Assembly (NCBI GenBank): GCA_041687095.1 | Contig: JAWLCQ010000006.1 | Span: 2,965-66,964, forward strand | Source of the DNA: Phycisphaerae bacterium | GTDB taxonomy: Bacteria; Planctomycetota; Phycisphaerae; SM23-33 | Direction: 5' to 3' | Length of the DNA: 64,000 nucleotides | Notes under the pieces: model-generated | Told to the model about the DNA's origin: nothing | What the model saw: only the letters and a program-made list of their open reading frames with translations | The model's database searches: none | Translations under genes and position numbers: made by a program | Part shown: positions 1-64,000 of the stretch, one piece after another | Layout: every line of letters begins with the position of its first letter | How positions within the stretch are numbered: the stretch's first letter is position 1

Positions 1-2
1 CG

Positions 3-647
3 TTGGCGGGGCGCGAGGTCAGCATCGTCAGCGAGGTCGCGGGCACGACGCGGGACTGGGTCCGCGAACTCGCCCTCCTCGACGGATTGCCCGTGTGGCT
101 CACCGACACGGCCGGGATCTGGCGGGAGCGTGGGGGCTCGCCTTTGGAGTGCGGCGGTTCACCGCCGCACTCCAAAGCAGCGCACTCGCAAGACGCGCGA
201 TCCCAAGACGCACACTCGCCGGACGCCCTGTCCCCCGACGCCCTCCGCGCCGAGGTGGACGCCGAGTCCGTCCGCCGCTCCCGCGCCCGCGCCGGCACCG
301 CGGACCTGGTCCTGCTGCTGCAGCCCGGCGGGCCGATCGAGCTTCCCCCCTGGCTGCGGGACGCCCGCGTGCTCCGCGTGTCCACGCAGTGCGACCGTCT
401 CCCCCCCTCGGACGACGCCGACGCGGCCGTCTCGGCCGTCACGGGCGAGGGGCTCGACGAGCTGCGGCGGAGGGTCCGAGAGGCACTGGGCGTGGCGGGG
501 TTCGACGCGTCGCGGGGCGCGGCGTTCACGGAGCGGCAGCGCTCGCTGTTGGAGGCAGCGGCCGATGCGCTGCAGCGCGGGGATGCGGGGAAGGCACAGG
601 CACTGCTCGTGGAGTTGCTGGAAGGCGGCGATACCCTGCGCTCGTGA
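3..647 (+). CDS. mnmE: tRNA-modification GTPase MnmE/TrmE-like, G-domain and C-terminal helical region; 5' partial at window edge and apparently 3'-truncated (no C-terminal CxGK motif)
   Basis: The translation carries the G2 motif 'AGTTRD' and G3 motif 'DTAG', plus 'ADLVLLL' and 'TGEGLDELRRRV'. The tail 'FTERQRSLLEAAADALQRGDAGKAQALLVELL' matches the MnmE C-terminal helix, but the ORF stops about 35 aa before the expected ...CIGK end. A low-complexity insert 'HSKAAHSQDARSQDAHSPDALSPDAL' lies between G3 and G4. Family-A repeat copies follow immediately. Confidence 0.6.
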   Translation: MAGREVSIVSEVAGTTRDWVRELALLDGLPVWLTDTAGIWRERGGSPLECGGSPPHSKAAHSQDARSQDAHSPDALSPDALRAEVDAESVRRSRARAGTADLVLLLQPGGPIELPPWLRDARVLRVSTQCDRLPPSDDADAAVSAVTGEGLDELRRRVREALGVAGFDASRGAAFTERQRSLLEAAADALQRGDAGKAQALLVELLEGGDTLRS

Positions 648-660
648 TCCCCGTGCAGTG

Positions 661-707
661 TCGATTGGACGTGGTTGCTCCGCTGCGCTCCGCAAATCAC
701 GCGGCAC
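661..707 (+). repeat. Partial core of MITE-like repeat family A (core GACGTGGTTGCTCCGCTGCGCTCCGCAAAYCACGGCAC)
   Basis: This stretch is near-identical to cores at 898-948, 4524-4572 (reverse) and 33650-33700. A further degenerate core fragment lies at 763-785. Confidence 0.6.
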
Positions 708-882
708 TCGCGCGTCGGGCTGCGCATCGGCCGCGCCGCGGCGAGCCGCGCCGCTCCGCAGACCACGGCGCCCGCGCTCCATGGACATCTGCCTGCCCAT
801 CCCCATTCCCCTGCATCCCCTGCATCCCTGCCTGCTTCTGAGGAATGCGGACACGGTGCGCAGGGGAGTGCGACCGGAGGTC

Positions 883-987
883 ATACGCATCCCAGGTGAT
901 TCTCGGGCAGCGTCGGTCTGACGTGGTTGCTCCGCTGCGCTCCGCAAACCACGGCACCCGCCCGCGAACCAAGTGGAACGCGTATCA
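883..987 (+). mobile_element. MITE-like element, family A, full-length copy (~105 bp) with imperfect 11-bp terminal inverted repeats (ATACGCATCCC ... GGAACGCGTAT)
   Basis: It is about 90 % identical over ~103 bp to 33631-33733. The imperfect terminal inverted repeat (TIR) is read directly from the sequence. No ORF is present. Its 3' end overlaps the uvrD-family stop codon at 985-987. Confidence 0.5.
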
Positions 988-3246
988 GACCTCTTCGGGG
1001 ATCTCCAGGTGGGTGTAGGCGGCGACGATGGTTTTCTCGCCCAGGTGGGGGAAGAGGATCTTCACCCGCGTGTCGGGCCACGGTTGGGAGATGCTCGTCA
1101 CCTTCCCGATCCCGAACTTCGGATGGCGGACGAGGCACCCGACGCGGAGGTGCTCGTACTCGGGCGGGAAGGACGTGTCGGGCGGGGGCAGGTCGTCGAA
1201 GTCGGGGCGCGGACCGGCGGCGGATTCGATGGCGGAGCGGTCGTCCGCGTCGGCGTAGAAGCCCCCGGCGCGGTGGCGGAGTGCGGAGAAGCCTCGCGCC
1301 CCGCCCGCCCAGCCGCAGTCCTGCTCCTCCACGCCCTCGCCCTCCAGTTCGCTCAGGAAGCGGGACTCGGACTGGGACTCGCTGACCCCCCGCCGCCGCC
1401 GCATGCGGGCGCAGGAGATCGTCAGTTCGTCCATCGCCCGCGTCATGCCCACGAAGGCGAGCCGCCGCTCCTCCTCGATGTGGTCATGGTCGTCCCCGCC
1501 CTCGTCGAACCGCTGCATGGGCAGCAGCCCCTCCTCCCAGCCGATGACGAACACGACGGGGAATTCCAGGCCCTTGGCGGCGTGGAGGGTCATGAGGGTG
1601 ACGGCCCCGGCGGTCCCTTCGAGGTGGTCCACGTCTGAGATCAGCGAGACCTGGTAGAGGTAGTCCGCCAGCGAGGCGCCCGGGGACATCTCGTCGAACT
1701 CGGCCGCCTGGGAGCGGAGTTCCTCGACGTTGGACAGGGGGCGGTCGCCCTCCTTCTCGCGGGCCTGCTCCAGCGCCTGCTGGAGGCCGCTGCGCTCGAT
1801 GACCTGCTGCATGAGTTCGGCCACCCCGACGTGCAGGGACGCGCGGAACGAATCGATCATCTGCGCGAACGCCAGCACCTTGCCCGCGGCCGCGTTGCCC
1901 AGCCCCGTCTCGGGGGCGCGGCGGGCGGCGTCGAGGACAGACACGCCGCGGGTGCGGGCATAGTCGGCGAGGCGGTTCACCGTCGTCGCCCCGATCCCGC
2001 GGGGAGGCGTGTTGATGACCCGCAGGCAGCTCAGGTCGTCGACGGGGTTGACGAGAAGGCGGAGGTAGGCGATGACGTCCTTGATCTCCTTGCGGTTGTA
2101 GAACTCGACACCGCGGGCGATGCGGTACGGGACGCCCGCGCGGATGAGTTCTTCCTCGATGACGCGGGAGAGGGAGTTAATGCGGTAGAAGATGGCGATA
2201 TCGTCATAGTCGCGGCCCTCGTTGCGGGCGGCGGCGATGCGCCGGGAGAGTTCGCGGGCCTCGGCGTGCTCGTCGGCGCAGCGGACAACGTGGACGTTCC
2301 GCCCCCCCTCCCGCCGCGTCCACAGCCGCTTGTCCTTCCGCTGGAGGTTGTGGGCGATGAGGCGGGAGGCGCCTTCCAGGACGGGCCGCGTGGAGCGGTA
2401 GTTCTCCTCGAGGCGGACGACCTTGGCGTGGGGGTAGTCCTGCTCGAACTCGAGGATGTTGCGGATGTCCGCGCCCCGCCAGGCGTAGATGCTCTGGTCC
2501 GGGTCGCCCGTCGCGCAGAGGTTCTCGTGCTCCGACGCCAGCCCATGCGCCAGGATGTACTGCGCGCGGTTGGTGTCCTGGTACTCGTCGATGAGGATGA
2601 ACTGGTAGCGGTTGGAGAGCCCCACGCGGATGTCGGGGCGGGTGCGGAGCAGGAAGCACGTCCGCAGCAGCAGGTCGTCGAAGTCCAGGGCGTTGCGGGT
2701 GCGGAGGAGGCGTTCGTACTGCTCGTAGGCCTTGGCGACCTGGCGGGAGACGAAGTCCTCAGCGTGCTCGGCGAAGGCGGAGGCGGTCTGCAGGTCGTTC
2801 TTGGCGTTGGAGATCACCGAGTGGACGCGGGAGGGAATGAGGGACTGGGGGGGCAGCTCGGCGAGTTCCATGGCCTCCTTGAGGGTGCGGAGTTGGTCGT
2901 CGCGGTCGTAGATGGAAAAGTCGCCCAGGAGCTGGGCCTCGGCGGCGAACTCGCGGAGCAGCCGGGCGCACAGCGAATGGAACGTGCCGACGGTCGATCC
3001 TCGCGGGGCCCCGAGGGCTTCGACGCGGCGGGCCATCTCGCCCGCGGCCTTGTTGGTGAAGGTGATCGCCAGGATGCTCCAGGGCGCCACGCCCTGCTGG
3101 ATGAGGTAGGCGATGCGGCGGGTGATGACGCGGGTCTTGCCGGACCCCGCCCCGGCGAGGACGAGCAGCGGGCCTTCGACGTGCATCACAGCTTCGCGCT
3201 GGGGGTCGTTCAGATCGGCAAAAATATCCAAGCGGGCACACTCCAT
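985..3246 (-). CDS. ATP-dependent DNA helicase, UvrD/PcrA/Rep family
   Basis: It has the Walker A motif 'AGAGSGKTRV' and helicase motifs ('ITFTNKAAGEM', 'ILIDEYQDTN', 'ATGDPDQSIYAWRGA', 'LEENYRS', 'VTLMTLHAAKGLEFP'). The likely start is the ATG at 3246 (MECARLDIFADLNDPQREAV...). The antisense ORF 1831-3528 is spurious. Confidence 0.9.
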   Translation of the reverse strand: MECARLDIFADLNDPQREAVMHVEGPLLVLAGAGSGKTRVITRRIAYLIQQGVAPWSILAITFTNKAAGEMARRVEALGAPRGSTVGTFHSLCARLLREFAAEAQLLGDFSIYDRDDQLRTLKEAMELAELPPQSLIPSRVHSVISNAKNDLQTASAFAEHAEDFVSRQVAKAYEQYERLLRTRNALDFDDLLLRTCFLLRTRPDIRVGLSNRYQFILIDEYQDTNRAQYILAHGLASEHENLCATGDPDQSIYAWRGADIRNILEFEQDYPHAKVVRLEENYRSTRPVLEGASRLIAHNLQRKDKRLWTRREGGRNVHVVRCADEHAEARELSRRIAAARNEGRDYDDIAIFYRINSLSRVIEEELIRAGVPYRIARGVEFYNRKEIKDVIAYLRLLVNPVDDLSCLRVINTPPRGIGATTVNRLADYARTRGVSVLDAARRAPETGLGNAAAGKVLAFAQMIDSFRASLHVGVAELMQQVIERSGLQQALEQAREKEGDRPLSNVEELRSQAAEFDEMSPGASLADYLYQVSLISDVDHLEGTAGAVTLMTLHAAKGLEFPVVFVIGWEEGLLPMQRFDEGGDDHDHIEEERRLAFVGMTRAMDELTISCARMRRRRGVSESQSESRFLSELEGEGVEEQDCGWAGGARGFSALRHRAGGFYADADDRSAIESAAGPRPDFDDLPPPDTSFPPEYEHLRVGCLVRHPKFGIGKVTSISQPWPDTRVKILFPHLGEKTIVAAYTHLEIPEEV

Positions 3247-3321
3247 GCGGTCGGGGAATCCGAGTCCATTCCGCACCGGATGCGGGGCCAACGCCGCCGC
3301 CCGGTGGTCTCCAGCTTCCGT

Positions 3322-3533
3322 AACCGTTCACGCCTATGCACGCGGCGACAGGAGCCTGAAGAAACAGCCGGAGAGAAGGGGATTACACAGATTTCAGGAT
3401 TCCGCAGAAGAGAGAGAAGAGCGATGTTCTCCTTCTCCGTAATCTGCGCAATCTCATCATCTGCGAAATCCCTTTCTTCGGGGCTGTTTCTTCTCTTCAC
3501 GCCTTCGCTGCTGTCTGCGAGGGCGTGAACGGT
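3322..3533. repeat. Inverted-repeat-bounded noncoding element (~210 bp) with nested internal inverted repeats (IRs)
   Basis: The outer IR is GTAACCGTTCACGCC (3322-3336) against GGCGTGAACGGTTAC (3519-3533). An inner IR is GAAGAAACAGCC against GGCTGTTTCTTC. A hairpin CACGCCTTCGC..GCGAGGGCGTG at 3491-3525 also occurs at 50651-50683. A motif GGGATTACACAGATTTCA recurs at 9662-9690 as GGGATCACACAGATCTCA. Confidence 0.5.
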
Positions 3534-3696
3534 TACCAGCCCCCATTATGACGCATCGGGCCGATCGGTTCCATGGGCTCCCTTGCTAAAGCCCCGCCGC
3601 CACGGGCCGATGTAATCACTGTGAGCACAAGGGAGTGCCGCGAGGGCAACGGAGTGGCCCCACCGACGACCGTTGAACCGGGAAACCACAGCATCC

Positions 3697-4275
3697 ATGC
3701 ACACCGCACGCCATAGAGACGTACTGACCACCGGAGAGGTCGCTCAGATCTGCCGCGTCGCCCCGCGCACCGTGAGCAAGTGGTTCGATACGGGCACGCT
3801 CAAGGGTTACCGCATCCCGGGCTCGCGAGACCGGCGGATCCCCCGCGGCGAACTCATCGCCTTCATGCGGGAGCACGGCATGCCCCTGGAGGGGCTGGAC
3901 GGCGGGAGTTGCCGCGTCCTGTTCGTCGGGGACCCGCTGCCCGCGGATCTGCTCGCCGCCGCCGACGCCACCGGCCGCTACGCCGCCCACCGGGCCGGCA
4001 ACGGGTTCGAGGCCGGCGTCCTCGCCGAGCAGATCCACCCCCACGCCGTCGTCCTCCTCCTCGGGCCCGACCCCGACGACGCCCTGGCCCTCTGCCACAA
4101 CGTCAAGTCCAGCGACGCCTTCGCCTCCGCGGGCGTGGTCGCGCTCGTCCCACAGGGGATGGAGATGCGGCCCCAGTGGCGGGCACAGGGAGGCTTCGAC
4201 GCGGTCGTCGCCTGGCCCTGCGAGTTCCGACAGCTCGCGGCGGCCATCGAGAGCGTCACGAATCTGATCGCCTAG
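3697..4275 (+). CDS. DNA-binding protein with an excisionase/MerR-type HTH fused to a degenerate receiver-like (pseudo-REC) domain
   Basis: The N-terminus 'LTTGEVAQICRVAPRTVSKWFDTGTLKGYRIPGSRDRRIPRGELIAFM' matches the excisionase-family HTH pattern. The C-terminal half has a receiver-like alternation ('RVLFVGD', 'VVLLLGPD', 'VVALVP') but lacks the canonical phosphoacceptor context and the conserved Lys. The start is uncertain: ATG at 3697 or TTG at 3673. Confidence 0.6.
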   Translation: MHTARHRDVLTTGEVAQICRVAPRTVSKWFDTGTLKGYRIPGSRDRRIPRGELIAFMREHGMPLEGLDGGSCRVLFVGDPLPADLLAAADATGRYAAHRAGNGFEAGVLAEQIHPHAVVLLLGPDPDDALALCHNVKSSDAFASAGVVALVPQGMEMRPQWRAQGGFDAVVAWPCEFRQLAAAIESVTNLIA

Positions 4276-4488
4276 ATCCGCGGGTCGTTTCGGAGGGAGC
4301 CGGGCCTCCCCCCCGCCTCGCGCGGGGGCCGCCCGGACCGAGCGGCCCGCTGTTTCGGGAGCACCCGCACAATCGGGTGCGTGCAGCGGACACCTGCCAT
4401 GGGCCCGGGGCCGAGGTTGCCCCCCGTCCCGCGGCCACGCAGGAACTACTCGGGCGGCTGCCACGGCGGCCGCCCGCGTTGTTTCCAT

Positions 4489-4623
4489 GCCCCCCTACCG
4501 CTCCACCGAACTCGCCCGTGCGGGTGCCGTGGCTTGCGGAGCGCAGCGGAGCAACCACGTCCAAGCGATACGCCGCCGGAACCGCCCGGCCTCACGCCCC
4601 CCTACCGCTCCACCGAACTCGCC
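4489..4623 (-). mobile_element. MITE-like family A copy in reverse orientation; core 4524-4572 flanked on both sides by a 28-bp direct repeat
   Basis: The reverse complement of 4524-4572 matches the family-A core. A 28-bp sequence GCCCCCCTACCGCTCCACCGAACTCGCC occurs identically at 4489-4516 and 4596-4623. It corresponds to the diverged 3' tail of the element, so it is either a tail duplication or a long TSD-like repeat. Its 3' part overlaps the end of the amidase ORF. Confidence 0.5.
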
Positions 4624-5291
4624 ACCGGGGCCTTCGCCCGCAGCACCCCACGCAGCTTGCCGTGCACGTACGCGTGCAGCGCGTCGCCCGGGCACTCGGT
4701 GCGCGCCCCCGGGGCGTCGCGGTGGCCGATCACCCGCTCCGGGGGGATCCCGTACCGCTCCGCCAGATACCGCACCAGCTTGTGCAGCGAGGCGAGCTGC
4801 TTCTCGCTCGGCAGCCGCCGCCGGAAATCGCCCACCACGCACACGCCGATCCCGTAGTCGTTGTACTCGTTGTCCGGCGTCCCGCCGGTATGCGCCCCCC
4901 ACTTCTGCCCCGCCCACCGCGACCCCACCTGCACGCAGCCATCGGCCGCGTCACAGCCGTTGGGAATCACGAAGTGGTAGCCCAGCTCGTCCCACCCCCG
5001 CCCGCGGTGCATGGCGTCGAAGATCGCCGCGTCGCCGCGCTCCGTCGCGCTGTGATGGACGACGATGAACCGCCACGGCCGCTTGCCCTCGGGGATCCAC
5101 TCGGCGGGCACGTCGGGGCCGGAGGAGACGCGGGGGGCGGGGCGATGCAGGAGCACCTCCACGGGCGGTGCGGGCACGTGGGGCACGGGCAGCTCGTCGA
5201 GCGGATCGAACGGGGGGAGATCCGCGAGGTGGGTCAGGGGTTGCGGCGCGCACGAAACCGCCAGTCCAGCGAACACAGCCAGGCCAAGCAT
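4602..5291 (-). CDS. N-acetylmuramoyl-L-alanine amidase (Amidase_2/PGRP/AmpD-like), probable lipoprotein
   Basis: It has 'FIVVHHSAT...GYHFVI...GAHTGG...NDYGIGVCVVGDF...IGHRD...ECPG', typical of zinc amidase_2. There is an N-terminal signal with a Cys ('MLGLAVFAGLAVSCA'). The start is taken at the ATG at 5291; the ORF extends upstream only as an Arg-rich artefact. Confidence 0.8.
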   Translation of the reverse strand: MLGLAVFAGLAVSCAPQPLTHLADLPPFDPLDELPVPHVPAPPVEVLLHRPAPRVSSGPDVPAEWIPEGKRPWRFIVVHHSATERGDAAIFDAMHRGRGWDELGYHFVIPNGCDAADGCVQVGSRWAGQKWGAHTGGTPDNEYNDYGIGVCVVGDFRRRLPSEKQLASLHKLVRYLAERYGIPPERVIGHRDAPGARTECPGDALHAYVHGKLRGVLRAKAPVASSVER

Positions 5292-5340
5292 ACCCAGTCG
5301 AATCACGTCACTCCTCCGCCAAGAACGACCTTCGGGCATT

Positions 5341-6219
5341 CTACCGCGGGGCCCCGGGGAGGACCAAGAGATCCCGCATCTCGTCCAGCGACCGCACGAC
5401 GCGCACGCCCGCCCCCGCCTCCGCATCGGGGGCCAGCAGGTACACCGGCCGCCGTGCCCGCCGCGCGTAGTCCTCCGCCCGCGCCGCGCTCGTCGTCAGC
5501 AGCGCCGCGTCCTCCCCGCGTCCCGTCGCGCGCAGCAGCCACGCCGCCACCCGCACCGCCGCCATCCTGTCGTCCTTCCCCTGCCTTTCCTCAAGCATCA
5601 CGGGCACGAAGGGCGGGGACTCGCGCGTCGGGACACTGCGGATGGCGGTGCGGAAGGAGGCGTAGGCTTCCGGCGGGCCGGGATGAACGATGACGAGGTG
5701 CACGTCGCGTGCGGCGAGTTCGGCGGCGAAGCGGGCGAACGCGCGGGCGTCCTGCTCCAGCAGCACGCCCGCCGCCGCATCGTCGAGCAGGAGCACCCGC
5801 GGCCCGGGGGGGATGAGCTGCAGGACGGCGGCGTCCGTGCGGAACGCCAGCGGGCCGTACGGGACGCCCAGCGCGGTCATCGGGGCGATTCCGGGATCAA
5901 TGTCCTGGATTTCGAGGTACTCCACATACTTGAAGTCGTCCATCAAACGGGGCGGAGCAGTGCCGATCGCAACCGCCATGGACGCTCCGCGATTCCCCGT
6001 CGCCCCAGGAGATCTGTACGCATGCACCTGATACCAGCCCTTCTCCGCCAGCCCGAACACGTGGTCGGGCAGGACGATCTGTTCGGCGGGGGCGGTGGTG
6101 AGGCGGGCGGTGCTGGCGAAGGCGACGACTCCCGCCACCGCCACCGCCGCCGCCGTCATGCACAGCAGCCCCCAGCGGGACAGCAGGCCCAGCACGATCT
6201 TGAGGGGTTCGGTCTCCAT
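5341..6219 (-). CDS. Hypothetical membrane-anchored protein (N-terminal TM helix), co-directional with the amidase
   Basis: It starts 'METEPLKIVLGLLSRWGLLCMTAAAVAVAGVVAFAS' at the ATG at 6219, has high GC3 and is 50 bp upstream of the amidase gene. I recognise no family. Confidence 0.5.
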   Translation of the reverse strand: METEPLKIVLGLLSRWGLLCMTAAAVAVAGVVAFASTARLTTAPAEQIVLPDHVFGLAEKGWYQVHAYRSPGATGNRGASMAVAIGTAPPRLMDDFKYVEYLEIQDIDPGIAPMTALGVPYGPLAFRTDAAVLQLIPPGPRVLLLDDAAAGVLLEQDARAFARFAAELAARDVHLVIVHPGPPEAYASFRTAIRSVPTRESPPFVPVMLEERQGKDDRMAAVRVAAWLLRATGRGEDAALLTTSAARAEDYARRARRPVYLLAPDAEAGAGVRVVRSLDEMRDLLVLPGAPR

Positions 6220-6338
6220 CCCCCCATCCTGCCGAGTGCGCGGCCCGGGAGCAAGAGGGGCGCAGCCGATTTTCCGTGGGAACCTGGCGAGTCCCCGCAC
6301 CCGCTGGCTGCGCCCCAAATCCGAAATCCCAAACGGGC

Positions 6339-6611
6339 CACAGAGACGCGGAGACGCAGAGGGAGAGGGAGTTGCGGATCGTCGTGTGCGAGGCACAGGG
6401 CGAGGTCCCGGGGGCAATGGGCTTCGGGCGCTGCGCCAAAAGGGCGAGCAGAGGGGGGCTCTCGCAGTAGACCCGGACGCGGCTTGCCTTTTGGCGCGAC
6501 GCCTCCCGCTCGGGGAGGCCCCGGACCCGCCCTCAATCCCGAACACGCTGTCAACGCCCGGAAGAGCAGTTTCCAGAACACCCTCTTCTCTGCGTCTCCG
6601 CGCCTCTGCGG
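6339..6611. repeat. Nested palindromic element (~270 bp) in the divergent intergenic region upstream of mutS2
   Basis: The outer IR is CACAGAGACGCGGAGACGCAGAGGGAGAGGG (6339-6370) against CCCTCTTCTCTGCGTCTCCGCGCCTCTGCGG (6581-6611). The inner IR is GGCGCTGCGCCAAAAGGGCGAGC against GCTTGCCTTTTGGCGCGACGCC. An AAATCCGAAATCCCAAAC motif at ~6300 recurs at 17945-18137. Confidence 0.5.
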
Positions 6612-6785
6612 CCCATTCTTCAGGGGCCCGATGTGCAGTTCCGCCCTGGAGGGAGAGCGTCCGAATGCCTGCCATCGCCGCACACCGCTGGGGGCCCGGC
6701 GATCGCAAGCGTCCGCCCGGGTTTTCCCCATACCCCTCCCGTGGGGGGATGGGCTATAATAGCGGGACCCTATAGAGAGCCGTTT

Positions 6786-9509
6786 GTGGATTCATTTACC
6801 CTGGACAAGGTTGAGTTCGACGAGGTTCGAAGGATCCTCTCGGGGTTCTGCTCCTGTTCGCTGGGGCGGCAGCTCGCCCTGCGGATCACCCCATCGCGGA
6901 ACCCGGAGATCATTCGCCGGTGGCTGGACCAAACGACGCAGATGGTCCGCGCCCTCCGCGATACGGGCCTCCCCCCCCTCGCCGGGGCCGCCGACGTCGG
7001 CGGGGCCCTCCACCGCACCACCCCGGGAGGCGGGGCCACGGGCGAGGATTTCGCCGCCGTCGCCTCCACCCTCGAAGCCGCCGAGAACGTCCGCGGGTTC
7101 CTCGTGAAGCTCCCCGAGGACCTCACCCTCCTCCTGGAGTTCACCGAGGGCCTCCCCGACTTCGCCCGCGAGATCGAGGCCATCCGGCGCGTCGTCGGCC
7201 CCGACGGGGCCATCCTCGACGACGCCTCCCCCCGCCTCTTCCAGACCCGCCGCGAGATCGAAACCGTCACCCAGCGCATCCACGACGTCATGTACAGCTA
7301 CGCTCGCCGCCCCGAGGTCGGAAAGCTGCTGCAGAACCCCACCGTCACGCTGCACGGGGACCGGTTCGTCCTGCCCGTCAAGTCCGAGAACCGCGGCCGC
7401 CTCCCGGGCGTCGTCCACCGCGCCTCCAACACCGGGGCCACCGTCTTCGTCGAGCCCGAGGCCTCCGTCGAACTCAACAACCGCCTCAACGACCTCTACG
7501 GGGACGAGCGGCTGGAGATCCAGCGGCTGCTGAGCGAGCTGGCCCTGCGCGTCCACGCCCGCTCCGAGGACATCGCCAAGGCCCTGCGCACGCTCGCCCA
7601 GGTGGACATGCTGTCGGCCAAGGCGCAGTACGCCTACCAGTTCGACATGACCTGCCCCGAGGTCCACGAGCACGGCCCGCTGCAGTTTGACGACGCGCGG
7701 CACCCGCTGCTGGTGGACCAGGTCTGGCGGCAGGAGAAGCAGGGCGTGCCTCCCGACAAGCGCCACACCGTCGTCCCCATCAGCGTGCGGCTGGGGCAGG
7801 ACTTCGACCTGCTCGTCATCACGGGGTCCAACACGGGCGGCAAGACGGTGGCGCTGAAGACGGTGGCGCTGCTGGTGCTGATGGCGCAGGCGGGGATGCA
7901 CATCCCCGTCCGCCGGGGCGCCCGCATGCCCACGTTCGGGGACGTGCTGATCGACATCGGCGACGAGCAGTCGCTCGAGCAGTCCCTCAGCACGTTCGGC
8001 GGTCACATCAAGCGGATCCGCTACATTCTCCAGAAGGCCGACAAGGCCTCCCTCGTCCTGCTCGACGAGCTGGGCAGCGGGACGGACCCCGACGAGGGCG
8101 GGGCGATCGGGCAGGCGGTGCTCGACGAACTCCGCCAGACCGGCTGCGTGGGGATGATCACCACGCACCTGAGCATCCTGAAGGCCTACGCCTTCAACCA
8201 TGAGCGGGTGGACAACGCGTCGGTGGAGTTCGACACCGTCACGCTCTCTCCCACGTACCACCTGCGGCTCGGAACCCCGGGCGAATCGCACGCCATCACC
8301 GTCGCGCAGAAGCTGGGCATGCCCAAACGGATCATGTCCATGGCGAGGCGGCACCTGAGCGAGCAGGGCAAGCAGTTCGCCAAGGCGATCCAGGCGACGA
8401 CGCAGGCCCGCGAATCGGCCGAGGTCGCCCGCCGCGACGCCCGCGACGCCCAACTCGCCGCCACCACCGAACAGGAGGCCTACCAGGCCAAGCTCGCCGA
8501 CGTCCAGCGCCTCCAGGAGGAGTTCGAGCACTGGCTCGCCACGCTGCCCGAACTCACCGAGGGCGACGAGGTCTTCGTCCCCTCGCTCCAGAAGGCCGGG
8601 CGACTCATCCGACTCGAACTCCACCGCCAGGTCGCCCTCGTCGCCGCCGACGCCGTCCAGGTCGAGGTCCCCCTCCGCGACCTCATGCCCGACCTCGGCC
8701 AGCAGGAGGTCCGCCGCCAGATCGCCGACCTCCGCCGCCAGATCACCGAGCAGTCCCGCCAGGCCCAGACCGCCCGCGTGGAGGCCCAACGCCTCCAGCA
8801 GGAGTTCCACCAGTCCATCGAGCGGCAGAAGGCGCAGGCGAAGCAGTTCGACCGCTGGCTGGGCCACATCGGGCGGGTAAAGGTCGGCGACGAGGTCCCC
8901 ATCGCCGTCAAGCCCGGGCACGGGATCGTCGTCGAACTCGACTTCAAGGCCCTCACCGCCGTCGTCCGCACCGGGGACGGGAAGGACGAGAAGCTCTCCA
9001 TCCAGGACCTGTTCCCCCAGACGGGCCCCTTCGCCCACATCCCGCGCGAGGCGCACGAGGGCGCCCAGCGGGGGCACGGAAAGGGCAAGGGGCGGCCCGG
9101 GGCTCCGCACCACGGGCGGACTCCCGAGCAGGCCCATCGCGGGGAGCACGCCCCCCAAGGCGAGCATGGACCGAAGGGCGAACACGCCCCGCATCAAGGC
9201 AAAGGCCGGCACGCCCCGGGCGAAGGCACGGGTGGGCACGGTCCGCGGGAGGACAAGCAGAAGGACCGCCCCGTCCCCCACCGCCATCCCAACAGCCGCT
9301 CCGCCCGCGAGAACCGCGACGCCCTCCTCGCCCTGCAGCCGGGCCAGCCCGTCTTCGTCGTCCCCTTCAACCAGCAGGCGACCCTCATCCGCTTCGCCGA
9401 CGACAAGTCCCAGGCGACGGTGCAGGCGGGCATCTTCGAGATGCGCGTCTCCGTGGCGGACCTGGAACTCGTCAAGGACACGGCCGGCCAGGCCGGTCAG
9501 GCGAAGTAG
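6786..9509 (+). CDS. mutS2: Endonuclease MutS2 (MutS domains III-V with ABC ATPase), lacking a recognisable Smr domain
   Basis: The N-terminus 'FTLDKVEFDEVRRIL' matches MutS2. It has Walker A 'ITGSNTGGKTVALKT' and 'LVLLDELGSGTDPDEG'. The likely start is the GTG at 6786 (AGAGAG upstream). Long coiled-coil region, then a His/Gly/Lys low-complexity tract and two KOW-like modules instead of Smr. The antisense ORF 6792-9839 is spurious. Confidence 0.85.
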   Translation: MDSFTLDKVEFDEVRRILSGFCSCSLGRQLALRITPSRNPEIIRRWLDQTTQMVRALRDTGLPPLAGAADVGGALHRTTPGGGATGEDFAAVASTLEAAENVRGFLVKLPEDLTLLLEFTEGLPDFAREIEAIRRVVGPDGAILDDASPRLFQTRREIETVTQRIHDVMYSYARRPEVGKLLQNPTVTLHGDRFVLPVKSENRGRLPGVVHRASNTGATVFVEPEASVELNNRLNDLYGDERLEIQRLLSELALRVHARSEDIAKALRTLAQVDMLSAKAQYAYQFDMTCPEVHEHGPLQFDDARHPLLVDQVWRQEKQGVPPDKRHTVVPISVRLGQDFDLLVITGSNTGGKTVALKTVALLVLMAQAGMHIPVRRGARMPTFGDVLIDIGDEQSLEQSLSTFGGHIKRIRYILQKADKASLVLLDELGSGTDPDEGGAIGQAVLDELRQTGCVGMITTHLSILKAYAFNHERVDNASVEFDTVTLSPTYHLRLGTPGESHAITVAQKLGMPKRIMSMARRHLSEQGKQFAKAIQATTQARESAEVARRDARDAQLAATTEQEAYQAKLADVQRLQEEFEHWLATLPELTEGDEVFVPSLQKAGRLIRLELHRQVALVAADAVQVEVPLRDLMPDLGQQEVRRQIADLRRQITEQSRQAQTARVEAQRLQQEFHQSIERQKAQAKQFDRWLGHIGRVKVGDEVPIAVKPGHGIVVELDFKALTAVVRTGDGKDEKLSIQDLFPQTGPFAHIPREAHEGAQRGHGKGKGRPGAPHHGRTPEQAHRGEHAPQGEHGPKGEHAPHQGKGRHAPGEGTGGHGPREDKQKDRPVPHRHPNSRSARENRDALLALQPGQPVFVVPFNQQATLIRFADDKSQATVQAGIFEMRVSVADLELVKDTAGQAGQAK

Positions 9510-9593
9510 CCCACGCAAAGGCCCAGAGACGCAAAGGGAAGAAGACACGCGGAGAAATGGGACTGCGCAGATGGGGAAGGACGGGAGGCTGTA

Positions 9594-9665
9594 CGGCATG
9601 GTCGCTTCAGCGATCCATGCTCCTGTGGTCCCCCGCACATGGATCGCTGAAGCGACCATGCCGGC
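9594..9665. repeat. Perfect 25-bp inverted repeat (GGCATGGTCGCTTCAGCGATCCATG ... CATGGATCGCTGAAGCGACCATGCC) with a ~20-nt loop, 85 bp downstream of the mutS2 stop
   Basis: Both arms are read directly and match perfectly. No T-tract follows. It could be a Rho-independent-like structure, a REP-like element or a protein-binding palindrome. Confidence 0.6.
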
Positions 9666-9967
9666 GCGCGGACTTGAGATCTGTGTGATCCCTTTCCCGC
9701 TGTGCTGCTTCTTCCCTTTGCGCCTCAGCACCTCTGCGTGAGCCCCGCCCCCGGCGCAAAGCGAAACCGGTGCGGACGTTTCCATCCGCACCGGCCCTGC
9801 TCCTCGGTTCGATCCATGGCAAAGGGGCAATGCGTACACGTTCTTTATCGGCGGAATGCTCGCGCGCCTTTGCGTAGCGGCGGAGGAAATCTACTCCGTT
9901 CGCGGCGGACTTCGACAGGCTCAGGACCAGCCCTTCGACAAGCTCAGGACCAGGCCGCCGCCGCGAA

Positions 9968-10288
9968 GGGGGCGCTCCAACGACGCTGCCGCGGAGGCCC
10001 CCCTCGCCCCTCCGGGACGCCGGGGGTCAGGAGACCCCCGGCGCAGGAGGTGGTGCGCGTGCGACGCCTCAAGCGCGTGCCGCCGCAAGCGCGTGCCGCC
10101 TCCAGCGCGTGCGTTGGGGGTCTCCTGACCCCCAACGTCCTGGAAGGACTACGAGCGCTTCCGCGATAGCGTTATGGCGGCGCTTCGATCGCGGCGATCC
10201 CCGCCGCGATGGGGGCGCTCCAACGACGCTGCCGCGGAGGCCCCCCTCGCCCCTCCAGGACGCCGGGGGTCAGGAGGCCCCCGGCGCA
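9968..10288. repeat. Two copies of a 79-bp direct repeat (9968-10046 and 10210-10288) within a hairpin-rich noncoding region spanning 9766-10440
   Basis: The copies differ at 2 positions. The associated tracts AGCGCGTGCCGCC x3 (10067-10112) and their reverse complement (10366-10425) sit in inverted orientation. Hairpins lie at 9766-9792 (10-bp stem), 10030-10047 and 10120-10145. A GCTCAGGACCAG tandem lies at 9917-9960. ORFs here are artefacts. Confidence 0.6.
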
Positions 10289-10471
10289 GACGCGCGGGAC
10301 GGGCCAGAGGACCCGCGACGCAGGCGCGTGCGAGATGTGCAGAATAATGAGGCCAGGAGACTCCCAACGCACGCGCTGGAGGCGGCACGCGCTTGGGGCG
10401 GTATGCGTTTGGGGCGGCACGCGCGCGTGAGGCGGCGAGGGTCGGCGGCGGGGACGTTGCGCTGGACGCCC

Positions 10472-11863
10472 CTACGTCTTCACGGAGTCGAACATGACCA
10501 CCGAGATCGGGCCGAAGATGAGGATGGGGCTCCAGGCGGCGAGGGCGGGGGGCAGGCCCATCTGGCGGCAGATGTAGATGAACACGTAGAACGTCCCGAC
10601 GATCAGCAGCGTCAGCGTGGCCGAGGCCTTGATGTTCCGCTCGCGGGAGAGGATGAAGGGCAGGCCCAGCAGGAGCATGATGAGGTTGTTGATCGGTTCG
10701 GTGAAGCGGATGTGCCTCGCCAGCAGCGTGGCGTTGCGGTCCAGGCAGCGCCCGCTCTCCAGGACGCTGTTGATCTCCGAGACCGACATGTACTCCAGCC
10801 AGCTTCCCGATTCCCAGAGGACGATGTCCTGCACCGTCAGGTCCGACGCGTAGAAGAGCTGCCCGTTCTCGAGCTGCCAGTGGCCCGCGTCGCGCGGGCG
10901 CTGGGGGTCGGGGACCCAGGTGGCGCGGTCGGCGTAGAACGTGCCCAGGGGCTGGCCGTCGGGGGCGAAGAACGCGAAGAGCGGCCGTTCGAGCGTCCCC
11001 GTGCGGGGCCTCCCCTGGAACTCCGGGTCGTAGGGGTCGGGCTGGAAGAGTTCGGCCTGCAGGCGGAGGCTGTAGACCTCGTCGACCTCGTCGACGCGGA
11101 TGGGGACGCTGCCGGTCTCGCCCTGCTGGGCGCGGCGGAGGAGGGAACGGGGATCGAGCGTACAGTGGATGCGGGAGGTGTCGGGCACCTGGGGCCAGGG
11201 CGGCATGCCCGCTCCGGTGCGGACCAGGGCGGCGTCGTACAACCACCACCCGCGCTGGCGCCCGAGCTTGCCCGGGCGGGCCTCGCGGCCGTGGAGGCGC
11301 GCCACCATGTCCCAGCCCTCGTCGCGGAGCACGACGATGGGGTGCTCGACCACCCCTTCGGCGGGGCGGAGGATCTTGCCCTGCCAGACCGCGTTGGTCG
11401 CATCGACCATGGGGCGGAAGGCGTAGTGGAGGGTGTCGTACTTGTACGAGTCGCGGCTGCGGACGAGTTTCTGCTTCACGCGGGGGATGACGAACTCGCG
11501 GTCGGCGACGATGAGCCCCCCCATGCCCAGCGAGCACAGCACGATGGGGACGATGACGCGGCGGAGGGAGATCCCCGACGCCAGGATCGCCGTCAGTTCG
11601 TTCGTGCGGTTCATCACCGCCAGCGCGAACGCCGCCGCCGCCACCGTCAGCACGCCCCCCAGTTCCGTGAAGTAGACGAGCGACTGGTAGCCGTAGTACG
11701 TCGCGATCCACTGCACCAGCTCGGGCAGCGGGACGGGATGCTCGGCGAATTCGTCCATGTTGACGAACAGGTCGGTCATCACCCGCAGCAGCATGAACAC
11801 GATGAACCACAGGGCCCACGAGGTCAGGAAGTTGCGGAGAATGTAGCGGTCGAGCGTTTTCAT
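10472..11863 (-). CDS. LPS export ABC transporter permease, LptF/LptG (YjgP/YjgQ) family
   Basis: The N-terminus 'MKTLDRYILRNFLTSWALWFIVFMLL' is the family hallmark. It has multi-TM topology with a periplasmic insert. Antisense ORFs 10109-11968 and 10149-11819 are spurious. Confidence 0.85.
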   Translation of the reverse strand: MKTLDRYILRNFLTSWALWFIVFMLLRVMTDLFVNMDEFAEHPVPLPELVQWIATYYGYQSLVYFTELGGVLTVAAAAFALAVMNRTNELTAILASGISLRRVIVPIVLCSLGMGGLIVADREFVIPRVKQKLVRSRDSYKYDTLHYAFRPMVDATNAVWQGKILRPAEGVVEHPIVVLRDEGWDMVARLHGREARPGKLGRQRGWWLYDAALVRTGAGMPPWPQVPDTSRIHCTLDPRSLLRRAQQGETGSVPIRVDEVDEVYSLRLQAELFQPDPYDPEFQGRPRTGTLERPLFAFFAPDGQPLGTFYADRATWVPDPQRPRDAGHWQLENGQLFYASDLTVQDIVLWESGSWLEYMSVSEINSVLESGRCLDRNATLLARHIRFTEPINNLIMLLLGLPFILSRERNIKASATLTLLIVGTFYVFIYICRQMGLPPALAAWSPILIFGPISVVMFDSVKT

Positions 11864-11877
11864 CGGCCGGCGGTTCC

Positions 11878-13539
11878 CTACTTTCGCAGGAGGAACAGGT
11901 GTATGTACGCGTTGCCCACCACCAGCAGGCCGATGCCCGCCCAGATGCAGGCGAGGCCCGCCTCGTAGGACACGTCGGGGTTGCCCATCATCTGCTGGCC
12001 CATCAGGACCATGACGACGACGATGGTGGCCGGGACCACGCTGAGGGCGAACGCCGAGAGCACCTGCCCCCCGCGGAACACCATCCCCAGCGCCGCCCCC
12101 ATCACCACCAGCAGCAGGCAGCTCACCCCGTACGCCACCCGCCCGTGCATCTCCCCGAGGATGCGGCCCTTGAGCTTTCGCAGGTCGTGCCGCACCAAGC
12201 GGTCAATCGCCCCCAGGACGACCGGGTCGCTCGTGTACGCGGTGCGGTTCGTGCACAGGTCGCCCAGGCTGATCCGCGACACCGCCTGCGAGACGCTGTC
12301 CGGCAGGGTCAGGTTGCCGATCTTCAGCACCTCCCGCTCCGTCCACGCCCCCCCCTCCTGGGCCCCCTCGCCGTCGGGGCCGGGCAGGACCATGATGCGG
12401 GCGTTCCCCATGAACTCCACCGACACCACGAACGACCGCGTCAGCTCCCAGTATTCGCAGCGGACGTGGGCGGTGTCGCCCTCGTAGAGGATCGTGCGCC
12501 CGGGCTCGGAGACGACGGCGAGGACGGGCTTGCGCTGCCCGTCCGCACCGGCGCCCGCGTGCAGGACGCCCTCCCCGCCCGCGACCTCCGCCGATGCCGC
12601 CGACAGATCCAGCCGCTTGCCCTCCCCGCCCAGCTTGCGGTAGGGCTCCCCGGCGGCGATGGCGGCGGCGACCTCCTGCGCGAGCATCCTGCCGCCGATC
12701 CCGCGGCGGATGTCGGCGACGTGCCGCTGGATGTCGCGATTGCGCATGGGGTTCTCGAACGTATCGAACAGCCGCGGCCAACTGTACCACGCCGGGTCCT
12801 CGCGGATCGGGTTGGGCAGGAGCAGTTCGCGGGGGAAGGGCTGCTTCTGCCCGCGGGCGACGGTGGAGCTTCCGGTGCGGCCCCCGACGGGGTCGTCCAG
12901 GTGCACCGACACGTACGTCTCGTCGTCGACGGTGCGGAAGTAGATCTGGGCGCGTTTGGCGGTTCCGAAGCGGACGTCGGCCCAGTCCTTGACGTTGGCG
13001 GCGACGACGCCTTCGAGGACGTTCGCGTCGGAATCCGCGCGGGAGGCGTGGATGATGATCTCGCCCCGCGACACGTAGCCCTCGGAGCGGAGCTTGTGGA
13101 AGAGGGCGGCTTTGACGTTGGCCTTGATGGCGCGGGCGGCGTTCTCGGCGAGGGAGGGCGTGACGAGGTTCGACAGCAGCAGCGACCCGGCCGTGATCAC
13201 CAGGCCCAGCACGATGGCGGGCTTGAGCAGCGTCCGCATCGAGATCCCGCTCGCCCGGCAGGCCATGAGTTCGTTGTCCTGGCTGAACCGCCCGTAGACG
13301 ATCGTCGTCGCGAACAGGGCCGCGATCGGGAGCGTCAGCGAGAGCATGACCGGGAGCGTGTACACGATCAGGGTCCCCACCTGCTCGGCGATGAGGCCCT
13401 GCTTGCGCAGGGGTTCGATGATGGCGAAGACCGTCATCACCAGCGTGAAGGCGACGAGGGCCATCACCGTCACCCTCGCCAGGTCGCGCCCGAGGTATGT
13501 ATGCAGCGTTCGTAGCAAACGGCGTCTCTCTTTCGCGAC
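11878..13539 (-). CDS. LPS export permease LptG/LptF family, second member of the pair, with a large periplasmic insertion
   Basis: It has 'LLRTLHTYLGRDLARVTVMALVAFTLVMTVFAIIEP' and a C-terminal TM bundle. It lies 15 bp upstream of the partner gene. The ORF extends to 13605, but the conserved N-terminus suggests a GTG start near 13539. Confidence 0.75.
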   Translation of the reverse strand, partial: VAKERRRLLRTLHTYLGRDLARVTVMALVAFTLVMTVFAIIEPLRKQGLIAEQVGTLIVYTLPVMLSLTLPIAALFATTIVYGRFSQDNELMACRASGISMRTLLKPAIVLGLVITAGSLLLSNLVTPSLAENAARAIKANVKAALFHKLRSEGYVSRGEIIIHASRADSDANVLEGVVAANVKDWADVRFGTAKRAQIYFRTVDDETYVSVHLDDPVGGRTGSSTVARGQKQPFPRELLLPNPIREDPAWYSWPRLFDTFENPMRNRDIQRHVADIRRGIGGRMLAQEVAAAIAAGEPYRKLGGEGKRLDLSAASAEVAGGEGVLHAGAGADGQRKPVLAVVSEPGRTILYEGDTAHVRCEYWELTRSFVVSVEFMGNARIMVLPGPDGEGAQEGGAWTEREVLKIGNLTLPDSVSQAVSRISLGDLCTNRTAYTSDPVVLGAIDRLVRHDLRKLKGRILGEMHGRVAYGVSCLLLVVMGAALGMVFRGGQVLSAFALSVVPATIVVVMVLMGQQMMGNPDVSYEAGLACIWAGIGLLVVGNAYIHLFLLRK

Positions 13540-13641
13540 GCGCCCCGCGCCGCAGGCGCAACGCGCCCGGGGACCACTGTAGCGATTCGAGCCCGCCAAG
13601 TCCACGCTGTCGGAGAACTCCGCAGCGCCATCCCGAAGTCG

Positions 13642-13729
13642 CAGTCGCGGGTGCCACGGCTGCGCCGTTCACAGCCGTGCTCGTACGAGCGTGGGACGGA
13701 GCACCGGTTCTGCCAGCCTGTGGCACCCG
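13642..13729. repeat. MITE-like repeat family B (~80 bp) with a 10-bp TIR CGGGTGCCAC / GTGGCACCCG; second copy at 58738-58795
   Basis: 50 of 52 bp are identical to 58738-58790 (AGTCGCGGGTGCCACGGCTGCGCYGTTCACAGCCGTGCTCGYACGAGCG), with extended similarity after that. The TIR is present in this copy only. Confidence 0.5.
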
Positions 13730-14174
13730 GCGAACCGGATTGGGCGATGGCCCTGGAGAACTCAGGCGAGGACGCTGAACCCGCCGGGACGCGGGAAGCG
13801 GGAGTCGCAGCGGTTGGCGGCATAGCGGCCGGCGGCGACGGGACCGGCAGAGCAAGGGGCGTGAGGGACGCGGCGCGGCCGGACGTGCACCGTGCGCCGC
13901 GGGGACTCCGCCGCCCCGGAGGGGGCCGCGGCGGCATTCCTCGCCTCGTACCGCCCCTCGGGGAGCGGTGCGGGCGCGTCCTGCACACTCGCGCGGACAA
14001 GCCATTTGGGCTCGGGCGGCGGGTTGGGTGACATCGGTTCCGGCCTCGACTGGCCTCGGGGGCCAAACGTGTTTCAGACCGGTCTCCGTACCGTCAGGGC
14101 CTCCAAGAGCCCTCTCTCCTCCTGAAATTCCACTCTACCCCACAACCCGAAAACCGTCAAGGTGGGAAACGGCA

Positions 14175-16949
14175 TCAGCCTCGCGTGCGGAGGCGGAGCG
14201 TTTGGGGCACGAGCACTTCGATGCGGGTCTGCCCCCTCCGGGAGCGGACGCGGAAGGAGGCCCCGATGGTCTCGGCCCGCTGGCGCATGGTGTGCATGCC
14301 CATGCCCTCGTGAGCGGCCTGCGGGTCGAACCCGCTCCCGTCGTCCACGACGGCGTAGACGAGGGCTCCGTGCCGGCGGCGAATGCGGATGTCGATGCCC
14401 CCGCCCCCCCCGTGCCGCAGGGCGTTGCTCACCGCCTCTTGCACGATGCGGTACACGGCGATTTCAACCTCGCCCGCGAAGCGCACATCCACGAGCGTCT
14501 GCGGGCAGTGCACCGTGACCGCCACGTGCTGCGGGCAGTCCCGCGCCAGTTGCCGCAGGGCCGGGACCAGCCCCAGGGTCTCCAGGGTCGGGGGGTACAG
14601 CCCGTGGCAGACGGCCCGGATGTCGCGGGCGAGCGCCCCCGCCTGGCTGCCCAGCCGCTTGAGCCCCCCCGCCAGGTCGGGGCACGCGGGGAGTACGGCG
14701 GCGGCGAGGGCGTCGGCGTCGAGGCGGATGGCGACGGCCTGCTGGCCGATGGAATCGTGCAGGTCGCGGGCCAGGCGGCGGCGCTCGTGCTCGCGAGCCC
14801 GCACCAGTTCCCGGTGGGCCTTGCGGAGTTCGCGCTCGGCGAGGCGGCGCTCGGTGATGTCTCGGACGAACGACACCACTCCGCTCGTCTGCCCGGCGGC
14901 GTCGCGCAGGGGCGAGAACGTCGCCTCGAACCAGAACGACCCGCGGGGCATGTCGTGGGAGTACTGGAACCGGACCGTCCGCCCGGTTCGCAGGACCTCC
15001 TCCAGGCGTTGCACGCGTTCCTTGGCGACGGGTTCGGAGAAGATCTCGTGGGGCGTGCGACCGATCAGGCTCGAGGGATTCAGCCCGTACTTCGCCTCCA
15101 CGCCCGGGGGGTAGAAGATCGCTGTCAGACGCCCGGAAGGATCGGTCACGCTCACTACCGTCTCATGCAGCGAGCCCAGGATCGCCCGCAGGCGTTCCTC
15201 GCTCCTCGCCAGGGCCTCCTCCGCCTCCTTGCGCTCCGTGATGTCCACGATGGTCCCGATGAGGCAGCGGGGGCGGTTCTGCGCGTCGAGGACGGCCTGC
15301 CCCGTGCCCTGGATCCAGAGGATGCGCCCGTCGCGGCGGCGGCAGCGCAACTGGAAGAACATCGGGCGGTTCTCGGCAATGCCCGCCGCCACCTCCTCCC
15401 TGGCCGCGGGCACATCCTCCGGGAGGACCAGGTCCCAGAACACCCTGCGCCCTTCGAGGAAGTCCGCCCGGGGGTATCCGAACATGGCCTCGACGTTGTC
15501 GCTGAGGTACAGGGGAACGTGGGGCGGTTCGATGTCGTTCATCCACACCATCCCGGGGATGGTCTCCACCATGGTGCGAAACCGGTTCTCGCTCTCCCGC
15601 AGCGACGCCTCCGTCCGAGCGCGTTGGGCAACTTCCTGGCGGAGGGCGAGATTCGCCGCCTCCAGCCTCGCCGTCCGCTCCTCCACCAGGTCCTGCAGAT
15701 GGTTGCGGAAGGACTCCAGTTCCCGCTGGCTGCGGACCCGCTCGGTGACGTCGCGCATCAGCAGCATCCCGCACCGCTTGCCACCGATCTCGATCCTCCC
15801 CGCCGAGACCTCCGTGTCGACCGTCGTCCCGTCGCGCCCCTGGATGCACCAGTCGTAGCACTGGTGATGCCCTTGGAGCACGGCGTCCCGGATGCGACGG
15901 CCTTTCTCCCGCGAGTCGCTCCCGTCGCGCTGCACCGGGGGACTGAACTCCCAGGGCGTCCGGCCCATCACCTCGTGGGGGGAGCGGCATCCCAGCAGCC
16001 GGACCGCCATCTCATTGCAGTCCGAGATGGTGTCCCCGTCGAGGATGAAGATCGCGTCGTTGGCGTTCTCGAACAGGGCCCGGTAGCGCGCTTCGGAGTC
16101 GCGGAGGGCCTGCTCGGCGAGGTGGCGGTCGGTGACGTCGCGGGTGACGACGCAGTACTTCCGTTCGCCCGCGATGTCCACGTGCCGGTGGCTGACGAGG
16201 AGGGTCTTCCTTCCCCCGTCGTGGGTAAGGACGTCCGTCTCGTACGGGGTCCCGTGGCCGGACTGCACCTCCTCCCACCTCGCCAGAAGGAACTCGTGGT
16301 GTTCCGGGGGAATGACGTTCAGGAAGTGCGTCCCGATGAGTTCCTCGCGGGCCCAACCCACCTGGCGAAGGAGCCCGTCGTTGACGAACTCGAAGCATCC
16401 GTCGGCGTCGACGACGAAGATCCCGTCCTGCGACGTGCGGATGATCGTGTCGAGGTACTCGCGGGTCACGCGGACCTGCTGCTCGGTCTGCTCGCGGCGG
16501 GTGTAGTGGTTCTCCTCGCGGGCGGTGATGTCCTCCAGCATGCCCTCGATCCAGCGAACGCCCCCGCGCGCGTCGCGCTCCAGGCGGGCGGCGAGGGCGA
16601 CCCAGAGCACCGACCCGTCCTTCCGCCGCTGGCGGAGGCGGACATCGTGCACCACGCCCCGGCGGCGGAGATCCGCCAGCATGCGCTGCCGATCCACCGG
16701 TGCGACGTAGAGGCCCTCGACCCGGACCGAGAGCAACTCCTCCTGCGAATCGTACCCCAGCATCCGCACCAGGACGTCGTTGACCTGGAGGAACCGTCCG
16801 TCCTCGGTCGTGCGGAACAGCCCGAACCCCAGCCCCTCGACGAACCGCAGGAGTTGCTCCGGACCGGCCGGGGGTCCGTCCGCCCCACCGATGGGCACGG
16901 AGGCGGCGTGTCCGTTGTCCGCTCCGGCCTGTGAGTCGTGGTCCTGCAT
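14175..16949 (-). CDS. Multi-PAS sensor histidine kinase (HisKA_3/DesK-NarX type with HATPase_c), orphan
   Basis: It has several PAS-like modules and coiled coils, an H-box 'ERRRLARDLHDSIGQQ' and ATPase motifs ('EAVSNALRHGG...DDGSGFD'). The start is taken at the ATG at 16949 (MQDHDSQ...). No cognate response regulator is adjacent. The antisense ORF 13968-16934 is spurious. Confidence 0.85.
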   Translation of the reverse strand: MQDHDSQAGADNGHAASVPIGGADGPPAGPEQLLRFVEGLGFGLFRTTEDGRFLQVNDVLVRMLGYDSQEELLSVRVEGLYVAPVDRQRMLADLRRRGVVHDVRLRQRRKDGSVLWVALAARLERDARGGVRWIEGMLEDITAREENHYTRREQTEQQVRVTREYLDTIIRTSQDGIFVVDADGCFEFVNDGLLRQVGWAREELIGTHFLNVIPPEHHEFLLARWEEVQSGHGTPYETDVLTHDGGRKTLLVSHRHVDIAGERKYCVVTRDVTDRHLAEQALRDSEARYRALFENANDAIFILDGDTISDCNEMAVRLLGCRSPHEVMGRTPWEFSPPVQRDGSDSREKGRRIRDAVLQGHHQCYDWCIQGRDGTTVDTEVSAGRIEIGGKRCGMLLMRDVTERVRSQRELESFRNHLQDLVEERTARLEAANLALRQEVAQRARTEASLRESENRFRTMVETIPGMVWMNDIEPPHVPLYLSDNVEAMFGYPRADFLEGRRVFWDLVLPEDVPAAREEVAAGIAENRPMFFQLRCRRRDGRILWIQGTGQAVLDAQNRPRCLIGTIVDITERKEAEEALARSEERLRAILGSLHETVVSVTDPSGRLTAIFYPPGVEAKYGLNPSSLIGRTPHEIFSEPVAKERVQRLEEVLRTGRTVRFQYSHDMPRGSFWFEATFSPLRDAAGQTSGVVSFVRDITERRLAERELRKAHRELVRAREHERRRLARDLHDSIGQQAVAIRLDADALAAAVLPACPDLAGGLKRLGSQAGALARDIRAVCHGLYPPTLETLGLVPALRQLARDCPQHVAVTVHCPQTLVDVRFAGEVEIAVYRIVQEAVSNALRHGGGGGIDIRIRRRHGALVYAVVDDGSGFDPQAAHEGMGMHTMRQRAETIGASFRVRSRRGQTRIEVLVPQTLRLRTRG

Positions 16950-17096
16950 CGTCACTCCGTACGGTTCCGTCCCCAAGCAGGGACGCGAAGGATCCCATGA
17001 TACCACTCCCCCCCCGAACGCGGAATGCGTCTCGGCAGGTCGGTTGTGTCAGCAGATCGTGCCAGACGGCCGCTCCTGCGGTACACTGGAACCACC

Positions 17097-17639
17097 ATGG
17101 CTTACGAGCGCCCCTATCTTCATCTCGACGACGACGCCCTGCTCGCCCAGTGCGACGTGCACCTCTACCGTTCCTCCGGCCCGGGCGGGCAGCACCGGAA
17201 CAAGGTCAGTTCGGCCGTGCGGTACCGCCACACCCCCACGGGCATCTCCGCCCACGCCGACGAGTCCCGCTCGCAGCACGATAACCGCCGCCAAGCCCTC
17301 ATCCGCCTGCGGATGAACCTGGCGCTGCAGTTCCGCGTGGCGTTCGATCCGGGGACCGACGAGTTGCCCCCCGTCGCCCGCGAGTGCCTCATCACGCTCC
17401 GCAAGGGCCCCCTGCAGGGGGCGCGGCGGCTGGACGTGGGGCGAAAGGACCACCGCTTCTGGCCGGTGGCGGCGTTCGTGCTGGACCTGCTGGAGGCCCT
17501 CGACGCCCGCCTCGCCGACGCGGCCGAGCACCTCGGCGTCACCACCAGCAACCTCGTGTCCTTCCTGAAGACCGACCGCCACCTCTTCGCCGCCACCCAG
17601 CAGATGCGCAAGACCCACGGGCAGAAACCCCTGACGTGA
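17097..17639 (+). CDS. Peptidyl-tRNA hydrolase, RF-1/GGQ-domain protein (ArfB/YaeJ-like) with a non-canonical C-terminal extension
   Basis: The GGQ motif sits in 'SGPGGQHRNKVSSAV'. It starts at the ATG at 17097. It is about 180 aa against ~140 aa for classical ArfB, and lacks the typical short basic tail. Confidence 0.75.
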   Translation: MAYERPYLHLDDDALLAQCDVHLYRSSGPGGQHRNKVSSAVRYRHTPTGISAHADESRSQHDNRRQALIRLRMNLALQFRVAFDPGTDELPPVARECLITLRKGPLQGARRLDVGRKDHRFWPVAAFVLDLLEALDARLADAAEHLGVTTSNLVSFLKTDRHLFAATQQMRKTHGQKPLT

Positions 17640-17759
17640 GCAGCCCGATCTGGGAATACAGAGAAAAATAGGACGCGCCCGCACGCAGGCGGGTAGACGG
17701 ACGGTTCGTTTCGCGATAGCATCCGTAACCGGACTCCTCAATGCCGCTGGAGGAAGCGA

Positions 17760-17885
17760 TTGGCGCCCCAACGTCCCAACGTCTTGTTCATCCTCACCGA
17801 CCAGCAACGCTGGGATACCATCGCCGCCGGGGGCGCCCCCTGGATGCGCACCCCCAACTCCCCGGGGAAGGCGGCGGCCTACTAA
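17760..17885 (+). pseudogene. Sulfatase N-terminal remnant (truncated)
   Basis: The frame translates to 'LAPQRPNVLFILTDQQRWDTIAAGGAPWMRTPNSPGKAAAY*'. It matches the arylsulfatase N-terminal consensus (PNxLFILTDQQRxDT...TPNLDRLA). There is no signal peptide upstream, and a stop follows after ~41 codons. Confidence 0.45.
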
Positions 17886-17944
17886 TGCCCGGGCGTGGCC
17901 GGATCGTCGCGGGTCCCCGGCGAGTCCTCGCACCCGCTGGAGGC

Positions 17945-18137
17945 GGTCGAAATCCGAAACCCGCAATCCCAAACTCGAAACAAGCCCGAAGCACGAAACT
18001 CGAAATCCCAAACAGCCCCCCGTTGTGCAGGGCTCCCCGGCACTCCGAGGCACGCACGGTGCGCAGCCCTTTGGGATTTCGTATCTTCGGTTTTGAATTT
18101 GTTTCGGATTTCGGGCTTCGCATTTCGGATTTCAAGA
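17945..18137. repeat. Lower-GC imperfect palindrome (~190 bp) built from GAAATCCGAAA / CGAAATCCCAAA motif copies in both orientations
   Basis: The left arm is 17945-18013 and the right arm 18069-18137; the ends match as reverse complements (gaaatccgaaa...cgaaatcccaaa). It lies ~370 bp upstream of pilB-1. A related motif occurs at ~6300. Confidence 0.5.
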
Positions 18138-18500
18138 GGTGGGGGCGCTGCGGCGGGCGACCGATCCTGCCCCGCGCAGTGCCCCACCATCTTCCGGCCA
18201 CTCCCCTAATGCCCCCCGGATGCAATCGGTCCTTGATCCTGACGGCCGAGGTGCGATACACTCCCTCATGGATTCCTGCCGCTGAGGCAGCCGTGCCCCC
18301 AGGCTCCGGCCTGGCGATACATCGCCCTCATATATCCGTCATCCCGCCTCAGCGCAGCGAATCGTCACCGAAAGGATTGTCGCGCAACGCCGGATCGGGC
18401 TCCCCCGCGGTGTGCTCTATCGGTCTACCCGAGCGGTGGGCCCTCTCCCCGTTGCGATGGATGTATTTCCATTCCTTCCCGTTTCAGCAGCGAGTGAACC

Positions 18501-20219
18501 ATGGCACAAAAGATTCGAAAACGACTGGGTGAGATCCTGGTGGAGTGGGGCGTCGTGTCCCCGGGCGCGGTGGAGGAGGCCCTGGCGCACGCCCAGGCCG
18601 AGCGGCTGCGGATCGGGGAGGCCCTCATCGCCCTCGAACTCGCGGACGAAGAGGACGTCACGAAGGCCCTGGCGAGCCAGTTCAACATGGAGTACATCGA
18701 CCTCGACCGCAACGTGGTCATCGCCCAGGAGTCGGAGCAGATCCCCATGGATCTGATCCGCCGGCACCTGGTCGTCCCCATGGGGCGGGAGGACGGCAAG
18801 CTCAAGGTGATCATCACCGACCCGCTGGACCTGGAAACCCTGGACATGCTGCGGTTCCGCCTGAACTGCGACCTGGCCCCGGTGCTGGCGTCGCGGACGA
18901 AGCTGCGGAACTACGTCGAGCAGTTCGCCCGCAGCGACGTCAGCATCGACCAGGCGGTCCGGGACGTGTCGACCGACGTCAGCATCGACACGGTCGGGGA
19001 CGAGGACGGCGGGCCGGAGGAAAAGCTCGATGAAAATGCCGCCCCGATTGTCCGTCTGGTTAACATGATCATCACCGAGGCGGTGAACATGCGGGCGTCG
19101 GACATCCACATCGAGCCCATGGCCAACCGCGTCCGCGTCCGCTACCGCGTGGACGGGGTCTGCATGGAGCGCGACAACATCCGCAAGCGCATGCAGGGCC
19201 CGGTCCTCAACCGCTTCAAGATCCTTTCGGGCATGGACCTGGCGGAAAAGCGGATGCCCCTCGACGGCCGCATCAAGATGCGCATCGGCAATGGCGACGT
19301 CGACTTCCGCGTCTCGTCGATCCCCGCCTACCACGGGGAGAGCATCGTCCTGCGTATTCTGCGTCCCGAGAGCGCCAAGCTCGGCGTTCGGGCGCTGGGG
19401 CTGGAGCAGGAAGACTACGACGCCTTCCAGCAGATGATCAAGCGGCCCAACGGCGTGTTCCTGGTTACCGGTCCCACGGGGTCGGGCAAGACGACCACGC
19501 TGTACGCGGCCATCAACGAACTCAACCGGCCCGACCGCAAGATCATCACCGCGGAGGACCCGGTGGAGTACAACTTCACCGGCGTGAACCAGGTTCAGGT
19601 GAACGAGACCATCGAACTCTCCTTCGCCAGGATACTTCGAGCCATGTTGCGCCAGGCGCCTAACGTGATCCTGGTGGGCGAGATTCGCGACAAAGAGGTG
19701 GCTGAAGTGGCCATCCAGGCCGCTCTGACTGGACACTTGGTTTTCAGTACACTCCACACGAACGATGCCCCCTCCGCAATCACCCGTCTGGTCGACATGG
19801 GCGTCAAGCCCTTCCTCGTCGCCAGCAGTATCCAGGCGGTCCTGGCCCAGCGGCTCATCCGCGTAATCTGCAAGGAGTGTCGCCAGGAGGATCCGAACGT
19901 CGATCCGCGCGTCCTGCGGGCCCTGGGGTTCACCGAGGCGGACATCAAGGCCTCAACCTTTTATCGTGGCGCGGGTTGCAGCACGTGCGGCGGGTCGGGA
20001 TACCGTGGGCGGCAGGGCATTTTCGAGATGATGGAGATGGACTCCACCCTCCGCGAGCTGGCCTTCAACCACGCGCCGCTGACGGAGATCCGCAAGGCGG
20101 CCCGGGCCGGGGGCATGCGAAGCCTCCTGGAGGACGGCCGGGCGAAGATCCGCAACGGCGTCACCACGCCGGAAGAGCTGATCCGCGTGACGCAGACCTC
20201 GGACCTGACGGCGGAATAA
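18501..20219 (+). CDS. pilB: Type IV pilus assembly / T2SS ATPase PilB/GspE family (copy 1) with N-terminal MshEN-type domain
   Basis: It has Walker A 'GPTGSGKTT', Asp/His boxes and a tetra-Cys motif (CKEC...CSTCGGSG). The N-terminus has tandem 'RLGEILVEWGVVSPGAVEEAL..Q' and 'RIGEALIALELADEEDVTKALASQ' MshEN-like motifs. Confidence 0.9.
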   Translation: MAQKIRKRLGEILVEWGVVSPGAVEEALAHAQAERLRIGEALIALELADEEDVTKALASQFNMEYIDLDRNVVIAQESEQIPMDLIRRHLVVPMGREDGKLKVIITDPLDLETLDMLRFRLNCDLAPVLASRTKLRNYVEQFARSDVSIDQAVRDVSTDVSIDTVGDEDGGPEEKLDENAAPIVRLVNMIITEAVNMRASDIHIEPMANRVRVRYRVDGVCMERDNIRKRMQGPVLNRFKILSGMDLAEKRMPLDGRIKMRIGNGDVDFRVSSIPAYHGESIVLRILRPESAKLGVRALGLEQEDYDAFQQMIKRPNGVFLVTGPTGSGKTTTLYAAINELNRPDRKIITAEDPVEYNFTGVNQVQVNETIELSFARILRAMLRQAPNVILVGEIRDKEVAEVAIQAALTGHLVFSTLHTNDAPSAITRLVDMGVKPFLVASSIQAVLAQRLIRVICKECRQEDPNVDPRVLRALGFTEADIKASTFYRGAGCSTCGGSGYRGRQGIFEMMEMDSTLRELAFNHAPLTEIRKAARAGGMRSLLEDGRAKIRNGVTTPEELIRVTQTSDLTAE

Positions 20220-20321
20220 CCCCAGAGCCCTTAACAGTCCCAACCGTTTGAAAACAAAATAGTTGTGTGCCTGCCGGACCCCGGGAGCCCTCGCTTTCGG
20301 TGGCCGGGCAGGAGGATCCGG

Positions 20322-20330
20322 TGTGATAAT
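20322..20330 (+). promoter_or_regulatory. Candidate extended -10 element (TGTGATAAT) upstream of pilT in the AT-richer pilB-pilT gap
   Basis: TGnGATAAT lies ~23 bp upstream of the ATG at 20353, and GGGAGAGG is a ribosome-binding site (RBS). No clear -35 is seen. It is speculative in a non-model phylum. Confidence 0.2.
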
Positions 20331-20352
20331 GCACCTGGGAGAGGAAAACTAG

Positions 20353-21483
20353 ATGGCTGCGATTCACATTGACAGATTGCTTGAGACGTGCATCAAGCGG
20401 GGTGCCAGCGACCTGCACCTCCACGTGGGCCGGCGGCCCACGTTGCGGTTGCACGGGCGGCTGCGGCCGTTGGAGACCAAGGTCCTGGAGCCGGAAGACA
20501 CTCTCGCCCTGATGAAGGCCATCACTCCCGAGCGAGCCCAACAGGAAATCCAGGAGCAGGGCGGTACGGATTTTGGGTTCGAGTTCGGCAAGGCCGGCCG
20601 CTTCCGTACCTCCGTGTACAACCAGCGGGGCAACATCTCGCTGGTGATGCGTCTGATCCCCTCCCGCCTCCTGTCCTTCGATGAGATCGGCCTGCCGGAA
20701 ATCGCGCGGGTCGTCTGCCGCCGCCCCCGCGGCATGTTCCTCGTGACGGGCCCGACGGGCTCGGGCAAGACGACGACGCTGGCGACGATGATCGACTACG
20801 TCAACACGGAGTTCGACCGCCACATCATCACCGTCGAAGACCCGATCGAGTACTACCACGATCACAAGAAGTCGATCGTCTCGCAGCGCGAGGTCGGGGT
20901 CGACATCCCCAGCTTCGCCGAGGCCCTCCGCCGCTCGCTCCGTATGGACCCCGACGTGATCCTCGTCGGGGAGCTTCGCGACCTGGAGACGATTGAATCC
21001 GCCCTTCGCGCCGCGGAGACCGGCCACCTGGTGTTCGGGACGCTGCACACCACCAGCGCCCAGGGCACCGTCACGCGTATCGTGGACCAGTTCCCGGTCG
21101 ATCAGCAGGAGCAGATCCGCGTGCAGCTCGCCTCCTCCCTGATCGCCGTGCTCTCCCAGACCCTTCTGCCGCGCGTGGACATCCGAGGCATGACCGCGGC
21201 CTTCGAGTTCCTGTACGTCACCCCTGCCGTCGCGAACCTCGTCCGCGAGAACAAGGTCTTCCGCATCCCGTCGGCCATCCAGACGGGGCGGAAGTTCGGC
21301 ATGCAGTTGCTGGACGAGCACCTGTTCCGCCTGTTCGCCGAGGGCAAGATCTCCGAGGAGGATGCCATCGACCGCAGCCAGCAAGCCGGGGAAATGCAGG
21401 AGAAGATCGAGGCGTTCCGGGCCGGGAAGTACGTTCCCCCCACGGAGCAGGATCAGGGTTCCGACGACCAGGCGGCAGGCTGA
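20353..21483 (+). CDS. pilT: Twitching-motility retraction ATPase PilT/PilU family
   Basis: The N-terminus 'RGASDLHLHVGRRPTLRLHGRL' is PilT-like. It has Walker A 'GPTGSGKTT' and 'ILVGELRD'. RBS GGGAGAGG. Confidence 0.9.
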   Translation: MAAIHIDRLLETCIKRGASDLHLHVGRRPTLRLHGRLRPLETKVLEPEDTLALMKAITPERAQQEIQEQGGTDFGFEFGKAGRFRTSVYNQRGNISLVMRLIPSRLLSFDEIGLPEIARVVCRRPRGMFLVTGPTGSGKTTTLATMIDYVNTEFDRHIITVEDPIEYYHDHKKSIVSQREVGVDIPSFAEALRRSLRMDPDVILVGELRDLETIESALRAAETGHLVFGTLHTTSAQGTVTRIVDQFPVDQQEQIRVQLASSLIAVLSQTLLPRVDIRGMTAAFEFLYVTPAVANLVRENKVFRIPSAIQTGRKFGMQLLDEHLFRLFAEGKISEEDAIDRSQQAGEMQEKIEAFRAGKYVPPTEQDQGSDDQAAG

Positions 21484-21497
21484 GGAGGTAGCGACCC

Positions 21498-23270
21498 ATG
21501 GGAATGACACCGGATATCGCGGAATTCAAAAAGCGGGTGACGATCGACGAACTCCGCGGGCGGCCGCTGGGGCGCGTGCTGCTCAAGCTCGGGTGCGTGA
21601 CGCGGGAGCAGGTCAACGAGGCCCTGGAGATCAAGAAGGACAAGGGCGGCACGATCGGGCAGATCATGGTGGACCTCGGGCACATCTCGGACAAGACCCG
21701 CGCGTTGGCGATGGGATTCCAGTCCGGGATGGAGTACGTGGACCTGAGTTCCATCGACGTGCCCCCCGAGGTCGTGCACCAGATCCCCGCCCAGATGGCC
21801 ACGACGTACCGCATCATCCCGCTGGACTTCGATCAGGAGACCAAGCGGCTGACGGTGGCGTTGGACTCGGCGGAGAACTTCCAGGCGACGGACGACCTGC
21901 AGACGCTGATGGGCTTCCGCGTCACGGCGAAGATCTGCGAGCCCGAGCAGCTCGACTCGGCCGTCCAGAAGTACTACGGGACGGGCGACGAGAAGCTCAG
22001 CGACCTGTTCAACGAGATCGCCGGGGACGATGACTTCGATGCCCTGGAGAACCGCGGGGAGAGCATCGACCTGGACACCATCAAGGAGATGGCGGACTCC
22101 AACCCCGTCCGCCGCCTGGTGAACATGGTGCTCTGGGAGGCCATCCGCAACCGCTCGTCCGACATCCACTTCGAGCCCTTCGAAGACGAGTTCAAGATGC
22201 GCTACCGCATCGACGGGGTGCTGTACGAGATGCTCCCGCCCCCCAAGTCGATCGCCGTCGCCATCGCCTCCCGCATCAAGGTCATGGCCAACCTCGACAT
22301 CGCCGAGCGCCGCCTGCCCCAGGACGGCCGCATCGAGCTGGTCGTCCGCGGGGCCCCGGTGGACCTCCGCGTCTCGGTGCTCCCGACCATGTTCGGGGAG
22401 AGCGTGGTCATGCGTGTGCTCGACCGGTCGAACGTCTCGCTGGACCTCGACCGCATCGGGTTGCGCGAGGACGACCAGCGGATCTTCCGGCAGTTGATCA
22501 AGCGGCCCAACGGGATCGTCATCGTGACGGGCCCGACGGGTTCGGGCAAGACGACGACGCTGTACTCCGCCCTCAACGACCTCAACGACGTCGAGGTGAA
22601 GATCCTCACCAGCGAGGACCCCGTCGAGTACGACATCGACGGGCTCGTCCAGGTGCAGATCAACGACGAAATCGGCCTGACGTTCGCGCGGTGCCTGCGG
22701 CACTTCCTGCGGCAGGACCCGGACGTCATCCTCATCGGGGAGATCCGCGACCTCACGACGGCCGAGATCGCCGTCCAGTCCTCGCTGACGGGCCACCTGG
22801 TGTTCTCCACCCTGCACACCAACGACGCCCCCTCCTCCATCGCGCGTCTGCTGGATCTCGGCCTCGAGCCGTACCTCGTGACGGCGACGCTGGAGGGGAT
22901 CGTCGCCCAGCGCCTGGTGCGAACCATCTGCAGCCGCTGCAAGGAGGAGTTCACGCCCACCGAGGAGATGCTGTACGAACTGGGCCTCACGCCCGACCAG
23001 ATCTCCGGGCGGACCTTCTTCCGCGGGGCCGGGTGCGAGTACTGCCGCAACACGGGCTACAGCGGCCGAATGGCCATCTTCGAGATCATGGTGATCGACG
23101 ACGAGCTGCGAGAGTTGATCATGAAGCGGAGCAGCACGAACCTGCTGCGGCAGGCGGCGAGGAAGCGCGGCATGCGAACGCTGCGAGAGAGCGGGTTGAT
23201 GGCGATCTACGACGGGCAGACCACGATCGAAGAGGTCGTGGGGCAGACCATCGAAGAAGAGATGGAATAA
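21498..23270 (+). CDS. PilB/GspE-family assembly ATPase (copy 2) with N-terminal GSPII/MshEN-like domain
   Basis: It has Walker A 'GPTGSGKTT' and a tetra-Cys motif (CSRC...CEYCRNTG). The N-terminus has 'RPLGRVLLKLGCVTREQVNEALE'. It lies 14 bp after pilT. Confidence 0.9.
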   Translation: MGMTPDIAEFKKRVTIDELRGRPLGRVLLKLGCVTREQVNEALEIKKDKGGTIGQIMVDLGHISDKTRALAMGFQSGMEYVDLSSIDVPPEVVHQIPAQMATTYRIIPLDFDQETKRLTVALDSAENFQATDDLQTLMGFRVTAKICEPEQLDSAVQKYYGTGDEKLSDLFNEIAGDDDFDALENRGESIDLDTIKEMADSNPVRRLVNMVLWEAIRNRSSDIHFEPFEDEFKMRYRIDGVLYEMLPPPKSIAVAIASRIKVMANLDIAERRLPQDGRIELVVRGAPVDLRVSVLPTMFGESVVMRVLDRSNVSLDLDRIGLREDDQRIFRQLIKRPNGIVIVTGPTGSGKTTTLYSALNDLNDVEVKILTSEDPVEYDIDGLVQVQINDEIGLTFARCLRHFLRQDPDVILIGEIRDLTTAEIAVQSSLTGHLVFSTLHTNDAPSSIARLLDLGLEPYLVTATLEGIVAQRLVRTICSRCKEEFTPTEEMLYELGLTPDQISGRTFFRGAGCEYCRNTGYSGRMAIFEIMVIDDELRELIMKRSSTNLLRQAARKRGMRTLRESGLMAIYDGQTTIEEVVGQTIEEEME

Positions 23271-23288
23271 GCCTACAGGAGTACTGCA

Positions 23289-24566
23289 ATGCCGGTATAC
23301 ACCTACGAAGCAATGAACAACCTCGGTCAGTCCGTCAAGGACCAGATCGAGGCGGGCTCCAGCGAGGACGCCATCGCCAAGATCCGGGCGATGGGGTTCT
23401 TCCCCACCAAGATCAAGGAGCAGGCCGGCAAGAAGGGCCCCGCCAAGGGCGCCGGCCGGGGCGGCCAGCAGGCCCAGGCGCGCGGCGGCAAGGGCGGGGC
23501 CGGGGCCCGCCGCACCGCCGGGAAAGTCTCCGCCAAGCTCCTCACCCAGTGCACCCGCCAGCTCTCCACCCTCGTCGACGCCGGCCTGCCCATCCTGCGG
23601 TCCCTCCGCATCCTCGAACAGCAGCAGAAGCCCGGCATGATGCGCGTCGCCATCCGCGTCGTCGCCGATGACGTCGAGGCGGGCTCCAGCCTCTCCGAGG
23701 CGTTCAGCCGCCACCCCAAGGCCTTTGACCGCCTCTACACCAACATGGTCAAGGCCGGCGAGGCCGGCGGCGTGCTGGACATCATCCTCCAGCGCCTCGC
23801 GGACTTCATGGAGAAGTCCCAGGCCCTCCGCCGCAAGGTCATCGGGGCCATGATCTACCCCCTCGCCGTCATCACCTTCGCCATGGTCATCGTCACCCTG
23901 CTGCTCATGTTCGTCGTCCCCAAGTTCAGCGAGATCTTCCAGGGCATGGGCGTCGCCCTGCCCACCGTCACGCAGTTGCTGCTGGACCTCAGCGCGTGGA
24001 TCAGCGGCGGCGGGTGGCTCGCCCTCATCGGCGTCCCGCTTCTCGTCTTCGCCATCTTCCGCCTGTTGCGGCTGTCCGAGGGCGGGAGCTACTTCGTGGA
24101 CCTGCTGAAGATCCGCATCCCCATCATGGGCCGCATCGCCTCCAAGAGTTCCGTCGCCCGCTTCTCCCGAACCCTGGGCACCCTCCTCGCCGCCGGCGTG
24201 CCCATCCTCGACGCCATCACCATCACCGCCGACACCGCCGGTAACGAGGTGTACGGCCGCGCGCTGCGGAAGGTCCGCAACGCCATCCGCGAGGGCGAGA
24301 ACTTCGCCGCCCCCCTCCGCCAGGCCAAGCTCGTCGATGCCATGGTCGTCAACATGATCGACGTGGGCGAGGAGACCGGCGAACTCGACAAGATGCTCGA
24401 GAAGATCGCCGACAACTACGACGACGAGGTCGACACCCTCGTGTCGTCCATGACCTCGCTGCTCGAACCGGTCATGGTCATCACCCTGGGCGGGATCGTC
24501 GGATTCATCGTGCTCGCCCTGTTCATGCCCATGATCAGCCTGATCCAGAACGTGTCCGGCGGCTAA
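23289..24566 (+). CDS. pilC: Type IV pilus / T2SS inner-membrane platform protein PilC/GspF
   Basis: It has two T2SSF repeats with three TM segments and a GspF-like N-terminus (MPVYTYEAMNNLGQSVKDQIEA). Confidence 0.85.
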   Translation: MPVYTYEAMNNLGQSVKDQIEAGSSEDAIAKIRAMGFFPTKIKEQAGKKGPAKGAGRGGQQAQARGGKGGAGARRTAGKVSAKLLTQCTRQLSTLVDAGLPILRSLRILEQQQKPGMMRVAIRVVADDVEAGSSLSEAFSRHPKAFDRLYTNMVKAGEAGGVLDIILQRLADFMEKSQALRRKVIGAMIYPLAVITFAMVIVTLLLMFVVPKFSEIFQGMGVALPTVTQLLLDLSAWISGGGWLALIGVPLLVFAIFRLLRLSEGGSYFVDLLKIRIPIMGRIASKSSVARFSRTLGTLLAAGVPILDAITITADTAGNEVYGRALRKVRNAIREGENFAAPLRQAKLVDAMVVNMIDVGEETGELDKMLEKIADNYDDEVDTLVSSMTSLLEPVMVITLGGIVGFIVLALFMPMISLIQNVSGG

Positions 24567-24737
24567 CGGACCGAGACATCCGAGCGAAGACACGTGGAGA
24601 CACCATGACCCTCCGCCACCAGACAGAGCGATTCCGCGACGCGACCCGCCAAGTGCGGGCGGCGGGATCGCTCTGTCCGGGGCGAGGAATCACGCAGATA
24701 TAGGCTCCGCAGGAGCGGGCCAGAAAGGACGTGCGAT

Positions 24738-25460
24738 ATGAGGCACGGGAACCGAGGGATACGCGGCGGCGGCCGCGGGTTCACGCTTGTCGAGCTGATG
24801 GTGGTCATCACGATCATCGGGCTGCTGGTGGGGTTGATGGCGCCGGCGATGACGGCGATCCGCCGCGCGGCGATGGAGGCGCGGTGCAAGGCCCGCATCG
24901 GCGAGCTGAGCAACGGGTGCCTGCAGTTCTGGGAAGACAACAAGCTCTACCCCGCGCAGGACTACACGTCCAAGCTGGGAAAGACAGGCCAGGGCGTCGT
25001 CAGCGGGGCGTCGGCGATGAGCGCGGCCCTGTTCGGGTACGACTATCCCATGGGCCGCCATGGCAATCTTGATAACGTGATGGCACCGTATGCCGTCACC
25101 ATCCGCCAGGTCGCCATCAGCAAGTACGCCCAGTTGGACTCCGCGCAAGACTTCTGCGCCAGGGACAACATGGCCACGATGAGCGATCGGTGGAGCGGCC
25201 AGCCGATGCCGATCCTGTACTACCCCTCGCGGCCCGGCGTGAAGGGGCTGGAGCAGTACGTGGAGAATGACAACATCGCGCACACGGAGGGGGTCACGTG
25301 GAAGCGAGGCACGAGCACCAAGTTCCATGACTACATCGCCAACAAGGTCCTCGGCGGCGGCGTGCCGTACAACGACCAGAAGTTCCTGATCATCGCCGCC
25401 GGATCGGACCGCAAATACGGGACCTCCGACGACATCACCAACTGGACCCGGGAGGAGTAG
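24738..25460 (+). CDS. Pseudopilin/pilin with prepilin-type N-terminal cleavage/methylation domain (class III signal G|FTLVE)
   Basis: 'RGFTLVELMVVITIIGLLVGL' has F at +1 and E at +5 after the cleavage Gly. Confidence 0.85.
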   Translation: MRHGNRGIRGGGRGFTLVELMVVITIIGLLVGLMAPAMTAIRRAAMEARCKARIGELSNGCLQFWEDNKLYPAQDYTSKLGKTGQGVVSGASAMSAALFGYDYPMGRHGNLDNVMAPYAVTIRQVAISKYAQLDSAQDFCARDNMATMSDRWSGQPMPILYYPSRPGVKGLEQYVENDNIAHTEGVTWKRGTSTKFHDYIANKVLGGGVPYNDQKFLIIAAGSDRKYGTSDDITNWTREE

Positions 25461-25464
25461 CGCC

Positions 25465-26232
25465 ATGCACGCCACCACCCCACGTTCCTCCTCCCGCCCC
25501 CGCGGGGGGTTCACCATCGTCGAGCTGACGCTCACCGTCGCCATCATGACGCTGATCTCCACGGCGATGCTGATCTCCTACTCGCGCTACGTGAACCTCG
25601 CGCGGAAGTCGGCGACCCGGGCCACCTTCCAGCAGATCGACTCGGCGGTGTACCTGTACGCCTCCGACAACGACAACCAGTTCCCGCCCAGCCAACTCAA
25701 CGGCGTGGCCGGTGCGCAGTGCCTGCCGATCTTCATCGCCGGATGCGTGGGCGATGAGGGCGGCGACAACACGCCCTCCGAAAAGTGGCGGAACAGCAAG
25801 GGCGTCGTCGCCGACGACGGCAAGGAGGGGTTCGGGTACCGCAAGGTCGCCCGCGGGCGCGTCTACGGGCCGTACAACGGCGTGGAGCAGATCCCGCTGA
25901 AGAAGCCCGACGGGGTGGATACGGCCTACCCGGTGTTCTACGACTCCTTCGGGGGGATCATCTTCTACTACCGCTGCGATCGCTCCGTGCTCCAGTCGAA
26001 CTACAACCAGGCCTACCAGATCAGCGACCACGACTCCAGCAAATGGGCAGGGAACAAGGGCCCGATCACGCCGGGCAACGCCTACTTCAAGAACATCTCC
26101 ATCGACGAGGGCGAACCCCGCTACTTCCGCACCGACTTCACCCTCTGCTCCTGGGGGCCCAACGAGCGGTGGCAGAACCCCACGAACCCGGCCAGCGACG
26201 ACAACACCAACTTCGATTTCGCCAGAAAGTAG
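25465..26232 (+). CDS. Pseudopilin with prepilin-type signal (G|FTIVE)
   Basis: 'RGGFTIVELTLTVAIMTLIS' carries the prepilin-type signal. It lies 4 bp after the previous gene. Confidence 0.8.
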   Translation: MHATTPRSSSRPRGGFTIVELTLTVAIMTLISTAMLISYSRYVNLARKSATRATFQQIDSAVYLYASDNDNQFPPSQLNGVAGAQCLPIFIAGCVGDEGGDNTPSEKWRNSKGVVADDGKEGFGYRKVARGRVYGPYNGVEQIPLKKPDGVDTAYPVFYDSFGGIIFYYRCDRSVLQSNYNQAYQISDHDSSKWAGNKGPITPGNAYFKNISIDEGEPRYFRTDFTLCSWGPNERWQNPTNPASDDNTNFDFARK

Positions 26233-26242
26233 AGAGCCAGCC

Positions 26243-26962
26243 ATGCGGTATCGACAGCACTATCACGACCGAGCGGCGGAACGGGGCCGGGGGGAGCGCG
26301 GCGGCATGACGCTCGTCGAGCTGCTGGTGGTCCTTTTCGTGATCGCCATCCTCGTCTCCCTGGTGGTGGGCGTCTCGTCGTACATCACCACCCGCGTCTC
26401 CATCTCCCAGACCCAGGCGACCCAGACCGTGGTCAACGGGGCCATCCAGGCCTACGTGAAAGCGCAGGACGCCCCCCCCGCCCATCCGACCAGCGCACTC
26501 TACGACGTCATCCTGCAGGGCGACTCGGAGATGATCTGGAAGACCGAGCTGCAGTGGGAAGAGCAGGATGTCCGCGCCTACGTCCGCAGCCTCTGCCTGT
26601 TCCACCAGCTCGTCCACGTGCCCGAGTCGGCGCGGGAGCTGCAGCACCTGGGCGTGGGGGAGGCCCTCGAACAGGTCAGCCTGGTGAGCGGCAACCCGGC
26701 ATCCAACTACACCGGGCTGGTCTACACCACCTGGTTCAAGGAGTGGGAGTCGGACTGGGGCCGGGACGCCAACGCCCCGCCCCGCGCGTTCATGGACGGG
26801 TTCGGCAAGCACATGGACTACAAGAGGAACGAGGGGCTCGGCGGCAACCCCGTCCTCATCTCCGCCGGAGAGGACGGGCGGTTCGGGGACCGCGGCAGCG
26901 ACAGCCCGATCCTCCGAAACGCCGTCGCCGACAACGTACGCTCCGACAACCGCAACCAGTAG
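26243..26962 (+). CDS. Pseudopilin with prepilin-type signal (G|MTLVE)
   Basis: 'GGMTLVELLVVLFVIAILVSL' carries the prepilin-type signal. Confidence 0.8.
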   Translation: MRYRQHYHDRAAERGRGERGGMTLVELLVVLFVIAILVSLVVGVSSYITTRVSISQTQATQTVVNGAIQAYVKAQDAPPAHPTSALYDVILQGDSEMIWKTELQWEEQDVRAYVRSLCLFHQLVHVPESARELQHLGVGEALEQVSLVSGNPASNYTGLVYTTWFKEWESDWGRDANAPPRAFMDGFGKHMDYKRNEGLGGNPVLISAGEDGRFGDRGSDSPILRNAVADNVRSDNRNQ

Positions 26963-26982
26963 CCCCTCGGGGAGAGCAGAAC

Positions 26983-27921
26983 GTGAATACCTATACGACA
27001 CTCCGATCCCGGCCGGGCTTCACGCTGATGGAACTCATGATCACGCTGATGCTCATCGCCCTGCTGGCGGCGTTGGCGCTGCCGACGGTGATGACCCTCT
27101 TCAACTCCGGGGCCGAGGAGCAGGCCGTCAACATCCTCACCGCCCAGATCAACGCCGCCCGCTCCCTCGCCATCCGCAAGAACACCTACGCCGGCGTCCA
27201 CGTCCAACTCGCCGACAAGGCCCTCGACATCCCCTTCGACACCAACGACCCGCGCGAGCGGAAGTACGTGTGCTACTCGGCCGTCGTCTGGGCCGATCCG
27301 TCCGCCGCCTCCCAGGCCGCCGGGGATCAGATCAAGTTCCGCATCGCCCCCAACTACCAGCCCATCCGCATGCCCCGCACCATCGCCTTCGGGGTGGTGG
27401 CGGCCCCGTTCGTCAACCCGGACGAGGAAAAGGAGCCGTACACCACCGCTCTGCTGACCCATCGGTTCGACGCGTCGGACATGTCGGGGCCTGACTACAT
27501 CCGCGAGTTCACCACCTTCACCATCGTCTTCAGCCCCTCCGGGCAGATCCTCAACCGGCTGCCCACCGGCGATCTGGAGTTCGCGGAGATCAAGCCGGAG
27601 GAGTCCGGCGGGCCCGAAGTGGACCCGTTCATCGACGACGACGACCCCAAGACCGAGGCCAGCCTCTGGAACCGCGACTGGGCGGAGCAGTACCAGACCG
27701 ACTACAACACCGGGGACGATGACACCAAGCTGGCGCAGAACAGGTCCCGCCGCCTCGCCCGGACGGTCGTCGTGTTCGACGTCGTCTACCTCATGCAGAT
27801 GCCCCGATCGTACCTGACCGCCGACAGCAAGACCGTCTACCCGCGTGCGGACCACATGAACGCCACGGGCGGCTACCTCGCCATCAACCCTCATACCGGG
27901 CAGTTGCTGCCCAGGGAGTAA
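26983..27921 (+). CDS. Pseudopilin with prepilin-type signal (G|FTLME); GTG start
   Basis: 'RPGFTLMELMITLMLIALLAAL' carries the prepilin-type signal. The start is the GTG at 26983, preceded by GGGGAGAG. It shares a frame with the artefactual long ORF 26554-27921. Confidence 0.75.
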   Translation: MNTYTTLRSRPGFTLMELMITLMLIALLAALALPTVMTLFNSGAEEQAVNILTAQINAARSLAIRKNTYAGVHVQLADKALDIPFDTNDPRERKYVCYSAVVWADPSAASQAAGDQIKFRIAPNYQPIRMPRTIAFGVVAAPFVNPDEEKEPYTTALLTHRFDASDMSGPDYIREFTTFTIVFSPSGQILNRLPTGDLEFAEIKPEESGGPEVDPFIDDDDPKTEASLWNRDWAEQYQTDYNTGDDDTKLAQNRSRRLARTVVVFDVVYLMQMPRSYLTADSKTVYPRADHMNATGGYLAINPHTGQLLPRE

Positions 27922-27926
27922 CGGCC

Positions 27927-28745
27927 ATGAGAACCAATCCTCGAACGACGCGTGCGCCGCGATACGGCTTCTCGCTCGCCGAGATGGTCATCGCCCTGGC
28001 CATTCTCGGGGTGGGCCTGAGCATGCTGCTCTCCCTCTTCCCCGCCGCCATCGTCGAGACCGCCTCGTCCACCAACCAGACCATGGGCTCGCTGATCTGC
28101 CAGAACGGGCTCACCATGGCCAAGAGCGCCCTGACCTCCGACCTGCTGCTGTCGCGAAAGCCCAGTACGGACGAGCAGCCCCACAACGGGTGGATGCGGG
28201 TGCAGGAGGTCCGCGAAGCGTGGACCAACCTGGTGAACCTGGGGGACCGGCGGTATCCCGTGCAGGCGATCGCCAAGACGACCACGCGCGGCGTGGTGAT
28301 CCTGGCGCGCAAGGTCAACGCGGACGTGAACGACCACCGGTGGCAGCTCATCGCCGTCTCCTATGCGAAGAAGAACGCCACCGGGACGACGGTGCGCGGC
28401 CTGTACCCCACGGATACCCCCGAAGCCCATCCGAAATCCTACATCACCCAGGACATCGATCGGAATGAGAAGCGGTTCACCGTGACGGGCAACCGGCGGC
28501 TCTTCTTCAAGAAGGGCGGCGTGGTGATTGACTGCAGCCAGGGCAGTTCCGGGGAGTTCGCACGCATCGCCGAAATCGAGCGTCTAAGCGAGAGCGAAAA
28601 CCGCGTGACCCTGGACCGGGCCTTCAGCCGCGACGTCAGCCGGGTGATCGTGATCGAGGAGTACAAGGGCGCCGCCCTGGTCACCGACGGCGATAGCGCG
28701 GTGATGAACGTGATGAGTATCGAAACGATTCTCCCGAAGAACTGA
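27927..28745 (+). CDS. Pseudopilin with prepilin-type signal (G|FSLAE)
   Basis: 'RYGFSLAEMVIALAILGVGLSML' carries the prepilin-type signal. Confidence 0.8.
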   Translation: MRTNPRTTRAPRYGFSLAEMVIALAILGVGLSMLLSLFPAAIVETASSTNQTMGSLICQNGLTMAKSALTSDLLLSRKPSTDEQPHNGWMRVQEVREAWTNLVNLGDRRYPVQAIAKTTTRGVVILARKVNADVNDHRWQLIAVSYAKKNATGTTVRGLYPTDTPEAHPKSYITQDIDRNEKRFTVTGNRRLFFKKGGVVIDCSQGSSGEFARIAEIERLSESENRVTLDRAFSRDVSRVIVIEEYKGAALVTDGDSAVMNVMSIETILPKN

Positions 28746-28756
28746 CCGCCAGCCTC

Positions 28757-29875
28757 ATGGAGGTGAGCACAATGCCTCACAACACACAGACAGACCGTGC
28801 GAATCCCAGTCGCCGGCACGCAGCGCGCGGGTTCACGATGCTGGAGCTGCTGGTGGCGACGTCGATCCTGACGCTGATGGTGCTGATCGTCGGGTCGCTG
28901 CTGTCCGCGAGCCAGTCCCTCGCCCGCAAGGGCCACACGAAGATGCGCGCCAACGCCGCCGCCGTCAACCTCGCCGAGACCATCCGCGAGGACATCCGCC
29001 GCATCTCCCGCCACGGGTTCCTCAGCATCACCCGCAAGGACGAGCAGGCCGTTATGCTGATGACCGTCGCGGGCCCGACCGCGAGCATCCGGGCCGCGGG
29101 GAAGGTGGGCACCGAGGCGCTGGTCATCTACTGCTTCTCGGCCCCCGTCCAGAACGACAATGTCAAGGCCGACAAGGTCTGGGCCCACGTCCTGCGGATT
29201 CCGGTTCTGCTGATGGGCCCGGGGAACCCCAACGACCCGGACCTCAGCGTCGCCCACATGTTCAACGTCCAGCGGCTGCCGCGCGGCCTGGACCGCACGG
29301 CCGGATCCCCCAGCTACAGCAACATCACCACGATCCAGGACATGAACGAACTGGTGGACTACTTCATCCACAACAAGGTCCCGTACACCGGCAACCCGGA
29401 CGACCTGAAGGTGCCCCCCAGCACCGCCAAGGCCGCCCTGGAGTCCTGGCGCGTCGCCGCCAACGAGTGCAAGGAGTTCCGCATCCAGTGGACGGACGGG
29501 CTGCACCCGACCACGACTCCGCTCAGATGGTACGGCCCGCTGGTCTCGCCCAATCGCCCCACGGCGAAGGCGGACCTCCCCAAGGTCACGGGGTGGACGA
29601 GTTCGCACGCGTGGGCCAAGACCGGCGCGGGCGACTACTACACCGAGTTCAACGCCGTCAAGAGCGGCTCGCCCATCTACCGCGTGCTCTGGACCCGCGA
29701 GAACCTCAACGACTGGCCCCGCGCGGTTCGGATCCGCTACAAGATGTCCCCGACCACCCTCTCCCCCGAGCTCAAGGCCGCCGGGCTGGACAAGACCTCC
29801 GCGGACGCGGCGGAGAGGGACGACGCGAAGAACGGCGTGGGATTCTACGAGATCATCTGCCCGATCAAGCACTGA
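28757..29875 (+). CDS. Pseudopilin with prepilin-type signal (G|FTMLE)
   Basis: 'ARGFTMLELLVATSILTLMVLIV' carries the prepilin-type signal. Confidence 0.8.
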   Translation: MEVSTMPHNTQTDRANPSRRHAARGFTMLELLVATSILTLMVLIVGSLLSASQSLARKGHTKMRANAAAVNLAETIREDIRRISRHGFLSITRKDEQAVMLMTVAGPTASIRAAGKVGTEALVIYCFSAPVQNDNVKADKVWAHVLRIPVLLMGPGNPNDPDLSVAHMFNVQRLPRGLDRTAGSPSYSNITTIQDMNELVDYFIHNKVPYTGNPDDLKVPPSTAKAALESWRVAANECKEFRIQWTDGLHPTTTPLRWYGPLVSPNRPTAKADLPKVTGWTSSHAWAKTGAGDYYTEFNAVKSGSPIYRVLWTRENLNDWPRAVRIRYKMSPTTLSPELKAAGLDKTSADAAERDDAKNGVGFYEIICPIKH

Positions 29876-29894
29876 TCGGATTGCGAGGTTTGCC

Positions 29895-32888
29895 ATGCAC
29901 ACGACTACACGCACGCGACGAGGCTCGGCCCTGATCATGGTGGTGGGCTTGCTGTCCATCATCGCGATGATCGGAACGGCGTTCTACCTCACCAGTCACA
30001 TGGAGAACGAGCAGTCCGCGGTGATCGCGTCACGGGTCCCCATCGGCCCCATTGCCGAGGGCGTCCTCTCGCAGGTCCTGCTCAAGCTGTCGGACGATCT
30101 GCACATCGATCCCGTGGACACCACCATCGAGGTGGGCCCGTACACCGACCTGTCCGATCCGAACGTGGATCTCGTCAAGACCTGGCTGGAGTTCGTCGAC
30201 GCCCCCGGGATGACGACGGACCCGCACCTGGCGTGCACCACGCCCCTTCCGGAAGCCTTCCCCACGTGGCGCCACCTCACAGACCTCGTCGGGAACGGCA
30301 TGTCGGTCGAGTACGTGAGCACCAGCGCCGACGAGCTGAGCGACACGGACGGGTACGATCCCCTCCCGACCCAGGCCGATCCCACCGCCAAGCGCGAGAA
30401 GGACGCCGTCCGCCTCCGCACCGGCTGGACCGATTCCACCGGGCTCGAGTACTTCTACGCCGTCCGCGTCACCGACCTGTCCGGCCTGCTGTGCCTCAAC
30501 ACCGCCTCGGGCCCCGACACCACCGACACCACGCTCAAGACCTCCCAGCCGGCACTGGTCGATCTGCGGAAGTTCTTCGTCAGCAAGAACGTGCAGGGCG
30601 TGTTCGACAACCTCAACGACTGGCGGTTCGGAACGCTGACGGACGACAAGAAGAAGCTCAAGCACCTGCACGAGATCCTGGGGACGCACGTGCTCCGTCC
30701 GCTGGATCCCTTCGCCGAGAATCCGGAACTGACCCCCGTGCGGCAGTGCTTCCCCTACACCCCGGGCGAGGAGGTCTGCCTCCGCTACCTGGGCGGGGGG
30801 ACCGGGACCAACGCCACCGACATCTCCCAGAACGGGCGCGTCTGGGCCGCCATGGGCAGCCGCCTCGGCACCCACCAGTACCCCACGGCCCGGCGGCTGC
30901 TGACGACCATGAACTCGCAGCGGCCCGTGATGCGGTTCCAGGAGAAGCGGAGCCTGACCCACACGCCCGACTTCTACTACCGCTACTGCCTGACGAACAA
31001 GGTGCTCAAGGGCGACCAGCCGGCGGAGCGGGAGAGGCTGTACTACGTGCTGGAGCACTTCCTCAAGGAGACAAGCCCCGCCACCAGCGAGATCGAACGC
31101 CGCAAGGCCGCCACGCATTTCGTCGCCAACCTCTGGGCGCGGTACGGGCAGCACGAGAAGTACGACAACGCGACGGAACACTCCGAGGATCCCAACTACC
31201 CGTGGGTCTTCGCCTGCCCCCATAACGACCCCGGCGATCCCAGCAGCAACTATACGGCGTACGGCATGATCCGCCGGCCGGTGATCACCGAAGCCTACGC
31301 GGTCTACAGCCCCGACACCGCCGATCCGGCGACCGGCGTGCCCGCGAATGACTGGTACTGGGGCTGCGCCATCGAGATCTGGAACCACGACAAGTATCCC
31401 ATCGACCTGAGGACCTACCGCGTCCGCCTCGGCGATGGGACGTGGAAGTCCCTGGCCAACGTGAAGCTCAAGGCCAACGAACGCTACGTGATCTACGACG
31501 TCGGGTCCGGGGAGAACGCTCCCAGAAAGACGGCCGACGCCATCTTCGCCGACTGGGACCAGGTCCCCAACAAGGAGCAGATCGCCGGGTTCGACTTCGG
31601 GGACAGCGGCAAGACGGTCCTGCTCGCCGAGGAGTGCCTGAAGGACTCCAGGACCGAATGGATCGCCGCCGACCAGATGGCGGACCTCTCGTACTCGACG
31701 GCGACCTCCACGGATCCCGCCGATCCCAACGCCCCCGCCCTCAACATCCGCGTGTGGAAACGGGACGATCACCCCGACCGGCAGCGGTTCAACGTCGCCG
31801 ACGCCGTCATCGACGATTCGCCCGACACCGAAACCAACGCGCATACGCTGGGGCGCCCCAACACCCTGTCTTCCGCGGAGCACGACAAGCTTGACGACTT
31901 CGTCCAGTTCCCCGTCGCCATCGACGACCGCAGCAACGGGTTCCGGTCGATCGGCGACCTGTTCCCCGTCTACTGGGCCGGCCCCAGCCGCGCCGGGGCC
32001 CCCACTGACCCCGATCCCGAGATCCTGCCCTTCAGCATGAACATCCGAACCGGTCCGATGCAACTGGCGAGCAACGGCAGCACGATCTATGCGGGGCGGC
32101 TGAACCTCGTTCCGCCCGAGATTCCCAACCCCACCACCCCCGGGCGCGGCCAGGGCCGCGGGGGCCTCTACCCCGACCTGCCCGTCGCCTGCCTCCTGGG
32201 CGAGTTCATCACGATGACGCCGCTGGACGACCGCGTCACGCCCCAGCGCACCTACGGGTTCATCAATATCAACACGGCCCCCGCGGAGGTGCTCGCCCAC
32301 CTGCCGTTCCCGGAGACGATCAAGCTCGCCTCCGGGTCGGAGGTCCAGATCAGCGCGGCCACGGCGGCCGAGTACATCTACGAGTATCGCGAGCTGCGCG
32401 GACGCTACCACGACGATCACAACGTCCCCGGGGACGGCCGGGCCAGTGCGGTCGTGAAGAACGCCCGCGCGCTGCCGGGCACCTCGAACGTGTGTGCGGA
32501 GAAGTGCTTCCTGACGCCCGGGGAGGTGGCCATCCCTCTCGGCCATTACGCGGCCTTCGCCCTCGGCTGGCCGGCCAGGGCGGATGACCCCAACACCGCC
32601 GACATGCTGAACACGGCCCACCCCACTGCCGATTCGCTCCTGAAAGACCCCGATTTCATCCAGGTGCGGGATCAGCTCTACGCCTCCATCGCCAACATGA
32701 TCACCACGCAGAGCAACACCTACGCGGTGACGATCAGCGTCGACGTCGGCACGCCCGCCAATCCCAAGGTCGCCAACTCCAAGGTGGTGATCCAGTACTC
32801 GCAGAAGTACCTGGCGATCATCGACCGCAGCAACTGCGATAAGGCCAGTGACCGCCCGACCGTCGTGCTGTTCTGCCGAACCGAGTAG
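29895..32888 (+). CDS. Giant GspK-like minor pseudopilin (997 aa)
   Basis: The N-terminus 'RRGSALIMVVGLLSIIAMIGTAFYL' is GspK-type, with a hydrophobic helix and no E at +5. It has a long periplasmic body. It is the last gene of the pilus operon. Confidence 0.7.
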   Translation: MHTTTRTRRGSALIMVVGLLSIIAMIGTAFYLTSHMENEQSAVIASRVPIGPIAEGVLSQVLLKLSDDLHIDPVDTTIEVGPYTDLSDPNVDLVKTWLEFVDAPGMTTDPHLACTTPLPEAFPTWRHLTDLVGNGMSVEYVSTSADELSDTDGYDPLPTQADPTAKREKDAVRLRTGWTDSTGLEYFYAVRVTDLSGLLCLNTASGPDTTDTTLKTSQPALVDLRKFFVSKNVQGVFDNLNDWRFGTLTDDKKKLKHLHEILGTHVLRPLDPFAENPELTPVRQCFPYTPGEEVCLRYLGGGTGTNATDISQNGRVWAAMGSRLGTHQYPTARRLLTTMNSQRPVMRFQEKRSLTHTPDFYYRYCLTNKVLKGDQPAERERLYYVLEHFLKETSPATSEIERRKAATHFVANLWARYGQHEKYDNATEHSEDPNYPWVFACPHNDPGDPSSNYTAYGMIRRPVITEAYAVYSPDTADPATGVPANDWYWGCAIEIWNHDKYPIDLRTYRVRLGDGTWKSLANVKLKANERYVIYDVGSGENAPRKTADAIFADWDQVPNKEQIAGFDFGDSGKTVLLAEECLKDSRTEWIAADQMADLSYSTATSTDPADPNAPALNIRVWKRDDHPDRQRFNVADAVIDDSPDTETNAHTLGRPNTLSSAEHDKLDDFVQFPVAIDDRSNGFRSIGDLFPVYWAGPSRAGAPTDPDPEILPFSMNIRTGPMQLASNGSTIYAGRLNLVPPEIPNPTTPGRGQGRGGLYPDLPVACLLGEFITMTPLDDRVTPQRTYGFININTAPAEVLAHLPFPETIKLASGSEVQISAATAAEYIYEYRELRGRYHDDHNVPGDGRASAVVKNARALPGTSNVCAEKCFLTPGEVAIPLGHYAAFALGWPARADDPNTADMLNTAHPTADSLLKDPDFIQVRDQLYASIANMITTQSNTYAVTISVDVGTPANPKVANSKVVIQYSQKYLAIIDRSNCDKASDRPTVVLFCRTE

Positions 32889-32889
32889 T

Positions 32890-33630
32890 CCACGAATTGC
32901 ACGAATTGCACGAAGGACGCGGGTGGCACGGATGACACGAAGAGGCTGAGCGGCGGACAACGCCGCGAGCCGCAAGCCCCGATCGCCGCTCGGGGATTCT
33001 GGAAGCCCAGGGGGAGCTTCCGGGATCCTCGAGCGGCGATTCTTTATTGGCCCCCACCTGCTCTGTCTCGACCCTCTGTTCCGGGGCCTCCCGGGGGCCG
33101 CCGTGCCCCCGAGCATGCGATCTTTCTTGGTAGACGACGGATCGGCCCCGGACCGACGGCCGCGGATCGGGCCGGTTCCCAAGGGTCGAGACAGAGCAGC
33201 CCCCACCCGGTTCGCCGCCGCCCTGCTGGGCACGGCGGCGGCCTCCGCTCGCGGGCGCCAGTGCGCAAATCATGGCGAGGTCCGCTTCCTCAGTTGCCCC
33301 CAGGCGGCCTCCGCTTGCGGGCGCCAGTGCGCAAATCCGAAGTGCACAAGCCCGAAGGGCTTTCAGAGCCGTAGCCCAGGGCCCAGCGCAGCGCCGCCCT
33401 GGGTACGGGCGATGGGGGTTTCCCGCCCTGAAAGGGCCCAAGAGCGCCCAGGCATTCTCTTGTGCCCCTTCAGGGCGAACACTCGTGGAACGGCGGACCC
33501 AGGGCGGCGGCCTGCGGCCTTGCCCGGGGCTACGGCTCTGGCAGCCCTTTGGGCTGCGGACTTCGTAAACCACGGCGCTCGCTTACCGTAGCCCACGGCA
33601 CTCGCTTACCGTAGCCCGGGGCATCCGCTT
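32890..33630. repeat. Composite repeat-rich noncoding spacer between the convergent operons
   Basis: It contains a tandem CACGAATTG x2 at 32890-32915, an IR at 32982-33042, and an IR GCTCTGTCTCGACCCTCTGTTCCGG (33060-33084) against CCGGTTCCCAAGGGTCGAGACAGAGC (33172-33197). A 35-bp direct repeat lies at 33236-33270 and 33304-33338. A nested palindrome spans 33365-33540 (CAGAGCCGTAGCCC / GGGCTACGGCTCTG). A 24-bp tandem x2 lies at 33571-33618. ORFs here are palindrome artefacts. Confidence 0.6.
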
Positions 33631-33733
33631 ATACGCATCCCAGGTGATTCTCGGGCAGCGTCGATTGGACGTGGTTGCTCCGCTGCGCTCCGCAAACCAC
33701 GGCACCCACCCGAGAATTGAGTGGAACGCGTAT
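33631..33733 (+). mobile_element. MITE-like family A full-length copy (TIR ATACGCATCC ... GGAACGCGTAT), flanked by TA dinucleotides
   Basis: It is about 90 % identical to 883-987. The flank reads TA|TACGC...GCGTA|TA, suggestive of a Tc1/IS630-type TA duplication. The other full copy does not show this. Confidence 0.5.
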
Positions 33734-33783
33734 AAGTGGAACCCGTCTTACCGAGCCGGAGCCTTGGGCTTGGGCAAGATGCG

Positions 33784-35466
33784 CTACTGCTCGAAGTGCA
33801 GCTTGTGGTACTGGTTGAAGGCGTAGTAGACGACGTTGATCCCGAGCATGTGGGCGGTGGCGACGGCGTGCTTGTTCGCGCCGCTCGACCCCTCCTTCCA
33901 CAGGTCGTTGATGTCCCCGGGATGGTAGAAGACGACCCATCGCCCGCCGTGCTTCATGCCCAGCGCCCGCGTCCCGTCGTGGTGCCAGAACGACGGAGCC
34001 CCGTTGGGGAACGTGTAGGGCTCGCGGTAGATGATGTCGTCGTTGGGGATGTCGATCCACGGCTTCCCGGGCAGGACCTGCTTCATGAGGTTGCGGAAGT
34101 GGTGCCCGAACGCCCCCCCACCGCAGTCCGCGAAAAGCATGCCGCCCTCCTCCAGCAAGTACCAGCGAAGGGTTTCGATCTCGGACTTGGTCATGTGGAT
34201 GGCCCCGCGGCCGGTGATGAAGACGAAGGGCGGGGCGGCGTTCTTCTTGAACCGCCGCAGCTTGGACACCGGGATGTGCTCGGTGTTTTTGGCGATGGGA
34301 ATGCCCGCGCGGTTGTGGGCCTCGATGAGGAAGTTGTAGTCGGCGCCCTGGCCCATGTCCTGATACCAGTCGCCCCCGCCGTACTCCAGGCGGATGAAGC
34401 GGAGCATGCCCCCGTCCTTCCCGAACGGCCAGCCGCCCTGCTTGCCCCCGCCCTTGCCCAGCTTGCCGGCCCCGATGGCGGTGACCTCGTACTCCACCCG
34501 CGTCATCTCCTCGATCTCCTCATCGATCTTGGACTCGTCGATGTCGGGGCGGTAGTAGATGATCGGGCTGTTCATGTTGAGGACGACCTTGTCGACCTTC
34601 TTGGGCTTGATGGGCTTGATGCGGACGGCCTGCGCGACGGCGGGCGTCCCGCTGCCCGGGGGCAGGTTGTACTCGTCGAGCAGGCAGCCCCACATGAGGA
34701 CGAAGGGCAGGATGACGGCGGCGACGTGGAGGAACGTCGCCCAGTAGTTGCTCGTGCGGTAGCGGGGGTCGTCCCCGTGCGTTTGCAGGTTCTTGAGCAG
34801 CCGGTCGGCGGCGGTCTCCTCGGGGGTCGCGTCGCCCGTGTAGTGCTCGCGGACGGCCCGCAGGGAGACGGCGAGCATGGTGAGGGCGGCGTAGAACATG
34901 GCGGGGACGGCGAACAGGAAGCCCGCCACCCACAGTTCGTCGCGGAAGGGTTTGTCGAAGATCGCCTTGTCGTACGCGTGCAGGGCGCGGGGCAGGCGGT
35001 CGAGGAGGAAGGCCGCCAGGACCCACACCGCCGCCGACGCCCCGGCGGCGAGGCGCATGACCACCAGCGACAGCCGCTGCCGCCACAGCGCCAGCAGCGC
35101 CCCGGCGGCACACAGGGCGGCGAGGACGGACCCGGCGGTCACGAGGCGGGCGAGGGCGGCGAGTTCCTCGACGTCCCGGAAGGGTTGGGGGCCGGTGCTG
35201 TCCTGCGCGTCCGGCAGACGGGCCATGACCGCCAGCACCTGCTGTCCGGCCACCCGCCACAGCAGCAGCACGGGCACGACGCCCGCCAGCATCAGCAGGG
35301 CCATCCTGGCCCGCAGGGGCGTGCGCTCCAGTACCCAGTGCATGCCGCGTGCGACGTACCCCAGGGCGCAGGCCGTCCCGTGGTGGATCTGGGTCAGGAC
35401 CAGGGCGAGCAGATCGGAGAGCTGCTGCGACCAATCCTCGCGTTGTGGGCGTTTCTGCAGGCGCAT
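33784..35466 (-). CDS. Polytopic membrane protein with C-terminal DUF4159-like (ThuA / class-I glutamine-amidotransferase-like fold) domain
   Basis: The N-terminal half has multiple TM helices. The C-terminal half has 'RLEYGGGDW', 'PFVFITGRGAIHMTKSEIETLRWYLLEEGGMLFADCGGG' and 'HPGDINDLWKEG', which match my recollection of the DUF4159 signature. It is the last gene of the Exb/TPR operon. Confidence 0.6.
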   Translation of the reverse strand: MRLQKRPQREDWSQQLSDLLALVLTQIHHGTACALGYVARGMHWVLERTPLRARMALLMLAGVVPVLLLWRVAGQQVLAVMARLPDAQDSTGPQPFRDVEELAALARLVTAGSVLAALCAAGALLALWRQRLSLVVMRLAAGASAAVWVLAAFLLDRLPRALHAYDKAIFDKPFRDELWVAGFLFAVPAMFYAALTMLAVSLRAVREHYTGDATPEETAADRLLKNLQTHGDDPRYRTSNYWATFLHVAAVILPFVLMWGCLLDEYNLPPGSGTPAVAQAVRIKPIKPKKVDKVVLNMNSPIIYYRPDIDESKIDEEIEEMTRVEYEVTAIGAGKLGKGGGKQGGWPFGKDGGMLRFIRLEYGGGDWYQDMGQGADYNFLIEAHNRAGIPIAKNTEHIPVSKLRRFKKNAAPPFVFITGRGAIHMTKSEIETLRWYLLEEGGMLFADCGGGAFGHHFRNLMKQVLPGKPWIDIPNDDIIYREPYTFPNGAPSFWHHDGTRALGMKHGGRWVVFYHPGDINDLWKEGSSGANKHAVATAHMLGINVVYYAFNQYHKLHFEQ

Positions 35467-35491
35467 CTACGACTTTCGCAGGGGGCGGGGG

Positions 35492-35923
35492 CTACCGCAG
35501 CATGTCATCGAGGCTGTCGAGGGACGCATCCTCCGGCCGCTCGTCGGAGGTCTCGGTGACCGCCCTCTCGATGGCCGACTGCCCGCGGACATTGGCGGCG
35601 GGCCTGGCGGGCTGGGAGGCGGCGGCGGCCTCGGCGGCGGCCTGTTTCTGCTTCATGGCCTCGCGGAGTTCGGCGGTCTTGGCGGCCTTGGCCGCGGCGG
35701 CCTTCTCCTCGCGCTCGACCTTTATGGCCTGCTTGGGATAGAGCGTACCATACTGGACGCACTGGGCGATGAAGCCGATCGACGTCGCCCCCACCAGGAC
35801 CACGTGCACGATGATCGCGATCATCAGGGCGTTGCCCATGCGCGAGTCGCTCACGTTCCGCATCAGTTCATCGGGGTGGATGGCGCCCGATTCCAGGTTC
35901 GGTTTGCTGTTCTTCTGTTCCAT
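35492..35923 (-). CDS. Small single-pass membrane protein with Ala/Lys/Glu-rich coiled coil (TolA domain-II-like / TonB-like without C-terminal domain)
   Basis: It has a TM segment 'ALMIAIIVHVVLVGATSIGFIA' followed by 'EREEKAAAAKAAKTAELREAMKQKQAAAEAAAA'. RBS GGAGG. It lies 61 bp after exbD-2. Confidence 0.55.
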   Translation of the reverse strand: MEQKNSKPNLESGAIHPDELMRNVSDSRMGNALMIAIIVHVVLVGATSIGFIAQCVQYGTLYPKQAIKVEREEKAAAAKAAKTAELREAMKQKQAAAEAAAASQPARPAANVRGQSAIERAVTETSDERPEDASLDSLDDMLR

Positions 35924-35984
35924 GGTTCGTCTGATTCCTCCGCCCCGGCGGGTCCGGGGGCGGGTTCCTGTCTGCAGGCGGGTG

Positions 35985-36395
35985 CTACTCTGATTCGCCG
36001 ATCTCTCCGACGAGGCTCATGTTGGCGTCGGTCTTGCTCAACGCCAGGAGGACCGGCCCGTAATCCTTCTGCTTCAGTTTCTTGTCGATCCGCACCATCA
36101 CCTCGCGCTCCTTGCGCCCCTCCAATAGGCCGCGAACGGTGCTCTCGACGATCCCCACGCTCATCTCGTCCCCGTCCACGAAGACTATGCCCTCCTCGTC
36201 GACCATCACGGACACGGGGGGCAGGGGGCTGGGCAGGCGGGCGATGTCGGGGGAGACGGGCGGCTCGCTGGTGACGTTCTTCTCCTTCATCGTCGAGGCG
36301 AGGATGAAGAAGATGATCAGCAGGAAGGCGATATCGCCCATCGAGGCGATGGGGACCATGATCCGCGGGCGCGTGCGTCGCCGGTCGAACTTCAC
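35985..36395 (-). CDS. exbD: Biopolymer transport protein ExbD/TolR
   Basis: 'IASMGDIAFLLIIFFILAST' is the ExbD TM segment, followed by a periplasmic domain. It overlaps the upstream exbD by 4 nt (ATGA). Confidence 0.85.
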   Translation of the reverse strand: MKFDRRRTRPRIMVPIASMGDIAFLLIIFFILASTMKEKNVTSEPPVSPDIARLPSPLPPVSVMVDEEGIVFVDGDEMSVGIVESTVRGLLEGRKEREVMVRIDKKLKQKDYGPVLLALSKTDANMSLVGEIGESE

Positions 36396-36868
36396 TGCCC
36401 ACCTCCGGACGACTCCGCCCCGCCGCCGCTCCCCCCGCCCTGCTGGTCCTCCCCGCGGTCGATCAGGGCCAGAACGCCCCCGGCGCGGGTGATGGCCATG
36501 GTGACCTCGTAGTAGTGCTGCCAGGACACCTCGGGGCTGCTGTCCACCACGACGACGCGGTCCTGCTCGGCCTTTTTGGGGAAGTCCTCCTGCATCAGCC
36601 GCTCGCGGAGGCTCATCATGGTCAGTTGCTCCGCCCTCTCGCCGTAGCGGATCTCCAGCCCCCCCGTCCCATCGGGCCGCAGGTTCACCGTCGGGTACTC
36701 GACCTGCTTGGACTGGTCGGGCGTGCCCGAGGGAATGGCGATCTCCTCCCCGGCGGGCTTGACCAGCTCGGTGGTGAGGATGAAGAAGATGATGAGGAGG
36801 AAGGCGACGTCGGCGAACGAGCCGACGTTGATCTCCGGATCCTCGCGATGTCTGCGGCGCATCCTCAT
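36392..36868 (-). CDS. exbD: Biopolymer transport protein ExbD/TolR (second paralogue) with Gly-rich C-terminal tail
   Basis: 'VGSFADVAFLLIIFFILTT' is the ExbD TM segment. The C-terminus is 'GGGSGGGAESSGGGQ'. Confidence 0.85.
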   Translation of the reverse strand: MRMRRRHREDPEINVGSFADVAFLLIIFFILTTELVKPAGEEIAIPSGTPDQSKQVEYPTVNLRPDGTGGLEIRYGERAEQLTMMSLRERLMQEDFPKKAEQDRVVVVDSSPEVSWQHYYEVTMAITRAGGVLALIDRGEDQQGGGSGGGAESSGGGQ

Positions 36869-36875
36869 GCGGGGA

Positions 36876-37523
36876 TCAGCCCTTCGCGGCGGCGTGTTCG
36901 AGGGTGATGAAGTCGATCAGCTCGGTGGAACTCTCCTCGATCGCGAGCCAGTAGCGGTCCACCTTGCGGGAGAAGATCGAGTGGGCGACGACGGCGGGGA
37001 TGGCGATGAGGAGCCCGGCGGCGGTGGTGATGAGGGCCTCGGCGATGCCCGCCCCCACCCCGCCGGCGTCCATGCCCATCTCGGCCATCACGGTGAAGGC
37101 CCCGATCATGCCCGTCACGGTCCCGGTCATCCCCAGCAGCGGGGAGACGGTGGCGATGAGCGTGAGGAGGTTCATCCGCTTTTCGAGGGCCTCGATGACG
37201 TGGGGGGCGTAATCGCTCATGGTGCGGGTGACGTTGCCCTCGATCTCCGCCACGGGGCGGTTGAGCTGCATGAGGCGGCGGAACTTGTGCAGCCCCACCA
37301 GCAGCACGGCCGCCACGGGCCCCTTGAACCGCTCGCACTCGGCGATGGCGTCGTCGACCTGGTTCTGCTCGAGCAGTTCGATGACGCGATAGCGCAGGGC
37401 GTTGGCGTCGATGGAGGCGATGTTGAAGGCTCGGACGCGGTCGATGATCACGGCCAGGGCGACGATCGAGCAGGCGATCAGCCCGACCATCACGTACCCG
37501 CCGTCAATGATGTACTGCAGCAT
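36876..37523 (-). CDS. exbB: MotA/TolQ/ExbB proton-channel protein
   Basis: It has three TM helices and 'GPVAAVLLVGLHKFR...GMTGTVTGMIGAF...IAEALITTAAGLLIAIPAV', the ExbB/TolQ signature. Confidence 0.85.
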   Translation of the reverse strand: MLQYIIDGGYVMVGLIACSIVALAVIIDRVRAFNIASIDANALRYRVIELLEQNQVDDAIAECERFKGPVAAVLLVGLHKFRRLMQLNRPVAEIEGNVTRTMSDYAPHVIEALEKRMNLLTLIATVSPLLGMTGTVTGMIGAFTVMAEMGMDAGGVGAGIAEALITTAAGLLIAIPAVVAHSIFSRKVDRYWLAIEESSTELIDFITLEHAAAKG

Positions 37524-37550
37524 ATGCTATCCTGTTCCTGAAGGTTCCCG

Positions 37551-39779
37551 TTACTCGCCGCCGCCGCTCGTCCCGAGCCTCGCGTCGATCACGTCGAGGT
37601 ACTTCTTGGCCTGGGCGGCCATCTGGGGGTACTGGCTCATGAGCTGCTCGGCCTTGTCCTTGGCCATGGCGTAGTCGCCCATGCGGTAGGCGGCCGCGAT
37701 CCACTGCAGCAGCATCTTGGGCAGGAAGGCGGCGTCCTGGTAGTCCTGGAAGACGCGCTCCATGAGTTCGACGGCCCGGGCGTAGTCCTTGGTCTCGATG
37801 TAGTACTTGGCGATCCACTCCAGCGCCTCCCCGGCGAAGGGCGAGTCGGGCCAGCTCTCGGCGCACTTGCGGTAGGCGAGCAGCGCCTTGCCCAGTTGCT
37901 GCGTCTTCTGCTGCTCCGTCTCCATCTTCGCCGCCGCCGCCTCCAGCAGCGCCCCGATATTGTACTGCGCCTCGGCCGCCAGGTCCGAATTCTGCAGCCG
38001 CGTGACCTCGGTGAAGATCCGCATGGCCTCCTCGGTCTCGCCCGCCTCCTTCTTGGCGACGGCGATCTTGAACAGGGCCTGGTCCACGAGGGACGAGTCG
38101 GGGAAGAGCTGCATGAGGGTGCGGCAGATGCCGATGGCCTCGGTGAGCTTGTCCTGCACGAGCAGCAGGTCCCACTTGACGCTGAAGGCCTCCTCGACGA
38201 CGTCGCGGTCGAGCGACGCCTTGATGTGGACGCTGATGACCTCGTCGATGCGGTCGAGGCCCTCGGCGGCCTTCTCGAAGGCCTTGCTCTTGAGCCCCAC
38301 CTCGCGGAAGATCTGCCCGAGCTTCAGGTAGATCTTGCCCTCAATGAGGTTCTTGCGGGCCTTGTCGCGGAGGCGCTCGACGACGTTCTGCTCGATCACC
38401 ACGTCCTGGATCTGCCCGATGAGGAGCTTGGCCTTGGCGGAGATCTGCCGCGGGTCGCGGCCCATCATGTGCTGCTCGTCCACGTAGGTCACGACGATGT
38501 CGTCGCCCTGCAGCGACGCCAGCATGTCGTCGCCGGTGTTGATCGCCGACTCGTCCGTCACGATCGCCGTCACGATCTTCCCGACGAACACGCCCGTGTG
38601 CGGGCCCGTCTCGACGAGGTCGATCTCCAGTTCGTCGCGGCGGCGGATCTCCTCCCTGGGCGCCTCGAGGTCCACGTTCTGCGGGGCCTGCCCGTCGGCG
38701 AACTGCCGCACCGTGTACTCCGTGTGCAGCTTCACGCGGATGCGGTCGGGCTGATCCGTCCGGTCGCGGTCGAGGTCCTTCACGCGAAGGAAGCAGTCCT
38801 TGTCGCCGTACACGCCCTTGGTGTACTCCTTGTAGGCCCCGTCGGTGAAGCCCAGGGCGGCCGTGCCGACGAGCTGGATCGTCGCCAGGATCCTCTGGTC
38901 GATCTGCCCGTCCTGCGTGTTGCGGTCGGTGAAGACGACCTCGACCTGGTCGGCCCCGACGAACTGCAGGATCCCATCGCCCTTCTTCGGGGCGCCGAGT
39001 TCCGTGCGGATCGAGCCGATGTAGTGCTCCCCGGAGCGGCCCAGGGGCTCCAGGGTGATGACCTCCTCGTCGCCCGTCGCGGCGCGGAGGGCCACCTGGA
39101 TGGCCTCGCCCTTGGCGGCGAGGACGACGAAGTCCTTGTCGAAGACCTTCACGTAGAGGCGTTGCCCGGCCTCGGCGTAGGTCATGGACTTCTGGTTGGG
39201 CGGGACGCTGGTCCCGACCATCTCCAGGGCCTCGATGGCCTTGGTCCATCGCCCGAGCTTGAAGTGGCACTGGCCGATGTAGTAGTAGGCCTCGTTGGCG
39301 TAGACGCTCCAGGGGTAGTCGTTGGTGACCTTCCGGAAGCTCATGAAGGCGTTGTCGAGGCGGTCGAGCATGAAGTAGCAGATGCCGAGCTGGTAGAGGG
39401 CCTCGGCCTGCTCTTCGGGGTCCTCGCTCTCCTCGACGTTCCGCAGGGCGCGGATGGCGAGGGGGAAGTTGTTCTCCTTGAGGTGCTGCTTGCCCAGCAC
39501 CAGGTGCGCCTTGAAGCGGGCCTTGCTCTTGGGGTACATCTGCGGGACGCTCTGCAAGAGCTTCACGCCTCGCTCCGTCTGCCCGGACTCCAGCAGCTCC
39601 AGGCCGCGGTCGAGCATGGTCTTGGCCTTGTACTCCGTGCGGGCGTCGTCGTCGCCCTCCTCGGCCGCGGGCGCCTGCCCGAACACCGCGCCCCCCGCCG
39701 GCAGCCCAAGGAGGCAGGCGACGAGGACCGCCCCCGCCGCGTACATCCGCCACATCCTGTCCATCTTGCTGTCTGTCAT
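37551..39779 (-). CDS. Secreted TPR-repeat protein (742 aa) with internal beta-sandwich-like modules shared with the giant protein
   Basis: It has a signal peptide 'MWRMYAAGAVLVACLLGLPAGGAVFG'. There are multiple TPR units at both ends. The central modules include 'ITLEPLGRSGEHYIGSI' and 'VDLVETGPHTGVFVGKIV'. Confidence 0.8.
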   Translation of the reverse strand: MTDSKMDRMWRMYAAGAVLVACLLGLPAGGAVFGQAPAAEEGDDDARTEYKAKTMLDRGLELLESGQTERGVKLLQSVPQMYPKSKARFKAHLVLGKQHLKENNFPLAIRALRNVEESEDPEEQAEALYQLGICYFMLDRLDNAFMSFRKVTNDYPWSVYANEAYYYIGQCHFKLGRWTKAIEALEMVGTSVPPNQKSMTYAEAGQRLYVKVFDKDFVVLAAKGEAIQVALRAATGDEEVITLEPLGRSGEHYIGSIRTELGAPKKGDGILQFVGADQVEVVFTDRNTQDGQIDQRILATIQLVGTAALGFTDGAYKEYTKGVYGDKDCFLRVKDLDRDRTDQPDRIRVKLHTEYTVRQFADGQAPQNVDLEAPREEIRRRDELEIDLVETGPHTGVFVGKIVTAIVTDESAINTGDDMLASLQGDDIVVTYVDEQHMMGRDPRQISAKAKLLIGQIQDVVIEQNVVERLRDKARKNLIEGKIYLKLGQIFREVGLKSKAFEKAAEGLDRIDEVISVHIKASLDRDVVEEAFSVKWDLLLVQDKLTEAIGICRTLMQLFPDSSLVDQALFKIAVAKKEAGETEEAMRIFTEVTRLQNSDLAAEAQYNIGALLEAAAAKMETEQQKTQQLGKALLAYRKCAESWPDSPFAGEALEWIAKYYIETKDYARAVELMERVFQDYQDAAFLPKMLLQWIAAAYRMGDYAMAKDKAEQLMSQYPQMAAQAKKYLDVIDARLGTSGGGE

Positions 39780-39848
39780 GGATTCACCCTTGCTCGATCC
39801 GCTGTACTGCCGAGTTCCGTGTCGCTCGGCCGCCTGTCAAACGGTGTG

Positions 39849-41450
39849 CTAGAATTCCTCGTCCGTCTCCCGCAGCCCGGTGTCGACGCCGTACTTCTCG
39901 AGCAACTGGTGCGCCCGCGACGACTCCTGAGACTTGGGGTATACCTTCATGATCCGCCGCGCCATGGCGACGGCGGTCTTGTCCTCGCCCGCCTGGTGCA
40001 TGTACCACGCCTGCTGCCAGGCGGCCCGCGAGGCGTCGGGCGGGAACATCGTCTCGATCTCCTGGAGGGTCCGCATGGCCTCGTCGACCTTCTTCATGCG
40101 GTACTGGCAGTCCTGGATGGCCCAGAGCGTGCCCGGAGGCTTTCCGATCGTGCGGTAGAGCTTGATCGCCTCCTCGTAGCGGCCCATGTAGTGGTGGTAG
40201 AGGTGCGCCCTCGCCGCCAGCGCCCGCGAGGCGTAGGCCTCGTCGCCCATCTTCTCGATGCCCTGGAGCTGCTTGTCGCACTCCGCCCACTTCTCCTGCC
40301 GCGCGTGCAGTTCGTACACCTTCCACGCGGCGAGGACGCGGTTCTTCATGTACCCGATGACCACCTGGGCCAGCTCGAACTCGCGGTTGGCGACCATGCG
40401 GTCGACGACCCAGTTCCACTTCGCGTCGCGCGCCTCGTCGCCCGCGATGGCCTTGACGATCTTGACGATCTCGTCGACGGCCTTCTGCACCCCGGCCTTG
40501 TCGCCCGTCCCGCGGGCGAGGTCCCAGTAGTGGATGTGGTACGTCCACAGGTCGTCCGTCTGCTTGTACCACTCGACGCGGGACTTGAAGTACTCGAAGA
40601 ACGCCTTGCGGTCCTCGACCCGCCGCTCGGGCGTGGCGATCTCCCCGAGCTTCAGCGGGTGGCGGTCGATGCGAGAGAGGACCTCCAGGGCGTACTCGAC
40701 GACGGCCTTGCGGTGCTTGGCGTTGTCGCGCGCGTCGGGGTTGACCAGCCACTCATCCATGGCGCTGCAGTTCTGCTGGTTGATGTACCAGGCGGTGACG
40801 GAGTCCTTGGCGGATCGGGCCTCGTCGCGGTTGGCGGAGGCGAAGTCGGCGACGACCTGCTTCCAGTAGTGCACCGCCACGTCGTACTCGCCGGTCTTCC
40901 ACTTGTGGTCGGCGAGGGTGCGGACGGCCCCGGCGGCGAGCCAGTGCTTGCGGTACTCCTCGTGGTCGGCCATCGCCTTCATGACGGCGAGGCCCTTGGC
41001 GGTGTCCCCGTTGTCGAAGTGGGCCTGGCCCATGAAGTACAGGGCGGGGGCGGCGTCGGGGACGTCGTGGGCGAAGTAGTCCAGCACCTCCTGGTAGAGC
41101 TTGATGGCGGTGTGGCGGTTCTTCGCGTAGTGCTGCGAGTACGCCTCCATGAACAGCACGTGGGGCACGACGGGCGAGTCGGGGAACTGGACGCGGTACT
41201 TGTTGAACTCCGTCGCCGCCGACTCGAACACCTTGGGCTGCCGCTGCTTCTCGGCCCCTCGGAACAGGTTCAGGGCCTTGTCGTACTGGGCGCGTTCGAA
41301 CATCGTCAGCGCCTTGTACCGCTCGGCGCTGAGGGAGGGGGTCCACGTCTGGGCGTGGAGCGTCCCCGCGAGCAGGGCCACGGCGAGAATCGCCGCGGGC
41401 CAGGCCCGATGAAACGTACTGCTGTTCGCTCGCTCCCTGGGGGTGCTCAT
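39849..41450 (-). CDS. Secreted TPR-repeat protein (533 aa)
   Basis: It has a signal peptide 'AAILAVALLAGTLHAQ' and TPR-like helical repeats throughout. It lies 5 bp after the giant gene. The antisense ORF 37896-41471 is spurious. Confidence 0.8.
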   Translation of the reverse strand: MSTPRERANSSTFHRAWPAAILAVALLAGTLHAQTWTPSLSAERYKALTMFERAQYDKALNLFRGAEKQRQPKVFESAATEFNKYRVQFPDSPVVPHVLFMEAYSQHYAKNRHTAIKLYQEVLDYFAHDVPDAAPALYFMGQAHFDNGDTAKGLAVMKAMADHEEYRKHWLAAGAVRTLADHKWKTGEYDVAVHYWKQVVADFASANRDEARSAKDSVTAWYINQQNCSAMDEWLVNPDARDNAKHRKAVVEYALEVLSRIDRHPLKLGEIATPERRVEDRKAFFEYFKSRVEWYKQTDDLWTYHIHYWDLARGTGDKAGVQKAVDEIVKIVKAIAGDEARDAKWNWVVDRMVANREFELAQVVIGYMKNRVLAAWKVYELHARQEKWAECDKQLQGIEKMGDEAYASRALAARAHLYHHYMGRYEEAIKLYRTIGKPPGTLWAIQDCQYRMKKVDEAMRTLQEIETMFPPDASRAAWQQAWYMHQAGEDKTAVAMARRIMKVYPKSQESSRAHQLLEKYGVDTGLRETDEEF

Positions 41451-41454
41451 AGGG

Positions 41455-44400
41455 CTACTCCATTTCGCTGAAGGCCCGCTCCGTCAGGCGGCCGCGGGCG
41501 ATCTTCGCCCACTTGTCCTCCGGGTAGTCCCAGGTGAGCTTCTTGAACGACTGGTAGGCGAACTGGTAGTTGCGGGCGTTGAAGTACGACTCGCCCAGCC
41601 AGTACATCGCCTCGGGACGGATCTCGCGGTCGTCCGGATAGGTCTCGACGAGCAGCGCGAACCGCTCCGCCGCCGTCTTGAAGTCGTTCATCTTGTAGAA
41701 GCACTGCCCGCTGAGGAACAGCGCCCGCGACGCCAGCTTGTGCTGCGGGTTGCGGTCCTGGAACTTGAAGAACACCTCGCCGGCCGTGTCGTAGCGGCCG
41801 CGCTTGTAGTAGTAGTTGCCCAGCCGCACGACCGCGTTGGCCACCAGGGGGCTCTCGGGGTAGATGTACGTGAGCTTCACGTACTCCTCGCAGGCGGCGT
41901 CGTAGTTCTCGAGGGACTCGTAGCAGATGGCCTTCTGGAGCTGCGAGCGGGAGGCGTACTCGCTGGCGCCCCAGGTGGTGATGACGTTGGCGTAGCGGGC
42001 GATGGCCTCGTCGAAGTTGGCCAGTTCCTGCGCCAGGTTCGCCAGCAGGTACTCGCCCTGCGAGGCGAGGGTGGTGTTGGGGTAGTCCGCCAGGGCCTCC
42101 TCGAGGATCCGCTTGCCCTGGGCCAGTTCCTCGGACGCCAGGTCCTCCTTGCCCAGCTTGCGGTGCTCCTTGGCGACCTCGAAGAGGGCCTCGGCCATCA
42201 GGAAGCGGGTCTTGACCGCCATCTCGGGGTCGGTGAAGAGCTTGGTGAAGACGGCGACCTCGGCGTTGGCCCCGAAGAAGATCGAGCCCGTCCCCTCGAC
42301 GGTCCGCTCGGCGTCGCTGGCGAGGCTGATCCTGTCGACGTAGGTGAACGTCACCTGGTCGCCGAACCCGACGCTCAGGACGTCGTCCTTCGGGTCGAGC
42401 CGCTCCTTCTTCTCCCCGACGTACACGGGCTCGAACGAGCCGGTGAACACGCCCGAGTGCGGGAGCGTCTCGCTCAGCGTGAGCGTCAACTGATCGCCCA
42501 CCCCACTCCTGGCCACGACGGTCAGCTCGTCCCGCGCGTCGGAGACGTCGCTGTCCGGGTCCGTCACCTGCACGAAGAACTTCTCGCCCAGGTGGATCGC
42601 GTTCTTGACGATCGTGTACGACGGGTCGAGCAGTTCCAGCCGCCCGTCCGACAGCAGCCGGATCGAGCGCGTGTGCCGCTCCTTGGTGATCGCGTCCTCG
42701 ACCGTCACGTGCACCACGTCGGACCCGCACACCACGAGGGTGGCGATCTTCTTCAGCTCGTCCTCGGTCCGCGGGACCAGCCCGTCGGTGGTGACGATCA
42801 CGTCGTCGACCTCGTCCCCGGGCGAACCCATCTGCAGGCGGATGACGCCCGCGAAGGTCCCGGCGGAGAGCATGCTCTCGGCGTCGGCGCGGAAGTGCGA
42901 CTGCACCCGCACGTCGTAGCCCTTGGCCCGCGCGAGCCCGTCGGCGGTCCCGATGGAGAGCGGGACGGCGACGATGCGGGCCTCGCGGTTTTCCTCCCGG
43001 GCGGCGTCGAGTTCGGACTGGGCGACGGCGGTCGCGGCCCAGTGGGACCCGGCGTGCAGGGCGAGCGTCGGGTAGTTCACCTCGAAGAGGATCGGGGCGA
43101 TGACGCTGCAGCGGATCGGGTCCTCCGGCGTCCCGGCGGGCTGGGGGGCGGGGGCGGCGGACTTGCCCTGCGGGGAGTACTCCGGGTGCGTCGCGATCAC
43201 GACGTCCTTGAAGACCACCGGGTCCTCGGGGAGGGCGAGCTTCTGCTTGATCCGTTCGGCCTTGCGGGCGGCCTCGTCGCTCGTGTCCTTCTCCTGGGTC
43301 ACCGACGTGCGGTAGACCAGCGGGCGCGGGGTGGCCTGCCCGGCCTCCATGACCTCGTACTCGCGCTGGATCGGGACGCCCGGGGCGGTGTTTTCCTTAT
43401 CCAGGTACGCCACCTTGATGATGTCATCCTGGCGGACCTTGATCTGGTCCCCGCCCGTCTGCTCGCCCGTCCGCAGGACGGCCATGAACGTGCCCGCGTG
43501 GTTGTGCTGCCCGTGCTGCCCCGTCTCCAGGGCCTTGAGCACCAGCCGCTCGCCGCTGCCGGTCGTCACCTCGATCTCCACCACGTCGCGTTCGTCCGTG
43601 AGGTCCAGGTCGTAGTCGACCACGCGGATCATGAGCTGGTCGCCCACGCGGAACCGCTTGGCGGGGTGGAAGATCGACTGCTTGGTCCTCTCGTCGATGT
43701 CCTCGTACGCCAGCTCGATCTCGCCGTTGTAGTACGACGCCTTGAGCGTGCTCGTCAGCTCCGGGGAGCCCACGGAGACGCGCTTCTCGTCCACGTACGT
43801 GACGGTGATGGTGTCCCCGGGGGCGATCTCCAGCGAGTCGTTGGTCCGCCCGGCGGTGAAGTCCTTCTCCACGGGGACGACGGGGCGGCCGTGGCTGTCG
43901 AGGATGGCGATCTCGCTGGCCTCGACGGCGTTGCCGGTGAAGTCCTCGAACACCCACTGCACCTTGCGGAGGCGGGTGGGCTCGGCGAGGACGGCGGTGA
44001 ACCCGTCGTCCGTCATCGTGATCTTGCCCTTGGGCTTGAGGTACTCCGCGAGGCCGGGGTTGGCCGCGACGCTGAACCACTCGGCGGGCAGCGGGGCGAA
44101 CGTGCCGTCATCCTTCATGTACCCCACCACCGCCTGCGACTTGGCGTGCTGGTCGGCGACGAGGACCTCCAGCCTGTGCGCGCCCTTGGCGAGGAACACG
44201 CGGCGGGTCCAGCCGATCGTGTCCTTGGTCATGTTCCCGCCCAGGTACATCTGGCCGTCGATCAGCAGGAACGCATGCTGCCAGTTGTGCGGGCTCAGGG
44301 GCTGGACGAACTTGAACTCGACCGCCTGGTCCTCCGGGAGCCAGAACACCCCGCTCATCTGGCTGACCATCCAGCCCTGGCGGTCCTTGTAGTCGGTGGC

Positions 44401-47400
44401 GGAGCGGTCGAACGCCGCCGCCTCCTGCCACCGCGCCTTGCCGCCCCGCAGGGCGATCTGCTTGCGCATGTCGTCCACGCTGCCGGCGTTGACGTTGTAG
44501 GCGGAGGCGACCGTCAGCCCGCCCTTCTGCTGCTCGGACCGTTCGGGGAAGGCGGCCAACTCCTCGTAGTCGCCCGCCAGCATCCCCAGCAGGGCGACCG
44601 AGCGGACCTGGCCGGGGCTCGTCATCTTGATCGACACCTGCTGCATCTCGTGCGAACTCATGGTGTCGACTTCGATGCTCTTGGGCTTCTTGCCGTCCGA
44701 CAGCGAGGACCACGACTCCTTGCGGGTCGAGTTGATCAGCACCGACGGGTCCAGCCCCTCCGCCGTGTCCGACGCCGACGCCTTCGGCAGGGGGATGCCC
44801 GTGGGCACCTGCGCCCGGAACATGGCGCTGTGGGGCTCGGTCTCGGTGAGTTCAAACGACTCGATCACGTCCCCGCTCGACGTCGCGATCCGCACGGTGA
44901 CCTTGTCCTTGCCCATGCTCACGTCGCGGTCGGGGTCGAGCACCTGCACGTACACCGGGCTGCCCGGGCGGACCGTGGTGCCCGACCGCAGCACGTCGAA
45001 GCGGCGGGAGGTTTCCTGGGCCTGGGCGGCGGCCATCTTGCGCTCCAGCGCCCGCTGCTCCTGCTCCTCGCGGGAGAGGATCTCGCCCGAACTCACCGCC
45101 AGCGAACCGTCGGCCTTCACCTCCAGGTTCTTGGGGGGGTAGTTGATCTCGTTGGCCTTCTGGTACTCGGGATCGATGCGGTAGCTGATCACGTCCTCGC
45201 CCAGGATCTCCAGGTTCATGTTCCCCGGGGCGGGCTGGCCGAGCGACGTGGTGATGCTGGCGGTGAACTCGTACTTGTCCGCGGAGCTGGGCAGGAGCTT
45301 GACGTGCTCCTCATCCTTCCCGACGGACGTGCGGACGACCACCGGGACCGCCGCGCCCCCGCGGGCGATGGCGAGGTTGGTGTCGCGGAGCTTCATGGTG
45401 AGCACGCGACCCGGGACGAGGATCGTCCGCAGGCGGGCCTGGCCGATGCGGACCTCGGTGTGCTGCAGCCCGCCCGGGAGGCGGAGGTGCAGCTCGCCCT
45501 CGAGGAAGGCGGCCTCGACGTGGTCGGGGACGCGGTCGAAGACCTTCCTCACGTACTCGTACGCCTCCTTGTACTCCTCCTGGAGGAAGGACATCTTGGC
45601 GTAGAGGTAGTAGGCTTCGGCCTGGACGCGGACGTCCTCATGGTCGACGAGGCGTTCGAGGATCTCATCGGCCGCCCCGTAGTCGGCCATCGTGACGAAC
45701 AGGTCGATCATCGAGTACAGGGCCCTCTGCCCCGCCTGCGTCTTGCTGTAGCGGGGGTTGGAGCGGAGGGACTGGTACTCGAGCTTGGCGGCCTGGAAGT
45801 TCTCCATGGCGCGGTAAATATTGCCCTTGGCGAGGAGGAGGCGGGCGGCGAGTTCGTCGGGGAGGTCCTGCTCGCGGAGCAGGACGGTCATCGCCAGGTC
45901 CAGGGCCTCCTTGAGGCGCTTCTGGGCGGCGAGCTGCTCGATGCACCAGGCGACGTAGTCGGGGTCCAGCGACTCCCAGGCCTTGGGCAGCATGCCGATC
46001 TTGGCCTCGGTGAGTTCCCACGCGCGGACCTCGTTGCCGAAGCTCAACGCCTGGGCGGCCATGTGCAGGTCGTACGTCGGGTCATCGGTGCGGACGGCGA
46101 TGAGGCCGGTGATGGCGCGGGCGGCGCGGGACTTGACGACGGCCATCTGCTTGCGGGCTTTGTCGGGCACGGCGTGCATGCGGTCGAGGGCGGTGATGAA
46201 CGCGAAGGCCATCTCGGACGCCCGGGCCTGCTCCAGCGTGCTGCACAGCGGCTCGATCCGCGAGCGGAGGTTGTAGTCCCAGTCGCCGTGGTCCGGCAGG
46301 TGGCGGGCGTAGGACGGGATGAGCGTGGCGAGGGAGGCCCAGTCGGCCTGGCGGGCGGCGTCGGCGGCGGCGACCTCCAGGGCGTAGACGCGGTGATGCG
46401 GGGCCCCGGAGTACGACGCCCCCGCGGCCAGTGCCTCGGCGAGGGTGCGGCAGAGCTGCATGCCCTGCGCGTTCATGCCCTTCCAGCCCTCGTCGCCCGT
46501 GGTGGCGTACCAGCGGGCGGTGTCGAAGAGCTGCTGGTGCAGCGTCACCCCCGCGAACCCCTCCTGCGCCACCTGCTCCAGCAGCGGGGGGAGGAGTTGG
46601 AACAGCATGTGGTTGCGCTTGCCGCTCTCGTACTGGCCCGCCGCCTCGCGGGCGGGGCCGTCGTGGTAGGCGATCACGCTGCAGGACTCGATCTGCGCCC
46701 GGGCGGGCCGCTTGGACACCAGGTTGCCCAGGTAGGCCTCGTAGAACTTCTGGGCCGCCTCCCCGTGCCCGGAGCGGCGGAGCATGCCGTACACCAGCCC
46801 CTCCGACCAGACGCTGTAGTCCTTCGTGCGGTCGGCGTCGGCGAGGTAGAAGGCCCAGATCGCCTCGGCCGACTTGGGGGAGAGCTTGCGGTCGGACGCG
46901 GCGAGGTTGTAGAGGTTGCTCAGCCAACTGTACGCGCCGGCCGAGGACGAGAAGGCGAACCCCTTCGTCCCCATCAGCACGCCGATCTCGTCGGCCCACT
47001 TCTGCTGGTTGTCGCGGTCGTTGCTCGCCTGGTTGTAGAGGTAGGCCAACGCCCGCTCCCAGCCCATCCTGTCGTAGACGGGGGCGAAGACGCTCTGGGG
47101 GTCCTCCTTGGGATTGCGAGCACTGGCCAGTTCCTGCCAGACCCGCTCATCCCCGGCCGACTTGGCCGCCTGGACCTGCTGGACGTAGTGCTTGGCGAGG
47201 GTGTAGAGCAGCCCGCTGTTGCCCAGTTCGCGGACGCGGCGAGCGGTGCCCTCCCAGTCCGCCCCCAGGCCCATCCGGGGCGCCCAGGTTTCGGCCATCG
47301 CGTAGAACCCGTCGCGGTCGTTCCACATGACCCCGCGGTGACGGGAGTAGATGCGGTACAGCACCCACTCAGGGGCGTCCTTGGGCCCGTCGCCCGCGAA

Positions 47401-49290
47401 GAGCGTGCCCTTGGCCTGGGCGAGGATCTTGGCGACGTCCTCGGGGGCCTTCTTGCGGTGCTTGGCGGCGTCCCAGCTCTCGTGGGCCTCGACGCACAGG
47501 ACCAGCAGCGGGTCGGAGCCCTTGGCGGTCTTGGCGAAGGCCTGCAGGGCCTCGAAGTCCTTCGTGCCCCCGAAGTTCTTGCGGTCGCCGTTGAGTTCGT
47601 TCAGCAGATCCTTCATGGCCTTCGACAGCCCGGCCTTGGCGATGGCGTCCTTCAGGAGGCCCAGGCGAACGGGCATGTCGAGCAGCGGGGAGTACATGAA
47701 GTCGGAGCGGAGCCTGTTGCGGTCGAAGCTGTCGGGGTAGCAGGTCAGGTAGTCGCGGGCGGTGGCGAGGAGGGGTTCCCCGAGCTTCTTGGCGAGGGGA
47801 GCGAAGGCGGCCTCGGCGGCTTTGAGTTCGGCCCCGGCGCCCTGCAGGGCCTTCTGGGCCTCGGCGAGGGCGTTCTTCTCCTTGTCCCCGGCCTTATCGC
47901 TCTTGGCGGCCTTCTGGGCGGTGTCGAAGCGGGCCTGGGCGTTGTCGGCCTTGGTGCGGGCGTCGGCGACGGCCTTGTAGGCGTCCTGGGCGAGGCGGTT
48001 GTACCAGTCCATGACGGCGACGCGGTAGCTCAGGACGGTCCCGAAGTGCTGGCCCTTGCTGACGGCGGCGAGCTGCTTGTCGAGTTCCTTGCCCTCGGTG
48101 AGCTGCACCCAGTCGCGGAGGTCGTCGGTGCTCATCGCGTCGGGGTGCCTGGCGAGGAAGGCGATGCGGACGGGGGCGTCCTTGAGGTACGCCGTCTGGA
48201 TGCTGCGCAGGCGGGGCTGCAGGGTGCGGGGGCTGTCGGCGTATTTGGCCTTGAGGGCGTCGAACTTCTTCTGGATGTCCGCGTCGCTGACCAGTTCCTG
48301 GCCCTCGACGTGGAAGACCGGGGCGTTTTCGGTGATGACGGAGACGAAGCGGTAGTAGTCCCCGCGGTCTTTGGAGTCGGCGTAGAGCTTCTCGTGGGCG
48401 AGGAACTTCTTGGCCAGGTCGAGCTTGGCGGCATCGGGGGCGACGTCCTTGAGCAGCGCGAACTGCCCGACGAGGTAGTCCGGGAGCGGAGCGGCGGCGA
48501 CCTGCTGGATCTCCAGCAGCAGCGCGATCAGCTCGGGCTTGGGCAGGGTGTCGTCGGCGGCTTGGTAGACGCGCCACAGGGCCTCGTAGTCGGAGGGGCG
48601 GCCCTTGGCCATGACGCGGAGGGTGGCGACGTAGCGTTCCTCGGGGGAGCGGCCGAGGGCGGCGGTTCCGGCGGCGTCGGCGAGGCGGCGGTGCACGTGG
48701 TGGACGCGTGCGGGGGCGGGGAACGTCTCGATGAGGAGGGCGGCGACGCGGCGGGACTGGTCGCCCCCGAGCCCGTCGAGCAGGCGGTCGAGGGTGGCGG
48801 TTCCGAGGGACCAGGCGGCATCGGTGGGCCCGTAGAGGGCGATGTACTTCTGGAGGACGTCGGGATGGGCCCCCTCGCGCAGCAGGTAGTGCATGGCCTG
48901 GCGGAGTTCGGGCGTCGCCTTGGGCTGGTTCTGGACGTAGTAGAGGTACTTGCCCAGGGCGTCGCGGTACTCGGCGGCTTGGGCGGCGAGGGTGGCGGCC
49001 TGGTACACCAGGGCCAGGTCCTTCCCGCCGGCGGCATCGAGGAGGGCGTTGGCCCGCTGGTAGGCGGTGACGTAGCGCCCATCGGCGACGGCGGCCTGGA
49101 GGGAAAGCTCCAGGGCCTCCTTCGGGGGGGCCTTCTGGGTCAGCAGCTTGTCCAGGGCCGCGTCGACCTGGCCGAACTTCTTCTCCTGGATCAGTTTCTG
49201 TGCATCCTCGATGGGCCCGCCGAATACGGCATCAGACGCCCACGCACCCAGGAGCAGCATCGCCAGACAGGCAGTTGCGAACTTTCTCAT
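41455..49290 (-). CDS. Giant secreted protein (2611 aa): N-terminal alpha-helical/TPR-like region, central array of Asp-rich beta-sandwich-like modules, C-terminal TPR domain
   Basis: It has a signal peptide 'MRKFATACLAMLLLGAWASDAVFG' and RBS AAGGTGA. Repeated modules read 'VQVLDPDRDV...TETEPHSAMFRAQV', 'IRVVDYDLDLTDERDVVEIEV...LETGQH...GTFMAV' and 'VQVTDPDSDVSDARDELTVV...LSETLPHSGVFTGSF'. The C-terminal TPRs include 'YKRGRYDTAGEVFFKF...'. GC3 is high throughout. The antisense ORF 41443-49530 is spurious. Confidence 0.8.
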   Translation of the reverse strand: MRKFATACLAMLLLGAWASDAVFGGPIEDAQKLIQEKKFGQVDAALDKLLTQKAPPKEALELSLQAAVADGRYVTAYQRANALLDAAGGKDLALVYQAATLAAQAAEYRDALGKYLYYVQNQPKATPELRQAMHYLLREGAHPDVLQKYIALYGPTDAAWSLGTATLDRLLDGLGGDQSRRVAALLIETFPAPARVHHVHRRLADAAGTAALGRSPEERYVATLRVMAKGRPSDYEALWRVYQAADDTLPKPELIALLLEIQQVAAAPLPDYLVGQFALLKDVAPDAAKLDLAKKFLAHEKLYADSKDRGDYYRFVSVITENAPVFHVEGQELVSDADIQKKFDALKAKYADSPRTLQPRLRSIQTAYLKDAPVRIAFLARHPDAMSTDDLRDWVQLTEGKELDKQLAAVSKGQHFGTVLSYRVAVMDWYNRLAQDAYKAVADARTKADNAQARFDTAQKAAKSDKAGDKEKNALAEAQKALQGAGAELKAAEAAFAPLAKKLGEPLLATARDYLTCYPDSFDRNRLRSDFMYSPLLDMPVRLGLLKDAIAKAGLSKAMKDLLNELNGDRKNFGGTKDFEALQAFAKTAKGSDPLLVLCVEAHESWDAAKHRKKAPEDVAKILAQAKGTLFAGDGPKDAPEWVLYRIYSRHRGVMWNDRDGFYAMAETWAPRMGLGADWEGTARRVRELGNSGLLYTLAKHYVQQVQAAKSAGDERVWQELASARNPKEDPQSVFAPVYDRMGWERALAYLYNQASNDRDNQQKWADEIGVLMGTKGFAFSSSAGAYSWLSNLYNLAASDRKLSPKSAEAIWAFYLADADRTKDYSVWSEGLVYGMLRRSGHGEAAQKFYEAYLGNLVSKRPARAQIESCSVIAYHDGPAREAAGQYESGKRNHMLFQLLPPLLEQVAQEGFAGVTLHQQLFDTARWYATTGDEGWKGMNAQGMQLCRTLAEALAAGASYSGAPHHRVYALEVAAADAARQADWASLATLIPSYARHLPDHGDWDYNLRSRIEPLCSTLEQARASEMAFAFITALDRMHAVPDKARKQMAVVKSRAARAITGLIAVRTDDPTYDLHMAAQALSFGNEVRAWELTEAKIGMLPKAWESLDPDYVAWCIEQLAAQKRLKEALDLAMTVLLREQDLPDELAARLLLAKGNIYRAMENFQAAKLEYQSLRSNPRYSKTQAGQRALYSMIDLFVTMADYGAADEILERLVDHEDVRVQAEAYYLYAKMSFLQEEYKEAYEYVRKVFDRVPDHVEAAFLEGELHLRLPGGLQHTEVRIGQARLRTILVPGRVLTMKLRDTNLAIARGGAAVPVVVRTSVGKDEEHVKLLPSSADKYEFTASITTSLGQPAPGNMNLEILGEDVISYRIDPEYQKANEINYPPKNLEVKADGSLAVSSGEILSREEQEQRALERKMAAAQAQETSRRFDVLRSGTTVRPGSPVYVQVLDPDRDVSMGKDKVTVRIATSSGDVIESFELTETEPHSAMFRAQVPTGIPLPKASASDTAEGLDPSVLINSTRKESWSSLSDGKKPKSIEVDTMSSHEMQQVSIKMTSPGQVRSVALLGMLAGDYEELAAFPERSEQQKGGLTVASAYNVNAGSVDDMRKQIALRGGKARWQEAAAFDRSATDYKDRQGWMVSQMSGVFWLPEDQAVEFKFVQPLSPHNWQHAFLLIDGQMYLGGNMTKDTIGWTRRVFLAKGAHRLEVLVADQHAKSQAVVGYMKDDGTFAPLPAEWFSVAANPGLAEYLKPKGKITMTDDGFTAVLAEPTRLRKVQWVFEDFTGNAVEASEIAILDSHGRPVVPVEKDFTAGRTNDSLEIAPGDTITVTYVDEKRVSVGSPELTSTLKASYYNGEIELAYEDIDERTKQSIFHPAKRFRVGDQLMIRVVDYDLDLTDERDVVEIEVTTGSGERLVLKALETGQHGQHNHAGTFMAVLRTGEQTGGDQIKVRQDDIIKVAYLDKENTAPGVPIQREYEVMEAGQATPRPLVYRTSVTQEKDTSDEAARKAERIKQKLALPEDPVVFKDVVIATHPEYSPQGKSAAPAPQPAGTPEDPIRCSVIAPILFEVNYPTLALHAGSHWAATAVAQSELDAAREENREARIVAVPLSIGTADGLARAKGYDVRVQSHFRADAESMLSAGTFAGVIRLQMGSPGDEVDDVIVTTDGLVPRTEDELKKIATLVVCGSDVVHVTVEDAITKERHTRSIRLLSDGRLELLDPSYTIVKNAIHLGEKFFVQVTDPDSDVSDARDELTVVARSGVGDQLTLTLSETLPHSGVFTGSFEPVYVGEKKERLDPKDDVLSVGFGDQVTFTYVDRISLASDAERTVEGTGSIFFGANAEVAVFTKLFTDPEMAVKTRFLMAEALFEVAKEHRKLGKEDLASEELAQGKRILEEALADYPNTTLASQGEYLLANLAQELANFDEAIARYANVITTWGASEYASRSQLQKAICYESLENYDAACEEYVKLTYIYPESPLVANAVVRLGNYYYKRGRYDTAGEVFFKFQDRNPQHKLASRALFLSGQCFYKMNDFKTAAERFALLVETYPDDREIRPEAMYWLGESYFNARNYQFAYQSFKKLTWDYPEDKWAKIARGRLTERAFSEME

Positions 49291-49660
49291 GACTCGCTCA
49301 CCTTTTCTCGTTCCGGACCGTCCGTTTTACTTGGATCGGGAGAGTCTTCCAGTATGGCACAAACCCGCCCGCGTTCGTGCGGGCATTTGCCTTCCGTTGT
49401 CCTTAGGTTCAACCGCAAGCACCCGCCAGGGTTCCGAACCCAGGGAACCGCTTCTCCAAGTCCCGGGCTCCCCGGTCCCGGCCCCACAGGGCCGCACCGG
49501 ACGCAACGGGACCAACACGTCCCCCTATGAACCCCGCGGGCTGGACAAGGTTGCGTGAATTCCCGAGGCGCCTTTCCCCGCATGGGGTTTGACATCCGCA
49601 TCCCAAACGGGTACCAACCCTTCGACACACTCCGCAGATGGACCGAAAGGAACCGCAGAC

Positions 49661-50632
49661 ATGGCCGACTCCCGCATCCCCACCACACGCATCGCCCCCT
49701 CCCCCCGCCCGCACGGCGTCCTGGCCTTGGGCTGCTGGCAGTTCGGGGCCGACTACTGGGCCCACCAGTCCGACCCCGACTCCCTCGCCGCCATGGCCGC
49801 CGCCCTCGATGCGGGCATGAACCACTTCGACACCGCCGAAGGGTACGGCCGCGAGGCGCACTCGGAGAAGCTCGTCGGGCAGTTCCTCCAGGGCAAGCGT
49901 GATCGTGTGTTCCTGGCGACCAAGCTGTTCCCCAACGAACTCGACCCCGCCGCCACCCTCCGCAAGGTCGACGCCTCCCGCCAGCGCCTGGGCGTGGACG
50001 TGGTGGACCTGTTCTACATCCATTGGCCGCGGCAGGGGCAGGACATCCGCCCCGTCATGGAGGGCCTGGAGACCGCCCGCCAACAGGGCAAGATCCACGC
50101 CATCGGGGTCAGCAACTTCTCCGTCGCCGACATGGAGCAGGCCTCCGAGGCCGGGCGCATCGACGCCCACCAGCTCTGCTACAACCTCTTCTGGCGGGTC
50201 CACGAGACGGACGTCATCCCCTGGTGCAACGCCCACAACATCGCCGTCGTCACCTACAGCTCCATCGCCCAGGGCGTCCTCACCGGCAAGTTCCCCCGCG
50301 AGGTCTCCTTCCCCGAGGGCGACGGGCGGAAGAAGATCGCCTACTTCCGCGAGGGCGTCTGGCCGCACGTGCATGCGGGCGTCGAGCAGCTCAAGGCCCT
50401 CGCCACCGAACTGAACCGCCCCCTGGTGGACCTGGCCATCCGCTGGGTCGTCCAGCGCCCGGACATCGACGAGGTCATCGTCGGATCCCGCAACGCCGGG
50501 CAGGTGGCGGCCAACGCCGCCGCCTTCGACGGCGAAATCCCTCAGAGCGCTCTGGACCGGATGACCGCCATCAGCGACGATGTCATCCGGCGCCTCCCGC
50601 AGGACGACAACCTGTGGGGGTTCCATCCGTAG
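49661..50632 (+). CDS. Aldo/keto reductase family oxidoreductase
   Basis: It has 'GCWQFG', 'FDTAEGYGREAHSEKLVGQ', 'IGVSNF' and 'NRPLVDLAIRWV'. It starts at the ATG at 49661, with AAAGG upstream. Confidence 0.85.
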   Translation: MADSRIPTTRIAPSPRPHGVLALGCWQFGADYWAHQSDPDSLAAMAAALDAGMNHFDTAEGYGREAHSEKLVGQFLQGKRDRVFLATKLFPNELDPAATLRKVDASRQRLGVDVVDLFYIHWPRQGQDIRPVMEGLETARQQGKIHAIGVSNFSVADMEQASEAGRIDAHQLCYNLFWRVHETDVIPWCNAHNIAVVTYSSIAQGVLTGKFPREVSFPEGDGRKKIAYFREGVWPHVHAGVEQLKALATELNRPLVDLAIRWVVQRPDIDEVIVGSRNAGQVAANAAAFDGEIPQSALDRMTAISDDVIRRLPQDDNLWGFHP

Positions 50633-50650
50633 GCCGCTTTCACGCCTTCG

Positions 50651-50885
50651 CAAACAGCGGCGAAGGCGTGAAGAGTGAGACTGCGTCGCAAGTGCTGTGG
50701 AGTGCGGTGCTTCAGCACCGCTTTGCACCCACGCGCATGTGTCCTGTGGAAGATTCCTCCGCACACCGAGCTTTGAAAACCTGTCAACGGCAGAGCCCCT
50801 GTCCATGAGACCGTTCAGCAGAGTCGGGCGTTCGCACTTGATCGACGTCCAGCGGAAAGCGGTGCTGAAGCACCGCACTCCATAG
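50651..50885. repeat. Structured noncoding element: hairpin CACGCCTTCGC..GCGAAGGCGTG (50651-50683) plus a 23-bp IR pair GGAGTGCGGTGCTTCAGCACCGC (50700-50722) / GCGGTGCTGAAGCACCGCACTCC (50860-50882)
   Basis: It is read directly from the sequence. Each IR arm is itself palindromic. The first hairpin is a near-copy of 3491-3525. Confidence 0.5.
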
Positions 50886-50992
50886 GGATTGCCTCCAAGT
50901 CCCGCGCACGCGCACGCAAAGCACGGTATACTGCTCTCCCCCTCCGGCGGCGATGTCCCCCCGCCCGAGGGGCAATCGATAAGGAGACGCAC

Positions 50993-53224
50993 GTGAGCAA
51001 CGAGTTCGTTACGCCTTCCTCGAAGGACTGGCTGCTGGTCGAGGACGCCTTCGACAAGGACGCCGCCGCGAAGTTCGAGACCCTCTTCACGCTCGCCAAC
51101 GGCTACGCGGGCCTGCGCGGATCCGCCGAGGTCACGCCCGATCTGGGCGATGCGGGCTACTTCGTCGCGGGCGTGTTCGGCAACACGGGGGGGTTCGGCC
51201 ATGAGATCGTGAACCTGCCGACCTGGGCGGGCGTGTCGGGCAACATGGACGGGTTCGACTACGACCTCCACAAGGGCGCCGTCCTCGCCTACCGCCGCAC
51301 GCTCGACATGCGCCAGGGCCTCCTGTTCACGTCCATCGACTACCGCGACGGCGCCAAGCACACCACCCGCTGGGAATCCGCCCGCCTGGTGCACAAGACG
51401 CGCAAGCACCTCGCCCTCCTGTGGGGCCGCGTCACGCCCCTGGACTTCTCCGGGCGGCTGACCGTGTCGCAGGCCATCGACGCCCACTCCGTCAAGTACG
51501 CCTCCTCCTCGCACCGCAGCCACTGGGGCGAGCTGCGCCCGCTGGACCTGGGCGAGGCGGGGATCGCCATGGACCTCACCCTCGCCAAGACCGGCATCCG
51601 CGTGGTCGAGCTGTCGCAGCTCCGCGTCGCCGGGGCGCAGAAGCGGTCCGTCACGCTCGACGACGACCGCGTCCGCGAGTCGTTCGTCTGCGACATGAAG
51701 CAGGGCCAGCCCGTCACCTGGGAGAAGCGGTTCGCCTGCGTCACCTCCCGCGACGCCGCCGACCCCCTCGCCGCCGCCCGCGAGGAACTGGCGAGCACGG
51801 GCAAGAAGACCATCGTCGCCCTGTGCAAGGAGCACACCAAGGCGTGGGAGAAGGTCTGGGACGTCTCGGACGTCGTCATCGAGGGCGACGCTCGCGCCCA
51901 GCAGGCCATCCGCTTCAACACCTTCCATCTCGCCTCCCTCGCCGCCCCCGAGGACGAGCACGTTTCCATCGGCGCCAAGGGCCTGCACGGAACGGGCTAC
52001 CGCGGGTGCGTGTTCTGGGACACCGAGACCTACATGGTCCCCTTCTTCACCTTCACCGACCCCGCCTCCGCCCGCGCGCTGCTGATGTACCGCTACCACC
52101 TGCTCCCCGACGCCATCGAGAACGCCAGGGCCTCCGGGCTCGCGGGCGCCCGCATTCCGTGGAACGCCACCCTCACCGCCCGCGAGGGCATGGGCTTCGG
52201 GTGGCAGGACCACCAGACGGGCGACTTGGCGTACGCGGTCGACCAGTACATCACCGCGACGGGGGACCGCGAGTTCTACCTCGGCCGCCAGGGCCCCGCC
52301 GGGGCCTTCGCCGCCCCCGGGGCGGAGATGATCATCGAAACCGCCCGCTTCTGGGCGACGCGGGGCGAGTACGACGAGAGCGGCCGCTACAACATCCGCC
52401 GCATCTGCGGGCCCGACGAGATCCACGGCGGGATCAACAACAACACCTACACCAACTACCTCGCCGCCTGGAACCTCCGCCGCGCCGTGACCGCGATGTC
52501 CGACGCCCGCTCCGCCGGCGTCGCCGACCAGCTCGCCGCGAAACTCCACGTCACCGACGAGGAAGTCGCCCGCTGGGCGAAGATCGCCGACGACATGGTC
52601 CTGCCCTACAGCGAGCAGCGCGGCTTCCACGAGCAGTTCGAGGGCTTCTTCCAGCTCGCCGAGCCCGTCATCGACCCCCACCGCACGCAGAACGAGTACA
52701 CCGGGCCCGTCCTGCACTCCTACCGCCCCACCCAGGGCGCCAAGCAGGCGGACACGGTCCTCATGTACTACCTCTGGCCCCACGCGTTCGACGACAAGAC
52801 CCGCCGCACCGCGTACAAGTACTACGAGCCCCGCTGCACGCACTGCTCGTCGCTCTCCCGCGGCGCCCACGCCGTCCTCGCCGCGCAGATCGGCCTGACG
52901 GGCGAGGCCTACCGCCTCTGGCTGCGCGGGGCGGAGCTGGACTACGGCGAGTTCGCCGAGTGCGACAGCGGGATCCACGCGGCGTCGCTGGGCGGGGCGT
53001 GGCAGGGCGTGATCATGGGCTTCGCGGGCTTCACGATCCGCGACGGGCTCCCCAGCTTCACCCCCCACCTGCCCGCGAAGTGGAAGAGCCTCCGCTTCAC
53101 CGTCCGCTGGGGCAAGACGCTCCTGGACGTCTCCGCGACCCCCAAGCAGGTCACCGTCCGTCCGCGCAAGGGCAGCGTACAGGCGTACGTGGACGGGGAG
53201 ATGAAGAAACTCAGCGCGAAGTAG
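50993..53224 (+). CDS. Glycoside hydrolase family 65 phosphorylase (kojibiose/trehalose/maltose phosphorylase-like)
   Basis: It has a GH65 N-terminus 'FETLFTLANGYAGLRGSAEV', a central 'FWDTETYMVPFF' and an (alpha/alpha)6 region. The start is the GTG at 50993, with AAGGAG 6 bp upstream. The antisense ORF 49409-53068 is spurious. Confidence 0.85.
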   Translation: MSNEFVTPSSKDWLLVEDAFDKDAAAKFETLFTLANGYAGLRGSAEVTPDLGDAGYFVAGVFGNTGGFGHEIVNLPTWAGVSGNMDGFDYDLHKGAVLAYRRTLDMRQGLLFTSIDYRDGAKHTTRWESARLVHKTRKHLALLWGRVTPLDFSGRLTVSQAIDAHSVKYASSSHRSHWGELRPLDLGEAGIAMDLTLAKTGIRVVELSQLRVAGAQKRSVTLDDDRVRESFVCDMKQGQPVTWEKRFACVTSRDAADPLAAAREELASTGKKTIVALCKEHTKAWEKVWDVSDVVIEGDARAQQAIRFNTFHLASLAAPEDEHVSIGAKGLHGTGYRGCVFWDTETYMVPFFTFTDPASARALLMYRYHLLPDAIENARASGLAGARIPWNATLTAREGMGFGWQDHQTGDLAYAVDQYITATGDREFYLGRQGPAGAFAAPGAEMIIETARFWATRGEYDESGRYNIRRICGPDEIHGGINNNTYTNYLAAWNLRRAVTAMSDARSAGVADQLAAKLHVTDEEVARWAKIADDMVLPYSEQRGFHEQFEGFFQLAEPVIDPHRTQNEYTGPVLHSYRPTQGAKQADTVLMYYLWPHAFDDKTRRTAYKYYEPRCTHCSSLSRGAHAVLAAQIGLTGEAYRLWLRGAELDYGEFAECDSGIHAASLGGAWQGVIMGFAGFTIRDGLPSFTPHLPAKWKSLRFTVRWGKTLLDVSATPKQVTVRPRKGSVQAYVDGEMKKLSAK

Positions 53225-53291
53225 CGGAGCACAGAACGAGTCCCGATCCCTGACGCCCTCCGACTGCCCTGGGGAGGTGGCCCGGTATGAC

Positions 53292-53312
53292 CCGCAGAGA
53301 CCTGCGGTTTTT
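53292..53312 (+). terminator. Candidate intrinsic terminator (CCGCAG-AGAC-CTGCGG followed by TTTTT) 68 bp after the GH65 stop
   Basis: It has a 6-bp GC stem, a 4-nt loop and a T5 run. A second hairpin CCCCCCGAC-GCA-GTCGGGGGG lies at 53322-53342, and a long-range IR CCGTTTAGCGGCGG / CCGCCGCTAAACAC at 53380-53470. Confidence 0.45.
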
Positions 53313-53525
53313 CCGGGTCACCCCCCCGACGCAGTCGGGGGGCGTTGTCTTGCGCGGGTTTGCGGGAGACGAGACGCGTTTTCCGTTTAGCGGCGGTCGG
53401 TACGACCGCCCCGGGCGCTGCAGGATCTCCCGACCGGAGGCGGGCGTTCCGCCCGCCGCTAAACACAGAGACCAAAGAAGTTGACTGCTGATCGCTGATT
53501 GCTGAACGCTGATCGCTGATCGCTG

Positions 53526-56048
53526 CTACACGCTCATCGGCTCCCCGTTCGCCGCCGAGGAGCCCGACTGGTCGGCGTCGAGGGAGGACTTGAAGATCTG
53601 CCAGTCCTCGAGCGTCATGAGGCACTCGCGGGCCTGGGAGCCCTTGTAGTCGCCCAGGATGCCCGCCTCGGCCATCTGGTCGATGATGCGGGACGCCCGG
53701 GTGTAGCCCACCTGCAGCCGCCGCTGCAGCAGCGACACGCTCCCCCGCTGCTGCTGCAGGACGATCTCAACCGCCTGGTCGAACATATCGTCCTTCTCCC
53801 CGCTGGTCTCGCCCGAGGGCGAGCTGCCCATGCGGACGAGTTCGGTGTTGTACTCGGGCTCCCCGGTGGCGCGGATGGCGGCGACGACCTGCTGGATCTC
53901 GCTGTCGTCCACGTAGGTGCCCTGCGAGCGGACGAGCGAGCTGGAGCCCGGCTGGAGGAAGAGCATGTCGCCCCGCCCCAGGAGCACCTCCGCCCCGTTC
54001 TGGTCGAGCACGATCCGCGACTCCTGCCGCGACGCCACGCGGAAGCTCACGCGGCAGGGCATGTTGGACTTGATGAGGCCGGTCACCACGTTCGCGCTGG
54101 GGCGCTGGGTGGCGAGGATCAGGTGGATCCCCACCGCGCGGGCCTTCTGGGCGATGCGGATGATGTGGCCCTCGACCTCCTTCTCGGAGGTCATGATGAG
54201 GTCGGCGAGTTCGTCGATGATGATGACGTAGTACGGCAAGCGCGTGGGGATCCGCCGCTGCTCGTCCTCGTCCTCGGCCCCGAAGCGCTTGTAGATCTCC
54301 TCCGGGCTGAGCTTGTTGAACCCGGCGATGTTCTTGACGTTCGCCTCCTTCAACAGTTCGTAGCGCTCGTCCATCTTCGTCGCGGCCCATTCGAGGATGG
54401 ACTCGGCGTGGCGCATGTCGCTGACGACGGGGCACAGCAGGTGCGGGATCCGCTCGAAGGCGGCCATCTCGACCATCTTCGGGTCCACCAGGATCAGCCG
54501 CACCTCCTGCGGGGTGCGGTGCATGAGCAGGGACATGATGATGGTGTTGATGCACACGCTCTTGCCCGAGCCCGTGGTCCCCGCGATGAGCATGTGGGGC
54601 ATGCTCGCCAGGTCCGCCACGATGGGCCCGCCCCCCGCGTCCTTGCCCAGGTACAGCGGGAGGGCCTGCTTCTGCGACGCGCTGGGCGCCAGGTCCATCA
54701 GGTCGCGGATGCGGACGGTTTCCTTCTCCAGGTTGGGCACCTCGATCCCGATGGTGTCCTTCCCGAACCGCGGGGGGACGATGCGCACCCCCGGAACCGC
54801 CAGCGCCCGCGCCACGTCCGTCGCCAGCCCCGCGATGGTCGAGACCTTCACGCCCGGGCTCAGCGAGACCTCGAACAGCGTGATCACCGGGCCCGTCTCG
54901 TACCCCACCACCGTCGCCTGAACGTTGAAGTCCGTCAGCGTCTGCTGCAGCACCATCTGCCGCTGCGCCGCCTGCTGCTCGGCCGTCTCATTGAACCCGC
55001 CCTTGGACACCTCCAGCAGGTCCACGGGCGGAAGCTGGAACCCGTCCTTGCTGACCGGGGCGGGAGCGGGCTTGCGGGGCTCCGGCCGGGGCCGCGCCGC
55101 CGGGGCCGGGGCCGCCTTGGCGGGGGTGGGCGGGGCGGGGCGGGGGGCAATGCCTTCCGCTTCCTCGCCGTCCTCCACGTCCTCCTCCTCGACCTCGTCC
55201 ATGGCCTTCTTGCCCTTCCCGAACGGCAGCAGGGCGCTGAGGCGGGAGGGCGTGGCCTTGGGGGCCTCTTCGGCCTCGGCGTTCTGGGCGTCCGCGTCCG
55301 CTTCCGCCTTGGCGGCCGCGGCGGCCGCCTTCGCTTCTGCGCGCGGGCTCGGCCGCGATGCGGCCTGCGGGGGCTTGTAGCGAGTGGCAGGCTTCTCCGC
55401 CACCGCCGCCGTCGCCGCCGCGAGCGAACCATCGCTCACGAACGGCCGCCGCCCTTGCAGCAGCGACCACAGCGCCTTCACTAAACTCAGCAGGGCATGG
55501 TCGGCGGCGAGGATCGCCCCGATGCAGAACGTCACCGACAGCAGGATCACCGATCCCATCGTGCTGAACCGCTGGAGGAAGAACCGCCCGATGCCCAGGC
55601 CCAGGATGCCCGGGAGCGACTCGGCGAGTTCGATGCTCACATGCGGGCTGTACAGGTACAGCGACGCGCTCGTCGCCGCCACCAGCAGCACCGCCCCCGT
55701 CACCCGCCAGGGCAGATCGCTGATCGTCCGCCCCAGGAGCATCCGCCCCACCGCCGCCGTCAGCAGCGCCAGCCCCACGTACGCCCCCCCGCCGATCCAG
55801 TAGCGCAGGAAGTACGCCAGGTGCGACCCGACGAGCCCGACGGCGTTGTCGGCGTTGGCGCGAGCGGGGTGCTGGTAGTACTGGTAGACCGACGGGGGGT
55901 CGGTCGGGGAGAACGTCAGCAGCGACAGCCACAGCAGAACCACCACGCCCGCCAGCAGCATCGCCACGCAATACCGCCGCACGCGATGCCTCCGCGCCGG
56001 AGCATCCGCCGCCTCATCCGCCTTTTGTGCAATATCCTTCCGGGCCAT
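53526..56048 (-). CDS. ftsK: DNA translocase FtsK/SpoIIIE
   Basis: It has N-terminal TM helices, a Pro/Ala-rich linker, Walker A 'GTTGSGKSV' and a C-terminal gamma domain ('SLLQRRLQVGYTRASRIIDQMAEAGILG'). The start is taken at the ATG at 56048 (GAGG/AAGG RBS); the ORF extends to 56102. Confidence 0.85.
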   Translation of the reverse strand: MARKDIAQKADEAADAPARRHRVRRYCVAMLLAGVVVLLWLSLLTFSPTDPPSVYQYYQHPARANADNAVGLVGSHLAYFLRYWIGGGAYVGLALLTAAVGRMLLGRTISDLPWRVTGAVLLVAATSASLYLYSPHVSIELAESLPGILGLGIGRFFLQRFSTMGSVILLSVTFCIGAILAADHALLSLVKALWSLLQGRRPFVSDGSLAAATAAVAEKPATRYKPPQAASRPSPRAEAKAAAAAAKAEADADAQNAEAEEAPKATPSRLSALLPFGKGKKAMDEVEEEDVEDGEEAEGIAPRPAPPTPAKAAPAPAARPRPEPRKPAPAPVSKDGFQLPPVDLLEVSKGGFNETAEQQAAQRQMVLQQTLTDFNVQATVVGYETGPVITLFEVSLSPGVKVSTIAGLATDVARALAVPGVRIVPPRFGKDTIGIEVPNLEKETVRIRDLMDLAPSASQKQALPLYLGKDAGGGPIVADLASMPHMLIAGTTGSGKSVCINTIIMSLLMHRTPQEVRLILVDPKMVEMAAFERIPHLLCPVVSDMRHAESILEWAATKMDERYELLKEANVKNIAGFNKLSPEEIYKRFGAEDEDEQRRIPTRLPYYVIIIDELADLIMTSEKEVEGHIIRIAQKARAVGIHLILATQRPSANVVTGLIKSNMPCRVSFRVASRQESRIVLDQNGAEVLLGRGDMLFLQPGSSSLVRSQGTYVDDSEIQQVVAAIRATGEPEYNTELVRMGSSPSGETSGEKDDMFDQAVEIVLQQQRGSVSLLQRRLQVGYTRASRIIDQMAEAGILGDYKGSQARECLMTLEDWQIFKSSLDADQSGSSAANGEPMSV

Positions 56049-56132
56049 CCTTAGCCTCAGGGTGCGTCTGACTGTCGAAGAAAACAACTCACGCGGGTGC
56101 ATCCCGGCGTTTACAGACGGTTTCAGAACTCA

Positions 56133-56230
56133 CCGCAGAGGTCGCAGAGAACGCAAAGGGAGAAGGGAATCCGGTGGGCATCCCATAGCCTCTCCGCTCT
56201 CTCTCTGCGTTCTCCGCGTTCTCTGCGGTG
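56133..56230. repeat. Imperfect palindrome built from CGCAGAGAACG-type units
   Basis: CACCGCAGAGGTCGCAGAGAACGCAAAGGG lies against CTCTGCGTTCTCCGCGTTCTCTGCGGTG. Related GAGACGCAGAG / CTCTGCGTCTC units occur at ~3400, ~6350, ~6590, ~9530 and ~9725. It lies between the dut 3' end and the ftsK start, so it is a terminator/promoter region. Confidence 0.5.
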
Positions 56231-56239
56231 AAATCTGCG

Positions 56240-56692
56240 TCACACGCCGGTGTGGCCGAACCCGCCGCTTCCGCGCACCGTTGCGTCCAGCGTCTCGACC
56301 TCCACCACCTCCGCCCTCGCCACCGGGGCGATCACCATCTGGGCGATCCGCATTCCGCGGCGAACCGTGAAGGCGTCGCGGCCCAGGTTGGCGAGGATCA
56401 CCTGCACCTCGCCCCGGTAGTCGGCATCGATCGTCCCGGGGCTGTTGGGCAGCGTGATCCCGTTCCGCAGCGCCAAACCGCTCCGCGGACGCACCTGCGC
56501 CTCGTAACCCACGGGCACCGCCATCGTGAACCCGCACGGGACCAGCACGATCCCGCCGGGCTCCAGAACCACGTCCTCACGGCACGCGGCGCAAAGATCC
56601 ATCCCGGCCGCATGGGCACTCATGTACCGCGGCAGCGGGACGTCCTCGTTGCCCGGCGTGCGGGCCATCTCCAGTATTATCGGACTGTTCAT
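56240..56692 (-). CDS. dut: dUTP diphosphatase (dUTPase)
   Basis: It has dUTPase motifs 'AAGMDLCA', '[29 protein letters not shown]' and '[10 protein letters not shown]'. It starts at the ATG at 56692, with RBS GGAGAGGG. Confidence 0.85.
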
Positions 56693-56719
56693 CGTTCCCT
56701 CTCCACTCGGAATCACGCT

Positions 56720-57892
56720 TCACTTCCCGTTCCCGAAGACCGCCGCCTGCACGCGGCCCCACGTCGCGACCGCCTCCGCCCGCTCCTCGGGACGAATGTC
56801 CGCGTCGAAGAGCAGGCCCGTCCGCGTCTGGTAGGGCTGCAGCACCCGGCGGAAGTAGGCCTCCAGCGGCTCGCTTTGCTCGCGCGGCAGGGGGCCGATG
56901 TGCGCCACCCGCGCCTCGGCGAGCTTGCGCATCTCACCGATCCAATCGCCCGCCGTCGTCCAGTTCAGCCCCCGCAGGTGCGGGTTGCGGGTGTACAGCG
57001 CGTGCAGGTGCAGCCCCTCGGGGCGGGAGAAGCCCTTCACGCCCCCGCAGTAGTGCAGCCACCCGCCGCCCAACTGCTCCAACGCCTGCGTCTGGTACGG
57101 CAGGATGAACTCCTCGAACTGCGCGGGCGAGACCAGGATGTCGCTGTCCCCGCACATCCGCACGCCCCCGCGATCCATCCACACCCCCACCGCGTTGCCC
57201 CCCTCCGCCGGGCCCCCGGAGACCTCCCGGCACAGCCGCGTGACGCCCACGTACACCTGCACGCTCTTTCGCATCATCGCGTGGGCGAACTCGGGGTCCT
57301 CGTAGAAATCGGTGAAGATCTCGTGCCCGCGGGTCTGGGCGGCGACGTCGAAGGGGCCCTGCTGGTCGCAGTGGGTCACGTCGATCGCGTCGCTCAGCCC
57401 GTGCGCCTTGAGCACCGAGCGGTGGTGCTCCATGTGCTCGATCACGCGGGGCATGACCCCGCAGGGGCGAAGGTCCGCGGGGACCTCGAAGTCCGCGAGC
57501 ACCTCTTTGGGCACGTAGCGGTTGACGACGGGCTTGGTGTGCTCGGGGACGACGTACCCGGCCCCGAAGACGGTCATGCAGTTGATCACGCCCGTGTCCG
57601 CCCGCACGTAGTGCGCGTGGTCGGACGCGGAGCAGACCCCCGGGAGCACGGTGTCCCGCAGCTGCATGTACAGGCTCTTGGCGGGGTCGTCGAACTGCTG
57701 CTTCCAGTCGAAGCGCGGCAGGTCGGCGGCCTCGGGGGGATGGACGCTGAAGCGGATCGGCAGACAGTCCGTCTCCCGCCACGCCAGCACGTCCGCGTGC
57801 CTTCGCCTCGCGGCGTCCACCGTCTGCGGATCGATCCGCTCGGCGATCAGCCCGCACACCCGGTCCAGCAGTGCCTTCACGTCCTGAGACAT
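56720..57892 (-). CDS. Uroporphyrinogen-decarboxylase (URO-D) family protein (URO-D or MtaA/CmuA-like methyltransferase fold)
   Basis: Its ~390-aa length and overall pattern are consistent with the PF01208 family; this is a lower-confidence family call. It lies 27 bp upstream of dut, so probably in the same operon. Confidence 0.5.
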   Translation of the reverse strand: MSQDVKALLDRVCGLIAERIDPQTVDAARRRHADVLAWRETDCLPIRFSVHPPEAADLPRFDWKQQFDDPAKSLYMQLRDTVLPGVCSASDHAHYVRADTGVINCMTVFGAGYVVPEHTKPVVNRYVPKEVLADFEVPADLRPCGVMPRVIEHMEHHRSVLKAHGLSDAIDVTHCDQQGPFDVAAQTRGHEIFTDFYEDPEFAHAMMRKSVQVYVGVTRLCREVSGGPAEGGNAVGVWMDRGGVRMCGDSDILVSPAQFEEFILPYQTQALEQLGGGWLHYCGGVKGFSRPEGLHLHALYTRNPHLRGLNWTTAGDWIGEMRKLAEARVAHIGPLPREQSEPLEAYFRRVLQPYQTRTGLLFDADIRPEERAEAVATWGRVQAAVFGNGK

Positions 57893-57913
57893 CCAAAACT
57901 CCTCGCTTTGCGG

Positions 57914-58040
57914 AAGGTGAGAGGTGAGAGGTTAGAGGTTAGAGGTTAGAGTCCGGCGGTCCGAGCGTGGGCGGTGATGCGAAGGTCCCGTCCGCGCCCG
58001 AGCGTCTGCCCTCTCACCTCTCACCTCTAACCTCTAACCT
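57914..58040. repeat. Inverted heptad-repeat arrays (GKTRAGA)x5 ... (CTCTNAC)x5 flanking a ~55-bp spacer
   Basis: GGTGAGAGGTGAGAGGTTAGAGGTTAGAGGTTAGAG (57916-57951) lies against CTCTCACCTCTCACCTCTAACCTCTAACCTCTACC (58006-58040). This allows a ~35-bp register-tolerant stem between the coaB stop and the URO-D-like start. Confidence 0.6.
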
Positions 58041-58667
58041 CTACCCTTTCCTCAACAGTTTCACGATCTCCGCCGCCAGTTCGTCCTTGGCCCGCTGGGC
58101 CCACGGCAGGACCACGCGGTCCCCCGCCAGGATGCACGCCCGCGACGCCTCGGTGCCCATGGCGGCCGGGGTGTTCACTACGACGTAGTCCGCGTGCTTG
58201 CGCGCCATCTCGCCGCGGGCCTTGGCCTCGATCTCCGCCTCCGCGCCGCTCTCGACGGCGAAGGCGATCACAAGCTGATCGGCCCGTTTGGTTCTCGCCA
58301 CGCCCGCCAGCACGTCCTCCGTCGGGACCAGGCGGATCGTGATCGGCCCCCCGCTGCGCGGGATCTTGCCGTTCACGCGGCCGGCGACGCGGAAGTCCCC
58401 CACCGCCGCCGTCATCACCAGCGCATCGCACTGGGCGAACCGCTCCGCAAGCTCGCGCTGCAGGTCCTCGACCGACACGAAGGGCACGACCCCGCACCCC
58501 GCAGGCGCCCCCAGGGCCACCGGCCCGCGCAGCAGCGTCACCTCGTGCCCCGCCCGCACCGCCGCCCCCGCCACCGCGCAGCCCATCCGCCCGCTCGACG
58601 CGTTGGTGATGAACCGCACGTCGTCGATGTACTCCCGCGTCGGACCCGCCGTCACGATCACTCGCAT
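58041..58667 (-). CDS. coaB: Phosphopantothenate--cysteine ligase, standalone CoaB domain (no fused CoaC)
   Basis: 'MRVIVTAGPTREYIDDVRFITNASSGRMG' is the CoaB N-terminal signature. No CoaC (flavoprotein) coding is seen upstream, where repeats lie instead. Confidence 0.8.
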   Translation of the reverse strand: MRVIVTAGPTREYIDDVRFITNASSGRMGCAVAGAAVRAGHEVTLLRGPVALGAPAGCGVVPFVSVEDLQRELAERFAQCDALVMTAAVGDFRVAGRVNGKIPRSGGPITIRLVPTEDVLAGVARTKRADQLVIAFAVESGAEAEIEAKARGEMARKHADYVVVNTPAAMGTEASRACILAGDRVVLPWAQRAKDELAAEIVKLLRKG

Positions 58668-58737
58668 CCCCAGAGCCTACCCATCCCCCCCCGCCGATGC
58701 AACCGCCCCGCCCGCGACAGCGCCATCGCAACCCCTC

Positions 58738-58795
58738 AGTCGCGGGTGCCACGGCTGCGCTGTTCACAGCCGTGCTCGCACGAGCGCCCGGGGGA
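58738..58795. repeat. Family B repeat copy (degenerate, no right TIR)
   Basis: 50 of 52 bp are identical to 13642-13694. Confidence 0.5.
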
Positions 58796-58859
58796 ATCCG
58801 GTTTCTGCAAGCCCCGTTGTTCTACACGTCTCGGACCTCGCGGGGCGGCTGGGACACAT

Positions 58860-59200
58860 CTCCCGGCATCCCTGCCGGGACGCGCCTCCGGGCGTCCCGA
58901 GAGGGATGCATCTCCGGGCTTCCCGGCAGGGACGCTGTGACAATAGCCCAGCAGTTCACTGCTGGGACCCGGGCACCCCCCCCTTCCTTTTCTTCTTCTC
59001 AAGCCCCGGGAGGGGCGATTGAGGGCGCGCCGTGGCCCCATCCCTCAATCGCCCCTGCCGGGGCTCAAACTCCCGCGCGACCGTTACCCAGCAGTGAACT
59101 GCTGGGCTATTCTCAATCCGTCCCTGCCGGGACTCCGGAATCGCGTCCCTCCCGGGACTCCAGAGTCGCATCCCTGCCGGGACGCCCGGAAGCTCCCTGT
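58860..59200. repeat. ~340-bp nested palindrome / repeat array built from 'RTCCCTGCCGGGAC' units
   Basis: Centre arms are TCAAGCCCCGGGAGGGGCGATTGAGGG (58995-59021) against CCCTCAATCGCCCCTGCCGGGGCTCAAAC (59041-59069). The next layer is GTGACAATAGCCCAGCAGTTCACTGCTGGG (58938-58967) against CCCAGCAGTGAACTGCTGGGCTATTCTCAAT (59087-59115). The outer layer is CCCGGCAGGGACGC against CGTCCCTGCCGGG. A 25-bp tandem x3 lies at 59113-59190. A related CCCCTGCATCCCCTGCATCCCTGCC lies at 797-830. Confidence 0.6.
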
Positions 59201-59752
59201 CCGGCCCCCCCGAAACTCCCTGTCCCCGACAACAGGCAGACCTTGCGCTGCCCGATGCCAGGGTGCCGAGATGCGTAGAGCAACGCGTTCTGCGAACCCA
59301 TGGCGGCCGGCGATGTACAGCAGTCCCCCCCTAAGTAGTAGCACTGCCCAAAAGTCCGCAAAAGCGGCCCGCCATTTTGGCAGTTTGGAAGTTTTTTTTC
59401 ATGGATACATGCACAGTCAAGACGGACACGAAGCACAAGCCTCATGTGAAGCACATGTTAGACCCAATAGGGACGGCAGGAGTGCGGAATGGAGAAAAAT
59501 GAGCGGCAGGGGAAGCGGAGGGTCGGGAGAAGTCGGAATACTCAGAACACTCGCAGTCAACGAAGGAGGATATGGGCGGATCGAGCCGACCGGCGGCGGG
59601 AGGGGGAGAGCAAGCGTTTACGCAGGTTCCCCCCCTCACGCCCAACTTCCCGCACCGCACCCTCTTCCCTCCGCCCCGCCCCTGCCCTACACTGCCAACG
59701 AATGCAGGGCAGTTCCCTCCCGCAGTTACGCTGGCCGACACGAAGGCAGACC

Positions 59753-60694
59753 ATGACGCCGATCCGCCTCATCGCGATCCACCAGGACGGCTCGCCCGCC
59801 GAGCCCGTCGCCCCCCTGGGGCCCGAGGTCCGCGACGCACTCACCGGCACGGCCGGGATGTACCGCTCCAGCGGCTACCAGCCGCCGTGGATCGGCTACC
59901 TGGCCATGGAGGGCGACGCGGCCGTCGGGACCTGCGCCTTTAAGTCGCCCCCGCAGAACCACCGCGTGGAGATCGCCTACTTCACGTTCCCGCCCCACGA
60001 GGGGCGGGGGGTGGCGACGGCGATGGCGGAGGCACTCATCGCCCTCGCCCGCCATACCGATCCCTCGCTCACCCTCACCGCCCAGACGCTCCCGGAGGAC
60101 GGTGCCTCGACGCGGATCCTCCGCAGGCTCGGGTTCGGCCTTGCGGATGAGGTCGTGCATCCCGAGGACGGAACGGTGTGGGAGTGGCGGCTTGCCCCGT
60201 TGCCCATACCCGCCACCCCCCTCCGCCTGCTTCTGCTGGGCAACGCGGGGGCGGGCAAAAGCACCCTCGCCCGCCGCCTCATCGCCGGACGCCCCATCCC
60301 GCGACTGTCCCTGGACGCCATCGCCTGGACCGCCGGGACGCAACGAAGCCCCCTCCAACGGAGCCGCCGCGAACTGCTGGACTTCATCCGCCGCCACGAC
60401 GAGTGGGTCATCGAGGGCTGCTACGGCGACCTGATCGAGACCGCCCTGCCGCACTGCACCGAACTGTGGTTCCTCAACCCGGGCGTGGATGTCTGCGTCG
60501 AGCACTGCCGGAACCGGCCATGGGAGAGCGAGAAGTTCAACACCCCCACCGAGCAGGCGGCCATGCTGCCGCAGCTCATCGACTGGGTGAAGCAGTACGA
60601 GACGCGCGACGACGAGTACGGCCTGCCCCGGCACCGCCGGATCTTCGAGGAGTTCCGCGGGCCCAAACGAGAGTTCACCGGAAAGGAAAGCTGA
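59753..60694 (+). CDS. Fusion protein: N-terminal GNAT N-acetyltransferase domain plus C-terminal P-loop NTPase (adenylate-kinase/topology-modulation-like)
   Basis: The GNAT motif A is 'HEGRGVATAMAEAL'. The Walker A is 'LLLGNAGAGKSTLARRL'. It starts at the ATG at 59753, and its stop overlaps the next start (TGATG). Confidence 0.7.
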   Translation: MTPIRLIAIHQDGSPAEPVAPLGPEVRDALTGTAGMYRSSGYQPPWIGYLAMEGDAAVGTCAFKSPPQNHRVEIAYFTFPPHEGRGVATAMAEALIALARHTDPSLTLTAQTLPEDGASTRILRRLGFGLADEVVHPEDGTVWEWRLAPLPIPATPLRLLLLGNAGAGKSTLARRLIAGRPIPRLSLDAIAWTAGTQRSPLQRSRRELLDFIRRHDEWVIEGCYGDLIETALPHCTELWFLNPGVDVCVEHCRNRPWESEKFNTPTEQAAMLPQLIDWVKQYETRDDEYGLPRHRRIFEEFRGPKREFTGKES

Positions 60695-61590
60695 TGCCTC
60701 CCGCCCCCACCGCCCCGACCCTTCCCCCGCCCGATATCCGCCTGCGGATGGTCATCGACACCGACGCCGCCGCCGAGGTCGACGACCAGCACGCCATCGC
60801 CCTCGCCCTGCTATGCCCCGAACGCTTCGCGATCGAGGGGTTCGTGGGGACGCACTTCGGCGACTTCGGCGGGCCTGACGGGGCGCAGCGATCCGTCGAG
60901 GAGATTCACCGTCTACTGGAGCACGCCGGCCTCGCCGGGCGCTACCCCGTCGCCCGCGGGTCCGACCCCATGCGCTACCTCGCCGCCCCCGAGCCCTCCG
61001 AGGGCGTGGACCTGCTCATCGACCGCGCCCGCGCGGGCACGCCCGCCGACCCGCTGTACATCGTCGGGCTCGGGGCGGCCACCAACATCGCCTCGATGTT
61101 CCTCCTGGCGCCCGAGGTGTGCGACCGCGTGGTGGTGGTCTGGCACGCCCGCTGTCAGCACTGGCCGCGATGGTTCTACTCCTGGAACGGCCACAACGAC
61201 CTGCGGGCCGCCCGCTGCCTCCTGGAGTCCGCCCTGCCGCTCATCTGGTGCGACGCGGGGACGGAACTGTACATCCCGATGGCCGTCTCGGAGCAGCGCA
61301 TCCGCCCCTGCGGTCCGCTGGGGGCATACCTGCACGACATCCGCTCGCGGCGGGAGATGTTCCTCCGCGACGACAAGTCCATCTTCGACCTCGCCGACTT
61401 CGCCCTCCTCCTCGACCCCGACCTCTGCGAAGCCGACCCCGTCCCCCGCCCCAGCCTCCGCCACGGCACGGAGTACGCCTGGGACTCGACCAACGGCCAC
61501 ATGCTCCGCGTCCACCACGTCCACCGCCAGCGCACGCTGGAGGAGCTGTTCACGCGCCTGGCGGCGGCATCCTCGGGAGACACCGAATGA
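60694..61590 (+). CDS. Inosine-uridine-preferring nucleoside hydrolase family protein
   Basis: 'RMVIDTDAAAEVDDQHAIALALL' carries the DxDxxxDD aspartate cluster. It is translationally coupled to the upstream gene. Confidence 0.8.
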   Translation: MPPAPTAPTLPPPDIRLRMVIDTDAAAEVDDQHAIALALLCPERFAIEGFVGTHFGDFGGPDGAQRSVEEIHRLLEHAGLAGRYPVARGSDPMRYLAAPEPSEGVDLLIDRARAGTPADPLYIVGLGAATNIASMFLLAPEVCDRVVVVWHARCQHWPRWFYSWNGHNDLRAARCLLESALPLIWCDAGTELYIPMAVSEQRIRPCGPLGAYLHDIRSRREMFLRDDKSIFDLADFALLLDPDLCEADPVPRPSLRHGTEYAWDSTNGHMLRVHHVHRQRTLEELFTRLAAASSGDTE

Positions 61591-61636
61591 GCGACTACCT
61601 TGATGCGAGGGCAAGCCGCTGTTTCGCCTCTTCCCC

Positions 61637-61843
61637 ATGACCTTCCGCACCCCGGGAACCGACGGTCCCATGCCCGTCTGGCGCGAGTACTACGCGAACA
61701 AGGGCGTCCCCATCCCCGAAGGCAAGCCCAGCTGCAACCCCGGCGGCCTCTCGCGCAGCGAGAACCTCCTCATCCCCCACGCCTTCGGCCGCCCAACCGG
61801 CTGGACCGAGGACACCTACACCCGCCACGCTGCGTGGCGGTAG
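61637..61843 (+). CDS. Small hypothetical protein (68 aa)
   Basis: It has strong GC3 bias (nearly every codon ends in C/G) despite its short length. I recognise no family. Confidence 0.35.
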   Translation: MTFRTPGTDGPMPVWREYYANKGVPIPEGKPSCNPGGLSRSENLLIPHAFGRPTGWTEDTYTRHAAWR

Positions 61844-61894
61844 GGGTATTGGATAGCCATAGAAAGTATGTTGTCCGCAGATTCGCCGGGGGAG

Positions 61895-61922
61895 TTGCAT
61901 GAAGGCCCGGAACGTGTACCAT
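61895..61922 (+). promoter_or_regulatory. Candidate sigma70-like promoter (TTGCAT - 16 nt - TACCAT) in a lower-GC stretch 33 bp upstream of the last gene
   Basis: Hexamers are read directly from the sequence. RBS GGAGAGGAG at 61941-61949 precedes the ATG at 61955. Confidence 0.3.
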
Positions 61923-61954
61923 CAGGGCATTCGGCAACAGGGAGAGGAGCGATC

Positions 61955-64000
61955 ATGGGACAGCTTGGTGGGCTCTCGCGGAGAGGTGGGATATGTCTGG
62001 TACTTCTGACGGCGACCTGCACGTTGGCCGGGGCCGGCGATCCGGCGGCAAGGAGCAAGCCCGCGACGGCACCAAGTGCCGAACCCACACCTGCCATGGA
62101 TGTCAACAGCGACGCCATCCGCCGCGTCGTGCTCGCCCAACTCTGGGAACCCACGGACGAGGCCGTCGAGGAGATGAAGCGATTGCTCAAGGCATTGGTC
62201 TCCGCGGACGACGCCACTCGTGAAGCCGCGATCCAGCAGTTCCTCGCCAACCCCGCCCCGATCATGATTGCCATACGGAGGAGGGACCACATCGACCCCG
62301 GTTCACTGTTCACACCCGAGGAACGAGAGCGGCTGGAGGCTTTGGGCGAGCGGGAGGATGTTCGCCACGCCACGAAGGATGTGGGCGAACGGTTCAACTT
62401 CGCTGAATCGCAGGGGCTGATGAACCGCATCGACTACCTGATCGATCTGCTGGACTGGGCAAGTGTAGAGGACCGGGATACGGTAGCCGCACAGTTGCGG
62501 AAGCTCGCGCGTGCGGAGTTTGGCACGGACGTCGCGCAGTGGAAGGCATGGAGGGCGGAGCATCCAAACTGGGGGGCGCTCAACCAATTCGCTCCGGAGG
62601 TCGGCGACCTGTTGCGGCTGCAGTTGCGCGACGGACGCCTGCAACTCGACCGCCGACACTGGCAGGATTCGGCGGGCAGGATTGACAGGAAGGAGTTGGA
62701 AACGCGTCTGCTGGCGGGGAAGCGGGACCGTAGGTTGCACGCAGAGGAAAGGCGTGTCGAGTACGCCCGCCGTGTGCTCGAAGGACCGCCGGAACGACTA
62801 CTCTTTGAACGTTTGCGGATGGCGACGGAGTCACTGGGCTGCGGGCGGCGGGAGGGCGGGGGAGTCGTGCGGTGGACCTTCAGGGCGAATGGGCTCTCTG
62901 GCGTCATGTCGCACCGCAGCAACCGCACGTTCCGGTTGGGCCCACGCAACACCCCGCAGGTCACGCAGGGGGCTTTGATCCAGTTCACGCTGGTCGAGTC
63001 CGCACACCCCCGACGACGGCTGGAGGTGTACGAGGATGATGCGGGACGGCTGCGTCTGCTGCTGATCGACCGGGAGGACGGTTCGATCGTGGTGCTCGAC
63101 CAGCGGGAGAACGGGGCGATCGCGGCCGGCTGGGCCGGTGCCGGCGGTGCGTCGGCTCTCCGCGCGGACTCCTTTGACAGACTGCTAGGCATGCACGGGC
63201 GGGCGGTTCGGGAATGGGTGCTGGGCCCGCTGGTGGATGCGGGCGTGGCGCTGCCCGCTCTGCCAGAGCCTTCCACCGAGCCCGACGCCCCCGTCGTCGC
63301 CCAGGAACCGCCCGACGGTGCTGCGGATTGGGGGAGAGGCGCGTTCGAGGATGTTGCGTCCGATGTCGGCCGCTTGGTCGTTCTCGCCGCTGACGCCAAC
63401 GGCCTGCTCGTGGACCGCGAGCACTGGTGCGAAGGAGTGCCCGAGGAGGACCGCAAGCGACTGGCGGAGACGGATTTCGATCGACTGGGATGTTTCAAGG
63501 ACAGCGAAGGGTTGCTGAGGCACTACACCGGGGAGCGGGCCCGGACCATGCGCGGGGCAATCGAGGTGATGAGCCTGCTCTACCTGGCGTGCCAGAACCG
63601 CGACGGCCACGGAGGCGGGACCGGGTGCGGGAGCGGGACGCACCTTCTGGACTGCGACTTCTCCTGCAGCAGCATGTACGTAACGCTCACGTTACGACCG
63701 GGCACGGCGATCTCGCTGTCTGAGAACAAGGACCCGTCTCGCAGTATCGAGATCAAAGAGGACGGTGCTGGTGCACTGTGGGTGATCTTCTGCGGAGAAG
63801 CCGACGGAGCGTTGCTTGTCATCAACCAGGGAGCGAACGGGCGGTTCAGTCTCGTCGAGCGCAGTGGCGGCGAGCTCTTCACCGCCACCGCCGATTCCTA
63901 CCGGGCGTTCGCTCGCAGATATCCCCGCTACCTCCACGAGCGGGCGATGGCGTCCCTGCGCCAACTGGGCGTCCTGACGCCCCCCGACCTGTGCGGGCCG
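61955..64000 (+). CDS. Hypothetical secreted protein, 3' partial (runs off window end); Cys/Gly-rich segment near 63.6 kb
   Basis: It has a signal peptide 'ICLVLLTATCTLAGAGDPAA' and RBS GGAGAGGAG. The frame stays open from 61955 to the window end once the 1-nt display offset near 63.3 kb is allowed for. It contains 'CQNRDGHGGGTGCGSGTHLLDCDFSCSS'. The antisense ORF 62434-63498 is Ser/Arg-rich and judged spurious. Confidence 0.6.
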   Translation, partial: MGQLGGLSRRGGICLVLLTATCTLAGAGDPAARSKPATAPSAEPTPAMDVNSDAIRRVVLAQLWEPTDEAVEEMKRLLKALVSADDATREAAIQQFLANPAPIMIAIRRRDHIDPGSLFTPEERERLEALGEREDVRHATKDVGERFNFAESQGLMNRIDYLIDLLDWASVEDRDTVAAQLRKLARAEFGTDVAQWKAWRAEHPNWGALNQFAPEVGDLLRLQLRDGRLQLDRRHWQDSAGRIDRKELETRLLAGKRDRRLHAEERRVEYARRVLEGPPERLLFERLRMATESLGCGRREGGGVVRWTFRANGLSGVMSHRSNRTFRLGPRNTPQVTQGALIQFTLVESAHPRRRLEVYEDDAGRLRLLLIDREDGSIVVLDQRENGAIAAGWAGAGGASALRADSFDRLLGMHGRAVREWVLGPLVDAGVALPALPEPSTEPDAPVVAQEPPDGAADWGRGAFEDVASDVGRLVVLAADANGLLVDREHWCEGVPEEDRKRLAETDFDRLGCFKDSEGLLRHYTGERARTMRGAIEVMSLLYLACQNRDGHGGGTGCGSGTHLLDCDFSCSSMYVTLTLRPGTAISLSENKDPSRSIEIKEDGAGALWVIFCGEADGALLVINQGANGRFSLVERSGGELFTATADSYRAFARRYPRYLHERAMASLRQLGVLTPPDLCGP

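Follow-up and report, generated by a model that had tools for sequence, protein, structure and literature searches.

The window, a stretch of 64,000 nucleotides from a Phycisphaerae bacterium, opens within a gene on the forward strand (nt 3..647, 214 codons plus stop) that represents the 3′ part of a short MnmE-like GTPase gene, with 48–58% identity of its product to homologues of 364–375 aa. [quoted passage not shown] The encoded 214 aa contain the G-domain features AGTTRDWV, DTAG, VDAES and TQCD. Switch I/G2 (AGTTRDWV) and G3 (DTAG), encoded by nt 42..119, are both conserved and carry the invariant columns G14, T15, T16, R17, D18, V20, D35, T36 and G38, and the alignment of homologues shows that the window protein has kept every family-invariant residue. 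The G4 motif TQCD (nt 384..395) differs from NKxD and retains the aspartate. Two C-terminal helices follow (FTERQRSLLEAAADAL and AGKAQALLVELLEG, nt 531..626; H177–191 and H195–207 in an AlphaFold2 (AF2) model), which end at a LLxG motif, and the protein terminates with VELLEGGDTLRS directly before the stop codon. Downstream, a convergent UvrD/PcrA-family helicase gene occupies nt 985..3291 on the reverse strand, intact up to its C-terminal tudor domain according to Pfam, and a gene for an HTH_17 protein (Pfam; nt 3673..4275, forward strand) belongs to the conserved neighbourhood, being present in the homologous loci L081 and L082 as well. The end point of the helicase is also that of its orthologues in L081 and L082, with which its C-terminus aligns.

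A first-pass annotation of this DNA had described the reading frame as MnmE-like with an early stop and no CxGK motif, and both observations hold, the protein ending about 33 residues short of E. coli MnmE. Among NCBIfam models the window fragment matches the MnmE equivalog NF003661 best (E 8.6e-22), and a weak match to Pfam MnmE_helical is also present, both below the curated cut-offs (78 versus 380 bits for NF003661; 21.6 versus 40.1 bits for PF12631, MnmE_helical). Searches retrieved 115 homologous database proteins, and the best 73 of these (E ≤ 6e-19) are all no longer than 375 aa, contain TrmE_N and MMR_HSR1 and reach their C-terminal end at LLxG. The typical length of the family is about 365–375 aa, judged from more than 70 proteins and 77 complete loci of metagenome-assembled genomes (MAGs) of Phycisphaerae and Planctomycetota. 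A contig search detected relatives in at least 218 species-level genomes, and none of its matches to the window protein exceeded 50% identity. The canonical match nearest to the window protein was P0081, whose own relatives are proteobacterial, and a literature search on MnmE in Planctomycetes or Phycisphaerae gave nothing specific. The first-pass annotation had correctly noted the unusual G4 motif and called it degenerate; it is a family trait and no sign of decay, as G4 of the family is [STAGN][KQ]xD with an invariant aspartate and TQCD is a variant found in eight sequences.

To compare the family with canonical MnmE on the structural level, we turned to the homologue P0001, whose AF2 model has a pLDDT of 91.5. 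The best matches of this model in the PDB are MnmE structures (9hip_A, E 8e-22 in Foldseek; the N domain superimposes on 1xzq_B with an rmsd of 1.4 Å). P0001 scores 48.7 bits against PF10396 (TrmE_N; cut-off 29.8) and stays below the MnmE equivalog cut-offs of NF003661 (146 versus 380 bits) and TIGR00450 (84 versus 252.6 bits) and below the gathering score of PF12631 (MnmE_helical; 24.2 versus 40.1 bits). This comparison shows that the family has the architecture of MnmE, i.e. TrmE_N, which in MnmE binds tetrahydrofolate and mediates dimerisation, followed by a helical domain that is reduced and into which the G domain is inserted. MnmE/TrmE (E. coli 9HIP/9HIQ; T. maritima 1XZP/1XZQ) shares with the short family this domain order, the AGTTRD switch I, DTAG and the acidic residue at the position of E. 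coli E282, and it provides the best matches in both sequence and fold. In contrast to MnmE/TrmE, members of the short family are about 85 aa shorter, with a first helical half of about 60 rather than about 95 aa, lack the swivel helix and FC(V/I/L)GK, mostly carry [STAG][KQ]xD as G4, score far below the equivalog cut-offs and are encoded next to obg-coaX, not mnmG. Der/EngA, Era and HflX also possess an MMR_HSR1-type G domain; however, they lack TrmE_N and the topology with a helical insertion, and they match far less well than MnmE does.

[quoted passage not shown] Alignment of P0001 with 9hip_A (454 aa) places the end of the family at about E. coli residue 421, and since the protein ends there, the swivel helix and FC(V/I/L)GK are absent; approximately 33 residues including FCIGK are missing relative to E. 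coli MnmE. The first-pass annotation had offered two explanations, namely a gene truncated by repeat insertion or a lineage-specific short MnmE. According to the former, a canonical mnmE has become a pseudogene by losing its last ~35 codons, CxGK included, to insertion of a MITE-like element of family A. The missing FCxGK motif, a stop codon located in the left arm of a partial element and the repeats that occupy the 340 bp after the GTPase stop would all fit such an event. However, the planctomycetal orthologues share the short end and lack CxGK, an outcome that the annotation itself had named as refuting truncation; they lie in the same neighbourhood, and every one of them terminates at the identical point with no repeat close by. 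LLxG is followed by a tail of 0–19 aa in all 77 complete GTDB loci, and the C[ILVM]GK motif is absent from every family member examined, database proteins and these 77 loci alike. As the tail after LLxG varies to this extent within the family, the 6 aa found in the window protein are ordinary. Apparent C-terminal extensions in L009 and L025 were rejected as read-through artefacts across stop codons.

The gene order around the homologues points in the same direction. In three homologous loci the order is rpmA-obg-coaX-GTPase followed by a convergent uvrD and an HTH_17 gene, and more widely coaX (56 of 63 loci) and obg (50 of 63) lie upstream of the family gene. The GTPase of the window is likewise followed by a convergent uvrD and an HTH_17 gene, a synteny that shows it to be the positional orthologue of the short-family genes. 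The spacer between GTPase and uvrD measures 0, 9 and 165 nt in homologues compared to 337 nt in the window. Because the convergent uvrD follows the GTPase within 0–165 nt in homologues, and after only 0–9 nt in two of them, there is no room for a lost C-terminal segment. Nor did we find a remnant of such a segment downstream of the window gene, where tblastn with canonical MnmE C-termini against nt 1–1100 returned noise in every frame. We therefore regard truncation by repeat insertion as refuted. Very probably, the frame at nt 3–647 constitutes the intact 3′ portion of a naturally short, lineage-specific MnmE-like GTPase of about 370 aa that occurs in Phycisphaerae and other Planctomycetota, the second of the two initial explanations. 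The family gene of this lineage never possessed the swivel helix (residues 436–454 in E. coli) with FC(V/I/L)GK.

Repeats are nevertheless present in the spacer, and most of what had been reported about them could be reproduced. A full MITE-like family-A element lies at nt 883..988 (forward strand), bounded by the terminal inverted repeats ATACGC.../...GCGTAT, and it overlaps the uvrD stop codon (985–987) with its last bases, as previously described. It is 92% identical to a second full copy at nt 33631–33736, each being about 106 nt in length. The family-A core, GACGTGGTTGCTCCGCTGCGCTCCGCAAA, occurs at positions 668, 920, 4533 (reverse strand) and 33668, i.e. four times in 64 kb compared to none expected by chance. 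A partial element consisting of the left arm and the core follows the GTPase as claimed, yet it begins at nt 631 rather than 661 and extends over nt 631..714 on the forward strand. Its left arm shares 27 of 37 positions with the full copy, a value reached by only 7 of 200,000 random 37-mers from the window (~3.5e-5). With its start at nt 631, the partial copy overlaps the last five codons, (D)TLRS, and the TGA at 645–647, and it therefore probably supplies the last four to five codons and the stop in place of the native stop codon, a cosmetic change. The degenerate core fragment was confirmed as well, although nt 746..775 (forward strand; 87% identity to 932–961) fits better than the 763–785 given before, and the tandem repeat in the spacer was recovered by a tandem-repeat search as 2.4 copies of the 9-nt unit TCCCCTGCA at nt 807..828.

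The family-A elements fold end to end (z −2.4 to −3.4), the copy at nt 883..988 reaching z −3.4 on the minus strand. Both full copies carry a TA just inside their ATA...TAT ends, which may be either a duplicated TA target site or a piece of the element itself. A search against Rfam gave no match above the gathering thresholds and, within nt 100–1100, nothing but chance hits to hairpins, and a scan of the spacer found no consensus terminators or promoters. Family A resembles bacterial MITEs and REP/REPIN sequences in being about 100 bp long, non-coding and multi-copy, in its terminal inverted repeats and full-length fold-back, and in its position between convergent gene ends; it differs from them in that it has only its ~41-nt core in common with another organism (L083). 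Small MITE-like elements settled between the two convergent genes and stretched the spacer from the 0–165 nt of homologues to 337 nt, and they removed nothing from the GTPase gene.

Since switch I, DTAG and the acidic residue at the position of E. coli E282 are kept, we infer that the protein has remained an MnmE-type GTPase activated by dimerisation. MnmE forms cmnm5U34/nm5U34 in tRNA together with MnmG, and the short protein may be its equivalent in this wobble-uridine modification, with a hand-over to MnmG that would proceed without the C-terminal lysine/cysteine relay; we put this prediction from sequence a little below an even chance. The competing proposal is that of a repurposed paralogue, for instance a GTPase that is associated with the ribosome or with translation and shares a transcript with obg and coaX, while a canonical MnmE/MnmG pair would be encoded elsewhere in the genome. 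It agrees with a genomic context of obg-coaX instead of yidC-jag-mnmG, the reduced helical domain, scores under the equivalog cut-offs and the lack of a motif held to be crucial for modification, and we rate it only slightly lower. Against it, the family has kept both TrmE_N and the layout of the hinge helices, and tblastn with canonical MnmEs detected no second mnmE-like gene in the window or any flank. Moreover, two MAGs that seemed to harbor paralogues, each with two family genes, show identical obg-coaX synteny at both copies and hence look like mixed bins, so that these candidates were dismissed. A tblastn search with an approximate E. coli MnmG query found mnmG neither in the window nor in 800 kb of flanking sequence, and COG data list MnmG in six of six Planctomycetes (PMC5954106).

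A further proposal, which we consider less likely than not, is that these Planctomycetota have MnmG but no MnmE homologue other than the short protein, xm5 modification of the wobble uridine taking place without swivel helix and FCxGK, or else that they lack the modification and the protein has taken on a new, MnmG-independent role. A cryo-EM study of 2025 proposed that the swivel helix and FCIGK pass a methylene group from MnmE to MnmG (PMC12397908). If the short protein is indeed the sole MnmE homologue and MnmG is present, it would constitute a natural counter-example to this C-terminal relay. Either these bacteria can dispense with the relay or have substituted it, or they have turned the MnmE scaffold to another role. 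Because the family has kept the N-terminal and G domains and never had the helix, it offers a ready-made test of the methylene relay. For annotation, this gene and its relatives should be treated neither as pseudogenes or truncated mnmE nor, without evidence, as MnmE equivalogs.

The G domain of the window protein deviates from its relatives in one further respect. The switch II loop from DTAGIW to VDAES (nt 123..254, forward strand) spans 44 aa instead of the usual 5, which corresponds to an in-frame insertion of 39 aa. The stretch is 5 aa long in 151 of 193 relatives, and the window carries the largest insert among 193 sequences. The first-pass annotation was right that there is an odd insert after G3, and as with G4 the insertion site is a family trait and no sign of decay: P0033, L038, L062 and P0044 bear 14–30 extra residues at the same loop, which by this sequence comparison is an insertion hot spot. 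The 39 residues could still impair GTPase activation, and the gene might be a young pseudogene with a normal C-terminus, inactivated by this insertion while its frame is still open. The exceptional size of the insert and its position between G3 and the catalytic acidic residue of the switch II helix are in line with this, and an insertion keeps the frame by luck in one third of cases. Furthermore, open frames are cheap in this DNA of 68% GC, where three further frames over this stretch also stay open for about 250 codons; as long frames arise by chance at such a composition, the open frame through the insert is weak evidence of function. Against inactivation speak the tolerance of the same loop for extra residues in the four relatives, the presence of all invariant residues and the AF2 model, in which the G domain is intact (pLDDT 85–97) and the insert forms a low-confidence coil (pLDDT ~50), so that it is predicted to be a disordered loop extruded beside a well-folded domain. 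We thus consider a recent inactivation improbable and retain the reading of an intact short GTPase.

The DNA encoding the insert contains a palindrome with perfect arms of 16 bp around a TTCA loop (CTTTGGAGTGCGGCGG TTCA CCGCCGCACTCCAAAG; nt 142..177; fold z-score −4.15), which is REP-like, and downstream of it 15-nt (5-codon) tandem repeats encoding AHSQD/ARSQD/AHSPD/ALSPD at nt 180..245 on the forward strand (2.7 copies of period 15 at 180–219 in Tandem Repeats Finder; the extension to ~245 was read from the sequence). The insert may thus have originated from a REP-like palindrome and a slipped 15-nt repeat that entered in-frame a loop tolerant of insertions in other members, a small but clear case of a conserved GTPase tolerating a repeat element within it. 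Rickettsia palindromic elements are known to be inserted in-frame in protein genes. As there, a palindromic, repeat-like sequence lies in-frame in a tolerant loop of a conserved gene; unlike there, the in-gene copy is single, the phylum is a different one and a tandem repeat accompanies the palindrome in the insert. Related hairpins are found at nt 50695–50722 and 50857–50885 of the window and in L031, with only a short motif in common.

The window begins within the gene of an MnmE-like GTPase, in which frame 3 is open up to a TGA at 645–647 and encodes 214 aa; the 5′ two fifths of the gene lie outside, and our statements cover its 3′ part. The encoded protein carries switch I (AGTTRDWV), G3 (DTAG), G4 (TQCD, nt 384–395) and G5 (VSAV), and its C-terminus consists of two helices after the G domain, ending ...VELLEGGDTLRS. 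Its top family matches are MnmE, every one under the curated cut-off: NCBIfam NF003661 scored 78 bits (E 8.6e-22, cut-off 380), Pfam MnmE_helical 21.6 bits (cut-off 40.1) and Pfam MMR_HSR1 21.1 bits (cut-off 21.9). Since the window DNA has 68% GC and three other frames are open for about 250 codons, an open frame is weak evidence here. The three overlapping ORFs of 248–263 aa that lie at 95–947 on top of the GTPase gene DNA, in other frames or on the other strand, are high-GC artefacts.

That an MnmE-like ORF ends early beside repeats, as the first-pass annotation had observed, is confirmed, and we compared the protein with its relatives to distinguish the two explanations offered there, a pseudogene truncated by repeat insertion and a lineage-specific short MnmE. 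Searching 5.8 billion proteins gave 115 matches. The best 73 (E 8e-43 to 6e-19), none longer than 375 aa, derive from Planctomycetota/Phycisphaerae assemblies; the nearest relatives are no more than 58% identical to the window protein. Complete-looking members among these 73 comprise 364–375 aa with TrmE_N and MMR_HSR1 domains, and in the alignment all 73 stop at ...LLxG, the column of VELLEG in the window protein. A GTDB scan with one genome per species gave 218 loci with relatives, 80 of which were fetched; the 77 whose 3′ end is complete all share this stop position with a tail of 0–19 residues, and the C[ILVM]GK motif was found in none of these 77. FCxGK is present only in nine weak protein matches (E ≥ 3e-12), which are ordinary MnmEs, the closest of them (P0081) being proteobacterial. 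Residues 162–366 of the short homologue P0001 (369 aa) align to 200–418 of E. coli MnmE (9hip_A, 454 aa), which places the end of the short family near E. coli residue 421. A remnant of the C-terminal segment was also looked for, and tblastn searches of nt 1–1100 with the C-terminal 50 residues of three canonical MnmEs returned noise only; likewise, tblastn detected no second mnmE-like gene within the 64-kb window. The view that the gene was cut short by repeat insertion is thus refuted, as its orthologues share the short C-terminus without C[ILVM]GK.

The lineage-specific reading is supported by synteny as well as by the common end. Three homologues on long contigs show the order rpmA, obg, coaX, GTPase, convergent uvrD and HTH_17 gene, and the window contains GTPase, uvrD and HTH_17 in the same order; its gene is the positional orthologue of the short-family genes. 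Of 63 fetched loci, 56 have coaX and 50 have obg upstream of the GTPase, and a convergent uvrD was present in 22 of 66. The GTPase-uvrD gaps of the three homologues measure 0, 9 and 165 nt (337 nt in the window), which leaves no space for a lost C-terminal segment in these homologues. In the genome of one homologue (L081, 2262–3683) about 4 kb separate the rpmA-obg-coaX-GTPase cluster from dnaA on its upstream side, placing that locus near the likely replication origin. Two MAGs, D1M07_5 (L046/L063) and binchicken_co8_191 (L015/L075), hold two short GTPase copies each, about 48% identical and both behind coaX, with obg also seen for L046/L063. True paralogy was set aside, the coaX context being the same at both copies, which suggests mixed bins.

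P0001 was modelled with AF2 from 54 aligned family members at a mean pLDDT of 91.5, and Foldseek against the PDB returned MnmE structures as best matches over all three domains (9hip_A, E 8e-22; 1xzq_B, N domain rmsd 1.4 Å). Two short helices of the model at 120–132 and 136–147 lie near the hinge-helix halves of E. coli MnmE, 123–135 and 138–149 (PMC12397908); the helical domain has only about 60 aa in its first half, and no more than two helices come after the G domain. In E. coli MnmE the final helix (436–454, the 'swivel helix') terminates in conserved FC(V/I/L)GK, with C451 crucial for modification; it sits in the folate pocket and moves to the FAD pocket of MnmG, a methylene-group relay being its proposed role, and MnmE without residues 436–454 shows about ten-fold lower MnmG affinity (PMC12397908). 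The short family, in contrast, lacks this helix altogether. As a repeat-made pseudogene the gene would be an ordinary finding; as a variant of a well-studied enzyme, a whole family without the swivel helix is of moderate interest. P0001 scores 146 bits against the MnmE equivalog (cut-off 380) and also misses the MnmE_helical gathering score, and by this membership test the family is better termed MnmE-like than demonstrated MnmE. The switch motifs are conserved, and we take the family's members to be MnmE-type GTPases, probably activated via G-domain dimerisation. The most likely function, favoured at just short of even confidence, is that the family continues to act with MnmG in wobble-uridine modification, using a different hand-over. 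That it has instead been repurposed within the obg-coaX operon is nearly as likely. MnmG has been reported in 6/6 Planctomycetes of a COG set (PMC5954106).

The G4 motif does read TQCD instead of NKxD, but its description as degenerate does not hold, since the family motif is [STAGN][KQ]xD with an invariant Asp (SKCD 19, TKCD 17, AKCD 15, GKCD 13, TQCD 8 sequences; NKxD kept in about 36). Similarly, the low-complexity insert after G3 is real, with 39 aa the largest among 193 sequences, while its oddness is lessened by the switch II loop being an insertion hot spot of the family, four other members having 14–30 extra residues. The loop from DTAG[IL]W to [IV]D/E comprises five residues in 151 of the 193 sequences; in the P0001/9hip_A alignment [IV]D/E corresponds to E. 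coli E282, which we take to be catalytic. In the AF2 prediction the window insert is a coil of low confidence, and the G domain next to it is confidently folded. The insert contains, in-frame, a perfect 16-bp palindrome with a TTCA loop (142–177) and 15-nt tandem repeats (180–219 by TRF, on to about 245 by eye), which together translate as ...SPLECGGSPPHSKAAHSQDARSQDAHSPDALSPDAL..., the ends (GCGTGGGGGC / GCCCTCCGCGC) being roughly inverted repeats of each other. The palindrome motif GGAGTGCGG-YGN-TTCA-NCR-CCGC recurs at 50.7 kb in two intergenic hairpins, with compensatory changes distinguishing their stems from the in-gene copy, and in a hairpin of locus L031. A REP-like element has probably landed in-frame in the switch II loop, followed by repeat slippage. 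The 50.7-kb hairpins (50679–50901, GGAGTGCGGTGCTTCAGCACCGC), inverted and about 130 bp apart, are a REPIN-like doublet. In L031, a locus from another Planctomycetota MAG, the orthologous GTPase gene is followed about 100 nt downstream by the hairpin (4826–4870, CTTTGGAGTGCGGCGGCGCAGACGCCGCTTTGG), and hence the motif is not limited to the source genome.

The repeats noted 3′ of the gene are real: MITE-like family-A cores, a full element (883–988, 92% identical to 33631–33736), a degenerate core, better placed at 746–775, and a 9-nt tandem (807–828). Four occurrences of the 29-nt core were counted in the window, with none expected. Aligning the four copies defines a full element of about 100 nt with terminal inverted repeats ATACGC.../...GCGTAT and fold-back pairing along its entire length. 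The overlap with uvrD also stands, the stop of this convergent gene (985..3291, minus strand) lying within the last bases of the 883–988 element; UvrD is likewise intact, its tudor domain extending to the protein end and its C-terminus within one or two residues of orthologues. Adjoining the GTPase gene is a partial copy, which retains left arm and core and is unrelated to the element on its right side. The left arm begins at nt 631 and matches the full copy at 27/37 positions, equalled by 7 of 200,000 random 37-mers from the window, so that the (D)TLRS codons and the TGA fall inside the element. A family-A insertion thereby probably replaced the native stop and altered a handful of terminal residues, a change that would be cosmetic because family tails range from 0 to 19 residues.

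The 33631–33736 copy lies about 50 nt downstream of a minus-strand gene's stop, also in a convergent-gene gap. The core is a hairpin (CGTGGTTGC / GCAAACCACG) in which, on the strand given here, the three substitutions among copies all preserve pairing through G-U (about 1 in 8 by luck). An otherwise unrelated metagenome contig of 62% GC (L083, 5220–5269) carries the approximately 41-nt family-A core, 92–98% identical to the window cores, with different arms. A direct repeat of 31–38 nt, CCCCCCTACCGCTCCACCGAACTCGCC, flanks the reverse core at 4533–4561, its copies lying at 4486 and 4593, and the arm structure at 4486–4640 is unlike that of the full copies. Two further dispersed repeat families pair 13623–13718 with 58718–58813 (96 nt, 80% identity) and 6258–6329 with 17891–17962 (72 nt, 75%). 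The repeat-dense intergenic stretch 9958–10430 contains an 89-nt direct repeat (97% identity) and several inverted repeats of 76–101 nt, and heptamer-type tandems (GAGAGGT/TAGAGGT) at 57914–58048 and 58884–59193 face an inverted copy, with nested inverted repeats of 43–46 nt nearby. Finally, 19424–22783 and 24775–28856 hold three paralogous genes that have the Walker A stretch GPTGSGKTTT in common, together with several ORFs that start with FTLVELLVV-type motifs; judged by eye, this resembles a putative secretion-ATPase/pilin-like gene cluster.

Follow-up and report, generated by a model that had tools for sequence, protein, structure and literature searches.

T4aP are defined by PilB-type motors together with PilT, and T2SS by the absence of PilT and by GspG to GspK pseudopilins arranged in gsp order. 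PilT is normally missing from T2SS, and T4aP loci are usually split, with the pilins encoded away from the remaining genes (PMC6668835). Systems with T2SS-like content in Cytophaga, Chlamydiae, and Leptospira have core proteins that cluster with T4aP or are unassignable (PMC6668835, PMC4793230). Two extension motors on one machine also have a precedent (PMC8213720, PMC11656802). In the Planctomycetota, which are treated as abundant polysaccharide degraders (PMC11131199), a description that we extend here to the Phycisphaerae, a Gemmataceae genome has been reported to encode PilQ, PilM/N/O, and PilD (PMC7397252).

Here we analyze an operon within a 64-kb stretch of Phycisphaerae DNA (the whole of which we call the window). 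The operon is real and widely conserved in the Phycisphaerae (Planctomycetota). Judged by sequence similarity, two extension ATPases and a retraction ATPase, motors of the pilus type, are combined in it with filament subunits of the secretion-system type; T4aP-type motors and a T2SS-type G-G-G-H-I-J-K pseudopilin set apparently share one transcription unit. This mix of T2SS-type pilins with T4aP-type motors, absent from the first-pass annotation of the sequence, is the more distinctive feature of the locus. The operon is a hitherto undescribed form of machines already known rather than a separate kind of machine, and we found no account of it in the open-access literature on the Phycisphaerae.

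Results

All 11 genes of the operon anatomy first read from the DNA are present, on one strand and at the positions in Table 1. The intergenic gaps, in gene order, are 133 (PilB1-PilT), 14 (PilT-PilB2), 18 (PilB2-PilC), 171 (PilC-p1), 4, 10, 20, 5, 11, and 19 bp; the earlier range of 4 to 20 bp holds for eight of the ten and fails for the spacers of 133 and 171 bp. The start of p4 was corrected to a GTG at 26983, inside a longer, spurious open reading frame (26554-27921). Scans for promoters and terminators returned no more sites than in shuffled sequence. The hairpin in the pilC-p1 spacer has no Rfam match and is not conserved in relatives, which makes it lineage specific and rules out a conserved regulatory RNA at this position.

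Table 1. Features of the Phycisphaerae operon, with positions in the 64-kb window
Feature	Length (aa)	Coordinates	Strand	Evidence
Whole operon: PilB1, PilT, PilB2, PilC/GspF, six prepilin-type proteins, and a 997-aa terminal protein (11 genes)		18501-32888	+	
PilB1, divergent PilB-type extension ATPase with N-terminal MshEN domain	572	18501..20219	+	T2SSE E 1.3e-130; MshEN E 6e-19
PilT-family retraction ATPase	376	20353..21483	+	TIGR01420 441 bits vs cut-off 319.1
PilB2, canonical T4aP-type PilB extension ATPase	590	21498..23270	+	T2SSE E 1e-139; MshEN E 2e-15
PilC/GspF inner-membrane platform protein	425	23289..24566	+	T2SSF E 2e-67, two repeats
Strong RNA hairpin, pilC-p1 spacer (171 nt)		24610..24687	+	MFE -72.7 kcal/mol, z -5.96
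p1, GspG-type pseudopilin, G|FTLVE, enlarged globular part	240	24738..25460	+	hhalign to E. coli GspG 99.2%
p2, GspG-type pseudopilin paralogue, G|FTIVE	255	25465..26232	+	hhalign to GspG 98.1%
p3, GspG-type pseudopilin paralogue, G|MTLVE	239	26243..26962	+	hhalign to GspG 98.5%
p4, minor pseudopilin in GspH/FimU position, G|FTLME	312	26983..27921	+	GTG start, GGAG-like site
p5, minor pseudopilin in GspI/PilV position, G|FSLAE	272	27927..28745	+	N_methyl E 3e-6
p6, minor pseudopilin in GspJ/PilW position, G|FTMLE	372	28757..29875	+	best hhalign partner GspJ
Giant GspK-fold terminal pseudopilin	997	29895..32888	+	predicted structure matches GspK/XcpX

Both extension ATPases carry the Walker A and B motifs, the Asp box, the His box, and CxxC...CxxC. 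The catalytic motifs, including the arginine fingers, are invariant among 55 PilB1 orthologues and invariant or nearly so among 82 PilB2 orthologues, and the tetracysteine zinc motif is invariant in both sets. The first-pass annotation had assigned MshEN-like domains and tetra-Cys motifs to both proteins, as the MshEN matches and the cysteine pattern confirm, and had read a dual function from the two ATPases; by their motifs in the 55 and 82 orthologues both are intact, and the retained catalytic residues rule out a degenerate, non-ATPase PilB1 or PilB2. The two proteins share 41% identity. PilB2 scores 535 bits with its best PDB relative, the Myxococcus PilB, and 448 bits with PilB1. In a neighbor-joining tree built from few references with 100 bootstraps, PilB1 and PilB2 were each monophyletic (100/100) and were never exclusive sisters (0/100). 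In the same small reference set, PilB2 joined the deltaproteobacterial PilBs of Myxococcus and Geobacter in 71/100 replicates, and PilB1 formed a clade of its own, whose tentative placement, found in 73/100, is with PilB/PilF and apart from E. coli GspE. The identity, the closer match of PilB2 to Myxococcus PilB, and the tree together rule out a recent tandem duplication. The PilB equivalog model TIGR02538 was the top model for both proteins, at 594.4 (PilB1) and 632.4 bits (PilB2), below its cut-off of 675.65; the GspE model gave 572 and 623 bits, under both its own cut-off (630.25) and the PilB scores. The TfpB model NF053534 (cut-off, 850 bits) gave 448.7 bits for PilB1, which is ruled out as a TfpB orthologue, and 470.6 bits for PilB2.

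The MshEN domains of both ATPases are predicted c-di-GMP receptors by motif score: PilB1 (46.0 bits) and PilB2 (43.4 bits) pass the cut-off of 38 bits of model NF053729. Against the tandem 24-residue RLGxx(L/V/I)(L/V/I)xxG... motifs that served as the criterion, PilB1 has the canonical half-sites RLG and RIG. PilB2 lacks both motif arginines (PLG, T/P-IG) and retains the hydrophobic positions. Since these arginines alter the c-di-GMP affinity of MshE less than fivefold (PMC5013675), the functional difference between PilB1 and PilB2 may be small, and a strong claim that PilB2 has lost c-di-GMP binding was dropped.

The match of PilT to TIGR01420 (PilT/PilU) spans residues 6 to 345. PilC is the sole platform protein in the window, and its equivalog scores (GspF, 390 bits; PilC, 369/358 bits) each fall under the respective cut-off.

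The first-pass annotation had described six prepilin genes with class III signals, and G|F/M-x-x-x-E is indeed found in all six, with N_methyl/TIGR02532 matches (FTLVE, FTIVE, MTLVE, FTLME, FSLAE, and FTMLE for p1 to p6). On the evidence of hhalign probabilities of 98 to 99% and a conserved C-terminal motif, p1 to p3 are assigned as three GspG-type paralogues. The C terminus of p1, IIAAGSDRKYGTSDDITNW, which 40 members of the family conserve, resembles LLSAGPDGEMGTEDDITNW of GspG; p2 has a family-wide G-P/A-D ... DDITNF motif, and p3 a conserved LISAGxDGxF ... DD/DN motif. The GspG model TIGR01710 reached 52.6 bits, under its cut-off of 88.85. The probable subtypes of p4 to p6 come from N-terminal similarity and gene order. 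For p4, hhalign to GspH gave 94.8% across 61 columns, with weak N-terminal matches to GspH and Verru_Chthon cassette protein D; for p6, hhalign to GspJ gave 91.9% across 60 columns, with weak matches to PilV/GspI/cassette C. The GspI/PilV label of p5, whose weak matches are to PilV/XpsI/cassette B with ambiguous hhalign results, is tentative and follows from gene position only.

By its predicted structure, a pilin fold with an inserted alpha domain, the last protein is GspK, with a processing site (G|SALIM) that lacks Glu5, and the original GspK-like call is right at that level. At the level of sequence, GspK was sub-threshold in NCBIfam and Pfam, hhalign to E. coli GspK gave a probability of 6.6% over the N-terminal helix only, and PDB profile searches with the protein family (26 and 102 sequences) matched the helix-hairpin-helix (HhH) motif only. 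The protein carries lamin-tail domain (LTD, Ig-like) and ComEA-like HhH inserts. The GspK-fold family with LTD/HhH inserts is large, at 3868 representative clusters, and no curated family covers it.

The full B1-T-B2-C-pilins-K architecture occurs in about 37 Phycisphaerae genomes. PilT lies between the two PilBs at 50 of 62 informative related loci, in several named Phycisphaerae groups; nine of the 62 carry PilB2-PilC-pilins without PilB1-PilT upstream, and three carry PilB1-PilB2 without PilT. PilB1 and PilT are mostly gained or lost jointly. Because the PilB2-PilC-pilin module stands without them at nine loci, the motors are separable, and PilB1-PilT could therefore serve another machine. 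No second PilC or T4a-type pilin was detected within about 10 kb at any related locus, and an RF-1-domain gene alone recurred in the conserved-neighbor analysis.

Pfam and NCBIfam scans of the other open reading frames in the window detected no secretin, GspC/L/M, PilM/N/O-type protein, or prepilin peptidase. With E. coli GspC, D, L, M, and O as queries, phmmer found no match, either in the window or at 81 related loci with flanks of about 10 kb. None of these Pfam families turned up among the neighboring genes, and PilM/N/O/P/Q and the prepilin peptidase PilD are likewise missing from the window and from the local flanks of the relatives. That outer-membrane and alignment genes are missing in cis, as the first-pass annotation had noted, thus holds for the window and for the relatives. 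Its further suggestion of a secretin-independent architecture is not supported, given the usual splitting of T4aP loci (PMC6668835), the PilQ, PilM/N/O, and PilD reported from a planctomycete (PMC7397252), and the LptF/LptG encoded in the same window, which imply an LPS outer membrane that any surface filament would have to cross. We infer that the absence of a secretin in cis reflects a split locus rather than secretin independence.

Discussion

We favor, at a probability of roughly 0.6, a single type IV filament machine that is characteristic of the Phycisphaerae, with its inner-membrane and filament core encoded by the operon and one platform shared by both PilBs. Between the two filament types and the two assembly modes on a shared platform that the first-pass annotation had proposed, a single platform is favored because the operon is tight and conserved and holds a single PilC. 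In such a machine, p4 to p6 and the GspK-fold protein would form a priming or tip complex on PilC, and the lamin-tail and HhH inserts of the latter protein would be exposed at the tip to serve as a binding module. The PilB motors would polymerize GspG-type subunits beneath this complex and PilT would remove them, the outcome being a retractile fiber or pseudopilus. Both extension ATPases would act on the same platform and divide labor as do PilB and TfpB of Acinetobacter baylyi, either between initiation and processive extension or through unequal c-di-GMP sensitivity of their MshEN domains. Genes for the prepilin peptidase, for the alignment proteins, and for an outer-membrane channel, if there is one, would lie elsewhere in the genome.

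The locus might instead encode two machines that are cotranscribed for coregulation only: PilB2, PilC, and the pseudopilins would form a T2SS-like system with a short periplasmic pseudopilus, and PilB1 and PilT would power a retractile T4aP of their own, with its platform, pilin, and secretin encoded elsewhere. The nine loci with the PilB2 module alone and the usual co-gain and co-loss of PilB1 and PilT speak for this, as do the ancient, distinct lineages of the two PilBs in the neighbor-joining tree, the general machine specificity of extension ATPases (PMC11656802), and the normal lack of PilT in T2SS (PMC6668835). However, PilT sits between the PilBs, 14 bp from PilB2, at 50 of 62 loci, no locus has a second PilC or a T4a-type pilin in its flanks of about 10 kb, and the PilC-adjacent PilB2 is itself T4aP-like rather than GspE-like. 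We consider two machines unlikely, although this is the alternative that survives best.

More speculatively, and on a reading to which we give only small odds, the operon may encode a T2SS-type pseudopilus in which an active retraction motor was retained or reacquired and two extension motors are used. It would then be a living T4aP/T2SS intermediate, in which a giant GspK-fold tip with lamin-tail and HhH inserts binds polymers (polysaccharide or DNA) and reels them to the cell.

A machine without a secretin, either a purely periplasmic pseudopilus or one with a planctomycete-specific outer-membrane structure, is very improbable. It would fit the lack of a secretin in the window and within about 10 kb at the 81 related loci, and the pili-like fibers of the Planctomycetia arise from planctomycete-specific crateriform structures (PMC5394234). 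Yet T4aP-type systems normally have no secretin in cis, the Gemmataceae genome cited above is reported to have PilQ along with PilM/N/O and PilD, and the absence was established with E. coli queries and local flanks only. Least probable of all is a composite motor of mixed PilB1-PilB2 hexamers or of stacked or alternating rings: cotranscription, strict co-conservation, the catalytic and zinc-binding motifs kept in both paralogues, and two-hybrid interactions of extension ATPases from other species (PMC11656802) are compatible with it, but 41% identity is the distance between different ATPase families, heteromeric PilB has not been demonstrated in any system (PMC11656802), and PilB2 occurs without PilB1 in some genomes.

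Returning to the single shared platform, the operon would represent a second, independent example of one platform with two extension ATPases tied to it, and this one comes from a distant phylum. In the Phycisphaerae the tie of both PilBs is hard-wired in one operon, which would open the question of why a cell keeps two PilBs to simple genetics. Because the operon mixes T4aP-defining with T2SS-defining features, it bears on the origin of T2SS from T4aP and on whether a pseudopilus can undergo active retraction. A retractile fiber whose tip binds could plausibly belong to a polysaccharide-degrading lifestyle. If the polymer-reeling pseudopilus is real, it is a molecular candidate for the polymer "fishing" by Planctomycetota fibers and a natural system in which to test the T2SS piston model with a real retraction ATPase.

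Among described systems, the Verru_Chthon cassette proteins A to D of Verrucomicrobia (TIGR02596-02600) likewise form a cassette of prepilin-type proteins in the PVC superphylum. Proteins p4, p5, and p6 weakly match cassette proteins D, B, and C in their N termini only, far under the cut-offs of TIGR02596/98/99/600 (33.2 vs 70, 21.1 vs 51.4, and 18 vs 256.5 bits), and the 997-aa protein had no match to cassette protein A. The Bacteroidetes (Cytophaga) "T2SS" and the T2SS-like systems of Chlamydiae and Leptospira, compared by description only, are likewise nonproteobacterial and not cleanly T2SS or T4P; their descriptions mention no second extension ATPase and no PilT within the operon.

The T4aP motors of Myxococcus xanthus and Geobacter are closer. 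PilB2 is most similar to their PilBs (535-524 bits, neighbor-joining grouping), and the systems share the MshEN N-domain, the tetracysteine motif, the pilB-pilT-pilC order, and a PilT above the family cut-off. In contrast, the Phycisphaerae operon has a second, divergent PilB upstream of PilT, its PilBs both fall under the TIGR02538 equivalog cut-off, and its subunits appear to be of GspG/H/I/J/K type, whereas T4aP have a T4a pilin and FimU-PilVWX-PilY1. With the T2SS gsp operon it shares the order of ATPase, platform, G, H, I, J, and K, GspG-type major subunits with a C-terminal SAGxDGxxGTxDDITNW-like motif, and the GspK fold in the last protein. Unlike that operon, it encodes PilT and two ATPases of PilB rather than GspE type, has three GspG paralogues of ~240 aa instead of one of ~145 aa and a GspK homologue of three times the size that contains LTD and HhH inserts, and lacks GspC, D, L, M, and O in cis.

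The nearest functional precedent is PilB/TfpB of A. baylyi, two extension motors on one T4aP. The Phycisphaerae case differs in that PilB1 does not belong to the TfpB orthologues, the genes for both motors lie in one operon with those for PilT and PilC, and the phylum is another. Here the putative tie of both motors to the same filament is their genomic linkage to a single PilC. Common to the two are a pair of phylogenetically distinct, motif-intact PilB-family ATPases with a single retraction motor, and the divergence within the A. baylyi pair is comparable to that between PilB and GspE (PMC8213720), as is likewise that between PilB1 and PilB2.

Organization of the operon

The most likely reading of the locus is the core of a single type IV filament machine, one pairing T4aP motors with pseudopilins of T2SS type. 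Eleven genes with high third-position GC run in one direction on the + strand of the window between positions 18501 and 32888. Coordinates and family matches confirmed the two ATPases, PilT, PilC, six pilins, and last protein that the first-pass annotation had read as one operon. Its range of 4 to 20 bp for the intergenic gaps held for eight of them, the other two being 133 and 171 bp (in order: 133, 14, 18, 171, 4, 10, 20, 5, 11, and 19 bp). The six genes after pilC (p1 to p6) have prepilin signals marked by Gly-1, Phe/Met+1, and Glu+5; p4, nested in a longer spurious ORF, starts at a GTG (26983) with a GGAG-like site ahead. The 171-nt pilC-p1 spacer contains a highly stable RNA hairpin, with no T-tract and no Rfam match. 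In relatives this spacer is mostly 10 to 35 nt and lacks the hairpin, which therefore looks like a palindromic insertion specific to the lineage.

Features of the operon and its surroundings in the window
Feature	Position	Strand	Description
470-aa ORF	5341-6753	-	Long, high GC3; no Pfam/NCBIfam match
LptF/LptG-family permease genes	10472-13668	-	Two, adjacent; large insertions; ORFs of ~577 and 597 aa
RF-1-domain gene	17025-17639	+	ArfB/peptidyl-tRNA-hydrolase-like
Non-coding stretch upstream of PilB1	17640-18500		860 nt; long imperfect palindrome, especially 17947-18118; arms of CGAAATCCGAAAC / GTTTCGGATTTCG units (13 nt with 100% and 27-nt arms with 70% complementarity)
PilB1 (B1)	18501-20219	+	572 aa; T2SSE E 1e-130, MshEN E 6e-19
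PilT	20353-21483	+	PilT/PilU family model passed (441 bits, cut-off 319)
PilB2 (B2)	21498-23270	+	590 aa; T2SSE E 1e-139, MshEN E 2e-15
PilC/GspF platform protein	23289-24566	+	T2SSF, two repeats
Spacer hairpin	24610-24687	+	-72.7 kcal/mol, z -5.96
p1 to p6	24738-29875	+	Prepilin-type genes
K protein	29895-32888	+	997 aa; N-terminus RRG|SALIMVVGLL, without Glu5
Downstream gap	32889-33783		~900 nt, dense in inverted repeats: 46-nt arms 33058/33154, 34-nt arms 33349/33522, 25-nt-arm hairpin 32982-33040; 35-nt direct repeat 33237/33303 (97% identical)
One-direction cluster	33784-49326	-	DUF4159 protein, ExbD, MotA/ExbB, three TPR proteins (one of 2623 aa), 174-aa ORF with faint GltJ match
718-aa ORF	61844-64000	+	Open at window end; long, high GC3; no Pfam/NCBIfam match

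Elsewhere in the 64 kb, the genes serve housekeeping and envelope functions. Around the operon lie genes for a UvrD-like helicase, a MutS2-like protein, an amidase, the LptF/LptG pair, a PAS histidine kinase, and the RF-1-domain protein; others encode DUF4159, ExbB/ExbD, three TPR proteins, aldo-keto reductase, GH65, FtsK, dUTPase, and CoaB. The downstream repeats could represent REP/MITE-like elements or a terminator, and the cluster beyond them may be a proton-driven envelope-spanning system, unrelated to or loosely associated with the pilus operon. The encoded LptF/LptG pair implies that the source organism has an outer membrane with LPS.

Two distinct PilB motors

B1 and B2 share 41% identity. 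Across 55 B1 and 82 B2 orthologues there is little or no variation in Walker A/B, the Asp box, the His box, the arginine-finger region, or the two CxxC pairs, which rules out a degenerate paralogue and upholds both as real ATPases, as first annotated. In comparison with solved structures, both are nearer T4aP PilB/PilF than GspE. B2 scored 535 bits to Myxococcus PilB versus only 448 bits to B1, and B1 scored 458 bits to Geobacter PilB. In a neighbour-joining tree rooted on PilT, each was monophyletic in 100/100 replicates, they were exclusive sisters in 0/100, and B2 grouped with the Myxococcus and Geobacter PilBs in 71/100. Scores and tree point to B2 as a canonical T4aP motor and to B1 as an apparently old, divergent PilB lineage; they rule out B1 as a recent tandem copy of B2. 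Nor is B1 a TfpB orthologue (449 bits, cut-off 850).

Both N-termini passed the MshE-type c-di-GMP motif model (B1 46.0 and B2 43.4 bits versus 38). The half-sites of B1 are canonical (RLG and RIG); B2 orthologues carry PLG and T/P-IG, with hydrophobic positions intact. Since in MshE the arginines shift c-di-GMP affinity less than fivefold and hydrophobic residues more than tenfold (PMC5013675), we advance differential gating of B1 and B2 only as a hypothesis.

A T2SS-type subunit set with an enlarged GspK

Profiles matched the N-terminal 64 to 66 residues of p1, p2, and p3 to E. coli GspG (99.2%, 98.1%, and 98.5% probability). Their families conserve a C-terminal motif, hhh-S/A-A/P-G-x-D ... 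G/T ... DD-I/V-T-N-W/F, which reads IIAAGSDRKYGTSDDITNW in p1 and LLSAGPDGEMGTEDDITNW in E. coli GspG. The longest alignments of p4 and p6 were with GspH and GspJ, respectively, and p5 was ambiguous in subtype. The gene order E, F, G, H, I, J, K of the gsp operon is common to the Phycisphaerae operon.

For the 997-aa K protein, no GspK link was obtained by sequence, and neither Pfam nor NCBIfam has a model for the GspK-fold/LTD family. With a 102-sequence alignment, its AlphaFold model rose from pLDDT 49.7 to 81.3 (pTM 0.87). Pfam matches among homologues (lamin-tail domain, LTD, in 17/26; helix-hairpin-helix domain, HHH_3, in 5/26) agree with the predicted structure, and together they indicate a complete GspK fold enlarged about threefold by binding-type modules. 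A full HMMER scan placed 3868 representative clusters (50% identity) in the family at E ≤ 1e-3 and 681 at ≤ 1e-30. Homologues P0002-P0282 span ~800 to 1400 aa, a spread suggesting that the inserted modules vary.

Conservation of the locus

A PilB2 query of the species-representative genome collection found at least 565 related stretches. The best 80 of these, at 64 to 78% identity, come without exception from Phycisphaerae/Planctomycetota MAGs; Phycisphaera mikurensis, Tepidisphaeraceae, and SM23_33 are among the record titles. With ORFs labelled by the window proteins, the complete B1-PilT-B2-PilC-pilins-K order was found in L001-L037 wherever sequence allows. In the 62 loci whose sequence extends 3.3 kb or more upstream of B2 (three over-long ORFs corrected by eye), B1-PilT-B2 occurred in 50, B1-B2 in 3, and B2 alone in 9. 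PilB1 relatives at ≥70% identity number in the hundreds in metagenomes, under the generic labels PilB, GspE, or TadA. The sole recurrent neighbour is the RF-1-domain gene, directly upstream in 12 related loci (e.g., L083, 9109-9660), with no obvious functional link.

In more distant Phycisphaerae (L038-L081), another pilin set follows B2-PilC (e.g., L041, 15709-20142; L063, 19663-21723), with larger prepilin-type proteins (330 to 590 aa) and a shorter K-like protein whose N-terminus is likewise RRG-x-x-L-V. The subunit cassette therefore appears to have been exchanged between lineages while the motors were retained.

A probable single machine and its alternatives

In a single machine, p4-p6 and K would prime assembly as a tip complex on PilC, the PilBs would extend the filament with GspG-type subunits, and PilT would retract it. 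B1 and B2 may divide labour on the one platform, as in Acinetobacter baylyi, where extension is proposed to be started by one of the two motors, PilB and TfpB, and kept going by the other (PMC8213720; PMC11656802). The main rival, in which B1-PilT belong to a different machine, draws on the separability of the modules, but their tight linkage to a single PilC, conserved across many loci, weakens it. Mixed B1/B2 hexamers are possible but lack precedent.

No secretin, PilM/N/O, GspC/L/M, or prepilin peptidase gene is present in the 64-kb window, where E. coli K-12 GspC, D, L, M, and O gave zero matches as phmmer queries; nor do secretin, GspC/L/M, or peptidase homologues occur within ~10 kb in 81 related loci. 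Absence in cis is no basis for inferring the secretin-independent architecture initially raised: T4aP genes are normally dispersed (PMC6668835), and PilQ, PilM/N/O, and PilD are reported in another planctomycete genome (PMC7397252).

Comparison with known systems

Literature searches of open-access papers found no published description of the operon, which is common in public MAGs under generic automatic annotation; every component comes from a known family. An actively retracted T2SS-type pseudopilus that reels in polymers with its tip strikes us as a long shot; the idea brings to mind the fibres of Planctomycetia that bind dextran (PMC5394234). The T2SS is described as PilT-less by loss, and some non-proteobacterial "T2SS" group with T4aP or defy assignment (PMC6668835; PMC4793230). 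The Phycisphaerae operon fits this grey zone and extends it with PilT inside the operon, a second extension ATPase, three copies of GspG, and a giant GspK built up from modules.

Follow-up and report, generated by a model that had tools for sequence, protein, structure and literature searches.

The 895-nt noncoding spacer 32889-33783, located between two converging operons of a Phycisphaerae bacterium, is probably a 3'-to-3' intergenic "safe harbour", in which small palindromic repeats have accumulated in the manner of a REP/BIME cluster, with units spread by a REP-associated tyrosine transposase (RAYT). As judged from its nucleotide sequence, the right end of the spacer (33560-33740) belongs to a REP family and is composed of (i) a hairpin of approximately 40 nt, (ii) an array of 23-nt half-units, and (iii) a genome-specific shell. 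In the window and in the loci searched from other genomes, the other palindromes and direct repeats of the spacer were found at this locus exclusively. All coordinates given below refer to the whole 64-kb stretch of DNA that was analysed (the window).

Location, coding status and folding of the spacer

The spacer is bounded on both sides by the stop codons of converging genes:

29895-32888, + strand: gene encoding a 997-aa protein, whose stop codon forms the left border of the spacer
33784-35466, - strand: DUF4159 gene, whose stop codon forms the right border of the spacer

The gene for the 997-aa protein closes a type IV pilus/T2SS-like cluster (T2SSE ATPases, T2SSF, N-methyl pseudopilins), and the DUF4159 gene closes a TPR-TPR-ExbB-ExbD-ExbD cluster of the - strand. 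The spacer contains no credible ORF, since its GC3 is flat (0.65-0.74 in all frames and in all candidate ORFs) in comparison with the high GC3 of both flanking genes (0.92-0.95). The stop-to-stop position and the flat GC3 bear out the first-pass annotation, which had described a noncoding spacer between convergent operons.

The same annotation had presented the spacer as densely structured and had listed six repeat architectures within it. All six are present, some of them with altered dimensions (see below), and the dense structure was evident from folding. The predicted energy of the spacer was -525 kcal/mol, versus -418 ± 7 kcal/mol (+ strand) and -439 ± 9 kcal/mol (- strand) for dinucleotide shuffles, which corresponds to z = -15 and z = -9.7, respectively. 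Single hairpins of the spacer gave z values from -3.5 to -6.2; neither the 35-nt repeat region nor the tandem array nor the bare REP core was unusually stable (z ~0).

Analysis of the remaining intergenic regions of the window revealed that folding of this strength is common. Values of z <= -4.8 were obtained for 8 of the 15 intergenic regions of 140-1000 nt (the spacer included), and two regions, 9510-10471 (z = -18) and 58668-59488 (z = -16), were at least as extreme as the spacer itself. The coding controls scattered about 0, with one at -5. Equally strong palindromes were detected in divergent and co-directional spacers of the window. Several further small repeat families were also observed, which connect different spacers of the window. 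The strong folding of 8 of the 15 spacers and the repeat families linking them indicate that intergenic palindromic repeats abound in the genome. The spacer is one of the larger repeat accumulations, and it is not exceptional within the genome.

In the nearest available relatives the ExbBD/TPR/DUF4159 operon is syntenic, but it faces a different gene across a spacer of 98 nt or 246 nt, in which no similarity to the sequence of the spacer was found. Thus, the conservation of the palindromes in related genomes, which the first-pass annotation had proposed to examine, was not observed in these relatives. Because they are distant (48-51% protein identity), this is weak evidence; it fits a lineage-specific accretion of the repeats.

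REP elements within the window

The dispersed repeat at the right end of the spacer, designated family A, consists of a palindromic shell surrounding a REP core. Full and partial copies of this family, as well as half-units of the core, were identified in the window:

33624-33740: family A composite, a 117-nt palindromic shell around a REP core; the 32-nt arms of the shell are 78% complementary
33667-33707, - strand: REP core of this composite, GGGTGCC-GTGGTTTGC-GGAGCGCAGCGGA-GCAACCAC-GTC
883-988: second full family A copy (core at 920-961), which abuts the stop codon of gene 985-3291 (- strand)
667-705, - strand: REP core without shell, 20 nt past position 647, where the stop codon of a + strand gene ends
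753-773: half-unit, located after the core copy 667-705
4520-4562, + strand: inverted REP core without shell, placed in the convergent spacer 4276-4601; the stop codon of a - strand gene is 40 nt away

The composite of the spacer starts 44 nt past the stop codon of the DUF4159 gene. The two partial copies of family A extend over ~644-705 and, in inverted orientation, 4520-4580, and a 28-nt invariant stretch is common to all four copies. The non-uniqueness of family A, which the first-pass annotation had suggested checking, was confirmed by these four copies and by matches in further Planctomycetota genomes (see below). In all, the 64-kb window carries 4 full copies of the core and at least 3 half-units, each of them intergenic, and all 4 cores are placed in convergent spacers.

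The core (39-41 nt) has the form of a short imperfect palindrome with a hairpin. It contains an unpaired head, a stem of 7-9 bp with one bulge, and a 13-nt loop (-13 to -16 kcal/mol). The head GGGTGCC is invariant, and it is directly followed on its 3' side by GTGG in the window copies and in most of the units from other genomes (ATGG in locus L028). The REP consensus places a GT[AG]G tetranucleotide at the hairpin foot (PMC6006769, PMC3733652). A purely structural role of the core appears weakly founded, since its hairpin alone has a z value of about 0.

REP cores and RAYT genes in other Planctomycetota

A 24-mer derived from the 28-nt invariant stretch was scanned against one genome per species. 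Exact matches were found at 13 loci of 5 distinct Planctomycetota MAGs (locus GC 55-68%), with 8 exact matches in one fragmented MAG; the source genome of the window was not among the matching genomes. Comparison of the loci revealed that ~39 nt (window 33669-33707) are conserved across genomes, and that the flanking sequences are unrelated.

A profile search of the window and the 24-mer loci together identified 25 copies of the core. According to rough ORF calls, approximately 16 of the 25 are found <=60 nt from a stop codon, some oriented with the gene and some against it, and only one is placed in a divergent (promoter) spacer. As far as such calls can tell, the core is therefore distributed as REPs are, i.e. 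3' of genes or in convergent spacers, irrespective of orientation and with promoters avoided. The REPtron layout, REP placement and dimer formation have been described for TnpA_REP/RAYT systems, and REPs together with TnpA_REP-like genes have been reported in Planctomycetes (PMC3733652, PMC6006769).

One of the loci (L009) contains an ORF (1575-2141) that matches NCBIfam NF047646 (REP-associated tyrosine transposase, equivalog; 86.2 bits, cutoff 80, E 2e-24). The predicted protein carries the motifs EHVH, FWQ and YIHDNP, and inverted cores are present on both sides of the ORF. These motifs fit the published class 2 (TnpA_REP-like) and not class 3, which has been found principally in Planctomycetes, Acidobacteria and Proteobacteria (PMC6006769, PMC3733652). 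The ORFs of 204-216 aa adjoining core copies were considered as members of one family; this was rejected, and the ORF of L009 is the sole RAYT among them.

A metagenome scan and a protein search revealed a large family of 1,691 proteins (E <= 1e-20, ~189 aa), which are labelled in their sources as Planctomycetota, Phycisphaerae or Thermoguttaceae transposases or RAYTs. The flanks of the RAYT gene were inspected in L009 and in seven other loci (L014, L015, L024-L028; 96, 66, 64, 64, 62, 55 and 53% identity). In each of these eight loci, which derive from other Planctomycetota genomes and metagenomes, the RAYT gene is flanked by inverted hairpin units. The units begin with an invariant unpaired GGGTGCC followed by (G/A)TGG, and their loops are variable. 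The stems co-vary between loci with the pairing kept (GTGGTTTGC/GCAACCAC, GTGGCTGC/GCAGCCAC, ATGGCC/GGCCAT).

On the strength of these sequence features, we consider that the conserved part of family A is a REP element. No RAYT gene was found in the 64-kb window. By analogy with characterised REP/RAYT systems, the element would be mobilised by a RAYT in this particular genome as well. A family with a GGGTGCC-GTGG head, a 13-nt loop and arrays of 23-nt half-units was not found in the REP surveys PMC6006769 and PMC3733652.

The 23-nt tandem array

The full REP of the spacer is adjoined by a tandem repeat:

33560-33631, - strand: tandem array with a 23-nt period, 2.7-3 units, in the same orientation as the REP

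The first-pass annotation had recorded a 24-bp tandem repeat in the spacer. The repeat is indeed present, but its period is 23 (TRF: 2.7 copies at 33570-33631, score 89). Read on the - strand, the units are GCGCCGTGGTTTACG, GTGCCGTGGGCTACG and a third, degenerate one.

When the window was searched with a head profile built solely from the units of other genomes, two units of the array were the 5th and 6th best matches (E 0.15 and 1.6), ranking after three full cores and the half-unit 753-773. Head-only half-units in tandem arrays with a 23-nt period are also present beside the RAYT gene in two of the inspected loci (L015 and L025). On this evidence, 33560-33631 can be assigned with moderate confidence to REP half-unit arrays. 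The earlier proposal that the spacer might host a protein-binding array is compatible with this tract, where the putative binding sites would be RAYT recognition heads.

Single-locus repeats and the nested palindrome

The following repeats were identified in the remaining part of the spacer, in addition to a candidate terminator described further below:

32891-32914: 9-nt tandem repeat, CACGAATTG x2.7 (TRF score 48), starting 3 nt past the stop codon of the + strand gene
33058-33199: 142-nt palindrome whose outer stem comprises 18 perfectly paired bp and whose interior is branched; the 46-nt arms are 72% complementary
33237-33271 and 33303-33337: 35-nt direct repeat pair, 34/35 identical (97%), 66 nt from start to start
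33349-33555: 207-nt nested palindrome, which folds as a single hairpin
33369-33408 (+) and 33494-33537 (-): inverted hairpin units of the nested palindrome, each starting with CCGTAGCCC
33424-33477: central hairpin of the nested palindrome, between the two inverted units

These results required several adjustments to the first-pass annotation. The short tandem repeat and the two hairpins, for which arms of 25-26 bp had been given, are present, and the second hairpin proved to be the 142-nt palindrome with the longer arms listed above. The 35-bp direct repeat was likewise found, at the spacing shown and not at 68 bp. The palindrome originally delimited as 176 bp (33365-33540) is real, and it extends to 207 nt. 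The strong folding of both palindromic regions that had been proposed for examination (33365-33540 and 33060-33197) was confirmed: we obtained -153.5 kcal/mol for 33349-33555 (z = -10.5 as RNA, z = -10.1 as DNA), and -87.7 kcal/mol for 33058-33199 (z = -5.9). The 35-nt repeat region 33237-33337 is unstructured (z = -0.55).

The 142-nt palindrome is present in a single copy in the window, and no copy was detected in 28 loci from other genomes. No further copy of the 35-nt repeat or of the hairpin 32982-33040 was found in the window and ~242 kb of loci. More than half of the spacer (33058-33555) is without a copy elsewhere in the same set of sequences. The 35-nt direct repeat was also compared with the REP core; the alignment was marginal (p ~0.03, uncorrected), and a relationship is not claimed.

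A 14-nt motif, CCGTAGCCCNGGGC, is present in four copies in the window (0.35 expected). All four occurrences are confined to the spacer, in both orientations, two in the arms of the nested palindrome and two in the 23-nt tandem array, and the motif was not found in the loci from other genomes. This distribution suggests that local duplication and inversion have taken place. The link between the nested palindrome and the REP is indirect and consists in the 14-nt motif that the palindrome has in common with the tandem units. The hairpin units of the palindrome were not detected by the REP head profile. Their "GTAG" starts resemble the head of the core, and a loop motif (AGCGCAGCG) is common to both; alignment with the core (score 18 versus 17.6 for the shuffled null) did not support a relationship. 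The nested palindrome is REPIN-like in shape, and in the sequences searched its units occur solely in this spacer.

The question arises whether replication slippage and template switching, by duplicating and inverting parts of a GC-rich sequence locally, could have produced the entire spacer as a by-product, with no transposase involved and with the REP copy as an incidental component. Besides the fourfold, bidirectional occurrence of the 14-nt motif, such an origin would account for the 35-nt direct repeat, the tandem repeats with periods of 9, 15 and 23 nt, and the single-copy status of the remaining palindromes wherever they were searched for. However, it leaves unexplained the dispersed core conserved across genomes and its association with REPtrons, as well as the recurrence of 23-nt half-unit arrays beside unrelated RAYT genes. 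As an explanation of the whole spacer we regard it as possible, if rather unlikely.

The family A shell

The shell of family A required separate consideration, as the first-pass annotation had classified this repeat as MITE-like. In this interpretation, family A would be a classical MITE, i.e. a deletion derivative of an IS with a DDE transposase, moved via its terminal inverted repeats, and the REP-like core would be a passenger. The 32-nt terminal inverted repeats (33624-33655 and 33709-33740) are in agreement with this view, and so are the 92% identity of the two 106-nt copies (33631-33736 versus 883-988, as determined by BLAST and alignment) and the strong folding of the shell (z = -4.8 and -5.3).

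Several other observations speak against it. Inspection of the borders of the two full copies (left ...CGCTT and ...AGGTC; right AAGTG and CAGAC) revealed no target-site duplication at either of them, which is consistent with an HUH-type insertion. The shell is limited to two copies, both in the window, and none was found in 242 kb from other genomes. No IS with ends matching those of the shell (TTATACGCATCCCAGG) was seen in the window. Finally, the most conserved and widespread part of family A is the core; it flanks RAYT genes, and at 667-705 and 4520-4562 it is found unaccompanied by the shell. A MITE origin is therefore very improbable. What persists of the original classification is a dispersed repeat copy; the class itself was wrong, given that relatives of the REP hairpin, which is the conserved part, flank RAYT genes in 8 of 8 loci, that target-site duplications are lacking, and that the shell is genome-specific.

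Candidate terminator and possible selected elements of the locus

The most upstream hairpin of the spacer, when read on the + strand, has the appearance of a transcription terminator:

32982-33049, + strand: candidate terminator, a GC-rich stem-loop followed by TTCTTTATT

The hairpin itself (32982-33040) has 25-nt arms that are 88% complementary, a 9-nt loop and a predicted energy of -55.4 kcal/mol (z = -5.4). It is located 94 nt past the last stop codon of the pilus/T2SS-like operon, and a U-tract, UUCUUUAUU, lies directly 3' of it on the + strand. The arrangement of a GC-rich stem-loop and an immediately following U-tract downstream of a gene of the same strand is the layout of a terminator, and 32982-33049 is probably the intrinsic terminator of this operon. 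The hairpin was not called in a simple promoter/terminator scan, presumably because its loop exceeds the 3-8-nt limit of the scan. The two weak terminator-like sites that the scan did report are roughly as many as chance would give, and promoters were not detected.

On the - strand, no U-tract follows any structure of the spacer. The family A hairpin (-62.5 kcal/mol), which is likewise without a U-tract, is the first structure encountered 3' of the DUF4159 stop codon. Of the bidirectional terminators envisaged in the first-pass annotation, the + strand one is thus supported by a hairpin with a U-tract, and a counterpart of this kind is lacking on the - strand.

Screening of the whole window against Rfam at the gathering threshold gave 0 matches. 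Under permissive settings the best match of the spacer was Actino-pnp (27.2 bits versus a threshold of 47.7), and this amounts to a generic hairpin match. Neither tRNA nor tmRNA genes were detected. The sRNAs suggested for this locus were not substantiated, in view of the lack of an Rfam match, the occurrence of the units in both orientations relative to genes, and the non-conservation of the locus in distant relatives.

The view that the palindromes are immobile, selected elements of this locus (bidirectional terminators, insulators or small RNAs) parting the pilus-like and ExbBD/TPR operons draws on their great stability on both strands, on the U-tract after the hairpin 32982-33040 and on the position exactly between two converging operons, but it is highly improbable in the light of (i) the lack of an Rfam family at gathering or permissive thresholds, (ii) the - strand structures without U-tracts, (iii) the equally strong palindromes in divergent and co-directional spacers of the window, (iv) the dissimilar spacers of 98 nt or 246 nt at which the operon ends in relatives of 48-51% identity, and (v) the REP units in both orientations relative to genes.

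Proposed origin of the spacer

In the reading that we favour, i.e. a safe harbour accumulating palindromic repeats, a single-copy HUH tyrosine transposase (RAYT) would, by analogy with known REP systems, recognise the units as single-stranded DNA hairpins. It would cut and rejoin them, and in this way the units could spread to new extragenic sites without target-site duplications. Copies would survive downstream of genes or between convergent genes, where promoters are left intact. The tracts 33058-33199, 33237-33337 and 33349-33555 may most simply be regarded as more palindromic insertions, or as local duplications and inversions of like material.

REP hairpins can attenuate transcriptional read-through and protect the 3' ends of transcripts. 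In the spacer, hairpins transcribed at the 3' ends of the operons would probably block read-through and 3' exonucleases, and may thus act as terminators or stabilisers. The hairpin with the U-tract (32982-33049) would probably end the transcripts of the + strand operon.

Comparison with known systems

The family described here resembles the REP/RAYT systems of E. coli, Pseudomonas and Stenotrophomonas in several respects. In both, a short imperfect palindrome serves as the unit, its unpaired head being conserved and GT[AG]G standing at the stem base. The units are dispersed through extragenic DNA in both orientations, for the most part a short distance past the ends of genes; an NCBIfam RAYT equivalog gene (HuH, WQ, YIHxNP) is placed between inverted units, and no target-site duplication was seen. 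The differences include (i) the heptamer head GGGTGCC with the subsequent GTGG, the latter being base-paired, (ii) the long 13-nt loop and the weak hairpin, (iii) the presence of head-only half-units in tandem arrays with a 23-nt period, and (iv) the host phylum, Planctomycetota, with an identical 39-nt unit across genomes of quite different GC.

As in BIMEs and REPINs, several hairpin units are clustered in one convergent spacer, and the two inverted units of the 207-nt element can form one long hairpin. In contrast to these elements, the two units are separated by ~85 nt, in which a third hairpin lies, and a link from them to the RAYT-associated family, or to a copy elsewhere, could not be established. 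Moreover, the cluster is composed mostly of unrelated palindromes and not of one repeated REP.

Family A shares with MITEs (Correia elements, ERIC, RUP) its size (~110 nt), long terminal inverted repeats, intergenic location and presence in more than one copy, and it is predicted to fold as a long hairpin in transcripts. It differs from them in that neither a target-site duplication nor a matching IS was seen, and in that the internal REP hairpin, and not the termini, is conserved and widespread.

The tract 32982-33049 resembles intrinsic terminators in having a GC-rich hairpin and then a U-rich run past the last gene of an operon. It differs from them in its unusually long stem (~28 bp) and its position 94 nt past the stop codon, and the remaining structures of the spacer differ from terminators by the lack of U-tracts.

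Significance of the GGGTGCC-GTGG family

REP clusters are a well-known kind of feature, of which the GGGTGCC-GTGG family provides a case in Planctomycetota. To our knowledge, REP/RAYT systems have hardly been characterised in this phylum, and we know of no description of head-only 23-nt tandem arrays as a propagation product of classical REPs. It is conceivable, albeit improbable, that the family represents a distinct, uncatalogued REP/RAYT branch, whose transposase would recognise the 7-nt unpaired GGGTGCC together with the paired GTGG and would give rise to head-only half-units arranged in tandem with a strict 23-nt period. In this reading, the occurrence of an identical 39-nt unit in genomes with 55-68% GC may reflect its co-option as a sequence-specific 3'-end signal, and not mere tolerance of its presence.

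The assignment of an odd spacer to a known mechanism guards against mistaking it for a MITE, an sRNA locus or a CRISPR-like array in annotation. For Planctomycetota, it also provides a concrete REP consensus (the GGGTGCC-GTGG hairpin) together with its cognate RAYTs, a family of ~1,700 proteins, which can be used in genome annotation, in assembly (repeats break contigs), and in studies on REPIN-RAYT population dynamics outside Proteobacteria. The recurring arrays of 23-nt half-units are a small clue to the way in which RAYTs may process their substrates.

Structured spacers and small repeat families of the window

The analysis revealed that strong secondary structure in the window is not limited to the spacer studied here. 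The convergent spacer at 9510–10471 (z = −18 for folding energy against dinucleotide shuffles) exceeds it in this respect, showed no similarity to family A, the dispersed repeat of the window, and contains inverted repeats of 76–101 nt and short tandem units of the GCGCGTGCCGCC type. Strongly negative values were also obtained for the divergent spacer at 58668–59488 (z = −16) and its 148-nt neighbour at 57893–58040 (z = −10), the latter composed of heptamer tandem repeats (AGGTGAG/AGGTTAG), which form a hairpin. Repeats of the two larger spacers include:

9958 and 10201, direct repeat of 89 nt, 97% identical (convergent spacer)
58921–58966 and 59087–59132, 46-nt arms, 91% complementary (divergent spacer)

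Three more small repeat families, of 75–96% identity, connect different intergenic regions of the window and may represent additional REP-like families:

13623–13718 and 58718–58813, repeat pair
6258–6329 and 17891–17962, repeat pair
3493–3529 and 50639–50675, inverted pair, one member of which is a hairpin with a 13-bp stem, preceded 6 nt upstream by a stop codon

Flanking gene clusters

The pilus/T2SS-like cluster (18501–23270) appears to carry three consecutive ATPase paralogues:

18501–20219, ATPase paralogue 1, Pfam T2SSE match
20353–21483, ATPase paralogue 2, Pfam T2SSE match
21498–23270, putative ATPase paralogue 3, assigned from a 300-nt repeat (70% identity) common to it and paralogue 1

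The minus-strand block that contains the TPR/ExbBD genes also includes, at 41455–49290, an ORF of 2,611 aa with a strong coding signature (GC3 of 0.97).

REP units and RAYT genes in other Planctomycetota

In several of the loci from other Planctomycetota, REP copies begin only 1–5 nt past a stop codon (L009 1447–1489, L012 5209–5249 and L001 757–797). In E. coli, REPs at so short a distance from a stop codon have been reported to reduce expression of the gene preceding them.

In L027, a fragment of an IS110-family transposase (Pfam Transposase_20) was detected at 8296–8784, approximately 1.2 kb from the RAYT gene of that locus. Since REP-like palindromes are known targets of IS110/IS1111 elements, this proximity may not be coincidental.

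The minus strand of L008 (~200–380) carries a RAYT gene remnant, in which just the first ~28 codons, 94–100% identical to L009, are left, joined to the apparent 3′ end of the gene and a REP core. The arrangement resembles a REPtron that has undergone an internal deletion, with the intact copy in the same MAG.

Immediately downstream of two RAYT genes, whose products are only ~62–64% identical to the L009 protein, REP half-units are repeated in tandem at a strict 23-nt period:

L015, 4602–4830, half-unit array
L025, 10613–10800, half-unit array

Their recurrence at both loci suggests that half-unit arrays are a systematic product of this RAYT transposase.
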